This document shows positions 1 through 64,000 of a DNA stretch of 64,000 nucleotides, piece after piece. A program made the translations under genes and the position numbers. The notes under the pieces are model-generated. The model saw only the letters and a program-made list of their open reading frames with translations. It made no database searches and had not been told where the DNA came from. How positions within the stretch are numbered: the first letter of the stretch is position 1; every line of letters begins with the position of its first letter. Origin of the DNA: Pirellulaceae bacterium (lineage in GTDB: Bacteria > Planctomycetota > Planctomycetia > Pirellulales > Pirellulaceae); contig JBGSHS010000168.1 in NCBI GenBank assembly GCA_041752115.1, forward strand, positions 37,291 through 101,290, written 5' to 3'.

Positions 1-1
1 C

Positions 2-226
2 GCCGCGCATCTGATTCTGGCAGATTCGCAGTTGCTGGTTCTGAAAGTGGATGGAACGCTGCTGTTGATGGTGCCTCACCGTGACCACTTCGCGCCGCTG
101 GCGGAAGCCCGAGTTTCGGATCATACGACGCGTGCCTTACCGGCCCTCTCCGCTGGTCGGTTGTTCGTGCGTGACAACCTTCCCAAGTCGGGCACCCTCT
201 ATTGTCTGCAAGTCGGTCGTCCGTAA
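2..226 (+). CDS. C-terminal fragment of a PQQ-like beta-propeller repeat protein (5' end lies outside the window)
   Basis: Frame is open from base 2 to TAA 224-226. The tail ...LVLKVDGTLLLMVPHRDHF...LSAGRLFVRDN...LYCLQV resembles the last blade of the other PQQ-like propellers in this window. Confidence 0.45.
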   Translation, partial: AAHLILADSQLLVLKVDGTLLLMVPHRDHFAPLAEARVSDHTTRALPALSAGRLFVRDNLPKSGTLYCLQVGRP

Positions 227-298
227 TCACGTGGATTTGCAGTCCGCACTGTGGCGCTGTATCGTTGAATGGATTCGATACCCCCTGGAGAGACCCAC

Positions 299-2653
299 AT
301 GACTCGGGCATTTCTTGCAGTGTTGATTCTCGCTTCCCCCGGATTCGCCGATGACACGTCCCACCTGGCACCGCTCTGCGAGAAGGAGGCGCGAATCGAG
401 GCCAATATCCAGCACAGGCACAATATCCAGGGACTCTACCCATCATTGGTACAGATCCCACTTCGTGGAGCCGCGCTGGACATCTACACCACTAATCCGT
501 TTGCCGACATCGTGCATGCCGTCTGCTGGACGTCGAACTACCTGGCAGGGCTCTCTTTCAAGACCGCCGTGCTGGAGAAGAGCGGAGCGCCACCCGACGC
601 GATTGAAGCAGCACGAAAGCGCGCTGATGAAGTGTTCGAAGCGGTCTACCGCTGTCAGCGCGTGACTGGCCGGCGCGGCCTGCAGGCTCGTGGCTACCTG
701 CTGGGGCATGCGGAAGTCTATGCAGAGCGGTCCGAGGGGGCGGGCAAGCTCGCATTCTGGCGGCAGGGTGAAGTGGATGGTCAGCCGTATCGTTGGGTGG
801 GAGATCCGAGCCATCATAACTACAGCGATGCCGTGCATGGACTCATCCAGTACTATACGCTGGCGGCTCGCGGCGAGCAGAAGGATCGGGCACGAGAGGC
901 GATTGACGCGCTCGTAAGCTACTGGGTCGATAACGACCTGCAGATTGCCAAATTCGATCGGTCGCTGCCCGCCGTTCCCATTCTCGGGATCACCGACGGG
1001 AAGACACTTAACACACGCGTCATGATGGCGATTGCCGGGGCAAAATTCGCCCATTACGCCACCGGCAAGGAGAAGTTCCAAGCTGTCTACGATCGCCTGA
1101 TCGAGCAGTACCGAGTGCGACAGCTCGAGTCGTTTCGCACGGAGAAGGATTTCGACGATGCAGAGCATGTGCTCTGTCATCTCGAGGCGCTGATGCGTAT
1201 TGAGCAGGATCCGCAGCTGCGGGAAGCCTTTCGCAAAGTGGCTGACGGGATCTGGGCAAACCACGTCCATGATGGGCAAAGCCTCTTCACCTACATCTAC
1301 TATGGCTTGGCGCCCGATGCGCCGGAGAAGGATCCGGCCCTGCGCGACGCGCTCCTTTCGCTGCGGACTTTTCCCACCGACACGACGCAGCGGCCACAGA
1401 TGAACAGCTTGTTTCCCGAACGCCGAGCGCCCTATGCCACTTATCAGGCGAGTTGGGACAACGAATACCTGTGGAAAGGCAATCTCTTGCGCTCGGACGG
1501 GTGGCTCAGCCGATTGGTGGTTGACGTGGCTGTGTCGCCGGAAGATTCCGCTGTGATCTATGCCGTAGGGCAGGAAGGTGAGATCTACCAGTCACGCGAT
1601 GGAGCGGCGAATTGGGAAAACTGGTCGCCTATCACGGTCGATTTTCAGCCGAGAGTATTCGATATCGACGTCGGGCATCGGTCGCGGATTCTGGCTGCTG
1701 CGGCCGACGATGGCTTTTACATGACCACGACGGCAGGACGCACGTGGCGACGACTCCCCGTGCCAGTCGATGGGGGCACTCCAGTGTCCATCGCCTTTGA
1801 TCCGCAGCATGCCAACGTACTCTTCGTCTCGACAACCAGGAGTGCCTTTCGCAGCCGTGACTTGGGCGAAGAATTTGTGGGCGAAAGTTGGGAGTTGTTG
1901 ACCAGCGGCCTGCCGGAGAGAGACGGGTGTTTCGTCGTCGTTCCAGGTGATTCCGGCAGAATCTACGCGCTGATGAGTGACGCCCTCTTCACACGACGAC
2001 TCGATCAGCCGTCCTGGACGCGAGCGACCTCGCGTGGAATCGGCGAGTATGCCGAGAACTATCCGTGGCTGTTAGTGGACGAAGCGCATCCCGAGCACAT
2101 TGTGAGCGCTTATCAGTCACGTGAAGCCCCCGCGGGACCACTGTCGATCGTCCAACATTCGGCCGATGCCGGGCAAACCTGGACCAATGACTTCGTGTCG
2201 GTCGTGAAGACGCTCCAGGAGAGTGGCTTCCTCGGCGTCATGGCGTTGGGAGTGCGTGGCGAGCTGAATCGGGCGGTCATTGATCCGTCCAACAGCAAGA
2301 CCATGTTCGCCGCCGGAGAGCGTGGCGTGCTGAAGAGCGAGGATGGCGGTCGGACATGGAGACAGCACGAGGAAGGAATGCGGCTGCCACGTGTGGAATA
2401 CGTGTTCAAGCCGCGCAACACCCAATGGGTCTTTGCCGCCACACCGGGCGGGCTGCAAGTCTCTCAGGATGGAGGCGTGACCTGGTCCGACGCAAACCTG
2501 TGGCTGCAGTTTGAATTCAACACTCGCCGCGAGTTGGGAGGCGCCGCATTTATTGATGCGTATTGGCGAGGACGATACTACGGGTTCATCGACGCCGCCG
2601 CGGCCAACACGCCGTACCAGGCGGCACAAGTGGAAGCATCACACACGCCTTGA
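299..2653 (+). CDS. Secreted protein: N-terminal alpha-helical (glycosidase-like?) region plus C-terminal BNR/Asp-box beta-propeller
   Basis: 794-aa ORF 269-2653. Internal ATG 299 gives signal peptide MTRAFLAVLILASPGFA. Five Asp-box-like motifs (SRDGAANW, TTAGRTW, SADAGQTW, SEDGGRTW, SQDGGVTW) lie in the C-terminal half. Confidence 0.8.
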   Translation: MTRAFLAVLILASPGFADDTSHLAPLCEKEARIEANIQHRHNIQGLYPSLVQIPLRGAALDIYTTNPFADIVHAVCWTSNYLAGLSFKTAVLEKSGAPPDAIEAARKRADEVFEAVYRCQRVTGRRGLQARGYLLGHAEVYAERSEGAGKLAFWRQGEVDGQPYRWVGDPSHHNYSDAVHGLIQYYTLAARGEQKDRAREAIDALVSYWVDNDLQIAKFDRSLPAVPILGITDGKTLNTRVMMAIAGAKFAHYATGKEKFQAVYDRLIEQYRVRQLESFRTEKDFDDAEHVLCHLEALMRIEQDPQLREAFRKVADGIWANHVHDGQSLFTYIYYGLAPDAPEKDPALRDALLSLRTFPTDTTQRPQMNSLFPERRAPYATYQASWDNEYLWKGNLLRSDGWLSRLVVDVAVSPEDSAVIYAVGQEGEIYQSRDGAANWENWSPITVDFQPRVFDIDVGHRSRILAAAADDGFYMTTTAGRTWRRLPVPVDGGTPVSIAFDPQHANVLFVSTTRSAFRSRDLGEEFVGESWELLTSGLPERDGCFVVVPGDSGRIYALMSDALFTRRLDQPSWTRATSRGIGEYAENYPWLLVDEAHPEHIVSAYQSREAPAGPLSIVQHSADAGQTWTNDFVSVVKTLQESGFLGVMALGVRGELNRAVIDPSNSKTMFAAGERGVLKSEDGGRTWRQHEEGMRLPRVEYVFKPRNTQWVFAATPGGLQVSQDGGVTWSDANLWLQFEFNTRRELGGAAFIDAYWRGRYYGFIDAAAANTPYQAAQVEASHTP

Positions 2654-2791
2654 GGTGATGGAAAAGGCATCACGCCAAGGCAAAGATGGCGGGAAGACGC
2701 GAGAGGGAAGACATCCTGCGATTACAAGCACGAGCACCGTTGCGCTGAGCACGAGTGACCTGCGGGACCGCTGACTGCGTTGTCCAACGGC

Positions 2792-3091
2792 CTACTTTTT
2801 CTGTTTTGCCTCTGCGGCATCGCGAGCTTCCCGCGCCCGTTCGACGCGCTCGCGTTGCTCAGTGATTTTCTTGTCCAGTTCGGCGAGCTGCTGCTGGAAT
2901 TCGGGCGAGTATTCGACTTTCCCTGCTTCGCCCCCTTCTCCAGGCTTGGGCTGTGCGACAGCCTGCAGCAGCTGTGAGGTAACTTGCTGAGCCTTTTCCG
3001 CATTCTGCACCGCCTGGTCAAGCATGGCCTGCGGATCGACGGGGGGCGCCGTCGGCCGACTCACCACTCTTTGTGGCCGTATTGATGGCAT
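2792..3091 (-). CDS. Charged coiled-coil-like hypothetical protein; probably the 3' part of a frameshifted lipoprotein gene
   Basis: 99-aa ORF rich in Gln/Glu/Lys (EKAQQVTSQLLQ...ITEQRERVERAREARDAAEAKQKK). It overlaps the upstream ORF by 74 nt around a G6 run (3041-3046). Confidence 0.4.
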   Translation of the reverse strand: MPSIRPQRVVSRPTAPPVDPQAMLDQAVQNAEKAQQVTSQLLQAVAQPKPGEGGEAGKVEYSPEFQQQLAELDKKITEQRERVERAREARDAAEAKQKK

Positions 3092-3329
3092 CGGTAATCG
3101 CGCGAACGGCGTCTTCCGGCTTGGGCATGTTGCGCTGTTCGTACTCGGTAATCATCTCTTTGCGTTTGCCTTCCAGTCGATCGAGGGCCGTAAGTTCGGC
3201 GTTATAAGTAACGACCAGGTCCGCGTACGATGGTTCGTTCGCGACAGGTGCCGGTTCTTGAGTCGAGCAGCCGATGCTGACCAGAGCCAGCACGATTGCC
3301 GTGAGAACAGCGTAGTGGGTAGTGGCCAT
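3018..3329 (-). CDS. Putative lipoprotein (5' part; see frameshift finding)
   Basis: ATG at 3329 gives MATTHYAVLTAIVLALVSIGCSTQ (lipobox-like VSIGC). A purine-rich GAGAGGGA lies about 10 nt upstream. Confidence 0.5.
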   Translation of the reverse strand: MATTHYAVLTAIVLALVSIGCSTQEPAPVANEPSYADLVVTYNAELTALDRLEGKRKEMITEYEQRNMPKPEDAVRAITDAINTATKSGESADGAPRRSAGHA

Positions 3330-3502
3330 AGCAATGATCCCTCTCGGATTGCAGCAGAAATGGACAGGGAGTCCGAAGAACGACCGCAGAGTTAAAGAAT
3401 ACCTTTTCGAAGCTATCTGTCGCACAGGCATAAGGCAAGGGGGCAAGGCGCGCGGTTGTTCGTGCCACCGACCGGTCCACCGACCGTTGATAGTATGAAC
3501 GA

Positions 3503-4813
3503 CTACGCGAGCTCCCAGCCCTTGCGATAGTCCCGTTGCAGCAAGTCATTGGCCGGCGCGAAGTTGGTGATCTCCATTTGCGCCGCATCCCATTGGAGTT
3601 TCTGGCCGGTGCGATAGGCGATATTTCCCAGCAGTACTGCTTCGGTAATCGTTCCACCGTAACCAAAATGGCAGCTCGTCGGACGACCCGTCTTACAGGC
3701 GTTGATCCACTCCTGGTGATGACCTTCCGATGGTGGAATGGTCGGAGCGGGGGCCATGTAGTCCTGGAACTTCGACTCAGGCCACAGCATCCGCTCGCCG
3801 TAGCTCGCCAGGAGCATTCCTTCGGTGCCGACAAAGACCCCCCAAACCCACTCGGGAAAAGCGTGTTCTTGGAAGATCTGGGGTGGTTCGCTTCCATGTG
3901 TCCAGGTCAGCACCAAAGGCTCGGCTGTCCCGGGGGCTGGTGTAGCGAATTCGTAGCGGACATGCTGCTGGGCCGGAGTGCTCTCTACGTGTGGCGGCGG
4001 CCCCGATGCTTCGATGGTCGCCGGATGTTTCAATTCGAGCGCCCAGAAGGCGAGGTCAAAGTAATGGCATCCCATGTTGCCGAATGCGCCGCCACCGAAG
4101 TCCCACCAGTAATGCCAATCGTGCGGAACGTAGCAGGGGTGGTACGGACGAACGGGCGCCGGTCCCAGCCAGAGGTCCCAGTCCAGTCCGGCTGGCACTG
4201 GTGGTGAATCGGTGGGGCGATCGGCTGCGCCTCCGCCGCCGCGCAGCCAGCAGTGGCACTCGCGTACCTGCCCGATGGCTCCTCCACGTATCAGTTCGAC
4301 GATACGGCGAAAGTTATCGGAGGCGTGTATCTGCGTGCCCATCTGAGTGGCGACCTTGTGCTGGTCAGCCACGTGTGCTGCGAGGCGCGCTTCGTACACG
4401 TTGTGTGCGAGCGGTTTCTCGCAGTAACAGTGTTTCCCCATCTTCATGGCCATGATGCTCGCCGGCGCATGGACGTGGTTGGTCGTGCTCACCACCACTG
4501 CATCGATTTGCTGATCCAGTTCGTGGAGCAACCGACGATAGTCGGCATACGGCTTGCTCTGCGGGTACTTTTCGAAAGAAGGTCCGGCGGTGCGCTGGTC
4601 GACGTCGCACAACGCGACGATATTCTGATCGGCCACCTCAACCAGATTCTGGGCGCCGCGTCCGCCGGCACCGATCATGGCGAGATTCAACTTTTCGTTC
4701 GCCTGATAACTTCGAGCACTGCGGCTGTTGCTCAGGATGATCAGGCCGGCACCACATCCGACCGCGCTGGTCAGGAATTGACGACGGTTCCAGTGTGCGT
4801 TTGACATGAACAT
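3503..4813 (-). CDS. Gfo/Idh/MocA-family oxidoreductase with twin-arginine (Tat) signal
   Basis: 436 aa. N-terminus HWNRRQFLTSAVGCGAGLII (RRxFL Tat motif), Rossmann IGAGGRGAQN, and the CYCEKPL motif typical of the family. Confidence 0.85.
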   Translation of the reverse strand: MFMSNAHWNRRQFLTSAVGCGAGLIILSNSRSARSYQANEKLNLAMIGAGGRGAQNLVEVADQNIVALCDVDQRTAGPSFEKYPQSKPYADYRRLLHELDQQIDAVVVSTTNHVHAPASIMAMKMGKHCYCEKPLAHNVYEARLAAHVADQHKVATQMGTQIHASDNFRRIVELIRGGAIGQVRECHCWLRGGGGAADRPTDSPPVPAGLDWDLWLGPAPVRPYHPCYVPHDWHYWWDFGGGAFGNMGCHYFDLAFWALELKHPATIEASGPPPHVESTPAQQHVRYEFATPAPGTAEPLVLTWTHGSEPPQIFQEHAFPEWVWGVFVGTEGMLLASYGERMLWPESKFQDYMAPAPTIPPSEGHHQEWINACKTGRPTSCHFGYGGTITEAVLLGNIAYRTGQKLQWDAAQMEITNFAPANDLLQRDYRKGWELA

Positions 4814-5094
4814 TCTCCGTGGCTCTCAGGCGGGATGAGGGGCTTGTCCGACGGTCTCACTTCCACGTGTGAGGTCAGCAGCGACCGGTCGCGTGTGCTG
4901 TTGTTCGTCGCCGCCTCGACACGGGCAGATGCCGCCCTTGACCCGAGGGTGGAGTTGGGGCGACGCGTACCATTCTACCACATGTGGAACTCCTCTCTAT
5001 GCCCCAGCGGACACTGGATATTGAGTATCTGCGATTCGGATGGATGCAACTGGACAAGACGCAGCCAATGCTCAGCGATTCGGCAGATAACATG

Positions 5095-5127
5095 CCATGA
5101 GCCGGCCACGAATTGACCGGCTCATGG
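5095..5127. terminator. Perfect 11-bp-stem hairpin between two co-directional minus-strand genes
   Basis: CCATGAGCCGG-n11-CCGGCTCATGG, about 35 nt downstream of the stop of the 5163-6437 gene. There is no clean U-tract, so terminator function is tentative. Confidence 0.3.
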
Positions 5128-5162
5128 GAGAACTTGTGATGACCGCAACGCTAACATCCGAC

Positions 5163-6437
5163 TCAGCGCTCGACGCTCAAGCACCAGATCATGTTCTTGT
5201 CGCGGATGAACAGCTTTCCGTTGGCAATCACAGGATAAGCCCACGATTTCTCCATGCCGTTGGCCGGCTGCGGACGGTCAGGTGGAGTGAACCGTCCGAC
5301 CTCGCGGTAGGCCTCGGGCGTCGCATCGATCAGCAGGACTTCGCCGTTTTCGCCATGCAGATAGAGACGCCCGTCGGCGTAGCAGAGCGATCCCGGTGCC
5401 GCACTGCGATTCTCCCACTTCACCTCACCTGTCTTGAATTCCACGCACTGCATCGTCTGGCCATTGCAGCCGTAGAGATAATCTCCCACCACGACAAATC
5501 CGCCGATGGCTGTAGGGAGTTTGGGACTGAAGTAGACCTCTTCCGCCGAGACGCCACCGTCCGCGGCGACCATCTCGACCAAACCGCCGCCCGTGCGGGA
5601 AGCGCCGCTGTAAACAAAGCTGCCTTTTGTCACCGGAGTGGCAATATTGGCAATACCACTGGTCTTGGCGGTGTGCCAGAGCAGTCTTCCTGACTCCGCA
5701 TCAATACCCACCAGGCCCATGCCAAGATAAGCGATGTACTGCTTCACACCGTCCGCTTGAGCCACAATCACGGAGGCGTAACCAGCCGCCTTGCTCTCGG
5801 GAATCTGCGTCTTCCAGACGACGTCTCCGGTGCTCTTGTCGAGTGCTACCAATGCTGCATCTGGACCTCCAGGAGCGCAGATGACCCGCTCGCCATCAAC
5901 CAGCGGCGATTCTGAATAGGCCCATTCACCAGGGACTCCGCCGTACTGCTGGCGAACGTTCTGACTCCACCGAGTCTTACCAGTCGCTGCCTCCAGGCAG
6001 GCAAGATCACCGTTCGATCCCAAGACGTAGATCGCTTCACCGTCCACCGTCGGAGTCGACCTGGCCGCCGGAAAATTCGGGCGCTGCCGTGGGTTCCCAA
6101 CCTCGCCAATGCGAGTGGTCCAGAGTTCCTTTCCGCTGGCAGCATCAAACGACTTGATGAACTCGTTCTCCAGTCCATCATTGCCAGTGACATAGAGCCG
6201 TCCATTGGCCACGGCCGGCGCACCGTATCCATTTCCTGAATTGCTCGCCTGCCACACCAGCGGTGGTCCCGTCTCGGGCCAGCTCGGAAGCAATCCCGTC
6301 TCTGACGACAGGCCGTTACGCTGAGTCCCCCGCCACTGCGGCCAATCGGCCGCACTAACCAGGCTCACAACGGACACTGATGCTACGATCACTCCACAAA
6401 TCAATACATGACTTTTCCGCAGGCACTTTTCCATCAT
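5163..6437 (-). CDS. PQQ-like (BamB/YVTN-type) beta-propeller repeat protein, secreted
   Basis: ORF 5163-6581. Start moved to ATG 6437 (MMEKCLRKSHVLICGVIVASVSVVSLVSA signal), which avoids overlap with the upstream gene. Contains ADWPQWRGTQRNG and repeated blade patterns (..YV.G..G.L.CL.A.TGK..W). Confidence 0.8.
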   Translation of the reverse strand: MMEKCLRKSHVLICGVIVASVSVVSLVSAADWPQWRGTQRNGLSSETGLLPSWPETGPPLVWQASNSGNGYGAPAVANGRLYVTGNDGLENEFIKSFDAASGKELWTTRIGEVGNPRQRPNFPAARSTPTVDGEAIYVLGSNGDLACLEAATGKTRWSQNVRQQYGGVPGEWAYSESPLVDGERVICAPGGPDAALVALDKSTGDVVWKTQIPESKAAGYASVIVAQADGVKQYIAYLGMGLVGIDAESGRLLWHTAKTSGIANIATPVTKGSFVYSGASRTGGGLVEMVAADGGVSAEEVYFSPKLPTAIGGFVVVGDYLYGCNGQTMQCVEFKTGEVKWENRSAAPGSLCYADGRLYLHGENGEVLLIDATPEAYREVGRFTPPDRPQPANGMEKSWAYPVIANGKLFIRDKNMIWCLSVER

Positions 6438-6486
6438 AGTAGGGTTCCCTCGTTCTGAGATTCGTCGAGCGTCTCCACCCGATCTG

Positions 6487-6936
6487 CTACGGAGTTGACT
6501 CCGCAGGTCGCACCACGAACTGGCCTTGATAGTCATCGGCTTTGTCCTTTCGAATCGGGATCGGTGATCCGGCGTAACCAAACGTTTTGGAGCGGGTGAC
6601 CGTCCCGATCGTGTAGGAGAATTTCAGCTGGTCACCCTCTCCGCGGGAAAGGCGCTGCAACACGCACTGCATTGTCTGTCCCGAAGGCTCGGTCACCGAC
6701 ATTCCGACCTCTGCCACGCCCGGATCCGTCATCGCCATGGCCTGCTCCACGCCATCCGGCGCGACGTAGACCAGCTCAACGGAGTAGTGTTGAACCGGTT
6801 CCGCCTTGGTAGTTACCTCGCCCGCAACGGAACTCGTCGTCTGGCTCGTTGCCACTTCGGACACGCGCTCACCGCAACCGGCCGTGAGCAACAGTGCTGA
6901 CAGCAGCACCATGCGAGAGGGTATGACATGTTTCAC
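6487..6936 (-). CDS. Hypothetical lipoprotein
   Basis: 149 aa. MKHVIPSRMVLLSALLLTAGCGER carries a lipobox (LLTAGC). No recognisable domain. Confidence 0.65.
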   Translation of the reverse strand: MKHVIPSRMVLLSALLLTAGCGERVSEVATSQTTSSVAGEVTTKAEPVQHYSVELVYVAPDGVEQAMAMTDPGVAEVGMSVTEPSGQTMQCVLQRLSRGEGDQLKFSYTIGTVTRSKTFGYAGSPIPIRKDKADDYQGQFVVRPAESTP

Positions 6937-7531
6937 GCTTCGCTCCTCACCGTCAAGAGTCGTGGAGGTCCGACGACCACGAAGCGCACCTCAGCCTCTT
7001 CCGACGACAACTGGCCGCACCCAACAGCCGACGCGAATATGATCATAACAGATCTTTCCCATCGGTCACCACGCTTATTCGGAACACCTACCGATGTGCG
7101 GGTGGAAATCGCTTCCCGCTGGCAGAGGGGGGCGCTGATTCGCGTCACCACGGCTCTTGGCTAAGCTGAGTGGCGGAGTCGGCACTTAACGGGAGCTTTC
7201 AATCGACTGCAGGTCTCATGGCAACCACGAACCGAGGTCGCGACAGCACCGGCGAAGGAGAGTCGACGCTGACACTCGTTTTCAGCGTCGCCAGAAACGA
7301 TTCGCTCGAGACGAATCCGGCCAAGGGGACTGAAACCGGGGAGCACGGCCTGGGAATCCGTCCTGTGGCAGCGCCCCCGCGTGGGGTTGCACGAACCAAT
7401 TCTTTGGGGTGACATCACCTATCGCAATGCGTGGGAAACAGCGATGGTCGGCGGTACGATCTCCGCAGTTGTTAGTCTCCCCTCTGTAACCGTTGACAGA
7501 ACGACGTTGATTTGGCCGCGAGTTGGCACAG

Positions 7532-7589
7532 AAAGTCTCCTTTCGCTCCGCGAAAGAATCGCTACTTGCGCGGAGCGAAAGGCGACTTT
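7532..7589. repeat. Inverted repeat / long hairpin (21-nt arms, 20 of 21 complementary, 16-nt loop)
   Basis: AAAGTCTCCTTTCGCTCCGCG (7532-7552) pairs with CGCGGAGCGAAAGGCGACTTT (7569-7589), inside an 869-bp ORF-poor divergent intergenic region. Confidence 0.7.
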
Positions 7590-7805
7590 GGCGGACCGTG
7601 AACGGTTACCTCCACTCTTCACCAGATGCAGGCTTGCATCCTGTCGATGCTCCGATCCGGAGTACCTCGCTCCGTTCACAGTGCGACCGGAGGGGACTAC
7701 TGGCGGTCGAACTGGCTTGAAAGACGCACCGACCCAATCCGCCGCCGCTTACTTGTGATGCGCTCAACAGTGCGTTACGCTGCGCCCAATACAAGGAGTC
7801 AAACC

Positions 7806-9002
7806 ATGAGTCGAACTTCCGTCCTGGGATTATTGTTAGCTCTGTCGATGCTTCCGGCTCCACTCCGGGGCGAGAACGCCCGGCAGCAGGCCGCCGAATC
7901 GGGTACGTCGGTCTATCAGCAATGGAAACAAGGACCACCCCACAATCCCGCGTACTTTCCGATCGCCGTCTGGCTGCAGGCACCTCGCAACGCTCAGAAG
8001 TTTCAGGCAGCGGGTATCAACCTGTACGTGGGGCTGTGGCAGGGACCAACGGAAGAACAGTTGTCGCAGCTCAAGGCGGCCGGTATGCCGGTGATTTGTG
8101 ACCAGAACCGAGTAGGGCTTACGAGCGAGAACGCTGACGTGATTGTGGGCTGGATGCACGGCGATGAACCTGACAACGCGCAGCCTCGTCGCGATGGGAA
8201 CGGGTACGGGCCACCGATTTCCACCGAGACGATCGTGGCCGACTACGAACAGCTCAAGGGCCGCGATTCGACTCGTCCCATCTTGCTGAATCTGGGCCAG
8301 GGAGTTGCCTTCGACCAGTACATTGGCCGGGGGGTACGCCGCAATCATCCCGAGGACTATGCCGAGTACATCAAGGGCTGTGATATCGTCTCGTTTGATA
8401 TCTATCCGGCCGTGCACGACCACCCCACCGTCGCCGGGAAACTGGAGTTCGTGGCGCAAGGAGTTGAGCGCCTGCGTCGCTGGTCAAACGACGAGAAGAT
8501 CGTCTGGAATTGCATCGAATGCAGCCGGATCAGCAATCGAGAGGTCAAGCCAACTCCGCAGCAGATCCGCTCCGAGGTGTGGATGTCGCTGATTCATGGC
8601 TCGCGTGGTCTGATCTATTTCGTCCATCAGTTTGAGCCAGGTTTCGTCGAAGCCTCAGTGCTTGAGGATCCGGAACTGCTGGCGGCTGTCACGGATATTA
8701 ACCGGCAGGTCCGCGAACTCGCCCCGGTGCTCAACAGTCCCACTCTGTCGGATGCGGCAGATGTCAAGAGCTCCAACTTGCAGGTGCCTGTCGCGGCCAT
8801 GTGCAAGGAGTATGATGGAGCTCGCTATCTGTTTGCCGTCGCGATGCGCAGTCAAGCCACATCGATTGCGGTAACACTGTCGGGCGAGCGGGTGGTGAGC
8901 GAAGTTGAAGTGCTGGGCGAATCGCGTACGCTCCCCGTGGTCGACGGCCGGTTCGAAGATGACTTCGAGCCCTATGCGGCGCACCTGTACCGCATGCGAT
9001 AG
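7806..9002 (+). CDS. Secreted hypothetical protein, possibly a TIM-barrel glycosidase-like fold
   Basis: ORF 7626-9002. ATG 7806 gives signal peptide MSRTSVLGLLLALSMLPAPLRG. Motifs WMHGDEPDN and DIVSFDIYP are reminiscent of glycoside-hydrolase TIM barrels. The functional call is weak. Confidence 0.6.
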   Translation: MSRTSVLGLLLALSMLPAPLRGENARQQAAESGTSVYQQWKQGPPHNPAYFPIAVWLQAPRNAQKFQAAGINLYVGLWQGPTEEQLSQLKAAGMPVICDQNRVGLTSENADVIVGWMHGDEPDNAQPRRDGNGYGPPISTETIVADYEQLKGRDSTRPILLNLGQGVAFDQYIGRGVRRNHPEDYAEYIKGCDIVSFDIYPAVHDHPTVAGKLEFVAQGVERLRRWSNDEKIVWNCIECSRISNREVKPTPQQIRSEVWMSLIHGSRGLIYFVHQFEPGFVEASVLEDPELLAAVTDINRQVRELAPVLNSPTLSDAADVKSSNLQVPVAAMCKEYDGARYLFAVAMRSQATSIAVTLSGERVVSEVEVLGESRTLPVVDGRFEDDFEPYAAHLYRMR

Positions 9003-9061
9003 CGGGCGTCTTGCCGCTGCCTGGAACCAATCGCGTCCGTGCATTCAGCCCTCAGCCGGCG

Positions 9062-9754
9062 CTACCGCTCGGCAAAGACCTCATCGACCGGCAGCAGCGT
9101 TTCGCACTGCTCAGCAAATCTCGCGTAGGCTCCAGGTGTCTGACCGGCGGCAACAAATTCGTCTACCAGGCGACGGTACTGGCTTGCCAAATCCTCCAAC
9201 GTGCACCGATCGAGCATCGGTTCCACTTCACGCAGGTGGCGGAGCCACTGCCACTGTCCCGCAAACGAATCGAAGTTGCGTACCTTGCCGCCCCACTCCT
9301 GGCGGGTCGAACTGACGAAACTCCAACAGTGTACGTGATCGGGCAGCCGAACTCGCTCGTACCAAGCCGAGAGATCACTCGCTGCTTGCCTCTCATCCCA
9401 GAGAATACCCAGGTTTGTGCGGACCGAGCGGTATTTGCCGCAAAGCAAACAGGCCGATTGTTCATGCGTGGCCGGAGTGAATCGCAGCGCCACTAACGAC
9501 GCGAGTGACAGGACCAACACGCTGGCTCCATGCAAAGCCAGGCGAGTTTGAAGGTAGAACCCTGCCAGGACGATGAGGAAGCTGACCAGGATCGAGCAGA
9601 TCATCGCCACGACTGGACTTGTCCACATCAGTACTGAAACAAACAGTCCACACAACATCGTCCACACGATGAAGACGCGCAGCGAGAACTGCCATGGTTT
9701 GTTCCAACTGCCCAGGTCGCTGCCTCGCCTCTGCATGGTCGGTCCGTCCTGCAC
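9062..9754 (-). CDS. Hypothetical membrane protein
   Basis: 230 aa. Three or four hydrophobic segments in the N-terminal half (FIVWTMLCGLFVSVLMW, VAMICSILVSFLIVLAGFYL, ASVLVLSLASLVAL). Soluble C-terminal half with no recognised domain. Confidence 0.5.
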   Translation of the reverse strand: MQDGPTMQRRGSDLGSWNKPWQFSLRVFIVWTMLCGLFVSVLMWTSPVVAMICSILVSFLIVLAGFYLQTRLALHGASVLVLSLASLVALRFTPATHEQSACLLCGKYRSVRTNLGILWDERQAASDLSAWYERVRLPDHVHCWSFVSSTRQEWGGKVRNFDSFAGQWQWLRHLREVEPMLDRCTLEDLASQYRRLVDEFVAAGQTPGAYARFAEQCETLLPVDEVFAER

Positions 9755-10216
9755 TGTTAAGTGCCGATTTCGGATCTCTTGACCGCTGCAGCCGCTGCGA
9801 TCGTATTACGCAGCGGCCACCGATGCCAGCGTCTGATCCAACCGCCGTCAAGCCACACCGAGTCGGGAGCCGGCATCTCCGACGATCCTCGCACCGTCTG
9901 GCCGCCGGACATCGATCGACCGGCGGACAGGGATCGATCTAAGTGCGCCCTAATCGTACGCATGTGGCCCCTCGTCGTCTATTGGCGGATCAACCTGCAT
10001 ATGGAGCCCATGACGCACCTGAAAGATGTACGGCCGATCGTTGGTGACATGCTCACGGAGGCCTTGCATGTGCGTTGAGCGAATCGGACGACAGTTGCCG
10101 CTGCGCCGCGGACCTGACTGTCTGCCGGTGGTGGACGGTGCACGCCGAAGCGCGTATCGAGAGGGAAGCTTGTCCCAGGATGCTGCAGGGGGCCGCCATG
10201 GCGTCCGATTGGTGTG

Positions 10217-10786
10217 TCAAAGCTCTTTGCCAACGGCAAACGCATGACCCAACGTCGATGCCACACCGTAGTACACGCGGTCGCCTGGCGAAAAGATGAT
10301 CGGCAGAACCTTGAGGATGTCGGGACTGCCCGATGCATCCAGCACGGCCTCTTCGGCCTTCACGTCCACGATCTTCCCCACAAACTGGGTGTGAAGCCCG
10401 AGTTCGAAAACGTGGACAATCTCGCACTCCAACACCATGGGGCATTCCGCGATGTAGGGAGCGTCGACCAGCTCGCTCCGCACGGCAGTGAGCCCCGTAG
10501 CAGCGAATTTGTCCGTGTCGCGACCACTGACCAGTCCAAAATAGTCGGCCAACTTCACCTGACTCTGCGATGGGACACTGATCGTGAAAGCCCGACGCTG
10601 CATCAGGCTCCCGAAGGTATAGGTAGCTCGTCGCAGCGAAACCGCGACGCACGGCGGATCGGAACAGCAGATCCCACCCCAGGCAGCTGTCATGCCGTTC
10701 GGTTTCCCTTGCGCATCGTAAGATCCCACAATCCAGGTTGGTGTCGGATAGACTAGTGTCTTGGCACCCAGTGATCTCTTCATCAA
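10217..10786 (-). CDS. Flavin reductase-like (FMN-binding split-barrel) protein
   Basis: 189 aa. LVYPTPTWIVGSYDAQGKPNGMTAAWGG...VAVSLR...T...I matches the flavin reductase-like domain pattern. Confidence 0.75.
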   Translation of the reverse strand: MMKRSLGAKTLVYPTPTWIVGSYDAQGKPNGMTAAWGGICCSDPPCVAVSLRRATYTFGSLMQRRAFTISVPSQSQVKLADYFGLVSGRDTDKFAATGLTAVRSELVDAPYIAECPMVLECEIVHVFELGLHTQFVGKIVDVKAEEAVLDASGSPDILKVLPIIFSPGDRVYYGVASTLGHAFAVGKEL

Positions 10787-11121
10787 AAAACCTCCTCTCG
10801 GGACAGATCGAGCAAATCCACCGCATCGTTCATTGTGCCGATGCGGCTGACCGGATCAAGCACCCAGCGGAGCGAGAGAAGCCTGCAATGCGCTCGCCGA
10901 CACACCACTGCAGAAATTCCGAGCCGCCACTTCCACCGCACCAGTCGTCCTGCCGGCCCCCAGGAATACCCGGCAGGGCGGCCCCTATTGGGCGGTCCCC
11001 AATCTCGCTCGATCTACAGGAATAATCCATCGGCGACAGGTCTCCTTTCTAGTGAGCAGATCATCTGCTGCGGATTGTCGGTACCGCAGAGTCTCAATCA
11101 CCCGATCACGGCACGGAGACC

Positions 11122-11502
11122 ATGCTGATCCTGCAAGAATCAATGCTCTTCTGGGGACACGTTGCCCTGGTCCTGTTCAACATGACCGGCTGGATGTTTC
11201 GCCAGACTCGCCGGCTGCATCTGGCCACATTTGGCCTGACGGCATTCTCCTGGTTTGCGCTCGGCGCCGTCTACGGATGGGGCTACTGCATTTGCACCGA
11301 TTACCACGCCGACGTGCTGGCTCGCCTCGGAAGCCCCGAGGCCGACCTCACCTTCATACAGCTCATGTTCCAGCGATTGCTCGGCATGCCTTCTGACCGG
11401 TCAACCGCCGATACGCTGGCCGTCGTCGTCTTCCTGTTGATCTGCTTCGCCACGGCCTTCGTCTGGACCCGCGTCTGGCTCCACCGTCGTGCGCGTCACT
11501 AG
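11122..11502 (+). CDS. Small integral membrane protein (DUF2784-like, tentative)
   Basis: 126 aa with 3-4 hydrophobic helices. GWGYCICTDYH sits where DUF2784 proteins carry GWxCPLT (recollection, unverified). Confidence 0.55.
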   Translation: MLILQESMLFWGHVALVLFNMTGWMFRQTRRLHLATFGLTAFSWFALGAVYGWGYCICTDYHADVLARLGSPEADLTFIQLMFQRLLGMPSDRSTADTLAVVVFLLICFATAFVWTRVWLHRRARH

Positions 11503-11699
11503 CTGGGCAGCGCCACGTCTCAAGCTGGATAGGATCTATCGCCGTAAGTCCTCTTCATCGGTGGCTATTGATTGCCGATTTGGCGAAGTGGCGCTGCCCA
11601 GCCAGGCTGTTGCCTGAAAGAGGCGCTCGCATCGCCTGGCCGGGAAGCCGGTGCCGGTCGCAGTCCGCAGGGCTCCGGCCCATCACTCCCACAGAACGC

Positions 11700-11746
11700 T
11701 TGACTTGCATAGCAGTGCTATGTATAACTTGCGTAGCACTGCTATG
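11700..11746 (+). promoter_or_regulatory. Sigma70-like promoter overlapped by two 15-bp palindromic operators upstream of padR
   Basis: TTGACT (11700-11705), a 17-nt spacer, then TATAAC (11723-11728). Palindrome CATAGCA-G-TGCTATG (11708-11722) fills the spacer. A second copy CGTAGCA-C-TGCTATG (11732-11746) lies over the predicted transcription start site (TSS). Confidence 0.5.
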
Positions 11747-11772
11747 TATCGGAGTCACTGGGAGGTTGTGTC

Positions 11773-12114
11773 ATGTCTCAATCGAAGGAGTTGGTTGCCG
11801 CGTCGGCAACCCCCATGATTCTGGCGATTCTGAGTCGCGGTGAAAGCTACGGTTATGCCATTATCCAGGAGATCCGGGAGCTGTCGAACGAGCAGATTAC
11901 CTGGACAGACGGAATGTTGTATCCGGTGCTGCGGCGACTGGAGCAGCAGGGACTGTTGTCATCGTCATGGCGGATGGCTGAGTCGGGCAAGCGGCGGCGG
12001 TATTACCGCCTCAAGAAGGACGGCGAGAGGGCGCTGGGTGAACAGCGTTTGCAGTGGCAGCTCACTCACCGCGTTCTGCAGGCACTCTGGGAGAAATCGC
12101 CATGTTTGACTTGA
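11773..12114 (+). CDS. PadR-family transcriptional regulator
   Basis: 113 aa. ILAILSRGESYGYAIIQEI...WTDGMLYPVLRRLEQQGLL....E.GKRRRYYRLKKDGERAL is the canonical PadR winged helix-turn-helix (HTH). Confidence 0.9.
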   Translation: MSQSKELVAASATPMILAILSRGESYGYAIIQEIRELSNEQITWTDGMLYPVLRRLEQQGLLSSSWRMAESGKRRRYYRLKKDGERALGEQRLQWQLTHRVLQALWEKSPCLT

Positions 12115-12956
12115 ATCGTGAGATGGCGCGTTGGAAAACGTTGATGGCGCGGAGCGGCAGCTGCTCGGCCGACGAGATTGAGGAGCTGGAATCTCACGTG
12201 CGCGACGAGACGGCGGCGTTTGTCGCCGCAGGCAGACCGGAGCAGCAAGCGTTTGAAGCGTCTCTGCAGCGGCTCGGTCAATGGGACGCAATCTGTGGCG
12301 AGTTCGCGAAGAATGGTCACGTCTGCCGGTGCGACTCGCTCGTCCTCTGGGCCAACAGCGTCATGGTTGTACTGGTTGTTGCGGGTTCCGCTGTGCTGGC
12401 CATGTGGGTTGCAGCACGCCGGCAGGACGGTTTGTTGGCGATCCACTTGGGGGCCATTCTCTTTGGATACTGCACTGCGTTTCTGGTGTCACTGTCGGGA
12501 GCCTACGCCATCGTGCGCTGCATGATCACGCAATCACGAGCTGAGCTGTTCCGCACACGATTTGTCCGTCACCTCCAGCTACTGCTCACAATGGCGCTGG
12601 GCGGATGTGTTTCGGGGACGATCTTCGGCGCTTGGTGGGCACGTCGTGAATGGGGACAATACTGGAGCTGGCATCCGAAGGAGATCGGGGCGATCGCGGT
12701 CATCGCATGCTTGCTGTTGCTGGTGCTATTCGTCAACATGCGTCGCCTGAGCAGTGTGCGGCTGGGGCAGGCATGTTTAGCGTTGAGTCTGGTAACGAGT
12801 GGAGCATGGTTTGGAGCAGGGATTTACGCAAGCACGGGCGTGGCGCCGGTGGTTGTGATGCTGTTAAGCGTATTGGTCACGATCCAGTTGGTGCTCTTCT
12901 GCCTTCCCCTGCTCCAGGTCGCACTGCGACCTGGAACAAGGAGGCTGGCGGGCTAG
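12102..12956 (+). CDS. PadR-associated membrane protein: helical 'permease-prefix'-type N-terminus fused to a CcsA-like (cytochrome c assembly, WWD-motif) membrane domain
   Basis: ATG 12102 overlaps the padR 3' end by 13 nt. N-terminus ADEIEELESHVRDETAAFVAAGRPEQQAFEASLQRLG, about 6 hydrophobic helices, and GAWWARREWGQYWSWHPKEIGA (motif at 12651-12683) resembling WGxxWxWDPKE. Confidence 0.7.
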   Translation: MFDLNREMARWKTLMARSGSCSADEIEELESHVRDETAAFVAAGRPEQQAFEASLQRLGQWDAICGEFAKNGHVCRCDSLVLWANSVMVVLVVAGSAVLAMWVAARRQDGLLAIHLGAILFGYCTAFLVSLSGAYAIVRCMITQSRAELFRTRFVRHLQLLLTMALGGCVSGTIFGAWWARREWGQYWSWHPKEIGAIAVIACLLLLVLFVNMRRLSSVRLGQACLALSLVTSGAWFGAGIYASTGVAPVVVMLLSVLVTIQLVLFCLPLLQVALRPGTRRLAG

Positions 12957-13006
12957 ATCAACGAGCGCGCTCGGTGGCATCAGACCACTTCGCTTCTGGC
13001 GAGACG

Positions 13007-14302
13007 TCACACGATCTGTTCGTTCTGAGCATCCCAGCGGACGAGGCGTTTTTCGTGGTAGGAAATGACGCTCATCAAGTAGGTCACGCCTTCGATAAAC
13101 GCCTCGTCGATATGGCATTTGGGTCGTGCGCCGGTACGGACGCATTGCAGAAAGTCGTCCATGTGGCTGGGCCACTGGGGCCCGGTGGCCGGATCATAGC
13201 TGAAGCGGGGCTGCATCGCGTCGCGTCTCATATGCGGGTAGGCCGGACCATCGTCGTAAATGACGAAATGGGAAGCGTCCTGCCCGATGGAATTGAAGAT
13301 CAGTCGACCGTTCTTGCCGATGTATTCGGGGGGCTGCTGGCGTCCCGAATTCAGGCAGCCTTCAAACATGAGCGAGCAATTGTGTTTCTCGAAGGTGTAA
13401 TTGGCCAGCCACGTGTCGGGCACTTCACGATCGTCTTGAAAGAAGGCGTTCAGGCCGCTGCACATGCAGGTGTCGGGTATTCCCCACCCCAAGGTGCACT
13501 GGACCTGGTCAAGTTCGTGTGAGAGCAAGTCGCCCGCCTGGCCAGTTCCGTAGGGCCAGTAGCAGCGCCAGTGCCAGAAGTGCCGTTCGTTGAAGTCGAT
13601 GGAAGGGGCCGCGCCTAGCCACTTCGGCCAGTCGAGATCGGCCAGCACCTGTCGCGGATCAGGCCGATTGAATTCGGCATACCAGCCGTACCATCGCCAC
13701 GGAGCGTGTTCGGCCGTACCGTTGAAGTACCGGCCGGTCTTGATCAGCGTCACCGGTCCGATTTCCCCATCGCAAATCCGCTTGCGTGCAGCCTCGTAGG
13801 CGGGATACTGCCGGCCCTGGTGCCCGAGTTGAAATACCGTGCTGTTCTTCCGCACGGCATCGCGCATATGCTTGGCCGATTCCACGGACGTCGTCAGACC
13901 CTTCTCGCAGTAGATCGCCTTCCCGGCAGCCGCCGCGTCGATCACCATTTGCTCGTGCCAGTGATCGGGAGTGGCGATGATGACCGCCTCGACGTTCTTG
14001 TCGGCCAGCAAGTCGTGGTAGTCCGTGTAGGTCTTGACCTCCTTGTCGCCAGCCGCTTTGACACCTCGCTCCACATGCGGTTTGTACACGTCACAGATGG
14101 CCACAACTTGAGCCGATTTCGAGGCGGCCGTTTCTTGAATCAGAGACCAGCCTCGCGTTCCGGCGCCGATGTGCCCCACACGTACCGGGTCGTCTGCCGC
14201 GGTCGCTCCACGCAACACGGCAGGCGCCGCCACGATCGCGGCCGCAGCGGCTCCCGTAGTCTGAAGGAATTGTCGTCGAGTTGTCGCGGTGCGATTTGAC
14301 AT
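13007..14302 (-). CDS. Gfo/Idh/MocA-family oxidoreductase with Tat signal
   Basis: ORF 13007-14404. ATG 14302 gives MSNRTATTRRQFLQTTGAAAAAIVAAPAVLRG. Contains Rossmann GHIGAGTRG and the YCEKGL motif. Confidence 0.85.
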   Translation of the reverse strand: MSNRTATTRRQFLQTTGAAAAAIVAAPAVLRGATAADDPVRVGHIGAGTRGWSLIQETAASKSAQVVAICDVYKPHVERGVKAAGDKEVKTYTDYHDLLADKNVEAVIIATPDHWHEQMVIDAAAAGKAIYCEKGLTTSVESAKHMRDAVRKNSTVFQLGHQGRQYPAYEAARKRICDGEIGPVTLIKTGRYFNGTAEHAPWRWYGWYAEFNRPDPRQVLADLDWPKWLGAAPSIDFNERHFWHWRCYWPYGTGQAGDLLSHELDQVQCTLGWGIPDTCMCSGLNAFFQDDREVPDTWLANYTFEKHNCSLMFEGCLNSGRQQPPEYIGKNGRLIFNSIGQDASHFVIYDDGPAYPHMRRDAMQPRFSYDPATGPQWPSHMDDFLQCVRTGARPKCHIDEAFIEGVTYLMSVISYHEKRLVRWDAQNEQIV

Positions 14303-14400
14303 GCGGTTCTCCTGGTAAAAGGACAGGCTCTGGATCATCGAGTAATTGACTCGGCGGACGGTTGGCAGCAGGCAACCAGCGGATGAGAACGCGATCTCAC

Positions 14401-14727
14401 TCATGGGTCACCAGTGGTAGTCTGTAGAACGAATCGCCGAACCGACCACCAGAAACATATTAAGCTTACTGGCACGGGCAAGGCAAATCCGCACGTGAAC
14501 GCGTAAATCGGCCGAATGGTCCTCGCCGTTTCTTCGCTCACGCCCAGCACGACCAGGAATCCGACCAGGCCGATGCCGATCAGCAACGAGAGGATGAGGC
14601 TTGCCAGGAATGTTGACAGGCCGAAGCAGAACCAGGCGACACAGATGCGTCGCCAGGGGACCTGGCGGGCAGTTGGGGGGGATGGCTCGGCGTTTGCCCT
14701 GACAGCCTGAGAGTGTTGGTCTTTCAT
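14401..14727 (-). CDS. Small hypothetical membrane protein
   Basis: ATG 14727 (MKDQHSQAV...). Two or three hydrophobic segments (ICVAWFCFGLSTFLASLILSLLIGIGLVGFLVVLGV). No known domain. Confidence 0.35.
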   Translation of the reverse strand: MKDQHSQAVRANAEPSPPTARQVPWRRICVAWFCFGLSTFLASLILSLLIGIGLVGFLVVLGVSEETARTIRPIYAFTCGFALPVPVSLICFWWSVRRFVLQTTTGDP

Positions 14728-14825
14728 GAGGCACGAATTCCTGGCGACATACAAGACTTCACCGCGTATCACGACTATGATCATAAATGCGCCTTGTCGA
14801 GCAGCAACCCGGCTGAGGAAACCTC

Positions 14826-15515
14826 ATGGCCTCGTTGGCGGATCTCTACCACTGCGAAACGCTGAGTCCTCCGGCATTCAAGGCGGCCGCCGAGTTGCTG
14901 GCCGGCAGTTTCACCGACGATCCAATCTACCAGTACCTGTTCCCCTCTCCACGGCTGCGCCGCTACGTCCTGCGAAGAACCTTCTTGTGGTTTTCTGGCA
15001 CAGTCGGAGTCGCGTCGCGGATCATGCAGGTTGCGCTCGATGGCGAGCCTGTTGGAGTAGCCCTCTGGTTTCCCACTCCCCATATTCCTTCGCCACCGTG
15101 GTACCATGCCATCGGCGTCTGGTCGGCCCTTCTTCCTGCCTACCTGCTCCAGCCCGGTGCATTCTCTCGTGCTTGGTGGTTCGATCGGTTTGTCAAGCGA
15201 ATGTTGGCGGCTCACAGCCGACCATCGGTGCATCTGTCCGTATTGGCCGTGCGTCCCGATTTGCGACGACGGGGGATCGGTTCGGCCTTGGTTCATGACG
15301 GACTGCGCTGGGCAGCCGATCAGCAGAAAGGTGCTTACCTGCTGTGCTGGCCTTCGCTCGTTCCGTTCTATCAGCGGCTTGGCTTCACCGATGAGTACAC
15401 GGGAACGCTGGACGGCCTGTCTGTTGTCTGTCATGGCATGTGCTGCGAACGCGGAGACGTCTCCTGTGGACCTGCAGGTACCGACTGTGACTCGCCCACG
15501 CTGAAGATACGGTAA
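14826..15515 (+). CDS. GNAT-family N-acetyltransferase
   Basis: 229 aa. LSVLAVRPDLRRRGIGSALV (acetyl-CoA binding Q/RxxGxG/A motif) and a C-terminal FYQRLGF. Confidence 0.8.
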   Translation: MASLADLYHCETLSPPAFKAAAELLAGSFTDDPIYQYLFPSPRLRRYVLRRTFLWFSGTVGVASRIMQVALDGEPVGVALWFPTPHIPSPPWYHAIGVWSALLPAYLLQPGAFSRAWWFDRFVKRMLAAHSRPSVHLSVLAVRPDLRRRGIGSALVHDGLRWAADQQKGAYLLCWPSLVPFYQRLGFTDEYTGTLDGLSVVCHGMCCERGDVSCGPAGTDCDSPTLKIR

Positions 15516-15530
15516 GCGAATGAGGAAGCC

Positions 15531-17210
15531 ATGGAATCTGACGGCCATGAATCGGACGACCTGACGCCCATGTCTGTCCCGGCGGGACGCCTGCCCGAAA
15601 GCGACCAGTCGGAGGTTCGGAGTGCTGTCGAGACGCTGGTACGCGCGGTTGAGTTGGACCCCGACAATCCTCTGCTTCTCCAGGCGCTGGCCGACGCCTA
15701 CCAGCAGGCTGGAAGTCGAGTCAGTGCGCTGCGGCAGTTGTCACGCCTGATGGATCTAGAACTGGCGACGGGGCCGGTATGGAAGCAGGCGGCTCAGCTG
15801 CTGGCCGAGGTTGGTGAGCATGCGCAGGCCGTGGGAGCCTACCGGCGATACTTGGAGATTGAAGGTCAGGACGGGGAGGCGTGCCACGAGTACGCCCGCT
15901 CTCTTCATAAGCTTGGCGACCTCACAGGGGCCGTGACTCAGCTCCAGCGGTCTGCCGTTCATTGTGATTCACTCGCCCCGTGGCTGTCGCTGGCTATCCT
16001 CGCTCCAAGCTATTGGGCTTTCGACCACAGTGACGTGCTGCAGATGCGTCGCACGTTCGCCTCCAAATTGTGTGAGCACAGCAGCGTGGTCCATTCGCGC
16101 AGGACCGGGAAACGATCAACCGGTCGCCTGCGTATCGGTTATGTTTCCAGTTGGTTCGATCATGAAAACTATATGAAGCCAGTCTGGGGACTTATCAACC
16201 GCCATAATCGCGAGGCGTTTCAGATCCACTTGTTCTCCGACACGGGCCTTGAACGCGGTCTGCCTGGATACCTTCCTCAGTCGGGCGATCGCGTGCACGA
16301 AACCGCTGAACTGGATAATGCGGCGCTGGCACAATGGATCGAGAATGAACAGATTGATGTGCTGGTCGACCTGAACGGCTATAGCACTCCGGCTCGCTTG
16401 GGACTGTTTCTCACGTCGCCAGCCCCGGTCACGGTGGCCTGGTTCAACATGTATGCCACGTCGGGGCTCTCGGGAATCGGTTACCTGGTCGGTGATGCGG
16501 ACACAGTCTATCCGGAGGAAGAGCCGTTCTACTCCGAGACGGTCTTGCGTTTGCCGCAGAGTTACCTCAGTTTCCACGTGACGCACAACGCGCCGCCCCT
16601 TGTCGCACCACCTTGCTGTCGAGCTGGCCATATCACGTTTGGTTGTCTTGCCACGCAGTACAAGATCTCGGCACCGGTGCTCGACGCGTGGGCCACCATC
16701 CTGCATGCCGTGCCGACATCCCGTTTGCTCGTCGGAAACGTCATGCTGGGGTCTGTCTGCAATCGTGATTACCTGGCAGCTCAGTTCGAGTCGCGAGGAA
16801 TCGAACGAGGTCGCGTGGAGTTTCGTGGGCGTGCCGAGCATCGGGTCTTCCTCGAATACTACAATGCCATCGATATTGCTCTGGATACGTTTCCCTATAA
16901 TGGTGGAACGACAACGATGGAAGCGCTGTGGCAAGGCGTTCCCGTCGTCACGTTTGCCGGGGACCGATGGGCTTCACGCACCAGCGCCAGTCTGATGCGC
17001 GGGTCGCCGTGTGGGTCGTTCGTGGCGGCGGATCTCGCAGGATACCAGCAGGTTGCCATCCGCCTGGCCAGTGACCCGGATGTGGGAGCTCGACTGCAGG
17101 TGCTTCGCCGATCTCTGCGTCAGGCTCTCCTGAGTTGCCCTGTGTGTAACACGGAGTCGTTTGCTCGAGCCATGGAGTTGCTCTATCGTGACGCGGTCTC
17201 ACGTGTATGA
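15531..17210 (+). CDS. TPR-repeat protein with OGT/SPINDLY-like (GT41) glycosyltransferase domain
   Basis: 559 aa. TPR-like N-terminus. RIGYVSSWFDHENYMKPVWGLINRHNREAFQIHLFS and FPYNGGTTTMEALWQGVPVVT are typical of bacterial SPINDLY-family proteins. Confidence 0.7.
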   Translation: MESDGHESDDLTPMSVPAGRLPESDQSEVRSAVETLVRAVELDPDNPLLLQALADAYQQAGSRVSALRQLSRLMDLELATGPVWKQAAQLLAEVGEHAQAVGAYRRYLEIEGQDGEACHEYARSLHKLGDLTGAVTQLQRSAVHCDSLAPWLSLAILAPSYWAFDHSDVLQMRRTFASKLCEHSSVVHSRRTGKRSTGRLRIGYVSSWFDHENYMKPVWGLINRHNREAFQIHLFSDTGLERGLPGYLPQSGDRVHETAELDNAALAQWIENEQIDVLVDLNGYSTPARLGLFLTSPAPVTVAWFNMYATSGLSGIGYLVGDADTVYPEEEPFYSETVLRLPQSYLSFHVTHNAPPLVAPPCCRAGHITFGCLATQYKISAPVLDAWATILHAVPTSRLLVGNVMLGSVCNRDYLAAQFESRGIERGRVEFRGRAEHRVFLEYYNAIDIALDTFPYNGGTTTMEALWQGVPVVTFAGDRWASRTSASLMRGSPCGSFVAADLAGYQQVAIRLASDPDVGARLQVLRRSLRQALLSCPVCNTESFARAMELLYRDAVSRV

Positions 17211-17513
17211 GCAGAACGCACTCCTCATCCGACTCGCCGAAGCGGTATGATTTTCGTGCACCGGCGGTATTGAATCAGCGCGGTCCAGCTGTTTCCCGTA
17301 GGAAAGGCAACTCGCTCCTGCGACCTGACGAGCGGGCTGCGGTCAACTTGCGTAACGTCCGTGCCGCACTACAGAATGATATCCTGAGTACGCCGAAACC
17401 GGATCCCACCAACCTGGCGAGTGAGGGAGCAGGGCGATTCACCTGGCCCGGCAGGGGCGAGGTGAATGCCACCTGGTACCCCCTCACTTCATCTGCACGG
17501 AGACTCAAGCAAA

Positions 17514-18107
17514 ATGGTCAAGACCGCCAGTACGATGATGCCGCTTGGAACCCAGGCGCCTTCCTTCTCGCTTGTCAATGTGGACGGTCGTACGGTATCG
17601 CTGAGCGACTTCCGCGGTGCCCCGGCACTGTTGGTCATGTTCATCTGCAATCACTGCCCCTTCGTCAAACACCTGGCCGATGCATTGGCTGACTTCGCTC
17701 GCGGGTATCAGCAGAAGGGTGTCGCCATAGTCGGCATCAGTTCTAACGATGTCAGCACCCATCCGGCGGACTCGCCCGAACAGATGATTCACGAGGCCGT
17801 GCGGCGAGGATACTCGTTTCCCTATCTGTACGACGAGGATCAAGAAGTTGCGAAAGCCTATCGAGCCGCTTGCACGCCTGACTTCTTTCTGTTTGACGGC
17901 CAACAGCGACTAGTCTATCGAGGACAGTTCGACTCCAGCCGGCCCGAATCGGGAATCCCTATCACCGGAGCTGACGTGCGAGGAGCGATCGATGCCGTAC
18001 TGGCCGGCCAGCAGGTGGCTCAGGACCAGAGACCGAGCATCGGCTGCAATATCAAGTGGAAAGCCGGCCTGGAGCCAGACTATTTCAACCCGCAGGGAAC
18101 CGCCTGA
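17514..18107 (+). CDS. Thioredoxin-fold (AhpC/TSA-redoxin-like) protein
   Basis: ATG 17514. APSFSLVNVDGRTVSLSDFRGAPALLVMFICNHCPFVKH contains a CxxC-type motif (CNHCP). The C-terminal ...SIGCNIKWK is typical of this thioredoxin subfamily. Confidence 0.8.
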   Translation: MVKTASTMMPLGTQAPSFSLVNVDGRTVSLSDFRGAPALLVMFICNHCPFVKHLADALADFARGYQQKGVAIVGISSNDVSTHPADSPEQMIHEAVRRGYSFPYLYDEDQEVAKAYRAACTPDFFLFDGQQRLVYRGQFDSSRPESGIPITGADVRGAIDAVLAGQQVAQDQRPSIGCNIKWKAGLEPDYFNPQGTA

Positions 18108-18392
18108 GCGAGGTTCGCCAACGCACGTCGGCAACGTCGAAAGATGCCACGTCTGCAAAAAAAAAATCCACAAGGGAGCAGGATCCCGGCCGCGCCCGCT
18201 TTTCTGCCGGCTTGCAGCGGCCATCGGTGACGCGAAGGTGTCGCCCGTCGGCAAGCCTTCTGTGTGTTGCCGAGTGCTGGTCGGTGGCATGGCATTTGCA
18301 ACCTTCCTGCGGTTACCTCCACCTGTTCATCGGAAAGGGTGGAAGCCGTGGCGATGACGTCGAGGGAAGCACACCAGGGAGATAGTCGGCTT

Positions 18393-18470
18393 ATGAAACT
18401 TAAAGAAATCATGTCGCGCAATGTGGAGTCGATTTCCGCCGAATCCAATCAGCCCGGAGACACTCCGTGA
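18393..18470 (+). pseudogene. Truncated N-terminus of a CBS-domain gene (remnant)
   Basis: MKLKEIMSRNVESISAES is a textbook CBS-domain opening, but the frame stops after 25 codons. The stop overlaps (GTGA) the start of the BON ORF, which lies in another frame. Confidence 0.4.
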
Positions 18471-18703
18471 CAACTTCGCAGGGACGGATCAAGGAAGAGC
18501 CGTGGGCGGTTCAACAGCTGGCATGGGGCAGCCGATTGTCAGCCACCGACGGGGAAGTGGGAGTGGAGCATGGCACTGTTACCTTGACCGGAATGATTTC
18601 CAGCCATTTCGCTTGCCGGGCAGCGGTCGGCGGTGCCTGGCACGTGGCAGGAGTCGTCGGTGTGATCGATCTACTGGGAGTGCGGTGTCCCCGAGTTGAT
18701 TGA
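18467..18703 (+). CDS. BON-domain protein (possibly the surviving 3' part of a CBS-BON gene)
   Basis: 78 aa. ...AVQQLAWGSRLSATDGEVGVEHGTVTLTGMISSHFACRAAVGGAWHVAGVVGVIDLL fits the BON pattern (I.V.V..G.VTLTG.V.S......A......GV..V...L). Confidence 0.5.
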   Translation: MTTSQGRIKEEPWAVQQLAWGSRLSATDGEVGVEHGTVTLTGMISSHFACRAAVGGAWHVAGVVGVIDLLGVRCPRVD

Positions 18704-18756
18704 GGTGCCGGATGATCATCGCCTCCTGGTCACGGCGGCATCCAGCAGGGGAGTGG

Positions 18757-19422
18757 TCAACCGTTTTCGAGCACCCACTGTGTGGCTCGCTGAAGCAACT
18801 CCGTCGCATCGGAAAGGTCGAGTTTGGCCTTGATGTTCTCGCGATAGCGTTCGATCGTCTTCGGGCTCAAATGGAGCTGCTCCGCAATCTGCCGAGTACG
18901 AAATCCGCGACCGATAAACTGAAACACCTCCATCTCACGATCGCTCAACTGCTCGAACGACGCGTTGCTTTCCAGCGTGGGCTTCCGATTCCCCACACGA
19001 CGTTTCAGCAGCTTCCGCCCCATGGACTCGCTGAGATAGACCTCGCCTGAGAGAACGGCACGTATCCCGTCAATCAGTTTTTCCGTTGCTTCCTGCTTGT
19101 TGATGTATCCCAGAGCGCCAGCCTCCAGCGAGCGTTCAGCAAACATCTTCTCATCGTGTGCTGAGATGACGAGGATCTTCAGAGAGCTGGATTCGCTCGC
19201 CAACTGCTTGATGACTTCGATCCCGTGGCCTTCCTTCAGAGTGATATCGACAATCACCAGATGGGGCTTCGTAGCCCTGGTCTGCGCGATGGCCTCCTGG
19301 TGAGTTGATGCGAAGCCACACACTTCCAGATCGGGCTGATTGCCGATCAGCTGCGCATAACCCTGCCTTACGATCGGATGATCTTCGACAATCAGCACCC
19401 GAGATCTTTGCTGTGACGTCAT
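18757..19422 (-). CDS. NarL/LuxR-family response regulator (orphan; no adjacent histidine kinase)
   Basis: 221 aa. Receiver domain RVLIVEDHPIVR...LVIVDITL, and LuxR helix-turn-helix (HTH) LSDREMEVFQFIGRGFRTRQIAEQLHLSPKTIERYRENIKAKL. Confidence 0.9.
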   Translation of the reverse strand: MTSQQRSRVLIVEDHPIVRQGYAQLIGNQPDLEVCGFASTHQEAIAQTRATKPHLVIVDITLKEGHGIEVIKQLASESSSLKILVISAHDEKMFAERSLEAGALGYINKQEATEKLIDGIRAVLSGEVYLSESMGRKLLKRRVGNRKPTLESNASFEQLSDREMEVFQFIGRGFRTRQIAEQLHLSPKTIERYRENIKAKLDLSDATELLQRATQWVLENG

Positions 19423-20406
19423 GGTAGTCCGATTCCGTTTCGTCTGCTATCGTGACGGTCCGAAAGGAAATGCTACACGTCTCTCCCCTCAAAGTGTTCG
19501 TTCCGCCACTGTGCGGAGGCGGCACGGGCAGGACGCATCTGCCCCTGGTTGGGTGGTTAGAGCGGACGCGAGCCGCCAGGGGTAACCGGCTCTACCAGTC
19601 TCGTGGCAAGGTCACCTGATCCTGCCCCCTGAACCTGCCAGATTCGGTTCCAATGCAGGCTGTCGTGGCACCCCTGTATTCTCCTGGCAACCCTGAGAAG
19701 CTTCTCGAAGATACGGGCCTCTTCGCCTTGAATTCTGTACCCACAGAAGCTCGCTGAATCACCATCATGCGCGAGTGATCAAGAGACCTGCGTTCTTGGC
19801 CGCAACCCCCGTTGTTCTTGTGACATGTCCGACCTCCCGATGGCTCCCCTGGACGTCACCATGACATGTTACCGACATCGTATGCCGCACGTGGGCCGCA
19901 GGCAAATTCCCAGCCACAAACTGTACCACCCCCCCGAGACAATAGTGTTTCACAAATGTGCTCAGGCCGCAAGCGTCTGGAAGGCGACCGCTGCGAAATA
20001 TTCACCCCTGGCAGAACTGCTTCCTGCGACACCTCAGGGGGAGCGGTGGGGGACGCAAGTCCCATAGGGAGCGACGCCGGGCTCACAGTGCCGACTGGCA
20101 CTCATAACGCCGACTGGGAAAAGAACCCAACGTCCAATTGGGAGAAGCGCGAATAGGCGACAGGCATCGCTCCGGAGAGAATAGCTGGTTCAACGCAATT
20201 CCCGGCAGTACGGATGGTAACGGGGGCGAACACGGCGGTCGATTCCTGCCGACCCTCTCAGCAATTCACTTCCACGGGCAGTGCCAATCCAAGATGTCTC
20301 TGCGGCGTTCCTCCGCTCTGATGTACCGGGAATGCGCTGTGGCGGCTCTCCCTAGCATCAGGACGTTGGCGAATCCCACTGGATGAGTTGGGAAAAGGAA
20401 AGAAGC

Positions 20407-20823
20407 ATGTATGCCGCAACGAAGCATGTCGGTGACCGGTTTCAGATTGATCCATCTTTGGAGGTCGTGGTCCTGGAACTCGCAGCGCGTCAAGTGAAGC
20501 TCGGTATTCGTTCGCTGGCAGATTTCCCGGAGTCGGTTCCGCGCATCACCCCCTCCGGATCGGTCGGTCGACCTGCTGCCTATTACCATTCGCGCGATGG
20601 TGTGACCATGCTCGTTGTTTCCCCGGCAGCGGGAGATCGACTCCAGATCAACCAGTCGGTCGATTTGTCGATCGACGACTTGAGCGAGCATGAGGTACGC
20701 TTGTCCGCCATTGCATCGAGCCATGCACAACGGCTCGTCCTTGCAGTGCCGGGAGCACGACCCTTTTCCTGGCAAGAGAGCGGGCTCGAATCGACCTCGT
20801 GGAGTGAGACTGCTCACCGTTAA
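20407..20823 (+). CDS. Tandem-duplicated CsrA-like protein (two CsrA-like modules in one chain)
   Basis: Module 1 MYAATKHVGDRFQIDPSLEVVVLELAARQVKLGI (from 20407) and module 2 MLVVSPAAGDRLQINQSVDLSIDDLSEHEVRLSAI (from 20608) both align by eye with CsrA [34 protein letters not shown]. Start set at the Met that matches the CsrA N-terminus. Confidence 0.55.
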   Translation: MYAATKHVGDRFQIDPSLEVVVLELAARQVKLGIRSLADFPESVPRITPSGSVGRPAAYYHSRDGVTMLVVSPAAGDRLQINQSVDLSIDDLSEHEVRLSAIASSHAQRLVLAVPGARPFSWQESGLESTSWSETAHR

Positions 20824-21211
20824 GCAGCAGTGGTCATCCTGCTGAGCTATTAGCTAGTGAAGGGCCAGCCGGTGAAGGGCCAGCCCCCGACATCTTGCTC
20901 ACGGACAACCGGCTCACGAGTGGCGGCGAGAGGAGTATTTCTGCGCCGTTGGGTGGACCAAGCGCCGCGAGGTGAAGCCGACCGACGGCCACCATCAGAG
21001 AACGGACGGCGACGAAGGGAAGGGGCTGGAGTGGCTCGCTGCGACGACCTGTCGCGAGGTCTTCCAGGGTGTCGGCATGCTCCGACGAGCGGGGGTGCGC
21101 TGGCGCACCGCCGATCAAGAATCGCACTTCTCGGTAACCGGTTGGTACGAGAAGTGCTGCCAAACTCCACAAGCTGGAAGCTGAGTAGAACGTCTTATGT
21201 GGAGACTGGTC

Positions 21212-21505
21212 ATGGCAGTGCATATGACCTGCGAGGTCGAGTTCATTGGTGGTCCTGTGGACGGCCAGACGGATAAGCTGGGAAGGCCACTGGACCCGTT
21301 TCTCGGGATACGGAGTGTGACCGAGGCGGACTCGTTGTGGGCAGCGGCGTGGCGGCTCTTGTCCGGGCACCGGCAAGCCTCCCATTCAGCCGTGGCCGTC
21401 TATGAACTCCAGCAGTTGGACGACGGGCGGCAATGTTATCGCTATCTGGGAACACACGTCATTTCACGTTCGTTTCTGCCAGTGAGAGAGAAGAGTTGTG
21501 GATGA
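21212..21505 (+). CDS. Hypothetical small protein
   Basis: GGAG lies 8 nt upstream of ATG 21212. Sequence MAVHMTCEVEFIGGPVDGQ...AVYEL...CYRYLG. Third-position GC is similar to confirmed genes (hand count). No known domain. Confidence 0.35.
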   Translation: MAVHMTCEVEFIGGPVDGQTDKLGRPLDPFLGIRSVTEADSLWAAAWRLLSGHRQASHSAVAVYELQQLDDGRQCYRYLGTHVISRSFLPVREKSCG

Positions 21506-22004
21506 TCGTGCTCAGACAGTTGTTCCTGGCGCAACTCACTGCGGGGAGGTGGAACCGGAGGAGTTGGCGGAGTGGATGGAGAGCTGGGACGACCTGGCAG
21601 CTTGTTACGGGCTGACGGGAATATCGGAGTTGCTACGGGTATTGCAGAGGGGGCGCAGCAGCACGGCGGACCAGTTGCGGCTTGGGAAGGTGCTGTGGAG
21701 GACGCGCGCCACACGGCTCTTCCTGCCGTTGTCGTTCTCCGATGACCACCGAGCGATCCATGGCGCTGAAGCTGCTCGGTTCATGAGGGCAGCTGGAAGA
21801 GTCGCTTTCGAGCACCTTGAAACGGCTACTGGTCTCCTGCCTTGGGCCGGTCGATCGCGGCTGCCCCACGCTGACAGACCGGTGCCGGAGATGGGCAGCG
21901 AGATGCCACGTCAGATTGACCGGCGACGAGCTCCGATGAGGGAGGGTGTGGTCTCCGTGGGCGCGGAGATTGCGAGCCGACGACCGGGCGCAGGCGGCCT
22001 TTGA
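21498..22004 (+). CDS. Hypothetical protein
   Basis: GTG 21498 overlaps the previous stop by 8 nt. The N-terminal 100 aa look protein-like (EELAEWMESWDDLAACYGLTGISELLRVLQ); the C-terminal part is Arg/Gly-rich and doubtful. Confidence 0.3.
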   Translation: MDDRAQTVVPGATHCGEVEPEELAEWMESWDDLAACYGLTGISELLRVLQRGRSSTADQLRLGKVLWRTRATRLFLPLSFSDDHRAIHGAEAARFMRAAGRVAFEHLETATGLLPWAGRSRLPHADRPVPEMGSEMPRQIDRRRAPMREGVVSVGAEIASRRPGAGGL

Positions 22005-22152
22005 GGCGAGAGGTGACCGGCATGTCGTTTGCACGGGCATGAGTGATTTCGCTGTCAAGAGGCCTTCCGTTCAGAGCGCCGTGCCAACGGCGGCCACCCA
22101 GCGAGCATGCACCCAGCGAAGACACGAGATGTGTGGCAAGGAGGAGACCGAC

Positions 22153-22617
22153 ATGCCGGCCCGCGACGAAAGCCATCCAGGTGAGGTAACGATTGCCGGC
22201 GCTGCGACGCTGTGGGAAGCGGCCGAGAAGATCATTGCACGCCAGGTGCATGAGCTGACCGTGGTGGAGAAGAACCGCATAGTAGGTACGATCTCTATTT
22301 GCGATCTCCTGCAGGCCACCGTGATCGAGGGGAGTGATGCAGCGGAAACCAGGGTGCGACAGCTGCTCAGGAGCACCCCAGCGGCGGGAGAGTATCGGGT
22401 CAATGCACACACCGACGTCGAGCAAATGCTGACATCGGGCAATCGAGGGTGGCGGGAGTCGGGAGAGGTGCTCAGTGACGACGAAGAAACGTCGCTGATT
22501 ACGTGGCTGGAACTGGTCCACAGCCGGGTCGACCCACAGGCGACGGGAAGATTGCTGCAGCAGGACAGTTGGCCCGTGGCTTCACCCCCAGTTCCACCCG
22601 AAGAAGGCAGCTCATGA
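22153..22617 (+). CDS. CBS-domain pair protein
   Basis: GGAGGAG lies 7 nt upstream of ATG 22153. First CBS domain VTIAGAATLWEAAEKIIARQVHELTVVEKNRIVGTISICDLL, followed by a weaker second CBS domain. Confidence 0.65.
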   Translation: MPARDESHPGEVTIAGAATLWEAAEKIIARQVHELTVVEKNRIVGTISICDLLQATVIEGSDAAETRVRQLLRSTPAAGEYRVNAHTDVEQMLTSGNRGWRESGEVLSDDEETSLITWLELVHSRVDPQATGRLLQQDSWPVASPPVPPEEGSS

Positions 22618-23495
22618 ACAACCGAGAAATCGCCGCCAGCCTGGAGGGAGTTGCGAAGCTGTTGGAACTGCAGGAAGCGAATCCGTTCCGAATACGCAGT
22701 GACCGCCGTGCGGCCGATCATATTCGTCAGTTGGAGACTCCAGTGAGTACGCTCTATCGGAACGGAGGAGAGGCTCAGCTGCGACAGATTGAAGGGGTAG
22801 GAAATCGGCTGGCCGGCGCCCTGAAGGAACTGATTGAGACGGGCCGACTGCGCATGGCAGAACGACTTCAGAGCGAACTGGTGCCCGAGGCGTTGTTCAT
22901 GCAGATTCCCGGCATTGGGCCGGAGCTGGCTGATCGCATTCAAGATGAACTGGGAATCACAACGCTCGAGGAACTGGAGCTGGCCGCGCACGACGGCCGG
23001 CTGGCCCGCGTGGAAGGAGTGGGACGTAAGCGGTTGACTGGCATTCGGCATGCTTTGACCAGCCTCCTGAGCCGGCCAGCAGCCGGGTCGAACACCAGCG
23101 AGTTGGCCGGATCAGCGGCCGGTGATCCTCCCGCCGTGAAGACCTTGTTGGAGCTGGATGAGGAGTACCGGCGGCGAGCGGCTCAGGGTGATCTGCCTCG
23201 GGTCGCACCACGCCGTTTCAATCCTTCCGGCGAGAAGTGGCTGCCCATCATGCGGACCACGGTGGGAGAATGGGATGTGACGCTGCTGTACTCCAACACC
23301 AAGCGCGCTCACGACCTGAACAAGACGCATGATTGGGTCGTGATCTACTACGAAAAGGATGGCGAACACGATCAGTGCACGGTGGTGACAGATGCGACTG
23401 GGGAGTTCGCCCACAAACGCGTGGTGCGGGGGCGGGAAGCCGAGTGCCGCAGTTATTACGCCTCGTTGGATGTCGCGATCCCGCCACCGAGCTGA
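22614..23495 (+). CDS. Helix-hairpin-helix protein related to the PolX N-terminal (8-kDa/fingers) region, lacking a nucleotidyltransferase palm
   Basis: ATG 22614 overlaps the CBS stop (ATGA). NREIAASLEGVAKLLELQEANPFRIRS...IEGVGNRLAGALKELIETG...IPGIGPELADRI...VEGVGRKRLTGI are HhH motifs. The C-terminal half (WDVTLLYSNTKRAHDLNKTHDWVVIYY...RVVRGREAEC) has no GS...DxD palm motif. Confidence 0.7.
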   Translation: MNNREIAASLEGVAKLLELQEANPFRIRSDRRAADHIRQLETPVSTLYRNGGEAQLRQIEGVGNRLAGALKELIETGRLRMAERLQSELVPEALFMQIPGIGPELADRIQDELGITTLEELELAAHDGRLARVEGVGRKRLTGIRHALTSLLSRPAAGSNTSELAGSAAGDPPAVKTLLELDEEYRRRAAQGDLPRVAPRRFNPSGEKWLPIMRTTVGEWDVTLLYSNTKRAHDLNKTHDWVVIYYEKDGEHDQCTVVTDATGEFAHKRVVRGREAECRSYYASLDVAIPPPS

Positions 23496-23719
23496 TGGTC
23501 CAGCAGCGAACCGGACAGGCTGGGATGGCCATGGCTGAGGGAGCGGTGCAGGTCGCTCCGCTACGGGAACCCGCCAGCCCGCGGGCCCGCCAGAGAAACA
23601 GCCAGAAAGGCTCTCCCCCTGCGACAGCAGAGCGGGGCATGCACCACGTCTCTGCTCAGGGGCGACCACCTTGCCGGCTGGTTTCTCTGTCTACTTGCGC
23701 TCACCATCCGCGGCCCCCA

Positions 23720-23890
23720 TCAGGCAATCGGTCGGCGCATTCCGCCGGCGAGCAAACTGATAATGAAGAGCACCAGGAAGACGAAGAACAGGATCTTCGC
23801 GATACCGGCTGCTCCAGCCGCGATGCCGCCAAACCCGAATACGGCCGCGATCACGGCGACGATGAAAAAGAGTAACGCCCAATACAACAT
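23720..23890 (-). CDS. DUF1328/UPF0391-family small membrane protein (56 aa; below the ORF-track cutoff)
   Basis: Hand translation: [56 protein letters not shown], stop TGA. GAGGAGG lies 7 nt upstream of ATG 23890. Confidence 0.8.
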
Positions 23891-24227
23891 GACCGAACCT
23901 CCTCACAGGACCATTCCCAGCTGCAGTAGCGGCTCGTGGTCGGTCGCACTCTCGAGTGAGGGTTGTCGTGACCGAATCGGCCGCCCGCCTCCAGCGGATG
24001 GAGGCGGTGTAAGGAAACAGGTACAAATCCTGTGCCAGACGTTGGCCGAGGTATGTCCCATTGCGTGCTACAAGCCCGCGGCAGGAAAAGAGTGGTGCAC
24101 GTGACTGTCAGATCCGGCGGCACAAGGACTGTCAAAGTAATCGTGGTCCCCCCCTGACCAGACTGCTCGCCCGGAAACCATCGTTTCACGCGGGATGTTG
24201 CCCGGTTTGAGGCCCTCTTGGCCGAGA

Positions 24228-25157
24228 CTACTCCCGCAGGCGATCCAGCAGGACGGCGGCGACGATGATAAGGCCTTTCACGACGAGCTGATAATACGGG
24301 GAGATCATCAGCAGGTTCATGCCGTTATTAATCGTGCCGATCAGGAGCGCTCCAATCAGGGTGCCCCATACGCTTCCTCGCCCTCCCATCAGGCTGGTGC
24401 CACCGATCACGACCGCCGCGATCACATCCAGCTCATAACCTGTTCCGGCAATTGATTCGCCGGAGTTGAGACGTGACGTGAGCACCAGAGCGCCGAGTGC
24501 TGCGGTCAATCCCACGATGGCATAGACCGCGACCTTGTAATAATCGACCTGGACGCCCGCCAGACGTGCGGCCTCTTCGTTGCCTCCGATGGCATAGGTG
24601 TACCGTCCGAGCGTGGTGTAACGGAGAATGGCGGCGGCTGCGAGCACGGTCGCTCCAAAGATCAGAATGGGGACCGCGACCCCGAACAGTTCTCCCGACC
24701 CGATGTAGCGGAAGCTGGGGCTGAATCCGCTGATCGGCTGCCCGTTCGTGAAGATATGGGCAAGCCCTCGCGCGATGCTCATGGTTCCCAGAGTCACGAC
24801 GAACGGAGTCACTTTGCCCAGTGTGATGATGACGCCGTTCAGGGTGCCGATGAACGTTCCCAGCAGCAAGGTGACGGCGACGACGGCAATGACCGGCAAC
24901 CCTCGACGTTCCAGATCCGCACACACAACTCCGGTGAGCGCGAGAATCGAACCAACCGACAGATCAATCCCGGCGGTGAGTATGACGAAGGTCATGCCAA
25001 CGGCCATCACGCCGATCACGGACGTTTGTCGCATGACGTTGGTCAGGTTGTTCGTCGTGCGGAAAGAAGGCTCGAGAATCGATAATGCCACGACCACTCC
25101 GACAAAGCCCAGCACGATTCCGTACTGTCGGAAGGCGTGGCCCAGCCAGTTGTTCAT
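24228..25157 (-). CDS. Sugar ABC transporter permease (RbsC/AraH type)
   Basis: 309 aa, multi-pass. GIDLSVGSILALTGVV and the overall pattern are typical of ribose/arabinose-type permeases. Overlaps the ATPase gene by 4 nt. Confidence 0.85.
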   Translation of the reverse strand: MNNWLGHAFRQYGIVLGFVGVVVALSILEPSFRTTNNLTNVMRQTSVIGVMAVGMTFVILTAGIDLSVGSILALTGVVCADLERRGLPVIAVVAVTLLLGTFIGTLNGVIITLGKVTPFVVTLGTMSIARGLAHIFTNGQPISGFSPSFRYIGSGELFGVAVPILIFGATVLAAAAILRYTTLGRYTYAIGGNEEAARLAGVQVDYYKVAVYAIVGLTAALGALVLTSRLNSGESIAGTGYELDVIAAVVIGGTSLMGGRGSVWGTLIGALLIGTINNGMNLLMISPYYQLVVKGLIIVAAVLLDRLRE

Positions 25158-26665
25158 AGCTTACCTCCATCAGTCCGCACCGCCAGCCGCATGATCGATT
25201 CGGGTGTGGCTTCGTCACGCCGCAGTTCGCCTGCAATGGCTCCTTCGCTGACCACGAGAATGCGGTCGCTCATGCAGAGCACTTCCGGCAGATCGGATGA
25301 AATCATGATGATGCCGGCCCCTTGTTTTGCCAGATCTTCCATGAGACGGTAGATTTCCGACCTCGCCCCCACATCGATGCCGCGAGTCGGTTCGTCGAAG
25401 ATGTAGATCTGGCAGTTGTGGAGTAGCCACCGGGCCAATACGACTTTCTGTTGATTCCCACCACTGAGATGCTTGACGTGCTGTCCCAGGGATGCTGCCT
25501 TGAGTCGCAGTTGCTTGCCCACTTGCTCCACCGACCGCATCAACGCCCGGTGGCGGATGACGCCCAGAACGCAGGTGCGCTGCAAGATGGAGAGGGTGGC
25601 ATTATCGAACACCGACATCTCCAGCACCAGCCCGTCGCTCTTGCGATCCTCGGGAATGAGCCCGATCCCCTGCGACACCGCCTGGTGAGGAGCACGGATG
25701 CGGACCGGCGTTCCCGCCACGCTCACGGTCCCCGCATCGGCCTTACGTCGTCCGAAGATCAGTTCGGCAATCTCCGTTCGGCCCGATCCGACCAGGCCGG
25801 CCAGGCCAAGAATCTCTCCGCTGTGAAGCCTGAAGGAAACCTGGCGGCAAACGCCGTGTCGGGTCAGCCCTCGGACCTCCAGCAAGACGCCACCTTTCGG
25901 CACGTCCTCCTTCGGGTAGTACTCGTCGATGCTGCGTCCCACCATGTGCCGAATGATGTCCTGCGCGGGCAGCTCCGTCTGCTTCGCTGTCGCCACGTGC
26001 TTTCCGTCACGCAGAACGGTGACGCGATCCGCGATGCGACGGATTTCCTCCAGGCGATGCGAAATGTAGACGATGCCGACCTGCCGCTTTTTCAATTCGT
26101 GAATAATGGTGAACAGTTTTTCCGTCTCACGCTCGGTCAGTGCCGCCGTCGGCTCATCCATCACCACGACTTTGGCGTTACACGATACGGCTTTGGCAAT
26201 CTCGATGATCTGCTGACAGGCGACTCCCAGCCGCCCGACCGGAGTGCGAGGATCGACTTTCAGCCCGAACCGGCTCAGGATCTCGGTGGTCTGTCGGCGC
26301 ATGGCCGACCAGTTGACAATCCCGAACGGGAAGCGAAGTGTCGGCTCGCGCCCAAGGAACAGGTTCTCAGCCACCGACAGTTCCGGAACCAGATTCAGCT
26401 CCTGATAGATGACGCGCACCCCGGCCTCCGTCATCTCGCGGGGAGAACGCGGGTCAACGGGGCGGCCCGACAGCCGGATCGTACCGGCATCGGCACGATG
26501 AACTCCCGCCAGGACCTTGATCAGGGTCGACTTTCCCGCGCCGTTTTCACCGACCAACGCATGCACTTCGCCTTCCAGAAGCTCGAAGTCGACCTGCTGC
26601 AGTGCTTGGACACCGGGAAACGCCTTGCTGATCTGCTCCATCGAGACGAGAGGTATGCCAGGCAC
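25154..26665 (-). CDS. Sugar ABC transporter ATP-binding protein (two fused ABC domains, RbsA/AraG type)
   Basis: 503 aa. Walker A GENGAGKST, signature LSGGNQQKV, Walker B IYIFDEPTRGID, and a duplicated ABC architecture. Confidence 0.9.
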   Translation of the reverse strand: MPGIPLVSMEQISKAFPGVQALQQVDFELLEGEVHALVGENGAGKSTLIKVLAGVHRADAGTIRLSGRPVDPRSPREMTEAGVRVIYQELNLVPELSVAENLFLGREPTLRFPFGIVNWSAMRRQTTEILSRFGLKVDPRTPVGRLGVACQQIIEIAKAVSCNAKVVVMDEPTAALTERETEKLFTIIHELKKRQVGIVYISHRLEEIRRIADRVTVLRDGKHVATAKQTELPAQDIIRHMVGRSIDEYYPKEDVPKGGVLLEVRGLTRHGVCRQVSFRLHSGEILGLAGLVGSGRTEIAELIFGRRKADAGTVSVAGTPVRIRAPHQAVSQGIGLIPEDRKSDGLVLEMSVFDNATLSILQRTCVLGVIRHRALMRSVEQVGKQLRLKAASLGQHVKHLSGGNQQKVVLARWLLHNCQIYIFDEPTRGIDVGARSEIYRLMEDLAKQGAGIIMISSDLPEVLCMSDRILVVSEGAIAGELRRDEATPESIMRLAVRTDGGKL

Positions 26666-26668
26666 TCG

Positions 26669-27646
26669 TCACTCCTTCGCCTGCTGCCCTTGGTGTTCGG
26701 CCTGGTCCAGATTCTGCGCTGTGATCACAACCGGCTTGATGTAGATCTCAGGAGACTCCGGCGCCGACTTGTCGCGGAGATGTGTAACGAGAGCTTGCAG
26801 TGCCACTTTGGCTTGACGGCCGGGAAACTGCTCCACGGTGGCGTCGAGACGCCCCTGGCGGATGTAATCAAGCGCATCAGGGATGGCATCGTAACCGACG
26901 GTGATGACTGTGGAAGGGTCGATTCCGGCGGCTGCCATGGCCTCCAAGGCCCCCAATATCATCTCATCGTTGGCCGCATAGACGCCCTGGACGTCCTGAT
27001 GAACTTGCAGCAGGTTCTCCATCACCGTCTGGCCGCCGGCGCGCTGAAAGTTGGCGGTCTGGCTCGCCACGATCTGGATGTCGCTCGGTTCAATCACTTC
27101 GTGGAAGCCCGCTTTTCGGTCGATGGCCGGAGACGCGCCGGGAGTCCCCTCCAATTCGATCACTTCGCCCTTGCCTCCGAGTTGCGCGAGCAGAAATCGA
27201 GCCGCGACGCGACCTCCCTCCACGTTGTCGGCCCCCACATGCACCAGGACGTTTCCGCCACTGACCTTGCGGTCCACCGTGGCCACGGGGATTCCTGCCG
27301 TATTGAGCGCTTCGACGGCCGGAACCAGTGAGTCCGTGCCGATCGGTGAGATCAGCACACCATCGACCCCACGAGCAATGAAATCTTCCACGATCGACAT
27401 CTGCTTGGCCGCGGTATCTTCGGCGTCCGCCGTGATGACTCTCACCCCCAACCTCTTGGCCTCCTCCAACACGTTGTCCCGGAGATGGATGAAGAACGGA
27501 TGGGTCAGCGAGGGCACGGTCAAACCGATCACGAGTGTGCCGTCCCCGGAACCGGATCGTTCGCATCCACCGATGCTCATCCCCAGCAATCCGGCGACCA
27601 TCAGGAGACCGGCACCAACGCATCGATGTCTCATGGCAGATTTCAC
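26669..27646 (-). CDS. Sugar ABC transporter substrate-binding lipoprotein (RbsB/AraF type)
   Basis: 325 aa. Signal plus lipobox (GMSIGGC). VIGLTVPSLTHPFFIHLRDNVLEEAKRLGV...GVDGVLISP is typical of periplasmic binding protein type I. Confidence 0.85.
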   Translation of the reverse strand: MKSAMRHRCVGAGLLMVAGLLGMSIGGCERSGSGDGTLVIGLTVPSLTHPFFIHLRDNVLEEAKRLGVRVITADAEDTAAKQMSIVEDFIARGVDGVLISPIGTDSLVPAVEALNTAGIPVATVDRKVSGGNVLVHVGADNVEGGRVAARFLLAQLGGKGEVIELEGTPGASPAIDRKAGFHEVIEPSDIQIVASQTANFQRAGGQTVMENLLQVHQDVQGVYAANDEMILGALEAMAAAGIDPSTVITVGYDAIPDALDYIRQGRLDATVEQFPGRQAKVALQALVTHLRDKSAPESPEIYIKPVVITAQNLDQAEHQGQQAKE

Positions 27647-27833
27647 TCCGAAAGTTCATGCCGTTGGATCGTGACTCGGGAATTCGCCCGACAAGGTTCT
27701 CTTCACACTCCTCCCCATAACTCAGCCCGGGAGACTCAGGGACCCAACCCGGGAGGATGGTAGCGGGAGTTCAAGTGGGCGGCAGGTCGCTGCCCGCCTC
27801 GACGTGTGCTCCTATGATAACGTCTGCCGACCT

Positions 27834-27866
27834 TCACCGGAATCACGTCACCGGAATCACGTCACC
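27834..27866. promoter_or_regulatory. Tandem 14-bp direct repeat in a divergent intergenic region (candidate operator)
   Basis: TCACCGGAATCACG x2 plus a partial third copy (TCACC). Lies between the ABC operon start (27646, minus) and the ArgA-like gene start (28030, plus). Confidence 0.35.
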
Positions 27867-28029
27867 TGCTGACAGGCGTGGTGCAAGCCCCCGTGGCGCC
27901 GCTAGAATGGGGTCGCGTCACGGCCGACCGCCTGCCAGCAGGAGCCTGCTCGATTCGGCGACACCCGGCTGACGTATTCGGGAAAGAGCAATCGCGGCTG
28001 CCGAAACGATGTGAAGTCGAGGGAGGTCG

Positions 28030-29388
28030 ATGGTTTACAGTCACTACTACGCTCAGTTCGCCGGCCAGACGTTCGTCCTGCAAGCGGAAGATGATGCGGT
28101 CGAGAATCCCGACACGACGCGCGCCGTCCTGCAGGGCGTCGAAGACCTGCTGCGTCATGGAATTCGCGTTCTGTTTGTGTTTGGCAAGGGAACGCAGTTC
28201 GCGTCCGAATTGCGCAAAGATTACGGCGTCGCACCACATCCTGAAACAAATCGACTGATCATTCCGGAACTGGCATTGCCCCGGATCGAACGGGAACGTG
28301 CCAGGATCCTCGCCGGACTGCAGACACTCTGTACGACTGAGCGGATCCCGTCGAGCGTGATCGGTCAGTCGGCTATCCGAGTTGAACGCCGGATCGGACA
28401 TGGCAGCACTGGCGTTGCCACGCAATTCGATCTGTCGACCATGCGCGCCACACTCGAGCGGGGCGAACTGACCGTAGTCGGCTTCGGAGGGGAAGATGAC
28501 TATGGCGAGTTTCTGCATGTTCCATCGGTATCCTTGGCCGCCGATCTGGCCGTCGCTCTGCAGGCGCAAAAACTCATCTTCCTGATGCACTCGGATGGGA
28601 TTCAAGTGCCGCATCCGCATCGAGGTCGGCGACAGCTGAGTTTTGCGGACCTGGAAGAACTGCTCTGTCTGTTGCAGCGTCAGGATCATCACGGGGAGTT
28701 CGTGCTGTCAAGCACCCTGGTACCCAAGGTCCACGCCAGCATCAGCGCGGTGGCTGGAGGCGTCAATCAGGTTCACCTCGTATCGTACCGTCGCCTGCTC
28801 GATGAAATCCTGACACGCACCGGCGTCGGTACGATGATCGAGCGGCGGCAGACGCACCACGTCGACTACGCTCGGCCGGAAGACCTGGACGAAATCGAGC
28901 GGTTGCACACCGAATCCCAGCAATTTCTCACTCCCTGCGGGACGCCGTTCGTCCACCCGCTCAGTCGCGCCGAGCTGGCACGGCTGTTGCCGCAGACTCT
29001 TCTGCTGCGACACCGCGAGGTCGTGATCGGTAAGCTGCATACCGCGGCCGTACCAGATGAAGCCCAAACACTGCAGATTGGCGGGTTTGTGATTGCGGAG
29101 AACCATCAGGACTCCCAGCACGGGCAACTGTTGCTGACAGAGACCCTGGCCCGCCTGCGCGAGCGAGGATGTGTGCGGGCGGTGGCAATCACCGCTTCGC
29201 CGCGAGCACAAGGACTTTTTCGCCGATTGGGAGGCGAGCCTGCGCCCGCTGCCGCCAGCCAGTCAACGCTCGCCCAGCGCGCACTGCTGCGCTACGCGCC
29301 GGAAGAACGCAGTGAAGTCGAATTGATCGAGTTTCTTCTGCAGTCGGACTCTGCCACGCCCACGGGAAGCGGCGGGCGGACCGGATAG
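28030..29388 (+). CDS. N-acetylglutamate synthase-like protein (amino-acid-kinase fold + GNAT)
   Basis: 452 aa. GQTFVLQAEDDAV...GIRVLFVFGKG parallels the ArgA/ArgB N-termini. C-terminal GNAT-like IGGFVIAENHQDSQHGQLLL...ARLRERGCVRAVAIT...GLFRRLG. Confidence 0.6.
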   Translation: MVYSHYYAQFAGQTFVLQAEDDAVENPDTTRAVLQGVEDLLRHGIRVLFVFGKGTQFASELRKDYGVAPHPETNRLIIPELALPRIERERARILAGLQTLCTTERIPSSVIGQSAIRVERRIGHGSTGVATQFDLSTMRATLERGELTVVGFGGEDDYGEFLHVPSVSLAADLAVALQAQKLIFLMHSDGIQVPHPHRGRRQLSFADLEELLCLLQRQDHHGEFVLSSTLVPKVHASISAVAGGVNQVHLVSYRRLLDEILTRTGVGTMIERRQTHHVDYARPEDLDEIERLHTESQQFLTPCGTPFVHPLSRAELARLLPQTLLLRHREVVIGKLHTAAVPDEAQTLQIGGFVIAENHQDSQHGQLLLTETLARLRERGCVRAVAITASPRAQGLFRRLGGEPAPAAASQSTLAQRALLRYAPEERSEVELIEFLLQSDSATPTGSGGRTG

Positions 29389-29408
29389 CGAGCCGCAGAT
29401 TTCCCAGC

Positions 29409-29441
29409 GCGGCGGAATGGCGGCGGAATGGCGGCGGAATG
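29409..29441. repeat. 11-bp microsatellite x3
   Basis: GCGGCGGAATG repeated three times head to tail, 21 nt after the ArgA-like stop. Confidence 0.9.
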
Positions 29442-29812
29442 GCCAGGTACAACGCAGGGACGCGGACGAGTGCAGATCCGTGAGTAGACGGCGACAACGC
29501 GCGCAGAATGCCGACATGCTGTCGCAGCGACCTGCACGCCCGGGAGCCAGCGGCCGCTCGACGCAGAAGATCGTTGACGGCTGTCAGTTGATGACAACGT
29601 GGCGATTGACCACGACAGTCTGGTTGTTCGAAATTCTGCGGTATTCTGTCGGATTCTCCGCGAGGCGGGCCAGACCTACGGCACGTGAGCGAATGGTCCG
29701 ATCGAGGCTGTCTTGGCAGATTTTTTGGCGGATAGGGTGCTGGCGTCCGAGCAGATTTGGAGAGATGATGTTGTCGGATGTAAACCTCCCGTCTACCAGC
29801 AGGTGAGAAGCC

Positions 29813-31510
29813 ATGGCAAAGAGTGTCGAGAAGCGTTATGCGATTGGGGTCGATTACGGAACCAACAGTGTGCGAGCGCTCGTGGTTGATGGTCAGGATG
29901 GACGTGAGATCGCTACCTGTGTGTACAACTACCCCAGCGGTGAGGCGGGAATTCTGTTGGACCGCGGGGATCCGAATCTGGCCAGGCAGAATCCGGCCGA
30001 CTACATCGAAGGGTTTTACCAGAGCGTGAAGGGGGCGGTGCAGGCGGCGACGAAGCAGCGTGGATTTTCGGCTGAGAACGTGATCGGCATTGGCGTTGAC
30101 ACGACCGGCTCGACTCCCATTCCGGTAGATCGAGATGGCATGCCCCTGGCACTGCAGCCTGCGATGAAGAAGAACCTGGCCGCGCACGCCTGGCTGTGGA
30201 AGGACCACACATCCTATGCTGAGGCAGCGGAGATCACCCAACAAGCTGCCAAGTCCGGGGACGGTTATCTGGCCAAATGCGGCGGTTCGTACAGCAGCGA
30301 GTGGTATTGGTCGAAGATTCTGCACTGCAAACGCGTCGCGCCAAAGGTCTTTGCTGCTGCGTATTCGTGGGTCGAATTGGCGGACTTCATTCCCGGATTT
30401 ATCACGGGCAACCTGGACCCTGATACGATGCCGCGCGGTATCTGTGCCGGCGGGCATAAGGCCATGTACCACGAACAGTGGGGCGGGTTACCCAGCAAAG
30501 CGTTTTTGAAGAGCGTTGATCCGGGGCTGGCATCGCTACGTGATCATTATGCGGCCCCTGCGAAATGTTCGGACCAGTCGGCTGGTCAACTGACGGCCGA
30601 GGTGGCACGGAAGGTTGGCCTTCCCGCGGGAATCGCCGTGGCGGTTGGAGCCTTTGATGCACATATGGGGGCCGTCGGTGCTGGGATCAAGCCGGGTACA
30701 CTGGTCAAGATCATCGGCACGAGCACTTGTGACATGATGGTGACACCGATCGATCGGTCGCTGCCCGACATCCCCGGTCTGTGCGGGATTGTGCCGGGAT
30801 CGATCATCCCGGGAATGTACGGGCTGGAGGCTGGGCAGTCGGCTGTGGGCGACATTTTCAACTGGTTTGTGAAACACCTTGCTCCGGCCGAGTACACGAG
30901 CCAGGGTGATCCTCACGTGAATCTGACCAGAGTCGCCGCTCGGCTCAAGCCGGGTGAAAGCGGCTTGCTCGCCTTGGATTGGAACAACGGAAATCGGACC
31001 ATTCTGGTCGATCCACTCCTGTCAGGCCTGCTTGTGGGACAGACGCTGCACACAACGGCTCCGGAGATCTACCGCGCTCTGGTGGAGGCCACCGCCTTTG
31101 GTGCGCTGATGATCATCAATCGACTGGAAGAATACGGCGTTACGGTTAAAGAAGTGGTCAACTGCGGCGGCATTGCAGAGAAGAATCCCTTTGTCATGCA
31201 GATCTATGCCGACGTCACCGGGCGGCCCATGAAGATCAGCCGGAGCGCCCAGACCTGCGCGTTGGGCGCGGCCATTTTCGGTGCCGTGGTGGGTGGAGCT
31301 CACAAGTCGGTCGAGGCGGCGCAGCGGAAGATGACGGGTACCAAACCAGACTACTATCGTCCTAACAAGGCAGCTGTGCGGGTCTATGCCGAGCTGTATG
31401 CGCTGTACCGCGAACTGCACGATGCGCTGGGTACTCGCGACTATGCCGGCCAACTCGGCCAGGTCATGAAGAAGTTGATTGCCGTACGCGAAAGGGAGAG
31501 AAGGGGCTGA
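29813..31510 (+). CDS. araB: L-ribulokinase
   Basis: 565 aa. YAIGVDYGTNSVRALVVD...NYPSG...QNPADY and the length and architecture are typical of AraB (FGGY kinase family). Confidence 0.9.
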   Translation: MAKSVEKRYAIGVDYGTNSVRALVVDGQDGREIATCVYNYPSGEAGILLDRGDPNLARQNPADYIEGFYQSVKGAVQAATKQRGFSAENVIGIGVDTTGSTPIPVDRDGMPLALQPAMKKNLAAHAWLWKDHTSYAEAAEITQQAAKSGDGYLAKCGGSYSSEWYWSKILHCKRVAPKVFAAAYSWVELADFIPGFITGNLDPDTMPRGICAGGHKAMYHEQWGGLPSKAFLKSVDPGLASLRDHYAAPAKCSDQSAGQLTAEVARKVGLPAGIAVAVGAFDAHMGAVGAGIKPGTLVKIIGTSTCDMMVTPIDRSLPDIPGLCGIVPGSIIPGMYGLEAGQSAVGDIFNWFVKHLAPAEYTSQGDPHVNLTRVAARLKPGESGLLALDWNNGNRTILVDPLLSGLLVGQTLHTTAPEIYRALVEATAFGALMIINRLEEYGVTVKEVVNCGGIAEKNPFVMQIYADVTGRPMKISRSAQTCALGAAIFGAVVGGAHKSVEAAQRKMTGTKPDYYRPNKAAVRVYAELYALYRELHDALGTRDYAGQLGQVMKKLIAVRERERRG

Positions 31511-31864
31511 CCTGCGAGCGTGACAGGTCGCTGTCGTCCTCCCCACTCCAGATCGACGATCGCGATTTCGCGCGGCGCTGCTGCCAGTGAAGAATGACCA
31601 GACACCCAATGACGAAACAAGCCCGAGCGTCGAACCGGAAACAAGTTCCCCATTTGTTTCTGGCAGGCTGGTTCGGCAATCGGATAGGACGTTCGTCATG
31701 AGGTACTTCGTCATTCGACATTTCGCGAGGTGTTGCCGAATCGCGCACGGTCGTTTCGAGTCGGTCAGGCCCCGGAGAAGTCACAGGTCGCATTGCTCCT
31801 GATGCGGCCCCCCTGAACGCCCCTTTCGTCCCTCAAACAAGGGTAGATTCCAACGGGTGATGCC

Positions 31865-32554
31865 GTGTTAGAACAACTCAAAGCAGAAGTATGCCAGGCG
31901 AATCTGGATCTCGTCTCGGCCGGACTCGTGACGTTGACGTGGGGTAACACCAGCGCGCGGAGTGACGATGGAAGGTTCGTCGTCATCAAGCCCAGCGGCG
32001 TTCCGTACGATCAGATGTTGCCCGAACACATGGCGGTAGTCGATCTGGATGGAAAGCTGGTCGAAGGCGATCTGCGCCCTTCCTCAGATACCGCTACGCA
32101 TCTGATTCTCTATCACCATTTCCCGCAGGTTCACGGGATTACGCACACGCACAGCAGGCGGGCCACGGCATTCGCCCAGGCGCGACGGGAGATACCCTGT
32201 CTGGGGACCACCCACGCCGATCACTTCTGCGGAAATGTCCCGGTCACCCGCCCCCTGACGCGCGGGGAAGTGGACGAGACCTACGAAGCAAACACGGGGA
32301 AGGTGATCGTTGAGCGATTCGAGAACCTGGATCCTGTGGCGATGCCCGCCGTGCTGGTGGCCGGTCACGGGCCGTTCACCTGGGGCACCAGTGCCGCCGA
32401 ATCGGTTCAGAACGCTGTGGCCCTGGAGGCGGTGGCGGCGATGGTCCTTGATACGTACCAGTTGCGATCCGACGCTCCCCCGCTGGAAGCGTACGTCCTG
32501 GAAAAACACTATCAGCGCAAACACGGAACGCACGCGTATTACGGTCAGAAGTAA
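31865..32554 (+). CDS. araD: L-ribulose-5-phosphate 4-epimerase
   Basis: 229 aa, GTG start. MLEQLKAEVCQANLDLVSAGLVTLTWGNTSARS..GRFVVIKPSGVPYDQM closely parallels E. coli AraD. Confidence 0.9.
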   Translation: MLEQLKAEVCQANLDLVSAGLVTLTWGNTSARSDDGRFVVIKPSGVPYDQMLPEHMAVVDLDGKLVEGDLRPSSDTATHLILYHHFPQVHGITHTHSRRATAFAQARREIPCLGTTHADHFCGNVPVTRPLTRGEVDETYEANTGKVIVERFENLDPVAMPAVLVAGHGPFTWGTSAAESVQNAVALEAVAAMVLDTYQLRSDAPPLEAYVLEKHYQRKHGTHAYYGQK

Positions 32555-32769
32555 GGAGACGATGCTGGGCAACCGCCCTGGCCATGAGGTACAGTAGGGC
32601 CTGCTGCCGAGCGGGAGAGGATTGACGGGGAGGGCTTGTGAGAGCACCCGGAACTGAACTTCCGGCAAGGATCGGGGCGCCCCGGCAGCGTAGTGCGTCG
32701 GATTGCATGCTGTCCACGATGGTATCCGGAACGACTTGTTTCATGCCAAGCGCAGGGAGAAAATGAGCG

Positions 32770-34278
32770 GTGACCGAATTCAATCGCCTGGAAGTCTGGT
32801 TTGCCACAGGAAGCCAGCATCTATACGGTCCGGAAGTCCTCAAGCAGGTGGAAGCCGATGCGCAGCAGATTGTGGCCGGATTGGATCATTCCGCCTCACT
32901 ACCCATTAAGCTGGTGGCGAAACCGGTTCTCACGACACCGCAGGCGATTGCCCAGTTGTGCTTGGAGGCGAATCGAGACCCGCATTGCATCGGGTTGGTG
33001 ACGTGGATGCACACGTTCTCGCCGGCCAAGATGTGGATTGCCGGCCTGACGGCGCTGCAGCGCCCGCTGGCTCACCTGCACACGCAGTTCAACCGGGATA
33101 TTCCCTGGTCGACCATCGACATGGACTTCATGAATCTGAATCAATCGGCCCATGGCGGGCGAGAGTTCGGATTCATCTGCAGTCGTCTGCGAGAGAACCG
33201 CAAGGTGATGGTCGGGCATTGGGAAGATCCAGTGGTACAGCAGCGTTTGGGCCAGTGGATGCGAGTCGCAGCGGCCTGGCACGACTGGCAACGGGCAAGA
33301 ATTGCTCGCATCGGCGATAACATGCGTGAAGTGGCGGTCACGGAGGGGGACAAGGTCTCGGCGCAGATCCAGCTTGGGTTTGCCGTCAACGGATATGGCA
33401 TCGGCGATCTGGTCAGGTATGTCAGCGAGGTTTCGGAAGCCGATGTCAAGCAGTTGTGCGCTGCGTATGATCAGCAGTATCGCATGGCACCGGCGCTGCG
33501 TCCTGACGGTGACCGGCGTGAATCACTGGAAGAGGCCGCGCGTATTGAGCTGGGATTGCGAGCGTTTCTGACCGAGGGAGGGTTTGCCGGTTTCACGGAT
33601 ACCTTTGAGGATCTGCACGGCCTGCGGCAGCTTCCGGGGCTGGCGGTGCAGCGGCTGATGGCCGACGGATATGGCTATGGTGCTGAGGGAGATTGGAAGC
33701 ACGCGGCGCTGGTGCGCGCGATGAAGGTGATGTCGAGCGGTTTGGAGGGGGGCGTCAGCTTCATGGAGGATTACACCTATCATTTCGATCCGACCGGCTC
33801 GAAGGTGCTCGGGGCGCACATGCTGGAGATCTGCCCGTCCATCGCCGCGGAACAACCCTCGTGCGAAATTCACCCGCTGGGTATCGGCGGCAAGGAGGAT
33901 CCGGTGCGGCTGGTGTTTGATGCGCGGAGCGGGCCGGCTCTGAACGTCTCGCTGATCGACCTGGGAAACCGGTTTCGCATGGTGGTCAACCAGGTGGATG
34001 TCGTGGCTCCCGATGCTCCACTTCCCAGACTGCCGGTGGCCCGCGCGCTCTGGACGCCGAGGCCGACTCTGGAGGTGGCTGCTGCTGCCTGGATCCTGGC
34101 GGGAGGTGCCCATCACACGAGCTTTGCCCAGGCAGTAACGCTGGAACAGATGGAGGACTTTGCCGAGATGGCCAACATCGAGATGGTCGCTATTACCGAC
34201 GGCGTCGACCTGTCACGGTTCAAGCAGGAGCTGCGCTGGAACGAAATGTACTACCACCTGGCACGCGGATTACAGTAA
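32770..34278 (+). CDS. araA: L-arabinose isomerase
   Basis: 502 aa, GTG start. [21 protein letters not shown] and [22 protein letters not shown] match AraA hallmarks. Confidence 0.9.
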
Positions 34279-34413
34279 CATCACAGATCGGATTTGGCGT
34301 CCGGTGCGTTGTGGCGAATTTACCTGGCGGCGGACCGGCCGCCGAGGTACTCCCGGCTCTTCGACAGCGGACGATGCACCACCTCCCCGACAGTTCTTGA
34401 AAGGCGCGGAAAA

Positions 34414-36159
<1,746 letters not shown>

Positions 36160-36194
36160 GTTGCGACGGCCGGATTTGCGGAGCCGAGAACGCG

Positions 36195-36221
36195 CTCACC
36201 TGGCGACACGCGCCAGGTGAG
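36195..36221 (+). terminator. Intrinsic-terminator-like hairpin after the SSF gene
   Basis: CTCACCTGGCG-ACACG-CGCCAGGTGAG (perfect 11-bp stem) followed by TCTTCCTTG, 36 nt after the stop at 36159. Confidence 0.5.
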
Positions 36222-36278
36222 TCTTCCTTGGGCGAAACGGCGTCCTCCTCTGCACGCGTCGCCGAGATCTGAGTTGAC

Positions 36279-36893
36279 ATGCGGTTCTACTCGACGTATC
36301 TGTTCCCGGCCTTGCACGACTGGCTGATCGACCGGGCCCACTGGCGCCGGCTGCGCAGTGAGGTGCTCGGGCCGGCCCACGGAGAAGTGCTCGAAATCGG
36401 GGCGGGAAGCGGCCTGAACCTGCCTCACTATCGCTCCCACGTGCGGCACTTGACCTTGATCGACCCGAACCCGGGGATGCATCGCCGTCTGCAGCGGCGC
36501 ATGTGCCGCTCGCCATTAGCGGTCAAACGGCACGTGGCCGCGGCCGAACAGTTGCCTTTCGACGACGCCTGCTTTGATACCGTCGTCAGTACCCTGACGC
36601 TCTGCAGCGTACAGGATGTGATGGCGGTCGTGGGTGAAGTATATCGGGTACTCAAACCGGGCGGTCAGTTCCTGTTTCTGGAACATGGCTTGTCCAGTGA
36701 CGAGCGAGTGCGCACCTGGCAGCGCCGATTGAATCCAACATGGGGATGGATGAGCGGAGGTTGCCGGCTCGATCTCGATGTGCGTGGAGTGGTTTCTCAT
36801 CTTCCCTTCCGGCAGGTGCAGATCGTCAATTTTCACATGAAGTGGGCTCCTCGCACACACGGCTTCATGTCCCGTGGTTCCGCCCTGCGATAA
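36279..36893 (+). CDS. Class I SAM-dependent methyltransferase
   Basis: 204 aa. Motif I VLEIGAGSGLNL, and post-I/II VLKPGGQFLFLEHG. Confidence 0.8.
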   Translation: MRFYSTYLFPALHDWLIDRAHWRRLRSEVLGPAHGEVLEIGAGSGLNLPHYRSHVRHLTLIDPNPGMHRRLQRRMCRSPLAVKRHVAAAEQLPFDDACFDTVVSTLTLCSVQDVMAVVGEVYRVLKPGGQFLFLEHGLSSDERVRTWQRRLNPTWGWMSGGCRLDLDVRGVVSHLPFRQVQIVNFHMKWAPRTHGFMSRGSALR

Positions 36894-37192
36894 GCTCTGC
36901 CTCCCGGCAGATCGACGAAGTCGTCTCATTGCCACCAGTCAGCCTGGTAGGTACGAGAAGAACAACTTCGGCGTTTCTCTTGCAGGCACGCTCGCGCAGA
37001 GCGTGAGAAACGGTAACCGCCGAAGTGATTCTTGCCGCGTTGCGAAGGGTGATGGTTGGTGCGTCGTGAGAATCTGGTTTGTGCAACGGCGGCGTGGCGT
37101 GTCTCGACCGGCTGACTGCATCGAGCAGGACACTGGCCAAGTCTGGCTCGCGCCGCATACAATGACGGTCAAACTCAGAGGAGCCTGCTGTT

Positions 37193-37606
37193 ATGAAACA
37201 GTCTGAATGGGCGATTGCCGTCATTCTGCGCATCATCGGTTACGCCGCACTGTGTGCGATTCCTGCCATTTTCTTCCCTTACAACTGGATGAACGCCATC
37301 CACGACACCATGGGATTGGGTCAGTTGCCGCACACGCCGATCGTGAGCTACTTAGCTCGATCTCTGTCGATGTTCTACGCGATGTTCGGCACGATTTGCC
37401 TGTTTGCAGCCAGCGACGTGCGCCGGCACGCGCCCCTGATCCGGCTCATTGCCATCCTTTCGATACTGCTTGGCTGCACCTTGTTCGGAATCGATTACGC
37501 CAGTGACATGCCGGCCCACTGGACCATTGTGGAAGGTCCATTCACCATTATCGTGGGCTGCCTCATTCTGTGGCTGCAGCGTCGCTGTGCGTACCGCACG
37601 CTCTAG
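37193..37606 (+). CDS. Hypothetical membrane protein (4 predicted helices)
   Basis: 137 aa with hydrophobic segments throughout. No recognised domain. Confidence 0.55.
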   Translation: MKQSEWAIAVILRIIGYAALCAIPAIFFPYNWMNAIHDTMGLGQLPHTPIVSYLARSLSMFYAMFGTICLFAASDVRRHAPLIRLIAILSILLGCTLFGIDYASDMPAHWTIVEGPFTIIVGCLILWLQRRCAYRTL

Positions 37607-37612
37607 CTGCGT

Positions 37613-37636
37613 GTAGCGCGAGCTTCAGCTCGCGAC
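37613..37636. repeat. REP-like hairpin element (family member 1)
   Basis: GTAG-CGCGAGC-TTCA-GCTCGCG-AC, a perfect 7-bp stem, starting 7 nt after the TAG stop (37604-37606), between convergent genes. Confidence 0.8.
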
Positions 37637-37741
37637 CTGCAGCTGTTTCCATCTTCCATCCGTGCAGGTCCGAGTGCATCTCCCACGATACGAGTTCGCG
37701 TGCCCTGTCCACCGGCCAACGCTGCGGCACTGCCAACGTGA

Positions 37742-38461
37742 TCAACGATCGTCCGCCGGCGTGGCCCGCGTCGTCAGGTCGCGCAGAGACTCGGCCAGCA
37801 CATCGAGCAGCTTCCGCCATCGTGGCCGGTCGGTCAGCCAGGCCTGGTTCACCTCCAATTCGATTCCGGCGTAGAGATGATCTGCGAATTGGCGGCGCAG
37901 GCAGGTCGTGAAACCGTCCGCTTTGCCGAGGTACGGGTAGTTGCGGCGCACTCGCAGGTCGCTTCGCAGGTCGCGTAAACGCGTGCGCCACGCCGCGCTC
38001 AGGAGTTTTTCGTGCCGGCGGCGCGGATCGTAGAGCAGGCCGATATCTGCTCGTCGAATCTGCCCGTTGAGCTGGGGCGTGAAGGTGTGCAGGGCGAGGT
38101 GCAGCACGAAAATTCCACGTTGGGTGATGGCCGAGATGGCGTCCGCCACTCGCTGCCGATGGGGGAGGTAATAGTGGTCGATTAGTTTCCTTTTCTCGGC
38201 TGTGCCGAGAGGAGCCGTGAACTGGGAGAAGAGTTGAGGATGTCCCAGGGACCGATTGGGCTCGATCAGCAGACGCGTGGTCGTGACTGCGTAGAGCGGC
38301 ACGCCCGATCGACGCGACAGGAACCTGCCCAATTCCAGTGAACCGGGATCAAAACCGCGATGACTTGCCAGCAAATCGCCGTGGCCGCGAAAGAGGCGGG
38401 CGTACGAGGGTGGAACGCGATTTCCTCCGTGTTCACACGACAATACGAGTTGCATAGTCAC
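37742..38461 (-). CDS. N-formylglutamate amidohydrolase (FGase)-family hydrolase
   Basis: 239 aa. LSCEHGGNRVP...HRGFDPG...LHTFTP...IGLLYDP...IELEVNQ match the FGase-family pattern. GTG 38461 overlaps the upstream stop; ATG 38455 is an alternative start. Confidence 0.75.
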   Translation of the reverse strand: MTMQLVLSCEHGGNRVPPSYARLFRGHGDLLASHRGFDPGSLELGRFLSRRSGVPLYAVTTTRLLIEPNRSLGHPQLFSQFTAPLGTAEKRKLIDHYYLPHRQRVADAISAITQRGIFVLHLALHTFTPQLNGQIRRADIGLLYDPRRRHEKLLSAAWRTRLRDLRSDLRVRRNYPYLGKADGFTTCLRRQFADHLYAGIELEVNQAWLTDRPRWRKLLDVLAESLRDLTTRATPADDR

Positions 38462-39705
38462 ATCAGGAACATCCTACCTGTTGAGAGGCACTCGCAGATA
38501 TTGCGATAGACGGGCATCAGCCGCTTTGGCAGGTTGTCGACCAAGGCGGCAGTGATTCGGCGCGAAAGCGGTCCATGCTCCAGGATCGTCCGCAATGGTT
38601 CTCGCCAGAACTCGGAGCTGCTTCCGCCTGACGCGATCCCCAGCGTCTGGTCGAGCAGATGGTGCCAGAGTTCCCTGGCGGTGCAGCAGCTTTCGGGATA
38701 ACCGAACTGAGCCAGATACTGGACATCCTGGAGCACTGCCTGTTCAGCCATTCGCGTCGTCTGTGACAGGATCCGCGCCAGCAAAGCAGTGTCGATCGAC
38801 TGCTGCGCTGCAGTGTCGGTCCATCGCTGCTGGCAGATCGCCTGCAGCACGCAGGCAATCGCATGGCAGATGGCAATATCGGCCTGAGGACACTCCTGAA
38901 TGTCGAGCACTCGGATTTCGATCGTGTTGCGTTCGAAGCGGGCAATGGCGCCTCGCGAGTTGAGCCATTCATGCTGAAGCGTACCGCCCGGATCCAGCGG
39001 AGCAATGTCATCGTACATCCGCTGAAAGATCTCGCGCCGGTAGTCAGACTGCGTGAAGACAGGTTCGGGCACCACGAGGCCCGTCAATGAGGGAACGCGT
39101 GCTGAGTTGGTACGGTAAACATCGAGCCGGGTGTCTTGCAGACCGGTGATCGATCCTTCGCGGACGGGTGAGCTGGCGGCCAGCGCGGGAAGGAGCGGCA
39201 GCAGGAGGCGGATCGCTGCGTGCAGTTGCCCAAACTCCCGGTCACCAGCAAACGGCAGATTCAGATGCACACTCTGCAGGTTGGCCCAGCCATGCCCGCG
39301 GCAGTCGAAGATGCGGTTATATGCTTCGTACACCGCATTGTATTCGTGCGGCCAGAGCTTGAGTTCCCGGTGTGGATCCATCCAAGGGTGCATTGCTGTG
39401 GGCATCAGCTGCGCGCCTCGAGGGGCCAGCAGCTGGTTGATCCGGACCACATCCTCCTGAAATCGTTGCGGCAGTGGGACCAGGCTTTCGGCCGGCCCGT
39501 TGGTCTTCAGTTCGATCACGTGCAGGGCCAGTTCGTTCGACCAGGCCAGTTGGTCCATTTCCACCTCAGACTCGTAGCGTCCCGCCACTTCCCAGAGCAC
39601 CTGATCGGTGATGGGACGGACTGAAAGCGTGTCCTGGTCGACGATCATGTACTCCAACTCGACGCCGTAGGCCTGAAACAGATGGAGGGGTGCCGGTTGG
39701 TTCAC
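38458..39705 (-). CDS. GCS2-type carboxylate-amine ligase (glutamate-cysteine ligase family 2-like)
   Basis: 415 aa. FQAYGVELEYMIVD...LHVIELKTNGP...HLNLPF are typical of the GCS2/YbdK-like fold. Confidence 0.7.
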   Translation of the reverse strand: MNQPAPLHLFQAYGVELEYMIVDQDTLSVRPITDQVLWEVAGRYESEVEMDQLAWSNELALHVIELKTNGPAESLVPLPQRFQEDVVRINQLLAPRGAQLMPTAMHPWMDPHRELKLWPHEYNAVYEAYNRIFDCRGHGWANLQSVHLNLPFAGDREFGQLHAAIRLLLPLLPALAASSPVREGSITGLQDTRLDVYRTNSARVPSLTGLVVPEPVFTQSDYRREIFQRMYDDIAPLDPGGTLQHEWLNSRGAIARFERNTIEIRVLDIQECPQADIAICHAIACVLQAICQQRWTDTAAQQSIDTALLARILSQTTRMAEQAVLQDVQYLAQFGYPESCCTARELWHHLLDQTLGIASGGSSSEFWREPLRTILEHGPLSRRITAALVDNLPKRLMPVYRNICECLSTGRMFLM

Positions 39706-39920
39706 AGCGGGTGTTCTCGTGGCGGAGAGAAGTGGTGAGTGAGTAACAACGTGGTCGCTGAAGAGATCCTGTTAAGCCGGCGATCGCGTTCCTGTGGCAC
39801 GCCGGTCCCAAGGAGGCGTGGCGAAGTACCGCACGACGAACGAGGTCCGCAAAGCGAATTGTCGACGTGGAGTCGAGTCGCGTGAGGGGCTGGTGGCAAA
39901 TTGGTTCGGCATCAGGTAGT

Positions 39921-39970
39921 CGTCATTGGGTATTTCGTCATTCGTCATTCGTCATTCTCTCGGCGTCATT
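39921..39970. repeat. CGTCATT heptamer cluster (5 copies, 3 in perfect tandem at 39936-39956)
   Basis: Lies in the 297-bp gap between the GCS2-like and ATP-grasp genes. The related TTCGTCATTCGACATT occurs at 31707-31722. Confidence 0.8.
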
Positions 39971-40002
39971 CAGGCGGACGTTGCCGCCTCACGCGCGGTT
40001 GT

Positions 40003-41475
40003 CTAGCGTCCCACGCGTGCCTTGCGGTGTTCGACGCGCCGAAGAAACACGTCGATGATCCGTCGATACAGATCGTCCTTCAGTACCCGGTCTTCGTAGC
40101 CGTAATTCACGTTCGGGTTGTCATTGACTTCAATCACATGGAAATGGCCGTTCGACTGCTTAACATCCACACCATAGAGGCCGTCCCCGATGAGATTGGC
40201 CGCCTTGAGGGCTGCTTTCACGGCGCGTCGCGGAGCCAGTTCGACCGGCACCGTTTCGGCGCGCCCATACCGGCGCTGATTCGGGCCATCCCGCTGGACG
40301 ATCTGCCAATGCCCTTTGGCCATGTAGTACTTGGCGGCAAACAACGGCTGCAGATCGAGAATGCCAATCCGCCAGTCGAAGACCGTGGGCACGAATTCCT
40401 GCGCCACGACCAGATCAGAATTCGTGAAGAACTCGCGCAGCTTCACTTCCAGTTCCACTTCGGTCTCGACTTTGACGACGCCCAGGGAAAACGAACTGTC
40501 CGGCTTCTTTAAGACACACGGGAATCCCAGTTGCTGCGGAATTAACGAAACATTGCCCGGGTGCACCACGATCGTGCGCGGTGTGGGAACGTTGTGCCGG
40601 TTCATCAATTCGGCCAGATAGACCTTGTTCGTACAACGCACGATCGATTGCGGATCGTCGATGACGACAAGTCCCTCGCTGGCCGCTCGGCGAGAGAACC
40701 TGTACGTGTAATGATTCACGTTCGTCGTATCGCGGATGAACAGAGCATCGAATTCAGCGATGCGCCCGTAGTCATCACGTGTGATCATCTCGGCACTCAT
40801 GCCAGCCGACTCGGCCGCTTTGACGAACTTGCGCAGAGCGACGTCATCCGAGGGGGGTTCCGGATCGTCGGGATTATGGAGAATGGCCAGGTCGAATCGG
40901 GGCTGCGTCTTGCGCTTGACGCTGGTGCCTCGCCCGGCGAAGTGCTTGGTCGCGACATCGATCACGAATGGCCAGTGCGCCTGAGGCACCTCGTTGGCCG
41001 CAATCGTGACCACACGCCGCAGTTGCCATCCCTGCTTCTTGTCCCGTGCAAACTCCGCCCGCAACAGCGGAGACTGGAACTGGTTGAACAAATGCAGACT
41101 CAGACGCTCATACCGCTTGGCAGTGTTCCGGCCGAAGTAAATGCTGAGCGTAAAGGTGTCGGACTTGATCGGCGCCAGGCTCTTCTGAATCAGCTCCTCT
41201 AACTCTTCCGATGCCATGCGGACGATGGCCTGCGTCTTCAAGTCCTGCAGCGTGGCGATGTTCGGCAACGGTTTGTGCCCCCGGGCCTCCGCCAGCAAGG
41301 ACACGTAGTAGCCGGTGCTCTGGTAGCGGTAGGAGCGGCAGAGATTGATGACCTTCGCCCCTCGCCGTTCACTGAACTCCGGATGCGTTAAATAGGAGCG
41401 AGCGTCGACCACTTCGACGTTCGCAATCTCGAAAGGCCAGTCGGTCGGCGAACTGGCAACTACGAGAATCGTCAT
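40003..41475 (-). CDS. RimK-family ATP-grasp ligase with N-terminal RLAN-type domain
   Basis: 490 aa. N-terminus ...KVINLCRSYRYQSTGYYVSLLAEARGHKPLPNI (RimK-like ATP-grasp N-terminal domain, recollection). ATP-grasp core PCVLKKPDSSFSLGV, VAQEFV, GVDVK...HVIEVNDNPN. Confidence 0.8.
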   Translation of the reverse strand: MTILVVASSPTDWPFEIANVEVVDARSYLTHPEFSERRGAKVINLCRSYRYQSTGYYVSLLAEARGHKPLPNIATLQDLKTQAIVRMASEELEELIQKSLAPIKSDTFTLSIYFGRNTAKRYERLSLHLFNQFQSPLLRAEFARDKKQGWQLRRVVTIAANEVPQAHWPFVIDVATKHFAGRGTSVKRKTQPRFDLAILHNPDDPEPPSDDVALRKFVKAAESAGMSAEMITRDDYGRIAEFDALFIRDTTNVNHYTYRFSRRAASEGLVVIDDPQSIVRCTNKVYLAELMNRHNVPTPRTIVVHPGNVSLIPQQLGFPCVLKKPDSSFSLGVVKVETEVELEVKLREFFTNSDLVVAQEFVPTVFDWRIGILDLQPLFAAKYYMAKGHWQIVQRDGPNQRRYGRAETVPVELAPRRAVKAALKAANLIGDGLYGVDVKQSNGHFHVIEVNDNPNVNYGYEDRVLKDDLYRRIIDVFLRRVEHRKARVGR

Positions 41476-41534
41476 CAGGTCCTCCTTGCATGCGCTGGCC
41501 GCCTATCTCCACAGACAGCCATGTGAACCAGATT

Positions 41535-42263
41535 TCAGCGAGTGCTTCTTCGGTGCGGTGTGATGATCAACAGATTGGCATCATAGGTCAAGACCCCCAG
41601 CAGAATGGCACAAATGAGTCGATCCAGTCCGACCTCATAATAATGCTCGAGGCCGAAAGGATTGGGAAGATAAGGATCGGCCACGGAGACCTTGCGCAAC
41701 AGTTTGTCATACCCGCACAAAACCACGAAGTGACCAGTGGCTGAGCCATGCACATCATCCGGCCGGCCGTCATGCCCCAGTTCGCGGGGATCCGTGTACA
41801 AGTAAGTGGAACAGAGACCAGTGAGGATCGGGATGGAGCGGTTAAGGTAGCGGCGAATCAAAGCGCCGTTGAGATCCTGCATCTGTATCGTGCCGCCTTG
41901 CTGTAGGAACTGGACGTAGGCCAAACTGGCTGTCCGCAGTCGAGGGGACTCCTTGACCGCCATCTGAGCTCTCAGTCGTTGGATCAGGTCCGGCCCTCCC
42001 GGCCGAAACCAAGTGGGATCGAATACTTCCAGATTGTACGTGTAAATCGACGCGTCGAAGCCGCGCTGCAGAGCATCACACCCCAACAGCACGGCCAGCG
42101 TACCACCATGTTGTAGAGTGGGTACGTCGAGAATTAACTGGCCCAGCGGGAGCTCTAAGCCGAAATATCGGTACACGGCATGCAAACAGGTAGGCCCGCA
42201 CGTCGTGTTATCTGGTTGCGGCAGGATGTCAAGGCGAAGTTGTTTCTGCAAGGGAGTGCTCAA
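41535..42263 (-). CDS. Papain-fold C39-like cysteine peptidase/transferase
   Basis: 242 aa. QPDNTTCGPTC (Gln-x5-Cys) and GHFVVLCGYD...VADP give a Gln/Cys/His/Asp arrangement typical of C39-like enzymes. Confidence 0.65.
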   Translation of the reverse strand: MSTPLQKQLRLDILPQPDNTTCGPTCLHAVYRYFGLELPLGQLILDVPTLQHGGTLAVLLGCDALQRGFDASIYTYNLEVFDPTWFRPGGPDLIQRLRAQMAVKESPRLRTASLAYVQFLQQGGTIQMQDLNGALIRRYLNRSIPILTGLCSTYLYTDPRELGHDGRPDDVHGSATGHFVVLCGYDKLLRKVSVADPYLPNPFGLEHYYEVGLDRLICAILLGVLTYDANLLIITPHRRSTR

Positions 42264-42640
42264 CCACTAACGTGCTTGCCGATGGGGCATAGTGAGTAGA
42301 CGCTAGCAATCAAGAATCGGACCTGTTGCCGCCGGCCGAAGTGACCAGGAGGCGTCATCGTCTGCCGCCGATACGCCTGGATCGCATGGTCACCATGCGA
42401 TGTCCAATGGCCGCGACCGCCTGGGGATAGAGGGAATCCCAGCCCGCGCGGGTGGAATCGGCCAGAACCACCACTCTGCCGCCAGCGGTAATCTGGCTGA
42501 TCCGGCTCCCGGCTGCCAGGGCAACAACAGGAGAATTGTAGCGATCGGCTGCAGTCACGGGAATGCCAGGATCCCTTCCCCGGTCTGGTGTCGGGCTTGG
42601 CTCGCCTAGCCCGACTGGTGGCCGACGGCGGTCGCCGACC

Positions 42641-43003
42641 CGATCGGCCTGTCGTGGTCTGAATCGCGACGCGGCTTTCCTCTGGCAGAGTGTCTGCTTT
42701 CCTGTCTGTGGCTTGCTTTCCTGGAATTCCGCATTGTCGCAGTGTGGCATTGTCGCGTTCCCTATTCCCGTTCCACTGTCGATCGGCCTGTCGTGGCCTG
42801 AATCGCGACGCGGCGCCACCAGGCGCAGAGTGTCTGCCTTCCCTCCCTCTGCCAGGCGCAGGGTGTGTGCTTTCCCCTGTCTCCTGGAATTCCGCATTGT
42901 CGCAGTGAGGCATTGTTGCATTCCCTGTTCCCGTTCCACTGTCGATCGGCCTGTCGTGGCCTGAATCGCGACGCGGCTTTCCTGGCAGGGTGTCTGCTTT
43001 CCT
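42641..43003. repeat. Tandem array of a 139-163-bp unit (2 full copies + ~60-bp partial)
   Basis: CGATCGGCCTGTCGTGG(T/C)CTGAATCGCGACGCGG recurs at 42641, 42780 and 42943. Each full unit contains GTGTCTGC.TTCC...CCGCATTGTCGCAGTG.GGCATTGT.GC.TTCCCT.TTCCCGTTCCACTGT. Confidence 0.85.
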
Positions 43004-43141
43004 CATCGCGCCATGCCTCTGGTACCCGAGCCTACCGCATAGCCAGAGAGCCTGTGAGCACTTGCTCACTCAAACCGCGAGGCGCGCTCGCAAGGCATCG
43101 GCCCCGGGCCCGCCGACGTTCCGGCCCGGGATTGTCTACGG

Positions 43142-44929
43142 TCACTGGCCCGTTCGCCTCAGCCGACTGACCAGTAGCCCGGCGAGCAGAATTGCGAGCG
43201 TGCCGAACACGGGAATCAGAAATGCATGGAAGGGGCTGCTCCAGCTTTGGCTCGCCTGCTTGAGCCACACTCCCCATTGTTCGGCTGGTCCGTCCGGCTT
43301 CTGGGCCATGAGGAATTCGACCAGTTTGGGAAATGACATCCAGAGGATTGTCACGATCCCGATGAGCACACCGGTAACCGCTGCCGGATTCCTGGCACGG
43401 CGGCTGATCATTCCCAGCAGGAACAGTCCGCACATGCCGCCGCCGAAGATCCCGGAGAGGGTCCACCAGATATCCAGAGCACTCTCGGTCAACCGAATCA
43501 GTGCCAGAGCCATGGCTGTGCCCAGGACGCCCCACGCGACGGTGCTAGCGTAGAGCACGCGCATGGACTGCCGCTGCGTGGCTTTGGGACGAATGAACCG
43601 CTGGTAGTAATCGCTCAGCAGCAGGGTAGCCGACGAGTTCAGGCTGGTCGATATCGTGCTCATGGCGGCCGCAAAGATGGCTGCAATCAACAAGCCGGTA
43701 AGGCCGGGCGGGAGGTGTTTCGCGATGAAGTGTGGAAACACGCGATCGCCAATGTCCTTGCTGGTAAGTTCTGTCGCCTGATCGTCCAGTTCAAGCTGGT
43801 AAGCGGTTGAGAACCGTGTTCGTTCGACGTTGTCGTATTGTGGATTGACTCCGTGCTGCATGAGGCGTTGCCGCGCCACAAGCTGCTTGACCTCCGTGAT
43901 CTCGCCTTCATGTTCGGGAGCGTGATAGAAGACGAACAGGGACGTGCCGATCAGGAAGAACAGTGCCGATACGGGGACGTAGAGCAGCGCTCCCAGCCAC
44001 ACGCTCTTGCGGGCCTCCCGGTCGCTGCTCGACGCAATGTAACGCTGGATATAACTCTGATCGATCCCGAAGTTCTGCAGATTGCTGAACAGGCCGTAGA
44101 GCAGTACCACGAGAAACGTCGCCGATCTGCCGTCCAACCACAGCACACCTTGGAAGTTGCCTGCGCCGAATTCGCCGAGGCTGAGTTTTCCTGATTCGTG
44201 CGCAGTGCGAATCACCTGCGGCAGGCCGCCGTCGACGTTGAGCAGCAGCACGAGCAGGCAGACAACGGCCCCGGCCATCAACACGATGGCTTGAACTGCA
44301 TCGGCCCAGATCACGGCGATGATACCGCCCACAAACGAGTAGACAGTGACGGAAACACCGGTGACCAGAATGACGATGCGGATGTCCCAGCCGAAGATGA
44401 CCGCCATCGGCAGAGCCATCAGGTACATGACCACTCCCATCCGCGCGATCTGCGTCAGCAGGTAGAAGACGCTGGCGTAGATTCGTGCCCAGACGCCGAA
44501 ACGATGCTCCAGCAGAGCGTACGCCGACACCTCCCCACTGGCTCGGTAGTAGGGCAAGAACCAGCGGGCGGCAATCCAGGCGGCCAGTGGAATCGACAAG
44601 CTGAACACAAACGGGTTCCAGTTCGTTACGAACGACTTGCCCGGAAGGGCCAGATAGCTGATGCTGCTCAAATAGGTCGCAAAGATGGAAAGTCCGCAGA
44701 CCCAGCCAGGCAGAGCGCGGCCGGCAGCTGTGAAACCTTCGGTCGTCCGGCTGCGTCGCCAGAAGTAGAAGCCGATCGACATCGTCACGGCGAAATAGAC
44801 GACCAGGATGAACCAATCGAGTGGTTGGAAATGGCTGTTCAACGGACGACCTGCTGTTGCGAGTGAGGAACGCTGCCGGAAACAGATGTCACTTGCCGCC
44901 CGATCTCTGCACTCCGCAGCCGCATCCAA
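43142..44929 (-). CDS. Sodium:solute symporter family transporter
   Basis: 595 aa, multi-pass. The FTAAGRALPGWVCGLSIFATYLSSISYLALPG region is typical of SSF proteins. The exact start is uncertain. Confidence 0.8.
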   Translation of the reverse strand: MDAAAECRDRAASDICFRQRSSLATAGRPLNSHFQPLDWFILVVYFAVTMSIGFYFWRRSRTTEGFTAAGRALPGWVCGLSIFATYLSSISYLALPGKSFVTNWNPFVFSLSIPLAAWIAARWFLPYYRASGEVSAYALLEHRFGVWARIYASVFYLLTQIARMGVVMYLMALPMAVIFGWDIRIVILVTGVSVTVYSFVGGIIAVIWADAVQAIVLMAGAVVCLLVLLLNVDGGLPQVIRTAHESGKLSLGEFGAGNFQGVLWLDGRSATFLVVLLYGLFSNLQNFGIDQSYIQRYIASSSDREARKSVWLGALLYVPVSALFFLIGTSLFVFYHAPEHEGEITEVKQLVARQRLMQHGVNPQYDNVERTRFSTAYQLELDDQATELTSKDIGDRVFPHFIAKHLPPGLTGLLIAAIFAAAMSTISTSLNSSATLLLSDYYQRFIRPKATQRQSMRVLYASTVAWGVLGTAMALALIRLTESALDIWWTLSGIFGGGMCGLFLLGMISRRARNPAAVTGVLIGIVTILWMSFPKLVEFLMAQKPDGPAEQWGVWLKQASQSWSSPFHAFLIPVFGTLAILLAGLLVSRLRRTGQ

Positions 44930-44967
44930 AGAACCACGGATGCGGTCGCACTTCCTCGGCTACCGTC

Positions 44968-46065
44968 TTACTTGGTGGTCTGCAGCGGTTTCGAGGTGGC
45001 CAAGGCAATTACGCGCCCCTGATCTCCCACCGCACAGTAGAAGTGGTACACCACGCCATCATGTTTGAGCAGCCAGGGCTTATGGGCGTACTGCTGATCC
45101 CAGGGCTCGCTCGGCTTGATCAAATCGGGCCCATCCCACTTGGTCCAATGCACCAGATCTCGGGAGCAGGCAAACGTATCGAAAGCGTCCGGCTTCCAGA
45201 ACGCTCCGAAATAGAACATGACCCACAGGTCGCCGATGCGCGTCACCTGCGGATCACCGCTGATCACATTCGTGGTTCGGTCAGGGTGGCAGTTTTCGAG
45301 CACAAATGAGTCGCCGTAACGCTTCCAGTGCGTCATATCGCCTGACACAGCGATGCCAATCCGTTCTGTGCCTTGTGGATGGCGCGCATTGTAGAACATC
45401 ACATAGGGTGCCCCCAGAGTCTTCTGTGGGTCGTGCATGATATGGGTTTTGAACAGGGTGTCTCGTTCGAACGCGCGTGCATCGGCATCGGCAGGACGCA
45501 GGACCGGCTCGGGCAGTTTCTGCCAGGGTTGTGCGCTGTTCGGTTCTCTGGTCCAGGCGAGTGACACCGACAGCGGCGGTGTTTCGTAACCGGGCTGATG
45601 TCCTCCCAGGTATGACATCCAGTACTTATCCTGGAACGTCCCCAGCGTATTGGTCCCCCCCCAGTTCACGTCGAACAGGGCCAATCCCCCGGCCGCTTGG
45701 CACTGGTCCCAGCTTCCCGCCTCGCCACGCGGCAGAATCGTCCCGAGCGGCTGCCACTCAAGTAAATCGGCGCTGGTTGCCAGCTGTGTGGTGTATCCGA
45801 CCGGATCGTCTTCCAGCTGAATGTAAACCATGTACCAGCGGTCGTGGTACCGAAAGACGTTGGGGCAGTCGATCATCTTGCCGGGAGGTGCGGGGATCAC
45901 GACTCCGTACTTGAACGGCGTCTTCACTTCGTCAAACACCGCCTGCATGCGATCGGGATCGATCGACACCGGAGTCGCCAGCACGTGGTCTTCGGATCGC
46001 GTGTGCGTGGCGACACAAACCGACCCGATCATGACCGACAACGTTAACCAGGTGAGCCGATTCAT
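44968..46065 (-). CDS. Secreted five-bladed beta-propeller glycoside-hydrolase-like protein (GH43/GH130-type superfamily; family unassigned)
   Basis: ORF 44968-46176. ATG 46065 gives signal MNRLTWLTLSVMIGSVCVA. CPNVFRYHDRWYMVYI, YWMSYLGG, YVMFYNA and VYHFYCA recur as blade-like motifs. Lies directly upstream of the SSF gene on the same strand. Confidence 0.55.
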   Translation of the reverse strand: MNRLTWLTLSVMIGSVCVATHTRSEDHVLATPVSIDPDRMQAVFDEVKTPFKYGVVIPAPPGKMIDCPNVFRYHDRWYMVYIQLEDDPVGYTTQLATSADLLEWQPLGTILPRGEAGSWDQCQAAGGLALFDVNWGGTNTLGTFQDKYWMSYLGGHQPGYETPPLSVSLAWTREPNSAQPWQKLPEPVLRPADADARAFERDTLFKTHIMHDPQKTLGAPYVMFYNARHPQGTERIGIAVSGDMTHWKRYGDSFVLENCHPDRTTNVISGDPQVTRIGDLWVMFYFGAFWKPDAFDTFACSRDLVHWTKWDGPDLIKPSEPWDQQYAHKPWLLKHDGVVYHFYCAVGDQGRVIALATSKPLQTTK

Positions 46066-46215
46066 AAGCGGGTTGGTCTTTCGTGTGGCAGGAAGAAGAG
46101 GCAGACGCGATATGTCCGAGATTTCTGCTGGAACCGGAACGCTCCGCCGGTCATTCCTCGAGTAACATGCGGCCACCTGGCGGCGAGGAGCAGGGGAGGT
46201 GAGCCGGATCCCGCG

Positions 46216-46674
46216 TCACTCACGATCGAGCTGCAGCATCATCTCGGAAGTATCGGAGCGGAACCCCAGTGCATGGTAAACGCGAGTGGCGCCGATGGTT
46301 GTATTGAGTCGAATACAGTTGACACCTGACTCGACCACATAGCGCCGCATCGCGTCCAGCAGGGCCGTCGCCACGCCCTTGCGCCGATATTCGGGGATTG
46401 TGTACATGTTCATGACGTGGGCTTCACGGCCCGTCAAGTTGCGGCCGTGGGGTGGCTTGCGTACGATCACCATCCCGCTGGTCCCCACTGCCTGCCCCTG
46501 CTCTTCAGCCAGCCACACCACGAAGTCGCCGGTGGGAACGCTCTCAAGAAAGTACTTCTCAACTGCCTCGCCCACCCCCTCGCCGCCATATCCGATCTCG
46601 TCGAGGAAGCGGAGGCGCAGGGCAGTGAGGGTCTGCGTGTCATCCACGGTTGCCTGTCGAATCGTCCACATCAT
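46216..46674 (-). CDS. GNAT-family N-acetyltransferase
   Basis: GGAGG upstream of ATGATG (46674/46671). IRQATVDD...VMNMYTIPEYRRKGVATALL...GFR is the GNAT core. Confidence 0.8.
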   Translation of the reverse strand: MMWTIRQATVDDTQTLTALRLRFLDEIGYGGEGVGEAVEKYFLESVPTGDFVVWLAEEQGQAVGTSGMVIVRKPPHGRNLTGREAHVMNMYTIPEYRRKGVATALLDAMRRYVVESGVNCIRLNTTIGATRVYHALGFRSDTSEMMLQLDRE

Positions 46675-46842
46675 GGAACCTCCAAAACACCGAACTGATC
46701 CTTCCAAACGCATGGGAGGTCGCGACACAGAGGAAATCAATCTGTTGCGCGGTGACACTCGCCGTGCTCAACTTGTCTTCCTTCGGCACGACCATCGCGG
46801 CGCCAAGCTACCTCGCAAGCGGCGGGAAGCGAACCGGGGATG

Positions 46843-47127
46843 TTACGATTCACCACCCCATACACAGCAGGCCTGGACCGCGCTGTTGCGCTCCGTATCG
46901 AATCCGGCCGTCTTCAGGGCCGATTCCACATCCCGTTGAGTCGGTTTCTGGTCGTCGAGGTGCACCAGGCCCCAGACCACGGTCGGACCTCCATTCACGT
47001 GGCGTCCCGTGGTCACGCGCGTGACGATCAACTGCGGGTTCAGCCGCGCCAGCAGATGCTGGATGGGATAGAACTCGTTTTCATCGCGTACCGAGAACGC
47101 TTGCGGTAGCTCAATTGCTGCTTGCAT
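46843..47127 (-). CDS. Hypothetical protein
   Basis: 94-aa ORF co-directional with the GNAT gene. No recognised motif, and a competing plus-strand ORF looks less protein-like. Confidence 0.3.
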   Translation of the reverse strand: MQAAIELPQAFSVRDENEFYPIQHLLARLNPQLIVTRVTTGRHVNGGPTVVWGLVHLDDQKPTQRDVESALKTAGFDTERNSAVQACCVWGGES

Positions 47128-47555
47128 ATCATGCTTCTCCTGGACGAACGAGATCTCGTGAGATGCTCGAAATGTGTGTGCCGGCGAATCCGTGGCAAAC
47201 GATGGCCCTCAAGGGGACATCTCGCACGACATGATGGACAACGGATGCACCGGAATGTCACTCCTGACCAAATGATTCCGATACATTGACCTCATGATCC
47301 ACGCCGCTATTCTACGGCTTCTGGATATCTTTTTCGACCCACCTTCCACGGAAACCGACAGCCGGAGCCAATGACCCGCCGTGGGCATCCGCAGCCCGCT
47401 GGCGAAGCGGCGTTACTCTCCATGCGGACCTGGCCGGACGACCGCTCAGAGAATTGCCGCCCACCGTGCGGATGGCAGGTTGTTTTGCCGCCACACTCCC
47501 AAATCGGTATATTACAGGTGCGATCAAGCCCACTTTCGTTGAGGAGAACGGAGCC

Positions 47556-49043
47556 ATGACCACTGCTACGACGCATTCGCCTGAAGTCGAGAAGTTCCTG
47601 TCCAGGCAGCCACTGGGGGGCTGGATCAATGGTCAGGAAGTGTACGCCTGCGACGGCGAGACATTTGCGACTCACGATCCCGGCACGGGGGAGCGGCTGG
47701 CTGAGGTGAGCGCGATGCAGCCGGCAGACGTGGATCGCGCGGTGAAAGCGGCAGCCAGAGTCTTCGCCGAATCTCCTTGGGCTGCGTTGGGAGCCAATCA
47801 GCGCAGTTCCATGCTTCACCGACTTGCCGATGCCGTGGAAGATCGCTGCCGCCTGCTGGCGGAACTCGAATCGCTGGATTCGGGAAAAGTACTCGCGCAG
47901 GCCGAGGGAGACGTGCGCAATTTCGTCGCAACCATGCGCTACTACGCGGAATTGGCGCTGCACATCGAGTTCCGCAGCCCTCTGGCGGTGGCTCGGCACG
48001 AAGCCTGGACGGTAAGGCATCCCTGGGGACCGTGCGCTTTCATCTTCCCGTGGAACTTTCCGATTCTGCTTGCCGGCTGGGGGATCGCTCCCGCCCTGGC
48101 CGCCGGCAACACAGTGGTCATTAAACCTGCCGAAGACACCCCTCTGTCAACACTCTACATGGCCCGCCTGGCTCAGGAAGTCGGTATTCCTGACGGGGTG
48201 ATCAATGTCGTTCCCGGATTGGGAGAAGTCACGGGGGCCGCACTTTCCGCCCATCCTGGCATCCGACGCTTGTCGTTTACTGGTTCGCCCGAAGTCGGGC
48301 GGCTCGTGGCACAGGCCTGCGGAAAGAACCTGGTTCCCGTCAAACTCGAACTGGGTGGCAAGGGAGCCGCTGTGGTGTTCGACGATGTCGACGTCCGCCA
48401 GACGGTCAAGCAACTTTCCGAGGCCATTACCTTCCATACCGGGCAGGTCTGTTGCGATGCCACACGCTGGCTGATCCACGAGTCGATCTATGATCAGTTT
48501 GTCCAGGGCTGCGTGGATCGATTGCGGCAGGTTGTGGTTGGCTATCAGCTTGATCAAAACACACAAATGGGTCCGGTCGTGAATGACAAGCAGCGCAGTC
48601 GCATCCTGAGCTATCTGCAGCGAGGGCAGGACGAGGGGGCTCGACTGCTCCTGGAGGGAGGCGCCGCGAGCGTACCTGGCCACAACGGACACTATGTGAA
48701 ACCGGCGTTGCTGGCAGGAACGCTCGACAACGTCGCTGCCCGCGAGGAGATCTTTGGCCCAGTGGCGTACCTGGCCGTCTTTCGCGACGAAGAGGAGGCG
48801 GTGCGGATGGCCAACGATACCGATTACGGTCTGGCCAACAGCGTCTGGACTCGCGATCCAGGTCGTGCCGCGCGAGTGGCGGAAGCGATGGCAGGGGGCA
48901 ACAGCTGGATCAACGCGCACAACCTCTTCCCGCACGGGGTCCCGTATGCCGGGGTGGGCAAGAGCGGCATGGGGGGAGGCGTCCTTTCCGAGCACACTCT
49001 GTTTGATTACCTTCGCAGCACATCCGTCGTGCGCCCCCTGTAG
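47556..49043 (+). CDS. NAD(P)-dependent aldehyde dehydrogenase
   Basis: GAGGAG upstream of ATG 47556. Contains ELGGKGAAVVFDD (catalytic Glu), GQVCCDATR (catalytic Cys) and FPWNFP. Confidence 0.9.
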   Translation: MTTATTHSPEVEKFLSRQPLGGWINGQEVYACDGETFATHDPGTGERLAEVSAMQPADVDRAVKAAARVFAESPWAALGANQRSSMLHRLADAVEDRCRLLAELESLDSGKVLAQAEGDVRNFVATMRYYAELALHIEFRSPLAVARHEAWTVRHPWGPCAFIFPWNFPILLAGWGIAPALAAGNTVVIKPAEDTPLSTLYMARLAQEVGIPDGVINVVPGLGEVTGAALSAHPGIRRLSFTGSPEVGRLVAQACGKNLVPVKLELGGKGAAVVFDDVDVRQTVKQLSEAITFHTGQVCCDATRWLIHESIYDQFVQGCVDRLRQVVVGYQLDQNTQMGPVVNDKQRSRILSYLQRGQDEGARLLLEGGAASVPGHNGHYVKPALLAGTLDNVAAREEIFGPVAYLAVFRDEEEAVRMANDTDYGLANSVWTRDPGRAARVAEAMAGGNSWINAHNLFPHGVPYAGVGKSGMGGGVLSEHTLFDYLRSTSVVRPL

Positions 49044-49562
49044 CTGACTACCGCCACCGCCGCCGCAAGAACCGCGCGCCGCTGCCTCTCGACGGTGGAC
49101 AGCGCGAGATGGAGCCGCCGGTTGCCGGCGTGCGTTGTGGCACGTCCGCATCTGCAGTCCTGCTTCTGAAGCACCTCGTCCGCGACCTGTCGCCACACCC
49201 GCGGTCGACGCGAAGGCCGTCGTGAGGGAGTTTGTACTTGTCCCCAAAATGGCGTATAACAACGAGGCAAACAACATGAATCGTCCAGCTACTCACTAAG
49301 GTTGAACAGTTGGCAGCGTGGGCCATCGACGTGTGCGAACCGCAGGATATCGAACAGGGAGTGTCCCATTTCCAAGTGAAAGAACCACGTTTGCCGTCCT
49401 TCGCGATCATCCGACGATCGCTCAGGCTAGGCATCCTCTTCCTTCTTCATTCTGCGGCTGGTTGTTGGATATTCTGTGGTTTTCTGCGGGATTCTGAGAA
49501 CAGTCTTGGGGCATCAACCGGTCAGAGACCCCTTTGGCGATGTCGCAGGGAAATGGCAGCCT

Positions 49563-50720
49563 ATGCTCAGCAGACGTGAACGGCTCATGACCACTTTGCG
49601 CGGCGGGACGGTGGACCGGCCGGCGGTGAACTTCTATGAGATCGGTGGTTTCAAGGTCGATCCGCACGATCCCGATCCGTACAACATCTACAATTCGCCC
49701 GACTGGCAGCCGTTGCTCCAACTGGCCGAAGAGGAAACAGATATCATCCGATTGATGAGTCCCGTGCGAGCTCGGTCGATCGATCCCACAGGGTCGGCGG
49801 GCGGAGCGGTCCGCCGGGAGTTTTTTGCCGACGAGTCGTGGGAAGAGGGTTTCTGTCGGTTCTCGCGCACCACGGTGAAAGTGGCCGGGCGCACCATGAC
49901 TCAGCTGACTCGGCGCGACCGCGACCTCGACACCGTCTGGACCATCGAACATCTGCTCAAAGACACGGATGACCTGCAGGCGTATTTGACGATCCCGGAC
50001 GAGGCCTTTACGGAGACCATCGACATTGCGCCGCTGCTGGCCGAAGAGGCCGCGCTTGGCGACCGCGGTATCGTGATGGTCGACACCGAAGATCCGCTCT
50101 GCGCTGCCGCCGCTCTGTTCTCGATGGAAACGTACACGATCATCGCGCTGACCGAGCCGGCTTTGTTCCACCAGTTGCTCGAGAAGATGGCTCGCACCAT
50201 TGACCATCGCACGCAGCAGGTCAGCCAGCTGTTGCCAGGCCGGCTGTGGCGGATCTATGGCCCTGAATATGCCACTTCCCCGTACCTCCCTCCGCGACTG
50301 TTCCAGGAATACGTGGTGCGGTATGTCAGCCCCATGATTCGGACGATCCAGGCTCATAGTGGCTACGCTCGGATCCATTCGCATGGCCGCCTGCGTGATG
50401 TGCTGGATATGATCGCCGGTATGAAGCCCGACGGACTCGATCCGATTGAACCGCCCCCGCACGGCGATATGGCGCTGCGCGAAGTGCAGCATCGCTGCGG
50501 CCGACAACTGGTGCTGTTTGGAAACCTGGAAATCGCCGACATCGAATCGCTGCCACTCGATCGGTTCGAAGAAAAGGTGAAGCGGGCTCTGGACGAAGGG
50601 ACGTCCGATGACGGACGCGGCTTCGTGCTCCTGCCCAGTTCGTCCCCCTACGGCCGAACGATCTCCAGCACCACCATGCGGAATTATGAAGCCATGGTGC
50701 GACTGGTGCAGGGGGGATGA
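49563..50720 (+). CDS. Uroporphyrinogen decarboxylase (URO-D)-family protein of unknown substrate
   Basis: ATG 49563. MLSRRERLMTTLRGGTVDRPAVN... and RIHSHGRLRDVLDMIAGMKPDGLDPIEP fit the URO-D/MtaA-like TIM barrel pattern. Confidence 0.6.
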   Translation: MLSRRERLMTTLRGGTVDRPAVNFYEIGGFKVDPHDPDPYNIYNSPDWQPLLQLAEEETDIIRLMSPVRARSIDPTGSAGGAVRREFFADESWEEGFCRFSRTTVKVAGRTMTQLTRRDRDLDTVWTIEHLLKDTDDLQAYLTIPDEAFTETIDIAPLLAEEAALGDRGIVMVDTEDPLCAAAALFSMETYTIIALTEPALFHQLLEKMARTIDHRTQQVSQLLPGRLWRIYGPEYATSPYLPPRLFQEYVVRYVSPMIRTIQAHSGYARIHSHGRLRDVLDMIAGMKPDGLDPIEPPPHGDMALREVQHRCGRQLVLFGNLEIADIESLPLDRFEEKVKRALDEGTSDDGRGFVLLPSSSPYGRTISSTTMRNYEAMVRLVQGG

Positions 50721-51046
50721 AGGGGGAATAACCCGAAGGGCACGAAGGCAACAAGGATGATCAGGGAATGGGTTGCGGCCATGAGACGCGGATGTTGCCT
50801 GCTGGTACTATGCTGCGTTTGGACACTGAGCGGGACGCTCGACCGGTACGTGTGGATCTATACCGAACAGCCACAGTGGTGGCCTGTGGCTCAGCTGCCC
50901 GAGCCATACGTCGACGCGATGCGTCAGGCCAAACAGGCCACGGTGACAGTCTCAGGGCCGCTCACCAGTCGTTGACACTGGTTTGTGCATTTCTGACAAT
51001 AGTGTCATTAACGCACCACATTCCCCAATTCACGGGAGCAACGACA

Positions 51047-52480
51047 ATGTGTGAGGGATGTAATCGTCGTCAGTTCATGGGCGTCACGGCAGCTGGTGGA
51101 GCACTCTTGGCATCGCATCTGATGAGTCGCAGTGCTTCGGCCGCGGATGGTGAAACGGCTTGGCCTGCCATGCCGCCGGCCAAGATCTACCGCATCTTTG
51201 CCGGTCGGACGGGCGATGCTTATTTGACTCGCCCCACCGAAGAGATCGAGAAATTCAACAAGTACTTCGCGCAGCTCGAACAGAAGTTCGGTGACGTGAA
51301 GTTCGTCGGTGGCGACCTGGTTCCACCGGCCGATGTGGCAGCGGTGGCGGCCAATCTGAAAGATGCTGACGGCCTGCTGATCGTGCACCTGTCGGGCCAT
51401 GGCGGCGACGCGCCGGTTCTGAGCAAGCTGGTTGATGTCGGACTCCCCACCGTGCTCTTCTCGCAGCCGTTCAGCGGACACGGCTGGATGTATTTCCCGC
51501 AGTGGCACAAGCAGGGCAAGAAGGTCGTCTTGCTCCCCTCGAGCGACTGGAGCGAGATCGATCGAGCGGTGGGCATGCTGCGTGTTCCGGCCAAGATGAA
51601 GAACACTCGCATCATCGCCATCGGCCCGCCACACGGCACCGCCGCCGCTTGCGATGCCGCTCAGGTCAAAGAGAAACTGGGGGCCGACCTCATCACGATC
51701 AGCAACGACCAGGTGCTGGAAGTCTTCAACGCGATCGATCCGCAGGCTGCGGTGGCCGAGGCCGAAAAATACTGGATCGAGCCGGCTCAGGAGATTGTCG
51801 AACCGACTCGGGCCGAGATCTACGACTCCGCTCGGTACTACCTGGCTGTTCGCAAGATCATGATCGAACAGCAGGCACAGGCGGTCTGCAGTGTCCATTG
51901 CATGGGTAATCCGCGTGGCTGTCTGACCTTCAGCAAGCTCAACGACGAAGGCTATGTCGGAGCGTGCGAAGGCGATATCGACTCGACACTCACCATGCTG
52001 ATGTTCGCCTACGCGTTTGGCGTTCCCGGCTTCATTACCGATCCAGTCATCGATACAGCCAAGAACTCCATGGTCCACTTCCATTGTACGTCGGCCACCA
52101 AGCTTGACGGACCGAACGGCGAGCGGCGACCGTTCGTGATTCGCACGCAGACCGACAGTCGCGGCGGCGTCGCGCTGCAGGTCGAAAACCGCGTCGACCA
52201 GCCGGTCACGTGCGCCAAACTCGTCAATCTTGACACCTTGCTCTACACGCCCGGCAAGATCATCGAGACGAGCACCAGTCCGCTGGCCTGCCGCACTCAG
52301 TTCGCTCAGTCCGTGCCCGACGCACGCCGACTGTTCCTCGACTGGGGTGGCGACGTCATCCAGGGCGACACCATGACTCTGCTCCATCGCGTGGTGTTCT
52401 ATGGCGATCATCAGACCGCACTGGGAGATCTCGCCACGTTGATGGGCCTGAAGCTCAAAGAAGAAGGCGGTGCGGCGTAG
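51047..52480 (+). CDS. Tat-signal-bearing AraA/FucI-superfamily sugar isomerase-like protein
   Basis: ATG 51047 gives MCEGCNRRQFMGVTAAGGALLASHLMSRSASA (Tat motif, AxA site). GYVGACEGDIDSTLTMLMFAYAF parallels [22 protein letters not shown] of the araA product in this same window. Confidence 0.55.
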   Translation: MCEGCNRRQFMGVTAAGGALLASHLMSRSASAADGETAWPAMPPAKIYRIFAGRTGDAYLTRPTEEIEKFNKYFAQLEQKFGDVKFVGGDLVPPADVAAVAANLKDADGLLIVHLSGHGGDAPVLSKLVDVGLPTVLFSQPFSGHGWMYFPQWHKQGKKVVLLPSSDWSEIDRAVGMLRVPAKMKNTRIIAIGPPHGTAAACDAAQVKEKLGADLITISNDQVLEVFNAIDPQAAVAEAEKYWIEPAQEIVEPTRAEIYDSARYYLAVRKIMIEQQAQAVCSVHCMGNPRGCLTFSKLNDEGYVGACEGDIDSTLTMLMFAYAFGVPGFITDPVIDTAKNSMVHFHCTSATKLDGPNGERRPFVIRTQTDSRGGVALQVENRVDQPVTCAKLVNLDTLLYTPGKIIETSTSPLACRTQFAQSVPDARRLFLDWGGDVIQGDTMTLLHRVVFYGDHQTALGDLATLMGLKLKEEGGAA

Positions 52481-52508
52481 TCGAGAAGAGTCGAGAAACA
52501 AGCAGAAC

Positions 52509-52599
52509 GAGCGAGTGCTGGGAGAGGAGAGAGTAGAGCACAAGGAGACCCGCGGCCGTGATGGCCGCCTGGACCCCATGCTACTCTCTTCTCTCGCTC
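52509..52599. repeat. Long imperfect nested hairpin in the 3' region of the isomerase-like gene
   Basis: GAGCGAG...GAGAGGAGAGAGTAG pairs with CTACTCTCTTCTCTCGCTC. An inner stem GCGGCC-GTGAT-GGCCGC sits within it. Starts 29 nt after the stop at 52480. Confidence 0.6.
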
Positions 52600-52667
52600 C
52601 GTAGCACGCACTTAAGTGCTTCACTGCGCCGTCCAAGGGTTACGATCAGGCCGTTCGGCAGGGCGGT

Positions 52668-52841
52668 CGCGAACTGAAGTTCGCGCTACGACTCGCGAAC
52701 TGAAGTTCGCGCTACGACTCGCGAACTGAAGTTCGCGCTACGACTCGCGAACTGAAGTTCGCGCTACGGCTCGCGAACTGAAGTTCGCGCTACGACTCGC
52801 GAACTGAAGTTCGCGCTACGGCTCGCGAACTGAAGTTCGCG
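52668..52841. repeat. Seven head-to-tail copies of a 26-bp unit, each containing a perfect 7-bp-stem hairpin (REP-like family member 2)
   Basis: CGCGAAC-TGAA-GTTCGCG-CTACG(A/G)CT starts at 52668, 52694, 52720, 52746, 52772, 52798 and 52824. There are no variable spacers. The last unit runs into the TAG stop (52842-52844, minus) of the PQQ-like gene. Confidence 0.95.
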
Positions 52842-54152
52842 CTACGGCTGTCGCGAAGGGTTGTTCGCTCCACGACCGAGCGAGAATAAGTGAGAGGCGG
52901 TGCGCAGATAGAGCGCACCGCCTGCTACTGCCGGTGTGGCAAAACTCGGCTCTCCCAGTTCGACGCGGCCCCAGAGCTGGTACGTGTCAGCGGCTGCAAT
53001 CACCGCGACCGTCCCCTGCTTGTCAATGCAATACAGCCGGCCGTCGATGCACACGGGCGAGCCGAAGAAATTTCCCCCCACACGCTCCTGCCAGACCAAC
53101 TCACCGTCAGTAGCCCGCAAACACGTCACCACACCGCTGTCCGCCCAGAGGAACAACAGATTGCCAGAAGCGAGCGGGGTGGGAACCAGTGGAACTGACT
53201 TCTTCACGTCGTAAACGATCTCACCCTTCCCGCGTTCCCGGCCGTCGGGACGCACCGCCACAACCAGCTCTCCACTGGCTCCGTGTCCGTACCCGGCCAC
53301 GACCAGTTCGCCGACAGTGATCGGAGAACTCACGCATCGATCAGTAAACAGGTCGGGCACCTCCCAATTCACCTGACCGGTGGCCAAGTCCACTGCTGTG
53401 ATGCCATGGCTGGTGCTGGTCAGGATGAGTTCTGTCTGTCGCTCCGCATTGATGCGGAGGCAAGGAGTCGAATACGACGCCAACGTGGTCTTGCGATCCA
53501 GTCGCCAACGAATTTCACCCGACTTTCGATCGACGGCAATCACGAAGCTCCTGCCAATCGCTCCGTCCGGGTTCTCCTGGCCAATGATCCGCCCCAACAG
53601 CTGCATATCCTCCTGCATGTTGGCCAGCACCACCAGATCACCGGCAATGACCGGCGAGCTCCCGCTGCCATGTGGTCCAACGAACGGCCCCAGACTCCTC
53701 TGCCACAAGGTCTGACCGTCCGGGGCCAACGCCATCAAGAGAACTTCCTCCGGAGTGGTCCAGGTCACTACGATCCCCTGCTCGTCAACGGCCGGCGTGG
53801 CTGTGGCATAGCCATTGGAAGGGTGCTGCGCGAATGTTTCGGAGTTGAAGTCGCGTCGCCAGATCAGGCCGCCGTCGGAGGTGCGCAGGCAGAGGACGAT
53901 CCGTTGGGCCGTGTTGCTGTCGCCGGCCGTAAGATAGATCCGATCGCCCCAGACGACTGGCGAAGAATGTCCGGCGCCCGGCAGTTGCACTTTCCAGTTA
54001 TAGTCGCCATCGCTCCAGTGTGATGGGATACCAGCCGCGCTGCTCAGGCCCTCGCCGTTCGGTCCGCGCAGACGAGGCCAGGAGTCCTGTCCGCACGCAC
54101 TATGGAAAAGCATCGAAAACAGGATCACGCCGATCGCGTACTCGAGTTTCAC
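52842..54152 (-). CDS. PQQ-like beta-propeller repeat protein, secreted
   Basis: ORF 52842-54320. GTG 54152 is preceded by GGAGG (5-nt spacer) and gives (M)KLEYAIGVILFSMLFHSACG. Contains DSWPRLRGPNGEG and repeated propeller blades. Confidence 0.8.
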   Translation of the reverse strand: MKLEYAIGVILFSMLFHSACGQDSWPRLRGPNGEGLSSAAGIPSHWSDGDYNWKVQLPGAGHSSPVVWGDRIYLTAGDSNTAQRIVLCLRTSDGGLIWRRDFNSETFAQHPSNGYATATPAVDEQGIVVTWTTPEEVLLMALAPDGQTLWQRSLGPFVGPHGSGSSPVIAGDLVVLANMQEDMQLLGRIIGQENPDGAIGRSFVIAVDRKSGEIRWRLDRKTTLASYSTPCLRINAERQTELILTSTSHGITAVDLATGQVNWEVPDLFTDRCVSSPITVGELVVAGYGHGASGELVVAVRPDGRERGKGEIVYDVKKSVPLVPTPLASGNLLFLWADSGVVTCLRATDGELVWQERVGGNFFGSPVCIDGRLYCIDKQGTVAVIAAADTYQLWGRVELGEPSFATPAVAGGALYLRTASHLFSLGRGANNPSRQP

Positions 54153-54393
54153 GGGAACCTCCGATGATGGACGAATGCAGGATGAGGAAGATGGCAGTTG
54201 CAACGACAATATCCCTTGCCAAGCCATGCATTCGATTGTTGATGAGACAGTTCGTGACGGCAATCTGGGCAAAGACCGAATTAGTCTCACGCCCACGCTA
54301 CGCGGTAAGGGTGTTGTCATAGGCCAGGCAGGTCATAGTAGAATAGAGGCAACGGGCCACCCCAGTGAGTGGCGAGCGGTTGTTGCTACATGC

Positions 54394-54445
54394 ATCGCGG
54401 ACTGAAGTTCGCGCTACATGCATCGCGGATTGAAGTTCGCGCTAC
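54394..54445. repeat. Two REP-like hairpin units, 28-bp period (family member 3)
   Basis: AT-CGCGGAC-TGAA-GTTCGCG-CTAC (54394-54417) and AT-CGCGGAT-TGAA-GTTCGCG-CTAC (54422-54445). The stems need G-T wobble on the plus strand. Lies 16 nt upstream of ATG 54461. Confidence 0.8.
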
Positions 54446-54460
54446 GACGGAGGAATTTCC

Positions 54461-56560
54461 ATGAGCATCTCGGTAGCCTGCCAGTGCGGGTTTCAGAAGG
54501 ATGTACCGGATGACTGGCTGGGAATGCGTATCCAGTGCAAATGCGGACGCACCTTTGTGGTGGGCGAAGACGGCGGGATTATGGAACCACCGGTGGTGGC
54601 ACCGCCCGTGCGAAAGCCAGTCGCGGGCGACGGTCCGATCGTGCCGGCCGAACCCACGCCGCTGGACGAATCGCGTGTGTCTCCCACCGGTGACGCACCG
54701 TGGCAAATCCATTCGCCTGATCCACACAAAACGCTCGCCAATGTCCGTTTGCGACACCACCATGCCGCGCAGCGGCGCAGTCTCATGCTGCTCAGTGCAG
54801 CCTTGATTTCGCTCGCTTGTCTTGCGGCCTTGGCCATCGTTTTGCCACAGCACATGCCGTGGGCCGATGAAGAAGCTCCTCACGTGGCCGCGCTGCCGGA
54901 CCACGGTACGACTGAAGGCACTGGCGACGTCAAAAAGGGGAGGGCGGACGCCGAGTCCTCATCCGACTCGGCTGGAACGGACGACGACATGGCAGTCGCG
55001 CAGGAGATGTCTCAGGCTGATGGCTCTTCGTCGCTCGACGATCCAATGTCCGGCGACGAGAGCGGGCTATCCGGTGCAACGGGAGAACTGCGTAGCCGAG
55101 TGGCGGATCTGGTCCAGCTCGCTGCCAGCGACGGGCTCTTGCTGACGGGACTGTTTGGCGACCATTCCCCTGAGCTCTCGCTTTCCGCCGAACAGCAGAC
55201 GAAGATCGGGGAGATCTCGGTCCAGCTCAAGGCCAAGGACGAGGTGCTTGCATCCGGAGAACTGGAGCTGGACAAGTGGTACGCCGAGGCCGAGAAGATG
55301 GGGGAAGAACTACTGGCGGTGCTGGACGATGCACAGCAGCGGCAGTTGCGCGAACAAATCGAACGTGGCAGAGTGGAACGAATTGAGTTGCAGGATTATG
55401 CGGCCCGACTGCGACCCGAGTTGGAGATCCCCCGCATTTCCTGGCGGCTGGAAGCCGACGGAGTGAGGCTGCCGCCCATCAAAGACGCCGCTTTGTCGAT
55501 CGCCGCGGTGACCGGTTGCTATCTTCCCCAGAGCGCGACCGGTTGTATTGCCATCTCGCTCCCGGCTGCAGCCGGGAATTCAGCCTGTCAGCTGCAGATT
55601 CACAACCTGGCGACGAGTCTGGTGTTGGGAACCTGTGAGGTCCAACGGGTCGATCACGACCAGATTGTGATGTCTGCCGACGGACAGACTGTGGCCATTC
55701 GGCGACCGAGTGAGGATGGTCAGGAGGAGATCCAAGTCATGTCGGTTAAGTCGGGAAAGTTGCTCGCGAGCCGCGTGCTGCCCGCGACTGAGAGCGACCC
55801 GTCACACCCGTATGTGCTGCAGGACTGTATCGGGAACCAGGTGCTGTGCATCTCCGGACAGGGCTGTTGGGTCTGGAACTTTGAGTCCGCCAAGACGCAG
55901 GCGATTCCTTTTGAGGAAAGGTCATCCGAAACGCCACCGGTGGCGGCTATGAGTCCTGGCGGTCGGTACGTGATCGTCGCGCACCCTCGCGTTCCGGAAA
56001 GCAACGGGAAGCCCTGTCACATCCTGGAACTGTGTGCCTACGAGCTGGAAACAGGCCAGTTGCTCGGCAACCAGATCCTGTCGACCGACTATCGAGAGAT
56101 GAAAGCCGGAGCACTTGCCTGGAGCTATGATGGCAAGGAGCTTGCACTGCTATGGGATGTGCCGGCTCCCGATCCCAAACGGATGCTGTTGCATCTCAGC
56201 GCCATCAACGGCGATCTGCTCCGGACGGTCGATGGACTCCCGCCGGCAGCGGAAGGTTACGCTGGACAGCATGGACTCCAGCAGCGCGACTTGATGTGGT
56301 TGCCCGACAAGACCGGTTGGATCACCAATCTGCAGACGCTGGTCGAGTCGGAATCGGGAGCGCTGATTGACATCGAGTTGCCGAAGCTGCAGCAGGCACC
56401 GGAGCCGGGTCAACCGGACGGGGAGACGATCGTGGAAGTTGTTCCCGCCGGAGAAGGACGTCTGCTGCTGGTGATCGCTCGCCGCTTGGCCGAGCAGCCG
56501 TCGGTGGTCGAGCTGACCAGCCGCTTCCTCGATCTCCCGAAAATGGGACCGTTCATGTGA
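54461..56560 (+). CDS. Membrane-anchored protein: N-terminal zinc-ribbon-like CxC..CxC, one TM helix, acidic linker, LTxxQ-like helical segment, C-terminal WD40/beta-propeller-like region
   Basis: 699 aa. GGAGGA upstream. ACQCGFQKDVPDDWLGMRIQCKCG; TM helix LMLLSAALISLACLAALAIVL; LSAEQQ and LDDAQQ motifs; repeated ..DG..VA/L blades (SADGQTVAI, SPGGRYVIV, SYDGKELAL). Confidence 0.7.
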   Translation: MSISVACQCGFQKDVPDDWLGMRIQCKCGRTFVVGEDGGIMEPPVVAPPVRKPVAGDGPIVPAEPTPLDESRVSPTGDAPWQIHSPDPHKTLANVRLRHHHAAQRRSLMLLSAALISLACLAALAIVLPQHMPWADEEAPHVAALPDHGTTEGTGDVKKGRADAESSSDSAGTDDDMAVAQEMSQADGSSSLDDPMSGDESGLSGATGELRSRVADLVQLAASDGLLLTGLFGDHSPELSLSAEQQTKIGEISVQLKAKDEVLASGELELDKWYAEAEKMGEELLAVLDDAQQRQLREQIERGRVERIELQDYAARLRPELEIPRISWRLEADGVRLPPIKDAALSIAAVTGCYLPQSATGCIAISLPAAAGNSACQLQIHNLATSLVLGTCEVQRVDHDQIVMSADGQTVAIRRPSEDGQEEIQVMSVKSGKLLASRVLPATESDPSHPYVLQDCIGNQVLCISGQGCWVWNFESAKTQAIPFEERSSETPPVAAMSPGGRYVIVAHPRVPESNGKPCHILELCAYELETGQLLGNQILSTDYREMKAGALAWSYDGKELALLWDVPAPDPKRMLLHLSAINGDLLRTVDGLPPAAEGYAGQHGLQQRDLMWLPDKTGWITNLQTLVESESGALIDIELPKLQQAPEPGQPDGETIVEVVPAGEGRLLLVIARRLAEQPSVVELTSRFLDLPKMGPFM

Positions 56561-56827
56561 GATGGAGTGCGTCAAGCAGACGAGGCACAGGGCAGAAGGA
56601 GATGGCACGGAAGGAAAGCGTTGACATGTGATGAGCACAGAGGGGGGCTTAGTGTCGGCTCGGCTCAAAGCTGCCAGCGCAGTCGTCTCGCTCCCCCACG
56701 ATCGATTGCAGCTCGGCAAGATGCTGTTGATCGATCTGCCGAGGAAAGGTGTCGTATTTGCAGCGCAGATACGCGGCTGCTCCAACCGCCACTCCCGTAC
56801 GTTCCACCTCGGCGATTGCTGACACAA

Positions 56828-58732
56828 CTACAGCGACAGCACGTACTCGATCAGGTCGTCCAGTTCCTGTTGCGTCAATTCCGGACCGTCGATCGAACCA
56901 AGTCCGTGCCGAGCTTCCAGAAACACGTCTGTCAGCGTGAGGGATTGACCCGCGTGCAGGTAGGGTGCCGTGCGCCAGACTTCGATCAGAGTCGGCGTAT
57001 CAAAGAGGTCTTCCCCTTGCTTCGATCCGCTCGACCGAGTCCGATGTGACTTCAGGTCAGTGAACAACGGCGCAGGGTGACAGCGACTGCAACCGACTCG
57101 TTCGCTCTGGAACAGCGAATGGCCGCGCAATGCCGCTTCACTCAGCTGACCGTTAACCAGGCGGGGACTGGGGACCGGCTGAAGTGTCTTCAGGTAGGCA
57201 TCCATCGCCGCCGCCTGCTCCTCCGATCGATGGGCAAACAGAATGTGAGCCAGCCCGGACCGCACGGCAATCTCCGCAGTCGCGCGCACGCCCGTCACCA
57301 TCGACGGCGGAGTGACATGCGAATGAAGCATGCTCTTGGAATTCTTGGGATTTCCGATTCCATCGTTCATGAGATCCCAGTTCAAACCGTCCGCGCGGCC
57401 ATCCGGATGACAACTGGCACAGCTCTGCCACTGCTGATAGCAGATGGTCGCATCCTCAAACAGCTGCTGGCCAAGTCGCTCCCGTGTTGGCTCACACAAA
57501 GGTCCGAGCTGAATCTGCCTGACCGGTCCTTCTTTGGGGCGTGTGAGTTCCACGATGGCGATGCTGTCGCTGTAATACTGCGTCACATAGGCGTAATCGC
57601 CGATCGTCGCCACCATGCGTGCCCCTTTGCCGGGAAGCTCTGCATTTCGCCAGAGCGACTCGCCGAGACTGGGGTAAATCGGCCAGGCCCCAGGCAGCGG
57701 AGACATGGTTCGTTTGGCCAGGTCTCCTGCCAGATCCAAAGTCGGAATCACACACAATTCGTGCGTTCCCGCCGCTGCTACACACACATGCGAGCCGTCT
57801 GCCGTGCAGGTGATACCCCAAGGATTCGCCGAGCCTTTCATCATCGCGTCAGTGCCGATCGTGCTGACCCGCTTCATCGCGTGCAGATCCAGCACGCTCA
57901 CAACGTTGACATTAATCCAGCCGGTGTCGACTCGAAATGGAATATTCTCGAAGTTGGAAAGCAGATGAGTGACAAAGGCGTAGTGGCCGTCGGGAGTAAC
58001 ACAAATTCCGCGCAAGCTGCTGGCGCCGTGTGGTAGGCAGATGTTGACCGACTCGCTGGTCCGCGTGTCAATCACGGAAACGGCGGCCGAGATGGGGCTG
58101 GGAGCCTGCAGGTCAGCTCGAGTATGGAGCAGATGATTGGCTACCAGCAGACGATGCCCGTCAGGTGTGATCGCCGCCGCCACCGGCTCCCTCAGGACCG
58201 GGATGCGCGACAGTTCCTGGGCCGAGGCCAGGTCGATCACAGAAATGTCATTGTCGAATCGATTGCATACATACAGTCGCTGGCCGTCCGGGGCCAGAAC
58301 AGGACTCATGGCTGTGTGACCGACTGGAATGGAACCGATGATTTCCCCTGATTCGACCGCCACGATGAAAACCCAGCTGTCGGGTGCTGCACACACGATA
58401 TAGAGCCGACTTCCATCGGCCGACACGGCCAACCCGGTCGGCTCCGCTGCTACGGCCAGACGGCGCGAGACCTGCTGGGACGGAACATCAACCCACAGAA
58501 TCTCTCGGGAGTCAGAGCAGGCAACGTACAGGGTGCTTCCCGTGGGCGCGGCAACGATTGCCTGGGGGCCCAGATATCCATCGGCGGTGCTGACCGAGAA
58601 AAGTCCCCAGAGGCAGCCAATCAGCCAGTTCGCCGCCGTCAGGGGCCTGCGAGGCTGTCGAAATTGCCGATCCAGTTCGCGAGACCTGTGATTGAGCCAC
58701 GCGCTGGAGTTGTTGCTGTCGTTTTGCATCAA
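56828..58732 (-). CDS. YVTN/lactonase-type beta-propeller fused to a di-heme cytochrome c peroxidase (CCP/MauG-like) domain
   Basis: 634 aa. N-terminal repeats (TGSTLYVAC, DGSRLYIVC, DGQRLYVCN, DGHRLLVAN, DGHYAFVTH) and two CxxCH heme motifs (CASCH, CSRCH) in the C-terminal ~250 aa. Confidence 0.8.
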   Translation of the reverse strand: MMQNDSNNSSAWLNHRSRELDRQFRQPRRPLTAANWLIGCLWGLFSVSTADGYLGPQAIVAAPTGSTLYVACSDSREILWVDVPSQQVSRRLAVAAEPTGLAVSADGSRLYIVCAAPDSWVFIVAVESGEIIGSIPVGHTAMSPVLAPDGQRLYVCNRFDNDISVIDLASAQELSRIPVLREPVAAAITPDGHRLLVANHLLHTRADLQAPSPISAAVSVIDTRTSESVNICLPHGASSLRGICVTPDGHYAFVTHLLSNFENIPFRVDTGWINVNVVSVLDLHAMKRVSTIGTDAMMKGSANPWGITCTADGSHVCVAAAGTHELCVIPTLDLAGDLAKRTMSPLPGAWPIYPSLGESLWRNAELPGKGARMVATIGDYAYVTQYYSDSIAIVELTRPKEGPVRQIQLGPLCEPTRERLGQQLFEDATICYQQWQSCASCHPDGRADGLNWDLMNDGIGNPKNSKSMLHSHVTPPSMVTGVRATAEIAVRSGLAHILFAHRSEEQAAAMDAYLKTLQPVPSPRLVNGQLSEAALRGHSLFQSERVGCSRCHPAPLFTDLKSHRTRSSGSKQGEDLFDTPTLIEVWRTAPYLHAGQSLTLTDVFLEARHGLGSIDGPELTQQELDDLIEYVLSL

Positions 58733-58903
58733 CGGTCCTCATGGATGCAACCGTGTTCACCAGCTGGCCAGACGCGCAAATCGACAAGCTGGTCGCAAGA
58801 ATCACCACACCTCCCAGCCGCTTCCATGCACCGTATCGCGGCCACACCGTTGATACAGCTGACGGCTGCCCGGTATGGCTGGTGGGCACGCCGTTTGCTG
58901 CCC

Positions 58904-58955
58904 GTAGCGCGGACTTCAGTCCGCGATCATCGTAACATCGACTTCAGTCCGCGAT
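58904..58955. repeat. REP-like hairpin units, opposite orientation (family member 4): one intact, one decayed
   Basis: GTAG-CGCGGAC-TTCA-GTCCGCG-AT (58904-58927, perfect stem). GTAACATCGACTTCAGTCCGCGAT (58932-58955) has 4 substitutions in the left arm. Confidence 0.8.
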
Positions 58956-58981
58956 GACCGCGATTCTACTTCCATCCACTC

Positions 58982-59515
58982 GTGATCGTAATGACTATTA
59001 TGCATCAATCCCGCATCGCACTGCTAGTCTTGATGGCATTGGGGGTTCTGGAACTCCCCGCAATGGCCGATAGTTCAGGTTCTCTCACGACATGCCTGGA
59101 CCGTCGGCAGAACCTGGGAGATCTGTATGGGCGGGAACGGTCGATGGCAGCGATTCGCATCCGCGTGCTCGAACCGATCGCGCGGCAGCTGCGGGCCAGT
59201 TGGCCGACGGTGGAAGGAGATCACCGGAGTTTTGGGCCGTTCTTAGCCTACCCCGGCGGCGCTCCGACGACCCTGTTGCTGTTGACTGCGAGACAACACG
59301 TTGCGTCGCAGGCAGCCTTTTGTTCCATCGAACGAACCGCGGAGGGGGGGCTCCGTTTCCAAATGATCGAGGCGGCGTCAGGAACCTGGATGGAGTGGCA
59401 TCCACCGGGCCATCGTCCCTGTTCGTTTGTCAGTGGACTGGACGAACGGTACCTGTTGATTCGATCGGAAGTGCTGCCAGAAGGCTGGTACGAGACGTGC
59501 TATGCAGTTGACTGA
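58982..59515 (+). CDS. Hypothetical secreted protein
   Basis: 177 aa. Signal-like HQSRIALLVLMALGVLELPAMA (alternative ATG at 59000). No known domain. The 3' end overlaps the convergent PP2C gene by 16 nt. Confidence 0.5.
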   Translation: MIVMTIMHQSRIALLVLMALGVLELPAMADSSGSLTTCLDRRQNLGDLYGRERSMAAIRIRVLEPIARQLRASWPTVEGDHRSFGPFLAYPGGAPTTLLLLTARQHVASQAAFCSIERTAEGGLRFQMIEAASGTWMEWHPPGHRPCSFVSGLDERYLLIRSEVLPEGWYETCYAVD

Positions 59516-60327
59516 GGGCGGTAGGCAATCAAGGTCAGGTCATCGGGTTTCGAGGGATGCCCCTCGGCAGGCTGCTGCATGCGTTCGAGTGATTCGGCGA
59601 CGAGCCGTTGGGCGGCCGCCAGGAGTTTGCCTTTGCAGATTCCTTGTGCGATGAAGTCGCTGTAGAGGTTGTCGAACAGACCGTCACTGGCGACCAACAC
59701 GGTGTCGCGCCGGGTCAAACGCACGGGCGGACCGATGGCGATGTGCATGCCTGGAGATCCGATCACGTTCGAGACGATGTGGCGGTGTTCGTGGTGCATC
59801 GCCTCGTCGGCATCGATCAATCCGGCTTCGATGCCGTAGCCGACGGGGGAGTGTGGAACGGTCTGCAGCTTGACGCGCCCGCGTCCACTCACGACCAGAA
59901 TGACCGAATCGCCGACATAATAGGGTCGCGCGAGCCCTTGACCGATTTCCACCACCGCCAAGGTCGTCGCCGCTCCGATGCCGAGTGCCTGCACATCGTC
60001 GTTTGCTCGTTCGAAGCCCGTGATGATGGCGGTGCGCCAGTGTTCTTGGCCCGCTCGGGCTTCTTGCAGCGAGCAGCGGAGCGCGTCGACAGCGAGTCGA
60101 GCCGCTTGTTCGCCGGCCGGTCCGCCACCCAAGCCGTCTGCGACCAGCAGGACCGCCGCGTGGTCATCCAGCGGGAAGACGGCGGCCGCATCTTCGTTGG
60201 CGGATGTCTTGGTGGGGCAGCGCGTGGAGAAGACGCATACCGTGCCACCACCTGCTGAGAGGATGTCGGGATCGGTCATGACTTGCTCGAAGTAGGTGCG
60301 GCATGTGCCGGGCCGGTCTCCGTTCAT
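59500..60327 (-). CDS. PP2C-family Ser/Thr protein phosphatase
   Basis: 275 aa. LLVADGLGGGPAGEQAARLAV and VLVASDGLFDNL are the metal-binding Asp motifs. Start overlaps the kinase stop by 4 nt. Confidence 0.85.
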   Translation of the reverse strand: MNGDRPGTCRTYFEQVMTDPDILSAGGGTVCVFSTRCPTKTSANEDAAAVFPLDDHAAVLLVADGLGGGPAGEQAARLAVDALRCSLQEARAGQEHWRTAIITGFERANDDVQALGIGAATTLAVVEIGQGLARPYYVGDSVILVVSGRGRVKLQTVPHSPVGYGIEAGLIDADEAMHHEHRHIVSNVIGSPGMHIAIGPPVRLTRRDTVLVASDGLFDNLYSDFIAQGICKGKLLAAAQRLVAESLERMQQPAEGHPSKPDDLTLIAYRPQSTA

Positions 60328-61649
60328 CGGCTATTTTTTCCTCCGAGCTCCTTGCCACACCAGGGGCAATAACTCCAGAACTCCCCGGCCACGCCCCAGC
60401 CGCAAGCGCCGCAGGTCTCCGACGACCCTTCGATCTTCCATTTCCGCACGACTTTGCGGTGGCACCACGGACAGTATTTCATGAACGGCATCAACAGCTT
60501 GCGAGAACAGTTCGCGTTGCTGCAGCGTGCGGTATACCGCACGTCCGATAATTTGCGGGCTGTGGCCACCTCAAAGCCACTGCCATAGCACCAGGGGCAA
60601 TAGGACCAGTCGAGTTTCATGCCACGACGGCAGCGTGGACATTGGAGTGGCAACCGCGACTCGCCGTCAAATCGGCTGCGATCGTGTCCGCACCAGGGGC
60701 AGCACGCCATTTGTTCGGAGACCGGTCCTTCACAGCGCGAGCAGGCATAGCGTGTCTCGAGCGCAGCGCCGAACAGCCGCTGGAACTGCCTGCGCTGCAT
60801 CGTACGCCAGTTCGGCTTGGAATCGCTGCGCGATGTGCCCGACGACTTACCTGCTCGATGTTGCAGCGCCCGCGTCTTGATGCGTTTCATTGCCGAGAGC
60901 ATGGCTGCGGCATTGGGAAACCGTTTGTACGGGTCCATTTCCATCGCGCGGCGCAGCACGGCGATCCAGTCCGGGTGGATACGCCTCCGCAACCGATCGT
61001 AACCGGGAGGTGGCCAGTGAAACGGCCATTCGGGCAGTTGCCCGCTGAGCATCCGATATTGTACGAGGCCCAACGAAAAAACGTCGGAATGAAAGGAAGG
61101 CTGCCCCATGGCCTGCTCCGGAGCGCAATAGCCGACCGTTCCCGACCCCGACGCTCGAATCGTCCGCAGCGCCACCTTGGCAATCCCGAAATCGGTCAAC
61201 ATCAACCTCCCATCGGAGAACAGAATCAGGTTCTCCGGTTTGATGTCGCAGTGGATGATCCGCTGTTCGTGAGCAAACGCGACGGCGGCGAGCATCTGTT
61301 CGGCAAGATCCCACGACAGACTCAACGAAAGACGCGACTGGATGCGTTCCGCCAGCGTCCGTTCCCCCAGCGGATAGACGAGCACAAACAGCCCGTCAAC
61401 GAAGTCGGCATTCTTGAGTGGCAGGATATTGGGGTGCTTCAGCCGTGCCGCCAGTCGTACCTCGTTGCGGAAGTCCTCCAGGACATTGTCGGTGAGCAGG
61501 TAATCGTGCGGGATCTTCAGGGCCACTCGTACCCCTTCAATCGTGTCGACGGCCTTGTAGACCGCGGCGAACCCGCCGTAGCCGAGTTTCCCCTCAATCC
61601 GGTACTTGCCCAGCTTCTGTCGCGTTCGGATGGAATTGCGCCGCATCAC
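60324..61649 (-). CDS. Ser/Thr protein kinase with four C-terminal CxxC...CPWC zinc-ribbon repeats
   Basis: 441 aa. GYGGFAAVYKA...VALK, HCDIKPENL, DFGIAK, GTVGYCAPE. C-terminal 140 aa: CSRC..CCPWC, CPRC..CPWC, CSNANC..CPWC, CGAC..CPWC. Confidence 0.9.
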   Translation of the reverse strand: MMRRNSIRTRQKLGKYRIEGKLGYGGFAAVYKAVDTIEGVRVALKIPHDYLLTDNVLEDFRNEVRLAARLKHPNILPLKNADFVDGLFVLVYPLGERTLAERIQSRLSLSLSWDLAEQMLAAVAFAHEQRIIHCDIKPENLILFSDGRLMLTDFGIAKVALRTIRASGSGTVGYCAPEQAMGQPSFHSDVFSLGLVQYRMLSGQLPEWPFHWPPPGYDRLRRRIHPDWIAVLRRAMEMDPYKRFPNAAAMLSAMKRIKTRALQHRAGKSSGTSRSDSKPNWRTMQRRQFQRLFGAALETRYACSRCEGPVSEQMACCPWCGHDRSRFDGESRLPLQCPRCRRGMKLDWSYCPWCYGSGFEVATARKLSDVRYTARCSNANCSRKLLMPFMKYCPWCHRKVVRKWKIEGSSETCGACGWGVAGEFWSYCPWCGKELGGKNSR

Positions 61650-62041
61650 GTCAATACACCCTGTTGCCGATCCCGCGGTCCAGTTCGTTGGTTGATGTCG
61701 ATCCGCTGCGGCGCGAGGCGCCCGCGCCGGTCTTCAGTCCAGGCAGAGCCACCGCGATCCCGATGAGATTCTCCCCATCGAGACAGACGCTACTCCTGAC
61801 GGCCGCGTTGTGGTTGAGCCTGTGGCTTCCCTTGATGATGCACAGTACCGGGTGCCAGTGTAGCATCCCACCTGCGGTCACGTACAGGCTTTCGTACCAC
61901 CCCGAGTCGCCACCCAAGTTAGTGATCGTTGCTCGTGGCGGGAATGGCATCTTCCCAGGTTGATGACGTTCTGAGCCCGTTCCCGCCAGTTCACCACCCA
62001 CTGTCTGGTCCGGTGATCAGCGGCGGTCGATTAAGCTTACC

Positions 62042-62069
62042 TTGAAATCGGGCGTACGGGTCGTACAAT
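62042..62069 (+). promoter_or_regulatory. Sigma70-like promoter candidate for mgtE
   Basis: TTGAAA (62042-62047), a 16-nt spacer, then TACAAT (62064-62069), about 78 nt upstream of ATG 62147. Confidence 0.3.
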
Positions 62070-62146
62070 CGTCCTGCCTTGGGCGGCGGAAACGCACGCA
62101 GCCACCTCTTGATGATCGGGCAGGACAGGCCGAATCTGTCACGAAG

Positions 62147-63517
62147 ATGCGAGTTGCAGCTATGGAAATTCACGAACCATCGTGGCAGGAACTGGAACGA
62201 CTGCTTCAGTCCGGCAACGTACAAGACGTTGAACGGTACCTCACGTCGCTTCCGGCCAGCGAGACGGTGTGGGTGGTGTCGCGACTCAATGACGAGGACC
62301 AGTCTCGACTCCTTGGCCTGCTCGCGCCGGTCGACGCGGCCGAGTTGATCCAGCAGTTGCCCGATGCCCAGGCGGTGGAACTGCTCGAAGATATGGCTCC
62401 CAATGCCGTGGCCGACATCCTGGAGGAGCTGCCCAGCGATCAGCAGGCAGACATCCTGGGTGATCTGGACGAGGAGCACGCGGAGGCGATTCTGACCGAG
62501 ATGCAGCCGGGAGCTGCCGTGGAGGCCAGGAATCTCGCGCGGTACGACGACGCTGTCGCGGGCGGACTGATGATTCGCGAATTCCTGGCCTATCCAAGCC
62601 GTTTCTCCGTGGCACAGGTCATTCAGGATATGCGAGTCAACGCGGGAAAGTACCGCCATTACGAAGTCCAATATGCTTACGTGACCCAGGACGACGATCG
62701 ATTGATCGGAGTCCTGCGACTCCGCGATCTGCTGCTGGCCAGCCCCACCCAGCCGATCAGCCAGTTAATGATCCGGCAGCCGCTGACCGTCTCCGACCTG
62801 GCTTCGCTCAATGAACTGCGCGACCTGTTTGAGCGACATCAGTTCTTCGGCGTCCCCGTGACCAACGCCGCCGGGAAGCTGCTGGGGGTCGTGCGCCGCG
62901 GGGCGGTCGACGAAGCGCTGGCCGATCGCAATGCCGACGATTATCGCAAGGCCCAGGGCATTTTCCGGGAAGAACTGCGTTCGATGCCCGTGCTGCTGCG
63001 TTCGCGACGTCGATTGACCTGGCTGACGATCAACATCGGTCTGAACGCGATCGCGGCCAGTGTGATCGCCTTCTACCAGGATACGCTCGCCCAAGTGATC
63101 GCTCTGGCCGTCTTCCTCCCAATCATCTCGGACATGAGCGGCTGCAGCGGCAATCAGGCGGTGGCCGTCAGCATGCGGGAATTATCCCTGGGACTCGTGC
63201 GACCGCACGAGATCCTCCGTGTGTGGTGGAAGGAAGCCGTCGTGGGGATCCTCAACGGTGTGGTCCTCGGCCTGATGATCGCCTTCGCCGTGTGGCTGTG
63301 GAAGGGCAATCCGTGGCTTGGGGCCGTCGTGGGAATCGCGCTGGCAGCCAACACATTGATTGCCGTTTCGATCGGCGGCACGCTCCCGCTGGTCGTGCGT
63401 CGGATGAAGATGGATCCGGCACTCGCGTCGGGCCCCATCCTGACCACGGTGACCGACATGTGCGGGTTCTTCCTGACGTTGAGCCTGGCCTCCGCCCTGC
63501 TTCGGTACCTGACGTGA
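62147..63517 (+). CDS. mgtE: Magnesium transporter MgtE
   Basis: ORF 62042-63517; start taken at ATG 62147. N-domain plus CBS pair, and a TM domain with PIISDMSGCSGNQAVAV and ASGPILTTVTDMCGFF, hallmark MgtE motifs. Confidence 0.9.
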   Translation: MRVAAMEIHEPSWQELERLLQSGNVQDVERYLTSLPASETVWVVSRLNDEDQSRLLGLLAPVDAAELIQQLPDAQAVELLEDMAPNAVADILEELPSDQQADILGDLDEEHAEAILTEMQPGAAVEARNLARYDDAVAGGLMIREFLAYPSRFSVAQVIQDMRVNAGKYRHYEVQYAYVTQDDDRLIGVLRLRDLLLASPTQPISQLMIRQPLTVSDLASLNELRDLFERHQFFGVPVTNAAGKLLGVVRRGAVDEALADRNADDYRKAQGIFREELRSMPVLLRSRRRLTWLTINIGLNAIAASVIAFYQDTLAQVIALAVFLPIISDMSGCSGNQAVAVSMRELSLGLVRPHEILRVWWKEAVVGILNGVVLGLMIAFAVWLWKGNPWLGAVVGIALAANTLIAVSIGGTLPLVVRRMKMDPALASGPILTTVTDMCGFFLTLSLASALLRYLT

Positions 63518-63621
63518 GGCCTGCGGGGTAAATCGTGAGAGGCTGTGCGGCCGGCAGCTGCTAACGGCGCGACTGGCCGCTGCGGATAGGGACCCGCCGC
63601 AACGAAGTGGTGCGGAAATGG

Positions 63622-63757
63622 GGAATGCCACAATGCCACAGTGCTCCATGGTGATGCGGTCGGGAGCGCACGGTGTCTGCTCTCAATGCGCATTGTCGCA
63701 TTGTCGCATTCCCTATTCACATTCCACTTCCCACGGGCCTGTCATCGTGTGAGGCGC
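63622..63757. repeat. Second locus of the 42.6-kb repeat family, with an inverted partial copy
   Basis: GGTGTCTGCTCTC...GCATTGTCGCATTGTCGCATTCCCTATTCACATTCCACTTCCCACGGGCCTGTC resembles the 42641-43003 unit. GGAATGCCACAATGCCACAGTGC (63622-63644) is the near reverse complement (20/23) of 63690-63712. Confidence 0.75.
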
Positions 63758-64000
63758 CGAGTGACTCGGCGTGAGGGGCCGTGGGTCTGATCCCGCTCTG
63801 GGTGCAAGAACCACAGGATATCCCAGCTCCAACGGCAGAATGTCCAAGGAAGAAGAGCCGACCTGACGCCTCAGAATCGCGTCACTTTCTGCCCCTTGCC
63901 CCTGGAACATTCCTTGTTCGATATTCTGCGGTCCAGACGGCCCAGAAACAGAGGGTGTCTGGTTTTAAGGCTCGCCCAACGGGGGATAAACGTATCTCGA

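Follow-up and report, generated by a model that had tools for sequence, protein, structure and literature searches.

Introduction

CsrA is among the best-studied bacterial post-transcriptional regulators, and its function is thought to need two identical RNA faces that bridge two GGA sites. In the canonical CsrA/RsmA/RsmE homodimer (PF02599; 1Y00, 2BTI, 1VPZ, 2JPP), the native sheet order is beta5A-beta2B-beta3B-beta4B-beta1A and its mirror, backbone groups of beta5 and a critical arginine (R44 in RsmA) recognise both guanines of GGA, and L2 and L4 of beta1 stack on purines (Morris et al. 2013, PMC3791407). The RNA sites of RsmE were each found to be a beta1'/beta4/beta5 patch (PMC5864733). 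RsmN/RsmF of Pseudomonas aeruginosa (PMC3791407) is a precedent for strand rewiring with the overall sheet order kept; it is a homodimer that has all five strands and a critical arginine, R62, and it carries an inserted helix rather than a fusion or a loss of beta5.

One-sided binding by CsrA has so far been probed with engineered heterodimers and single-chain versions. Engineered Re-CsrA consists of CsrA residues 1-44, the linker GGGGSGGGGS and CsrA residues 1-61 (PDB 5Z38; Ye et al. 2018, PMC5864733). In its crystal structure, the compact core is "quite similar to the swapped dimer", the first moiety is ordered only over M1-P37, and RNA was still bound (PMC5864733). Because only M1-P37 of this moiety is ordered, a fusion whose first half stops after beta4 is experimentally known to fold. 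Re-CsrA is artificial; one of its canonical sites is still complete, and both GGA RNA and CesT are bound.

The prevalence of CsrA is high in Planctomycetota, with up to 15 paralogs per genome, and a survey of more than 20,000 CsrA homologues makes no mention of tandems (PMC13443453, 2026). Natural single-chain CsrAs appear to be unreported in the literature searched. The window, a stretch of 64,000 nucleotides from a Pirellulaceae bacterium, contains a gene that an initial annotation, made from the letters of the sequence, had described as two CsrA-like modules in one open reading frame that would form an asymmetric pseudo-dimer. In this study, the gene, its relatives and its genomic surroundings were analyzed computationally.

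Results

The tandem gene and its reading frame

The features of the locus are collected in Table 1. According to the ORF list, the open frame on the plus strand spans 20383-20823. The ATG at 20407 is likely the start codon because homologues begin at the aligned methionine and AAGGAAAG lies 5-12 nt upstream. The 183-aa ORF on the opposite strand, which the initial annotation had considered as the possible true gene, had no match in Pfam or NCBIfam, and in three homologous loci (L009-L011) every antisense frame contained at least two stops. This ORF is not conserved and is evidently a shadow ORF of GC-rich (60%) sequence.

Table 1. Features of the tandem CsrA-like locus (positions are those of the window).
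Feature	Position	Strand	Evidence or remark
NarL/LuxR-type response regulator, divergent, syntenic neighbour	18757..19422	-	Pfam Response_reg + GerE
984-bp gap without credible gene; BON-like, FHA and canonical csrA genes here in related loci	19423..20406	.	
Antisense 183-aa ORF, shadow ORF, not a gene	20266..20817	-	No family match; closed in L009-L011
5' leader with four GGA motifs, the last within Shine-Dalgarno-like AAGGAAAG	20361..20406	+	
Tandem CsrA-like gene, 138 aa	20407..20823, stop codon included	+	ORF, Pfam CsrA 29.1 bits, conserved family, hhalign 98.7%
Module 1, residues 1-36, CsrA beta1-beta4; K6 H7, G9, E19, V22, K31, G33, R35	20407..20514	+	hhalign 97.1%
Linker, residues 37-57, weakly conserved P-x-x-x-P-[RP]-[IVL] motif	20515..20577	+	P41, P45 conservation
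Family-specific strand and turn, residues 58-65 (AYYHSRDG), motif Y59 Y60 [HY]61 S62 x x G65	20578..20601	+	
Module 2, residues 66-103, second beta1-beta4 set (MLVVS...GDRLQINQSVDLSIDDL...VRLS)	20602..20715	+	hhalign 97.4%
C-terminal tail, residues 104-138, poorly conserved, predicted disordered	20716..20820	+	pLDDT 47-55

Homology of both modules to CsrA

The whole protein matched the Pfam CsrA model (PF02599) in two stretches, with an E value of 9.8e-07 and a marginal 29.1 bits against a cut-off of 27. Residues 1-68 alone matched this model at E 5e-4, and residues 68-138 alone were not significant by themselves (E 0.28). Therefore, the claim of two modules needed more than a single sequence. 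The NCBIfam CsrA equivalog cut-offs (73 and 70 bits) were missed by the tandem protein, which scored 25.5 and 25.1 bits. At the level of the family, PF02599 was matched by all 18 aligned members, with a best E value of 7e-13.

The family alignment (18 members) was split into modules, each of which was compared with the aligned 11 canonical CsrA paralogs of the host genome. In hhalign, module 1 matched the canonical paralogs with a probability of 97.1% (E 5e-11), with positions 1-39 placed on 1-39, and module 2 matched them at 97.4% (E 1e-11), with positions 3-38 placed on 1-36. The two modules matched each other at 96.7%. The profile of the whole family aligned colinearly with a synthetic CsrA-GSGS-CsrA tandem (98.7%, E 3e-16). 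When PDB sequences were searched with the family profile, CsrA entries were found for both halves; the best single-stretch matches were chains of 5Z38 (Re-CsrA), and the CsrA chain of this entry covered profile positions 66-111. These profile comparisons show both modules to be homologous to CsrA beta1-beta4 and in register with it. The two-module architecture proposed in the initial annotation was thereby borne out. Its expectation that a CsrA model would detect each module held for the whole protein, which passed the cut-off with two stretches, but not for module 2 taken alone.

In addition to the exact register of beta1-beta4, the tandem protein shares with the canonical homodimer the hydrophobic core pattern, glycines of the G9/G33 type, and basic side chains at position 31 and, in module 1, at positions 6-7. 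It differs in being one chain, in having no counterpart of R44, E46, V40/V42 and I47, and in the extra YY[HY]S strand.

Lost and added elements

CsrA homology ended at position 36 in both modules. In canonical CsrA, the chain continues from here with A36-P37, strand beta5 (V40-R44) and then a helix. Both the beta5 strand and the C-terminal helix, including R44 and E46, were missing from both modules; in the alignment of the 11 canonical paralogs of the genome, M1, L2, V3, R6, R44 and E46 were invariant. Since beta5 and the helix are gone from both modules, neither face is likely to be a canonical GGA-binding face. It had been noted earlier that the basic residues of CsrA are only partly kept, and this was the case, with KH (K6 H7) in module 1 and SP in module 2. 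It had also been noted that the canonical stretch after beta4 is replaced. Indeed, neither module contains AP..VHREE, but the loss is larger than had been described, extending to the whole of beta5 and the helix rather than to a few residues.

The modules are connected by 29 residues, which is longer than the linker of Re-CsrA. Linker residues P41 and P45 were set on canonical P37 and P41 by hhalign with low confidence, and a permissive hhalign run extending the homology into the linker gave no reliable alignment. The linker may represent a remnant of the loop between beta4 and beta5 of CsrA. The strand that follows it was strongly conserved in the 18-member alignment (Y59 94%, Y60 89%, S62 89%, G65 100%). 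In the tail, the mean frequency of the top residue was 0.19, and some family members stop right after beta4 of module 2.

Family members and host genome

The survey of relatives for the same fusion that the initial annotation had suggested yielded about 20 full-length relatives. An exhaustive HMMER search of 1.84 billion representatives returned 23 proteins at E <= 0.001, of which about 20 were full-length relatives of 100-190 aa. The family, as used here, comprises these approximately 20 representatives at 50% identity; the alignment takes in 18 of them, with the two-module layout kept. Across the family, the linker motif and the YYHS strand are retained along with both modules. All relatives came from metagenome assemblies.

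The family profile found no full-length member in 400 other genomes of the phylum, only half-length matches to ordinary CsrAs. When a synthetic profile of the full tandem was run against these 400 genomes at E <= 1e-28, nothing was returned, a weak negative obtained without a positive control. A peptide-pattern search of GTDB representative genomes with the single protein found no relative, and a closer alignment against GTDB representatives gave only two short Bacteroidota matches, which were judged spurious.

The host genome (11.8 Mb in 451 contigs, 94.6% complete) carries one copy of the tandem family, 11 canonical CsrA paralogs and 50 copies of DUF1559. Expansion of DUF1559 is a hallmark of Planctomycetota. 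The top canonical CsrA matches in the tandem-profile search were labelled Planctomycetota by NCBI.

The protein in the window keeps all six invariant columns of the family (G9, V22, K31, G33, G65 and G76) and four of the five listed near-invariant positions (E19, R35, Y59 and I81). It is nevertheless an atypical copy, with a pI of 5.9, a module 2 net charge of -4 and a longer acidic tail. Position 73 is P here but R in many members, position 44 is V here but T in many, and H7 deviates as well.

Natural fusions of two complete CsrA modules

The canonical CsrA profile was concatenated with itself and searched against 5.8 billion proteins. The top 23 matches (P0027-P0049; 131-175 aa, 105-153 bits, 85-100% coverage) were natural fusions of two complete CsrAs annotated as "carbon storage regulator". 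Both halves of these proteins read MLVLSRK...APKE.PVHRRE and resemble planctomycete CsrAs; in Pfam, they gave two stretches with 154-164 bits, and one of them is a called gene in an NCBI assembly. An assembly artefact is argued against because one subgroup of the full fusions shares a conserved linker.

Like the tandem family, these proteins combine two CsrA modules in one polypeptide, but they retain AP..VHRRE and the helix in both modules, and two canonical faces are expected. In the tandem family, two CsrA-derived modules in one ORF are conserved across relatives, and neither is a complete canonical module, as both end after beta4. The tandem family is a separate and far more degenerate lineage, absent from the results of the full-fusion search and vice versa. 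The comparison with Re-CsrA is similar: the two have in common the head-to-tail fusion and a first moiety without the helix, whereas the natural tandem lacks beta5 and the helix in either half, and its longer linker is partly conserved.

Judged from these matches, the covalent tandem CsrA is a recurring architecture. The initial annotation, which knew of no characterised tandem CsrA, was correct in that our literature searches for tandem or fused CsrA found no paper describing a natural tandem, but the architecture is not unprecedented in view of the 23 natural full fusions. What is distinctive here is the degree of remodelling: both beta5/helix units are lost, a new conserved strand is present, and one face is conserved. 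The tandem family is the extreme case among natural single-chain CsrAs.

Predicted structure

AlphaFold2 was run on the protein in the window with a shallow alignment of nine sequences. The mean pLDDT was 78.6 and the pTM was 0.67, and the blocks 1-40 and 61-100 reached a pLDDT of approximately 88-95. In module 1, strands were predicted at residues 2-6, 11-15, 18-25 and 29-36 (pLDDT ~90), and in module 2, at residues 66-71, 78-81, 85-92 and 97-103. Between the modules, a bridge was predicted at residues 47-48, and both models contained a strand at residues 58-63, followed by a two-residue turn into beta1 of module 2. The second model, that of family member P0004, had the same nine strands and a pTM of 0.69. 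The nine strands fall at the positions expected for the two-sheet sandwich, and their recurrence in two AlphaFold2 models speaks for a single compact domain and against two loosely joined halves. A Foldseek search of the model against single PDB chains found no match, which is the outcome to be expected if the fold occurs only in interdigitated pairs.

A single-chain pseudo-dimer is the natural reading because of the published native sheet order and because Re-CsrA folds like the native dimer. On the basis of the models and of this analogy, it is highly probable that the protein is a single-chain pseudo-dimer with the CsrA fold. The asymmetric pseudo-dimer predicted earlier is supported as the most economical fold by the confident compact core and by the engineered fusion. 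The two half-domains (beta1-beta4), joined by a linker of approximately 30 residues, would most likely interdigitate within one chain as two subunits do between chains.

In such a fold, the YY[HY]S strand and the invariant glycine turn would make a hairpin with beta1 of module 2. Strand 58-63 would run antiparallel beside this beta1 because the two are joined by a two-residue turn that ends in the invariant glycine. The other native neighbour of beta1(B) would be beta4(A), and the only free neighbour would be the place of beta5(A) at the edge of the sandwich. For this reason, we infer from the models and the analogy, together with the interdigitated topology, that the YYHS strand occupies the beta5 slot of module 1 in the reversed direction.

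Unequal conservation of the two faces

The mean frequencies of the top residue were 0.79 for beta4 of module 1, 0.68 for the YYHS strand and 0.73 for beta1 of module 2, compared with 0.39 for beta1 of module 1 and 0.48 for beta4 of module 2. The conserved patch holds the invariant K31 (equivalent to R31 of CsrA) and G33, the near-invariant R35 and Y59, and a canonical-looking MLVVS. In the opposite patch, the positions equivalent to L2 and L4 vary, although K6/R7 is largely retained in module 1; the tail, from which a beta5 for this patch would have to come, is variable and is absent in some members. Charge was also unevenly distributed: most members have a net acidic module 2, and the linkers and tails are mostly basic. 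The family alignment shows that conservation is asymmetric between the two predicted faces. One of these, composed of beta4 of module 1, the YYHS strand and beta1 of module 2, would be conserved and remodelled, and the other, composed of beta1 of module 1, beta4 of module 2 and the tail, would be degenerate.

Genomic context

Synteny of the tandem family is conserved. In L009, L010 and L011, the order is a BON-like gene (82 aa), an FHA gene (120-125 aa), canonical csrA, the tandem gene and a BON gene (86-100 aa). The canonical csrA of these loci encodes 72 aa in L010, is an internally deleted 36-aa relic in L009 and is not called in L011. L029 and L030 carry, in this order, FHA, csrA (70 aa), the tandem gene and a gene for a 78-aa HisKA-like protein. 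Divergently upstream lies a CheB-CheR-PAS-GAF-HisKA_3 hybrid kinase in L009 and L011 and a NarL-type regulator in L029, where a HisKA kinase precedes the regulator. The regulator in the window is 56% identical (E 1.7e-79) to that in the same position of L029. More distant family members (L031 and L033) have unrelated neighbours. BON, FHA, csrA, the tandem csrA-like gene and BON, together with the NarL-type two-component system, constitute an uncharacterised conserved cluster in Planctomycetota-like genomes.

The locus in the window keeps only the regulator of this arrangement and is without the BON-like, FHA and csrA neighbours. No remnants of FHA, csrA or BON-like genes were found in the gap upstream of the tandem gene by tblastn up to E 10, and FHA-csrA adjacency was not found elsewhere in the host genome. 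A scan of the gap for promoters and terminators gave nothing above chance. The gap had no Rfam match, and its GGA count was average (18 and 24 vs a mean of 18.3, sd 5.5); a CsrB-like sponge RNA in the gap was ruled out on these two grounds. The surrounding genes of the window are of stress type, namely, a peroxiredoxin-like AhpC/TSA protein, a BON remnant, a CBS protein, a PolX-like HhH protein and a DUF1328-like small membrane ORF.

Discussion

We favour the view that the tandem protein would be a monovalent binder that uses its conserved face, with RNA as the most likely ligand and with an altered, non-canonical specificity. Considering the conservation pattern and the models together, the chances appear evenly balanced that the protein is a covalent pseudo-dimer binding its ligand monovalently by one remodelled face, with the other face degenerate. 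For RNA binding as such, we would put the chances slightly lower; if it occurs, the conserved remodelled face would be used, and not the canonical GGA mode. The sequence argues against this mode, since neither R44 nor a beta5 backbone is present, and canonical GGA binding is quite improbable. The protein would act in a stress-type regulon, in related genomes together with the FHA protein, canonical CsrA, the BON-domain proteins and the NarL-type two-component system. Should its ligand be RNA, the protein would illustrate how a new specificity and a monovalent mode can arise from the CsrA fold; should the ligand be a protein, it would represent a new type of modulator of the Csr system.

The latter possibility, a protein-binding decoy or antagonist without RNA binding, appears distinctly less probable than RNA binding but carries some weight. 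The conserved face or the vacant beta5 slot would then take the co-encoded CsrA, or it would take the FHA protein via a phosphorylated threonine of the T-P motif that is common in the linker. Such a role would be consistent with the loss of both beta5 strands, R44 and E46, with the net acidic module 2 of most members, and with the position of the gene directly downstream of canonical csrA and FHA in L010, L029 and L030 and of the csrA relic in L009. Antagonists that cover the RNA face of CsrA, such as CesT, are known (PMC5864733). However, most members retain the basic K6/R7, K31 and R35 and a basic tail. Moreover, the linker threonine is not invariant, being M in P0003, whose gene lies next to an FHA gene, and V in the protein of the window, and L031, L033 and the window keep the gene without FHA or csrA neighbours. 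There is a smaller chance that the CsrA-fold scaffold was repurposed through the loss of both beta5 strands. Either the YY-His/Ser strand with K31, R35 and beta1 of module 2 would form a new aromatic nucleic-acid face unrelated to GGA, or the co-encoded CsrA or FHA protein would donate a strand to the vacant beta5 slot in trans (donor-strand complementation). If true, the trans-strand case would make the tandem protein the first protein antagonist or adaptor of the Csr system to be derived from CsrA itself, with a link to Ser/Thr phospho-signalling in Planctomycetota.

It is also improbable that the copy in the window is a decaying relic of a collapsed operon, with a drifting gene and a family that is perhaps functional elsewhere. 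The 984 bp of non-coding DNA in place of the FHA, csrA and BON-like genes would fit this explanation, as would the remnant-like neighbouring BON gene, the deviations at the family-typical positions H7, V44 and P73, and the unusual acidic, longer tail. Nevertheless, the ORF is intact and has a good Shine-Dalgarno sequence, the invariant columns and all but one of the listed near-invariant ones are kept, the confidence of the AlphaFold2 model is as high as that for a typical member, and the syntenic response regulator is intact. Least probable by far is that the CsrA similarity is misleading, with an S1/OB-like or other small beta fold behind it or with the antisense ORF as the real gene. Ribosomal protein S1 was the top PDB profile match by summed score (E 5e-6), but this score is the sum of five weak stretches, each with an E value of 4 or worse, and identity as S1 was rejected since these stretches are individually insignificant. 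The nonsignificant Pfam result for module 2 alone is to be set against the CsrA matches, each a single stretch that starts in register at residue 1, with hhalign probabilities of 97-98.7%. On the opposite strand, the frame stays open for 183 codons in the window but is closed in the homologues, and it has no family match.

A minor observation concerns the leader of the tandem gene. Its four GGA motifs, all within the last 46 nt, would be consistent with regulation by one of the canonical CsrAs, of which the genome has 11, although this is suggestive only. Little weight is given to them because a GGA at the Shine-Dalgarno position is expected anyway; all homologous loci likewise carry a GGA at -9 to -12, which is simply this position. 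At least four GGA motifs were present in only 2.2% of the 60-nt windows of the sequence.

Genes and ORFs surrounding the tandem csrA-like gene

The position 3' of the tandem gene, which encodes two shortened CsrA-like modules, was found to be occupied by BON proteins in the other loci, whereas in the metagenome locus L029 it harbored a gene for a 78-aa protein. This protein gave a weak, stand-alone match to HisKA (dimerisation/phospho-acceptor) with an E value of 6e-5, below the cut-off. In locus L009, the canonical csrA gene located 5' of the tandem gene was shrunk to a 36-aa ORF. Because this ORF retained both ends of the 72-aa L010 counterpart, with MLVLT.RRGE at the N-terminus and …HNRRRPVVVVKRA in the C-terminal tail, it appears to have undergone an internal deletion.

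In the window, the BON-domain ORF was preceded by a short ORF in a different frame, the end of which (…MKLKEIMSRNVESISAES) resembles the beginning of a CBS domain. The pair would fit a degraded CBS-BON gene. No family could be assigned to the two overlapping ORFs 3' of the tandem gene, both among the candidate genes between 20834 and 22150; the only match of the 168-aa ORF was a sub-threshold one to 2-oxoacid_dh, 28 residues long.

Features of the window and of related loci
Feature	Location	Strand	Length (aa)	Remark
Short ORF and BON-domain ORF together	window, region 18393-18703
BON-domain ORF	window 18467-18703		78	Pfam, 32.6 bits
ORF 3' of tandem gene	window 21197-21505	+	102	overlaps ORF 21498-22004
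ORF 3' of tandem gene	window 21498-22004	+	168	overlaps ORF 21197-21505
Canonical csrA, shrunk	L009 4813-4923		36	5' of tandem gene
HisKA-like ORF	L029 6542-6778		78	3' of tandem gene
Canonical csrA paralog	G000 C360:149818-149970	+		outside the window
Two-domain CsrA fusion (example)	L037 4001-4411

CsrA domains in longer proteins

Naturally occurring proteins that fuse two complete CsrA domains of the canonical type, separate from the tandem family, were present in metagenomes (P0027-P0049, 131-175 aa), and their sole annotation was "carbon storage regulator". A conserved linker, PSQPIEKLVGPGLVPRGP, was common to one subgroup of these fusions (P0033, P0037, P0041 and P0046).

One of the 11 canonical CsrA paralogs of the host genome (G000), at C360:149818-149970, made up the N-terminal domain encoded by a longer open frame (approximately 336 aa), in which it was followed by a coiled-coil-like segment and then by an apparent response-regulator receiver domain (…LLVEDDANESELLAGFLRLSGFQVDTAADGRDAL…). 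Judged from its sequence, this frame would be a CsrA-REC fusion.

The host genome itself was very large (11.8 Mb), and its GTDB family contained just two further representative genomes. DUF1559 (PF07596) had 50 matches in this genome and none in 14 control genomes.

Follow-up and report, generated by a model that had tools for sequence, protein, structure and literature searches.

Our results show that four genes on the minus strand, spanning positions 37742–42263 of the 64-kb stretch of DNA analysed here (the window), are a genuine, tightly packed operon encoding two ligases that form amide bonds at the expense of ATP and two enzymes that hydrolyse such bonds. We tentatively propose, and give it a little less than an even chance, that this operon is self-contained, works in the cytoplasm, and uses ubiquitous small metabolites to build a short peptide or amide conjugate containing glutamate, which it also trims or recycles. 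A preliminary description of the locus had suggested build-and-trim synthesis of a Glu-containing peptide or conjugate, and of the readings we considered this is the one that the evidence appears to support best. The four co-directional genes and the sequence motifs quoted in that description are all found in the ORF list of the window (Table 1).

Table 1. Features of the cassette and their positions in the window
Feature	Position	Strand	Length	Basis or remark
C39-like cysteine peptidase/transferase	41535..42263	-	242 aa	PF13529; first gene of the operon
RLAN + RimK-type ATP-grasp ligase	40003..41475	-	490 aa	PF14401 + PF08443
Spacer separating both ligase genes	39706..40002	-	297 bp	Sequence inspection
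GCS2/YbdK-type carboxylate-amine ligase	38458..39705	-	415 aa	PF04107
FGase-family (N-formylglutamate amidohydrolase-like) metallo-amidohydrolase	37742..38461	-	239 aa	PF05013; accessory member of the cassette
Upstream intergenic region	42264..43141	-	878 bp	Direct repeat in three copies

The most convincing evidence for a functional unit comes from other genomes. We compared the neighbourhoods of 81 distinct loci from about 15 bacterial phyla, a test that the preliminary description had proposed. The order C39 > RLAN-RimK > GCS2 is maintained in 69 of them, so the arrangement is far beyond chance. The median gaps are 5, −1 and 2 bp (−1 bp between the RimK-type and GCS2 genes), and across phyla all four proteins share about 50–56% identity with their counterparts in the window. 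In three separate 50%-identity protein clusters RLAN-RimK and GCS2 are even fused into a single chain. Among its cultured carriers are Blastopirellula, Novipirellula, Thiobacillus, Pontibacter and Legionella. The FGase gene is less constant: it directly follows GCS2 in 42 of the 69 colinear loci and is missing from 15–18 loci that have room for it. Because FGase is often absent and the ligases abut or are fused elsewhere, the core consists of three genes, with FGase as a frequent accessory. The four-gene cassette described at the outset therefore stands as a set of genes that occur together, but not as the conserved core.

Nothing else seems to belong to the cassette. When all ORFs of at least 80 aa around the 81 loci were clustered, no fifth conserved gene emerged, be it for a precursor, carrier, exporter, tag or target. 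The intergenic gaps are too short for a hidden small precursor, and the genes on either side show no conservation between phyla. The preliminary description had seen no precursor, carrier or exporter gene in this window, and the same is true of the 81 loci. Two GST genes flank a stand-alone homologue in Nitrosospira (L075) and are found at no other locus, so we attribute them to chance. The stand-alone homologues at L070 and L075 have different, unrelated ORFs upstream, and we discarded the idea of a partner protein there. A role in defence was dropped as well: none of the four proteins matched a PADLOC anti-phage model at E ≤ 0.001.

The GTG start of the FGase gene overlaps the GCS2 stop codon by 4 bp, as noted previously, and FGase is translationally coupled to GCS2; an alternative ATG start lies 2 nt past the stop. 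A Shine-Dalgarno sequence (AAGGAGG) is located 6 nt upstream of the RLAN-RimK gene. The C39-like protein may instead start at a TTG at 42251, 4 codons inward, which yields the 238-aa form found in the database (P0271). The promoter presumably sits in the 878-bp upstream region, where the direct repeat measures 35–96 nt; in the close relatives L106 and L107 the corresponding region is only about 240 bp long. Sugar-catabolism and solute-symporter genes neighbour the cassette in the window, and this synteny holds in close relatives.

The gap between the two ligase genes, which the preliminary description had pointed out, is real and peculiar to this locus, since elsewhere the ligase genes abut or fuse. 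It contains a run of the heptamer AATGACG (39930–39990), a repeat that is commoner than chance, and its sequence is not kept in relatives at 87% identity. The spacer is probably a local expansion without function. We rejected a precursor peptide within it, because only unconserved ORFs of 26–65 aa occur there. We also rejected a regulatory RNA: Rfam matched no family in the spacer or in the upstream region, and close relatives have not kept the spacer.

All four family assignments made earlier are borne out. The suggested domain search matched the RLAN, RimK, GCS2, FGase and C39-like models, every protein lies above the curated Pfam cut-offs, and the catalytic residues are conserved. None of the four reaches an NCBIfam equivalog cut-off, and hence the ligases are neither a canonical RimK nor a canonical GshA.

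The ATP-grasp ligase consists of RLAN (aa 25–171), a pre-ATP-grasp region (about 190–280) and the ATP-grasp domain (283–474). Both named domains pass their Pfam gathering scores, RLAN with 168.8 bits against 25 and RimK with 34.8 against 21. The enzyme should be active, since conservation among 81 sequences is at least 98% at K323, D437, E449 and N451 (in VIEVNDNP), residues that include the Lys for ATP binding and the E-x-N motif for Mg binding. Its nearest solved structures are those of Pseudomonas RimK (7qyr/7qys; E 9e-11), which cover aa 240–467, that is, the catalytic domain only. The residues of this RimK (RimK_PA) that contact ADP or poly-Glu align with R248, K323, E360, R369, E449 and N451. 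Conservation reaches at least 98% at each of these positions apart from E360, where Glu is the most frequent residue but stays below the 90% list. In particular, the poly-Glu contacts R64, R189 and N262 align with the invariant R248, R369 and N451. Judged by these residues, the enzyme would be compatible with Glu ligation, without specificity for S6. It scores far too low for a canonical RimK in NCBIfam, with 66.4 bits against 143.4 for the RimK family (TIGR00768) and 32.1 against 331 for the S6-Glu ligase (NF007764).

What sets the enzyme apart is RLAN, an extra domain of about 190 aa that RimK lacks. Its profile had no match among PDB sequences. Comparison with the predicted structure, and no other analysis, tentatively suggests an ATP-grasp-like fold; an internal duplication of an ATP-grasp half was rejected, as the hhalign comparison is non-significant (E 0.056). 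Some relatives occur as a stand-alone enzyme fused to a GNAT domain that resembles RimI-type protein acetyltransferases with a score below the cut-off. These relatives are not the NAGGN synthetase Ngg, since P0140, P0168, P0184 and P0189 do not match TIGR03103. The Francisella gene FTT0178, called ‘rimK’, encodes 490 aa and can be deleted without attenuation; it may be an RLAN-type homologue.

The second ligase scores 99.9 bits against the GCS2 cut-off of 21, and its GVELEYMIVD motif lies at aa 14–23. Within it the GhExE signature (G14-V-E16-L-E18), which marks the Mg/ATP site (PMC2588565), is intact and invariant, as expected of the GCS2/YbdK family. Conservation of at least 98% across 78 orthologues extends to G14, E16, E18, N57, E58, H62, E65, H106, H138, R251, R259, R265 and E271. 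In a profile search the nearest solved structures were E. coli YbdK (1r8g; E 6e-5) and then plant GCL, and PafA and Dop were not among the matches. The protein is also no GshA or EgtA equivalog: the best model, PRK13515, gives 56 bits (cut-off 371) and EgtA 21.8 (cut-off 370.8), in a set whose cut-offs range from 249 to 427.

The FGase-type protein (68.8 bits against 28.9) carries SCEHGGN at aa 8–14 and is closest in structure to Atu2144 (2odf; E 2e-17), whereas a bona fide FGase (2q7s) matches weakly (E 0.0036). Membership in the family is further indicated by a set of His, Glu, Asp and Arg residues, putatively metal ligands or substrate binders: conservation among 48 orthologues is at least 98% for E10, H11, H34, D38, R63, N69, R70, H121, H125, E151, E201 and E203. 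A HutG-specific identity found no backing, neither in an NCBIfam match nor in hut genes in the window.

The C39-like protein is stand-alone and cytoplasmic, without a signal peptide. It matches Peptidase_C39_2 with 38.0 bits against 24, and PF03412 weakly and below its cut-off (21.5 against 22). The motifs QPDNTTCGPTC (aa 16–26) and GHFVVLCGYD (aa 177–186) contribute to the catalytic set of the papain-like clan CA, namely the oxyanion-hole Gln, Cys, His and Asp: among 70 orthologues conservation is at least 98% for Q16, C22 and H178 and at least 90% for D196. In a Foldseek search of the PDB with the AF2 model (pLDDT 86.6), the best matches were the C39 domains of PCAT1 and ComA (E 5e-6, target-normalised TM 0.75), followed by the isopeptidase PeiR, the Nostoc phytochelatin synthase Alr0975 and CtaG. 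A helical insertion of some 60 aa (residues ~83–141) distinguishes the protein from the C39 core. C39 domains normally cleave after Gly-Gly. A bacteriocin-processing enzyme of the PCAT/ComA type does not fit, since no conserved ABC transporter or precursor gene occurs at the 81 loci.

How could these enzymes work together? GCS2 would activate a carboxylate, most likely the one at the gamma position of Glu by analogy with YbdK, GshA and EgtA, and join it to the amine of a metabolite X, giving gamma-Glu-X. RLAN-RimK would then activate the free alpha-carboxylate and add at least one alpha-linked Glu, as RimK, MptN, CofF and RIMKLA do, giving gamma-Glu-X-Glu(n). The FGase-type hydrolase could undo this step by cleaving the terminal N-acyl-Glu bond, and the C39-like Cys/His enzyme may form an acyl-thioester and then hydrolyse or transfer the peptide. 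Such acyl-enzymes have precedents in phytochelatin synthase, which acts on glutathione, and in BtrH and CtaG, which act on acyl donors. The complete scheme of four steps cannot apply everywhere, because the cassette can do without FGase and, in some cases, without C39.

The absence of a fifth gene and the short gaps favour synthesis of a glutathione-like peptide over protein conjugation. The same argument from a lacking precursor was used by Iyer et al. in 2008 for other GCS2-like neighbourhoods, again favouring glutathione-like peptides (PMC2588565). The invariant RimK-type poly-Glu contacts lend this reading some support, as far as alignment can tell, and so might the model of the C39-like protein, which resembles phytochelatin synthase and the amide synthase CtaG in addition to C39 peptidases. 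By analogy, the GNAT-RLAN-RimK fusion may also support it, because it pairs N-acylation with Glu ligation in a logic like that of NAAG synthesis. For the GCS2 and FGase families we know of small-molecule precedents only. MFS transporter genes within about 2 kb of the cassette count for a metabolite, yet they occur in only 4 of the 81 loci and adjoin the cassette in three (L014, L019, L074). Several observations count against a metabolite: RimK proper, LysX and ArgX act on protein C-termini, C39 domains usually cut peptides behind Gly-Gly, and the cross-phylum identity would also fit recognition of a conserved macromolecule.

One could also argue for reversible modification of a protein or peptide, which we regard as unlikely. 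RLAN-RimK would add C-terminal alpha-Glu residues to a protein encoded elsewhere (S6 or another conserved one), and GCS2 would link the new terminal Glu through its gamma-carboxylate to an amine, either Lys or a small one, in the manner of PafA and Pup. Processing of the target after Gly-Gly, or its release by isopeptidase activity, would fall to the C39-like enzyme, and FGase would trim the terminal Glu. The structural matches of the C39-like protein to Gly-Gly leader peptidases and PeiR suit this idea, as do the strong conservation, which a macromolecular partner could explain, and the RimI-like GNAT of some relatives, again below cut-off. PafA and Dop are members of the GCS2-like superfamily and ligate the gamma-carboxylate of a C-terminal Glu to Lys (PMC2588565). 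RimK, LysX and ArgX are described as modifying protein C-termini and RimB-type proteases as trimming RimK products (PMC10092738; PMC11957791). Yet no conserved tag, target or carrier gene lies near the 81 loci, the GCS2 profile finds YbdK and GCL instead of PafA and Dop, and the RimK-type ligase remains under the NCBIfam cut-offs for the S6-Glu ligase (32 against 331 bits) and the RimK family. The known FGase-family precedents, too, are all small-molecule. A more specific version, pupylation-like tagging or editing of proteins that is widespread beyond Actinobacteria, is quite improbable in our view. Here C39 would expose a C-terminus (for example after Gly-Gly), RLAN-RimK would ligate the C-terminal Glu that Pup obtains by deamidation, GCS2 would join its gamma-carboxylate to Lys or another amine, and FGase and C39 would remove the marks again, with the tag or target encoded elsewhere in the genome.

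Alternatively, the hydrolases could be the main actors of a catabolic or salvage module for imported or endogenous gamma-glutamyl peptides, poly-Glu or N-acyl-Glu, with the ligases re-routing the freed Glu. The syntenic sugar-catabolism and symporter neighbours fit such a module, as does the stand-alone P. aeruginosa homologue, which adjoins ggt and a Glu/Asp ABC transporter, and the enzyme on which the FGase family was founded is catabolic, acting in histidine utilisation. We nevertheless think it very unlikely: what stays invariant is C39 with the two ligases that consume ATP, FGase can be missing, the flanking genes are unconserved across phyla, and fusion of both ligases points to synthesis. 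Finally, the genes could be chance neighbours, or the ATP-grasp enzyme a canonical RimK acting on ribosomal protein S6. The 297-bp gap could split the cassette into two transcription units, and relatives carry the source annotation ‘ribosomal protein S6 modification protein’. The comparative data have effectively refuted this already, and we give it almost no chance: the gene order recurs across phyla with gaps near 0 bp, the ligases are fused in three clusters, and the ligase is far below the curated RimK cut-offs and has an RLAN domain that RimK lacks.

An operon shared at about 50% identity by some 15 phyla points to a product of general physiological value. Candidates are a peptide of the glutathione or osmolyte type and a new protein mark. 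The cassette is small and self-contained, without accessory genes, and is thus directly testable; the product, once found, would give a function to many entries named ‘RimK family protein’, ‘carboxylate-amine ligase’ or ‘hypothetical protein’. The literature searched does not mention the RLAN domain and contains no functional data for PF14401, PA1345 or FTT0178. We found no experimental work there on the cassette or its product, which apparently exist as a comparative-genomics prediction only. A paper on Klebsiella CfmP concerns TupA-like ATP-grasps and is irrelevant as a precedent.

That prediction reportedly goes back to Iyer, Abhiman, Burroughs and Aravind in 2009 (Mol Biosyst 5:1636), who are said to have described an RLAN-RimK/GCS2 (COG2170) amidoligase neighbourhood and predicted a peptide metabolite or tag; the Pfam family RLAN (PF14401) goes back to that work. 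Compared with this description, our locus is a planctomycete member with the same domain set (RLAN-RimK-like ATP-grasp, GCS2 and peptidase/amidohydrolase genes), and nothing essential differs. What we seem to add is the three-gene core with FGase as accessory, the ligase fusions, the occurrence in about 15 phyla with identities near 50% and, tentatively, an ATP-grasp-like fold for RLAN.

Among characterised systems, glutathione and phytochelatin synthesis (GshA, GshB and PCS) would be similar in its logic: a gamma-glutamyl ligase of the GCS superfamily, an ATP-grasp enzyme that extends the C-terminus and a papain-fold acyl-enzyme acting on a gamma-Glu peptide. The cassette ligases, however, are not GshA or GshB equivalogs, the ATP-grasp is RimK-type (adding Glu, not Gly) and carries RLAN, the papain-fold protein is nearer C39 than C83, and Cys as substrate is unsupported. 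S6 polyglutamylation by RimK and RimB (RimABK) has in common the RimK-like catalytic domain with conserved ADP and poly-Glu contacts, and a ligase ‘writer’ with hydrolase ‘erasers’. It differs in that the cassette ligase has low identity to RimK and 190 extra aa of RLAN, the hydrolases are C39-like and FGase instead of a retropepsin, and GCS2 is obligatory. Pupylation (PafA, Dop and Pup) shares the GhExE signature and, if the proposed chemistry is right, a GCS2-superfamily ligase working on the gamma-carboxylate of Glu with a reversing hydrolase; the cassette has no linked Pup-like gene or proteasome context, and its ligase groups with YbdK, not PafA. GspSA and BtrJ/BtrH/BtrG of butirosin synthesis likewise pair an ATP-grasp ligase with a papain-fold enzyme, an amidase or acyltransferase whose substrates are small molecules in gamma-glutamyl amide linkage, but their papain-fold enzymes are of the CHAP or BtrH subfamilies instead of C39-like, and the cassette operates without an ACP and without a ligase-amidase fusion.

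Our results show that the four genes form a cytoplasmic, self-contained operon that is conserved across phyla. An exhaustive search of representative proteins returned 2285 proteins at E ≤ 1e-3, of which 481 reached E ≤ 1e-30. An alignment of 38 diverse homologues from this search then served as the query for a scan of one genome from each species, and the loci were examined by tblastn with the four window proteins, which gave 81 distinct loci. The order C39, RLAN-RimK, GCS2 is colinear in 69 of these 81, which bears out the grouping proposed in the preliminary description. An FGase gene lies directly 3′ of GCS2 in 42 loci; nine loci stop too soon to judge, and in another 15–18 an adjacent FGase is missing despite more than 900 bp beyond GCS2. 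The genes are tightly packed (median intergenic gaps of about 5, −1 and 2 bp), and median identities to the window proteins are 56% for RimK, 54% for C39, 51% for GCS2 and 47% for FGase.

The hosts, as named in the records, are Planctomycetota, Acidobacteriota, Nitrospirota, Desulfobacterota, Verrucomicrobiota, Myxococcota, Spirochaetota, Gemmatimonadota, Nitrospinota, Omnitrophota, Fibrobacterota, Sumerlaeota, Balneolaceae, Bacteroidota (Pontibacter) and Beta- and Gammaproteobacteria (Thiobacillus thioparus, Nitrosomonas, Lentisalinibacter). Legionella adelaidensis has RimK, GCS2 and FGase. When every ORF of 80 aa or more in the cassette loci was clustered, no fifth conserved family appeared; the next commonest neighbours are generic kinases and transporters, in at most nine loci each.

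In the window itself, the ORF list returns exactly the four co-directional genes first described, with every quoted sequence motif in their translations, the 297-bp spacer between RimK and GCS2, and a 4-bp overlap of the FGase start (GTG) with the GCS2 stop. An alternative ATG start lies 2 nt past that stop, and an AAGGAGG ribosome-binding site precedes the RimK gene. All four family assignments held in the domain search, with scores above the curated Pfam gathering scores. Direct reading of the translations reveals no apparent signal peptide at any of the four N-termini.

Coordinates of the cassette genes and of features beside them (window positions, or locus-internal positions after a locus name)
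Feature	Coordinates	Strand	Length	Remark
C39-like protein	41535-42263	-	242 aa	Pfam Peptidase_C39_2, 38.0 bits (gathering score 24)
RLAN-RimK ATP-grasp ligase	40003-41475	-	490 aa	Pfam RLAN 168.8 (25) and RimK 34.8 (21)
GCS2 ligase	38458-39705	-	415 aa	Pfam GCS2, 99.9 bits (21)
FGase-like amidohydrolase	37742-38461	-	239 aa	Pfam FGase, 68.8 bits (28.9)
Direct repeat, three copies	42641-42703, 42719-42843, 42882-43003		35-96 nt	upstream of cassette
FGGY kinase-like ORF	29813-31510	+
AraD-like aldolase	31865-32554	+
AraA	32770-34278	+
Sodium:solute symporter	34294-36159	+
Second symporter	43142-44929			far side of cassette from arabinose set
GH43-like gene	44968-46176			far side of cassette from arabinose set
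GNAT+CN_hydrolase fusion	L003:8321-9880, L024:~5685-7169, L081:10784-12337, L052:3-767			beside cassette in other genomes

At a finer level, no protein reaches a curated NCBIfam cut-off. The ATP-grasp protein scores 66 against the rimK_fam subfamily (cut-off 143) and 32 against the S6-glutamate ligase equivalog (cut-off 331). For the GCS2 protein the best score against the YbdK/GshA equivalogs is 56 (cut-offs of at least 371), with 22 against EgtA (371); NCBIfam has no match for either the FGase-like or the C39-like protein. Since the Pfam gathering scores are reached and the NCBIfam cut-offs are not, profile scores place the four proteins in named superfamilies or Pfam families, and none as the equivalog of a characterised enzyme.

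With AF2 the C39-like protein was modelled at a pLDDT of 86.6. The best PDB matches of this model are the C39 peptidase domains of PCAT1 and ComA (E 5e-6; TM 0.75 when normalised on the targets of 140 aa). After these come PeiR, a pseudomurein isopeptidase; Alr0975 from Nostoc, a "primitive phytochelatin synthase" that is matched also as its glutathione acyl-enzyme; and CtaG, an amide synthase. A helical insertion of roughly 60 residues distinguishes the protein from the C39 core. For GCS2 the nearest solved structure in a profile search is E. coli YbdK, then plant GCL, and PafA and Dop are not among the matches. The closest structure to the FGase-like protein is the uncharacterised Atu2144 (2odf). 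The RLAN region (residues 1–190 of the ligase, window 40906-41475) was modelled with a pLDDT of 88.0, and its top 47 or so PDB matches are all ATP-grasp enzymes (ArgX, LysX, Ddl, synapsin, RimK, PsnB), with E down to 7.5e-5 and TM 0.5–0.58 on the query. RLAN may thus be a degenerate, catalytically dead ATP-grasp-like module. We hold this reading tentatively because the RMSD is large and sequence methods give no confirmation: hhalign against the ATP-grasp half of the same protein yields E 0.056, and the RLAN profile has zero matches in the PDB.

All four proteins are predicted to be active enzymes, because their active-site residues are kept, at 98% or more among cross-phylum orthologues unless stated. 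The C39-like protein has the papain/C39 catalytic set Q16, C22 and H178, with D196 at 90% or more. GCS2 retains G14, E16 and E18, the GhExE Mg/ATP signature (PMC2588565), as well as N57, E58, H62, E65, H106, H138, R251, R259, R265 and E271. In FGase E10, H11, H34, D38, R63, N69, R70, H121, H125, E151, E201 and E203 are conserved, and in the ATP-grasp half K284, K323, R369, D437, E449 and N451. A phmmer alignment to Pseudomonas RimK (7qyr) places its published contact residues K141, E178, R64, R189 and N262 (PMC10092738) at K323, E360, R248, R369 and N451; apart from E360, a majority residue, these are invariant or near-invariant in the orthologues.

The cassette has the same GC content as the remaining window (0.58–0.60), so recent acquisition is not indicated. 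Judged by the best protein matches, the host is a Pirellulales-like member of the Planctomycetota. Within the 297-bp spacer, AATGACG heptamers follow one another at 39930-39990 (three matches to the 15-mer versus 0.16 expected); a near-copy lies outside the spacer, at 31708-31722. The spacer is not kept in two close relatives (87% identical), which otherwise retain the entire GH43-SSS-cassette-SSS-araA-araD synteny. Upstream of the C39 gene the intergenic region measures 878 bp (42264-43141), compared with about 240 bp in these relatives, and its direct repeat has no copy elsewhere in the window. Rfam has no match across 37000-43300. The spacer and the upstream repeats look like local intergenic expansions outside the system proper. 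An L-arabinose utilisation set occupies the plus strand at 29813-36159. A plus-strand ORF at 37193-37606, convergent with the FGase gene, encodes a hydrophobic, membrane-like protein of 137 aa; neither Pfam nor NCBIfam matches it, and other loci do not keep it beside the cassette.

RLAN, RimK and GCS2 are joined in one polypeptide, in that order, in three distinct clusters at 50% identity (P0238, P0241, P0256; representatives of 721–984 aa), which is Rosetta-stone evidence for joint action of the two ligases. GNAT is fused to RLAN-RimK at either terminus (P0140, P0168, P0184, P0189, P0164), and metagenome loci carry these fusions with no C39, GCS2 or FGase gene alongside. We considered and rejected the NAGGN synthetase Ngg as their identity, since P0140, P0168, P0184 and P0189 have no match to its model, TIGR03103. 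A GNAT+CN_hydrolase (nitrilase-superfamily) fusion gene adjoins the cassette in four loci, in one of them (L081) inserted between GCS2 and FGase, and is not found in the window. RLAN-RimK is also encoded by itself in Nitrosospira, Azospirillum and P. aeruginosa. In the last of these the homologue (plasmid record NZ_CP133752, locus L103, 6905-8494; 43.6% identity) is annotated "RimK family alpha-L-glutamate ligase", and its neighbours are ggt, pagP and a Glu/Asp ABC transporter; judging from these neighbours and the PAO1 map, it appears to be PA1345. In Nitrosospira sp. Nsp1 (L075), GST genes (5142-5852, 10852-11862) lie on both sides of the ligase, probably by coincidence, because no other locus repeats the pair.

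What could such an operon make? Two of its products are predicted to be carboxylate-amine ligases that use ATP, and the other one or two to be hydrolases or transferases acting on amides. The GCS2 enzyme would make a gamma-glutamyl (or other acyl) amide, to whose free alpha-carboxylate the RimK-type enzyme might add Glu; FGase, cleaving the N-acyl-Glu bond, would erase the RimK step, and the C39-like enzyme could hydrolyse or transfer peptides via a thioester. We lean, with some reserve, towards a small-molecule product. The papain-fold enzymes phytochelatin synthase, BtrH and CtaG use small gamma-glutamyl or acyl substrates, and all precedents known to us in the GCS2 and FGase families are small-molecule. 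The chemistry suggested by the stand-alone GNAT fusions is that of N-acyl-dipeptides, and MFS transporters occasionally neighbour the cassette (four loci; two Phycisphaerae loci have one at the FGase position). The absence of a linked precursor, carrier or exporter, first remarked on for the window, extends to the 81 loci as the lack of any tag, precursor or carrier gene, which also favours a small molecule; Iyer et al. (2008) applied this argument to other GCS2-like neighbourhoods (PMC2588565).

That same absence weighs on the main rival, reversible C-terminal glutamylation or tagging of proteins, which draws on analogy with RimK/RimB and with PafA/Dop/Pup and seems to us rather unlikely. A catabolic role would be less likely still, given an operon with two predicted ligases, and we consider it improbable. 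That the genes share no function, or that the ligase is a plain RimK, is very improbable beside the colinear loci, the ligase fusions and the low S6-ligase score. Functions beyond these take up the remaining probability.

The name of the Pfam RLAN family already records its RimK-like context. Iyer et al. in 2009 are said to be the source of the family, and reportedly described such neighbourhoods and predicted peptide metabolites or tags. Our full-text literature search found no paper that mentions RLAN or PF14401, no functional study of any RLAN-RimK cassette member, and no functional literature on the P. aeruginosa homologue. A 490-aa Francisella "rimK", a candidate RLAN-type protein only, was deleted without attenuation (PMC2675058). 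The window cassette is therefore an experimentally uncharacterised, newly seen planctomycete example of a kind of system that comparative genomics had predicted.
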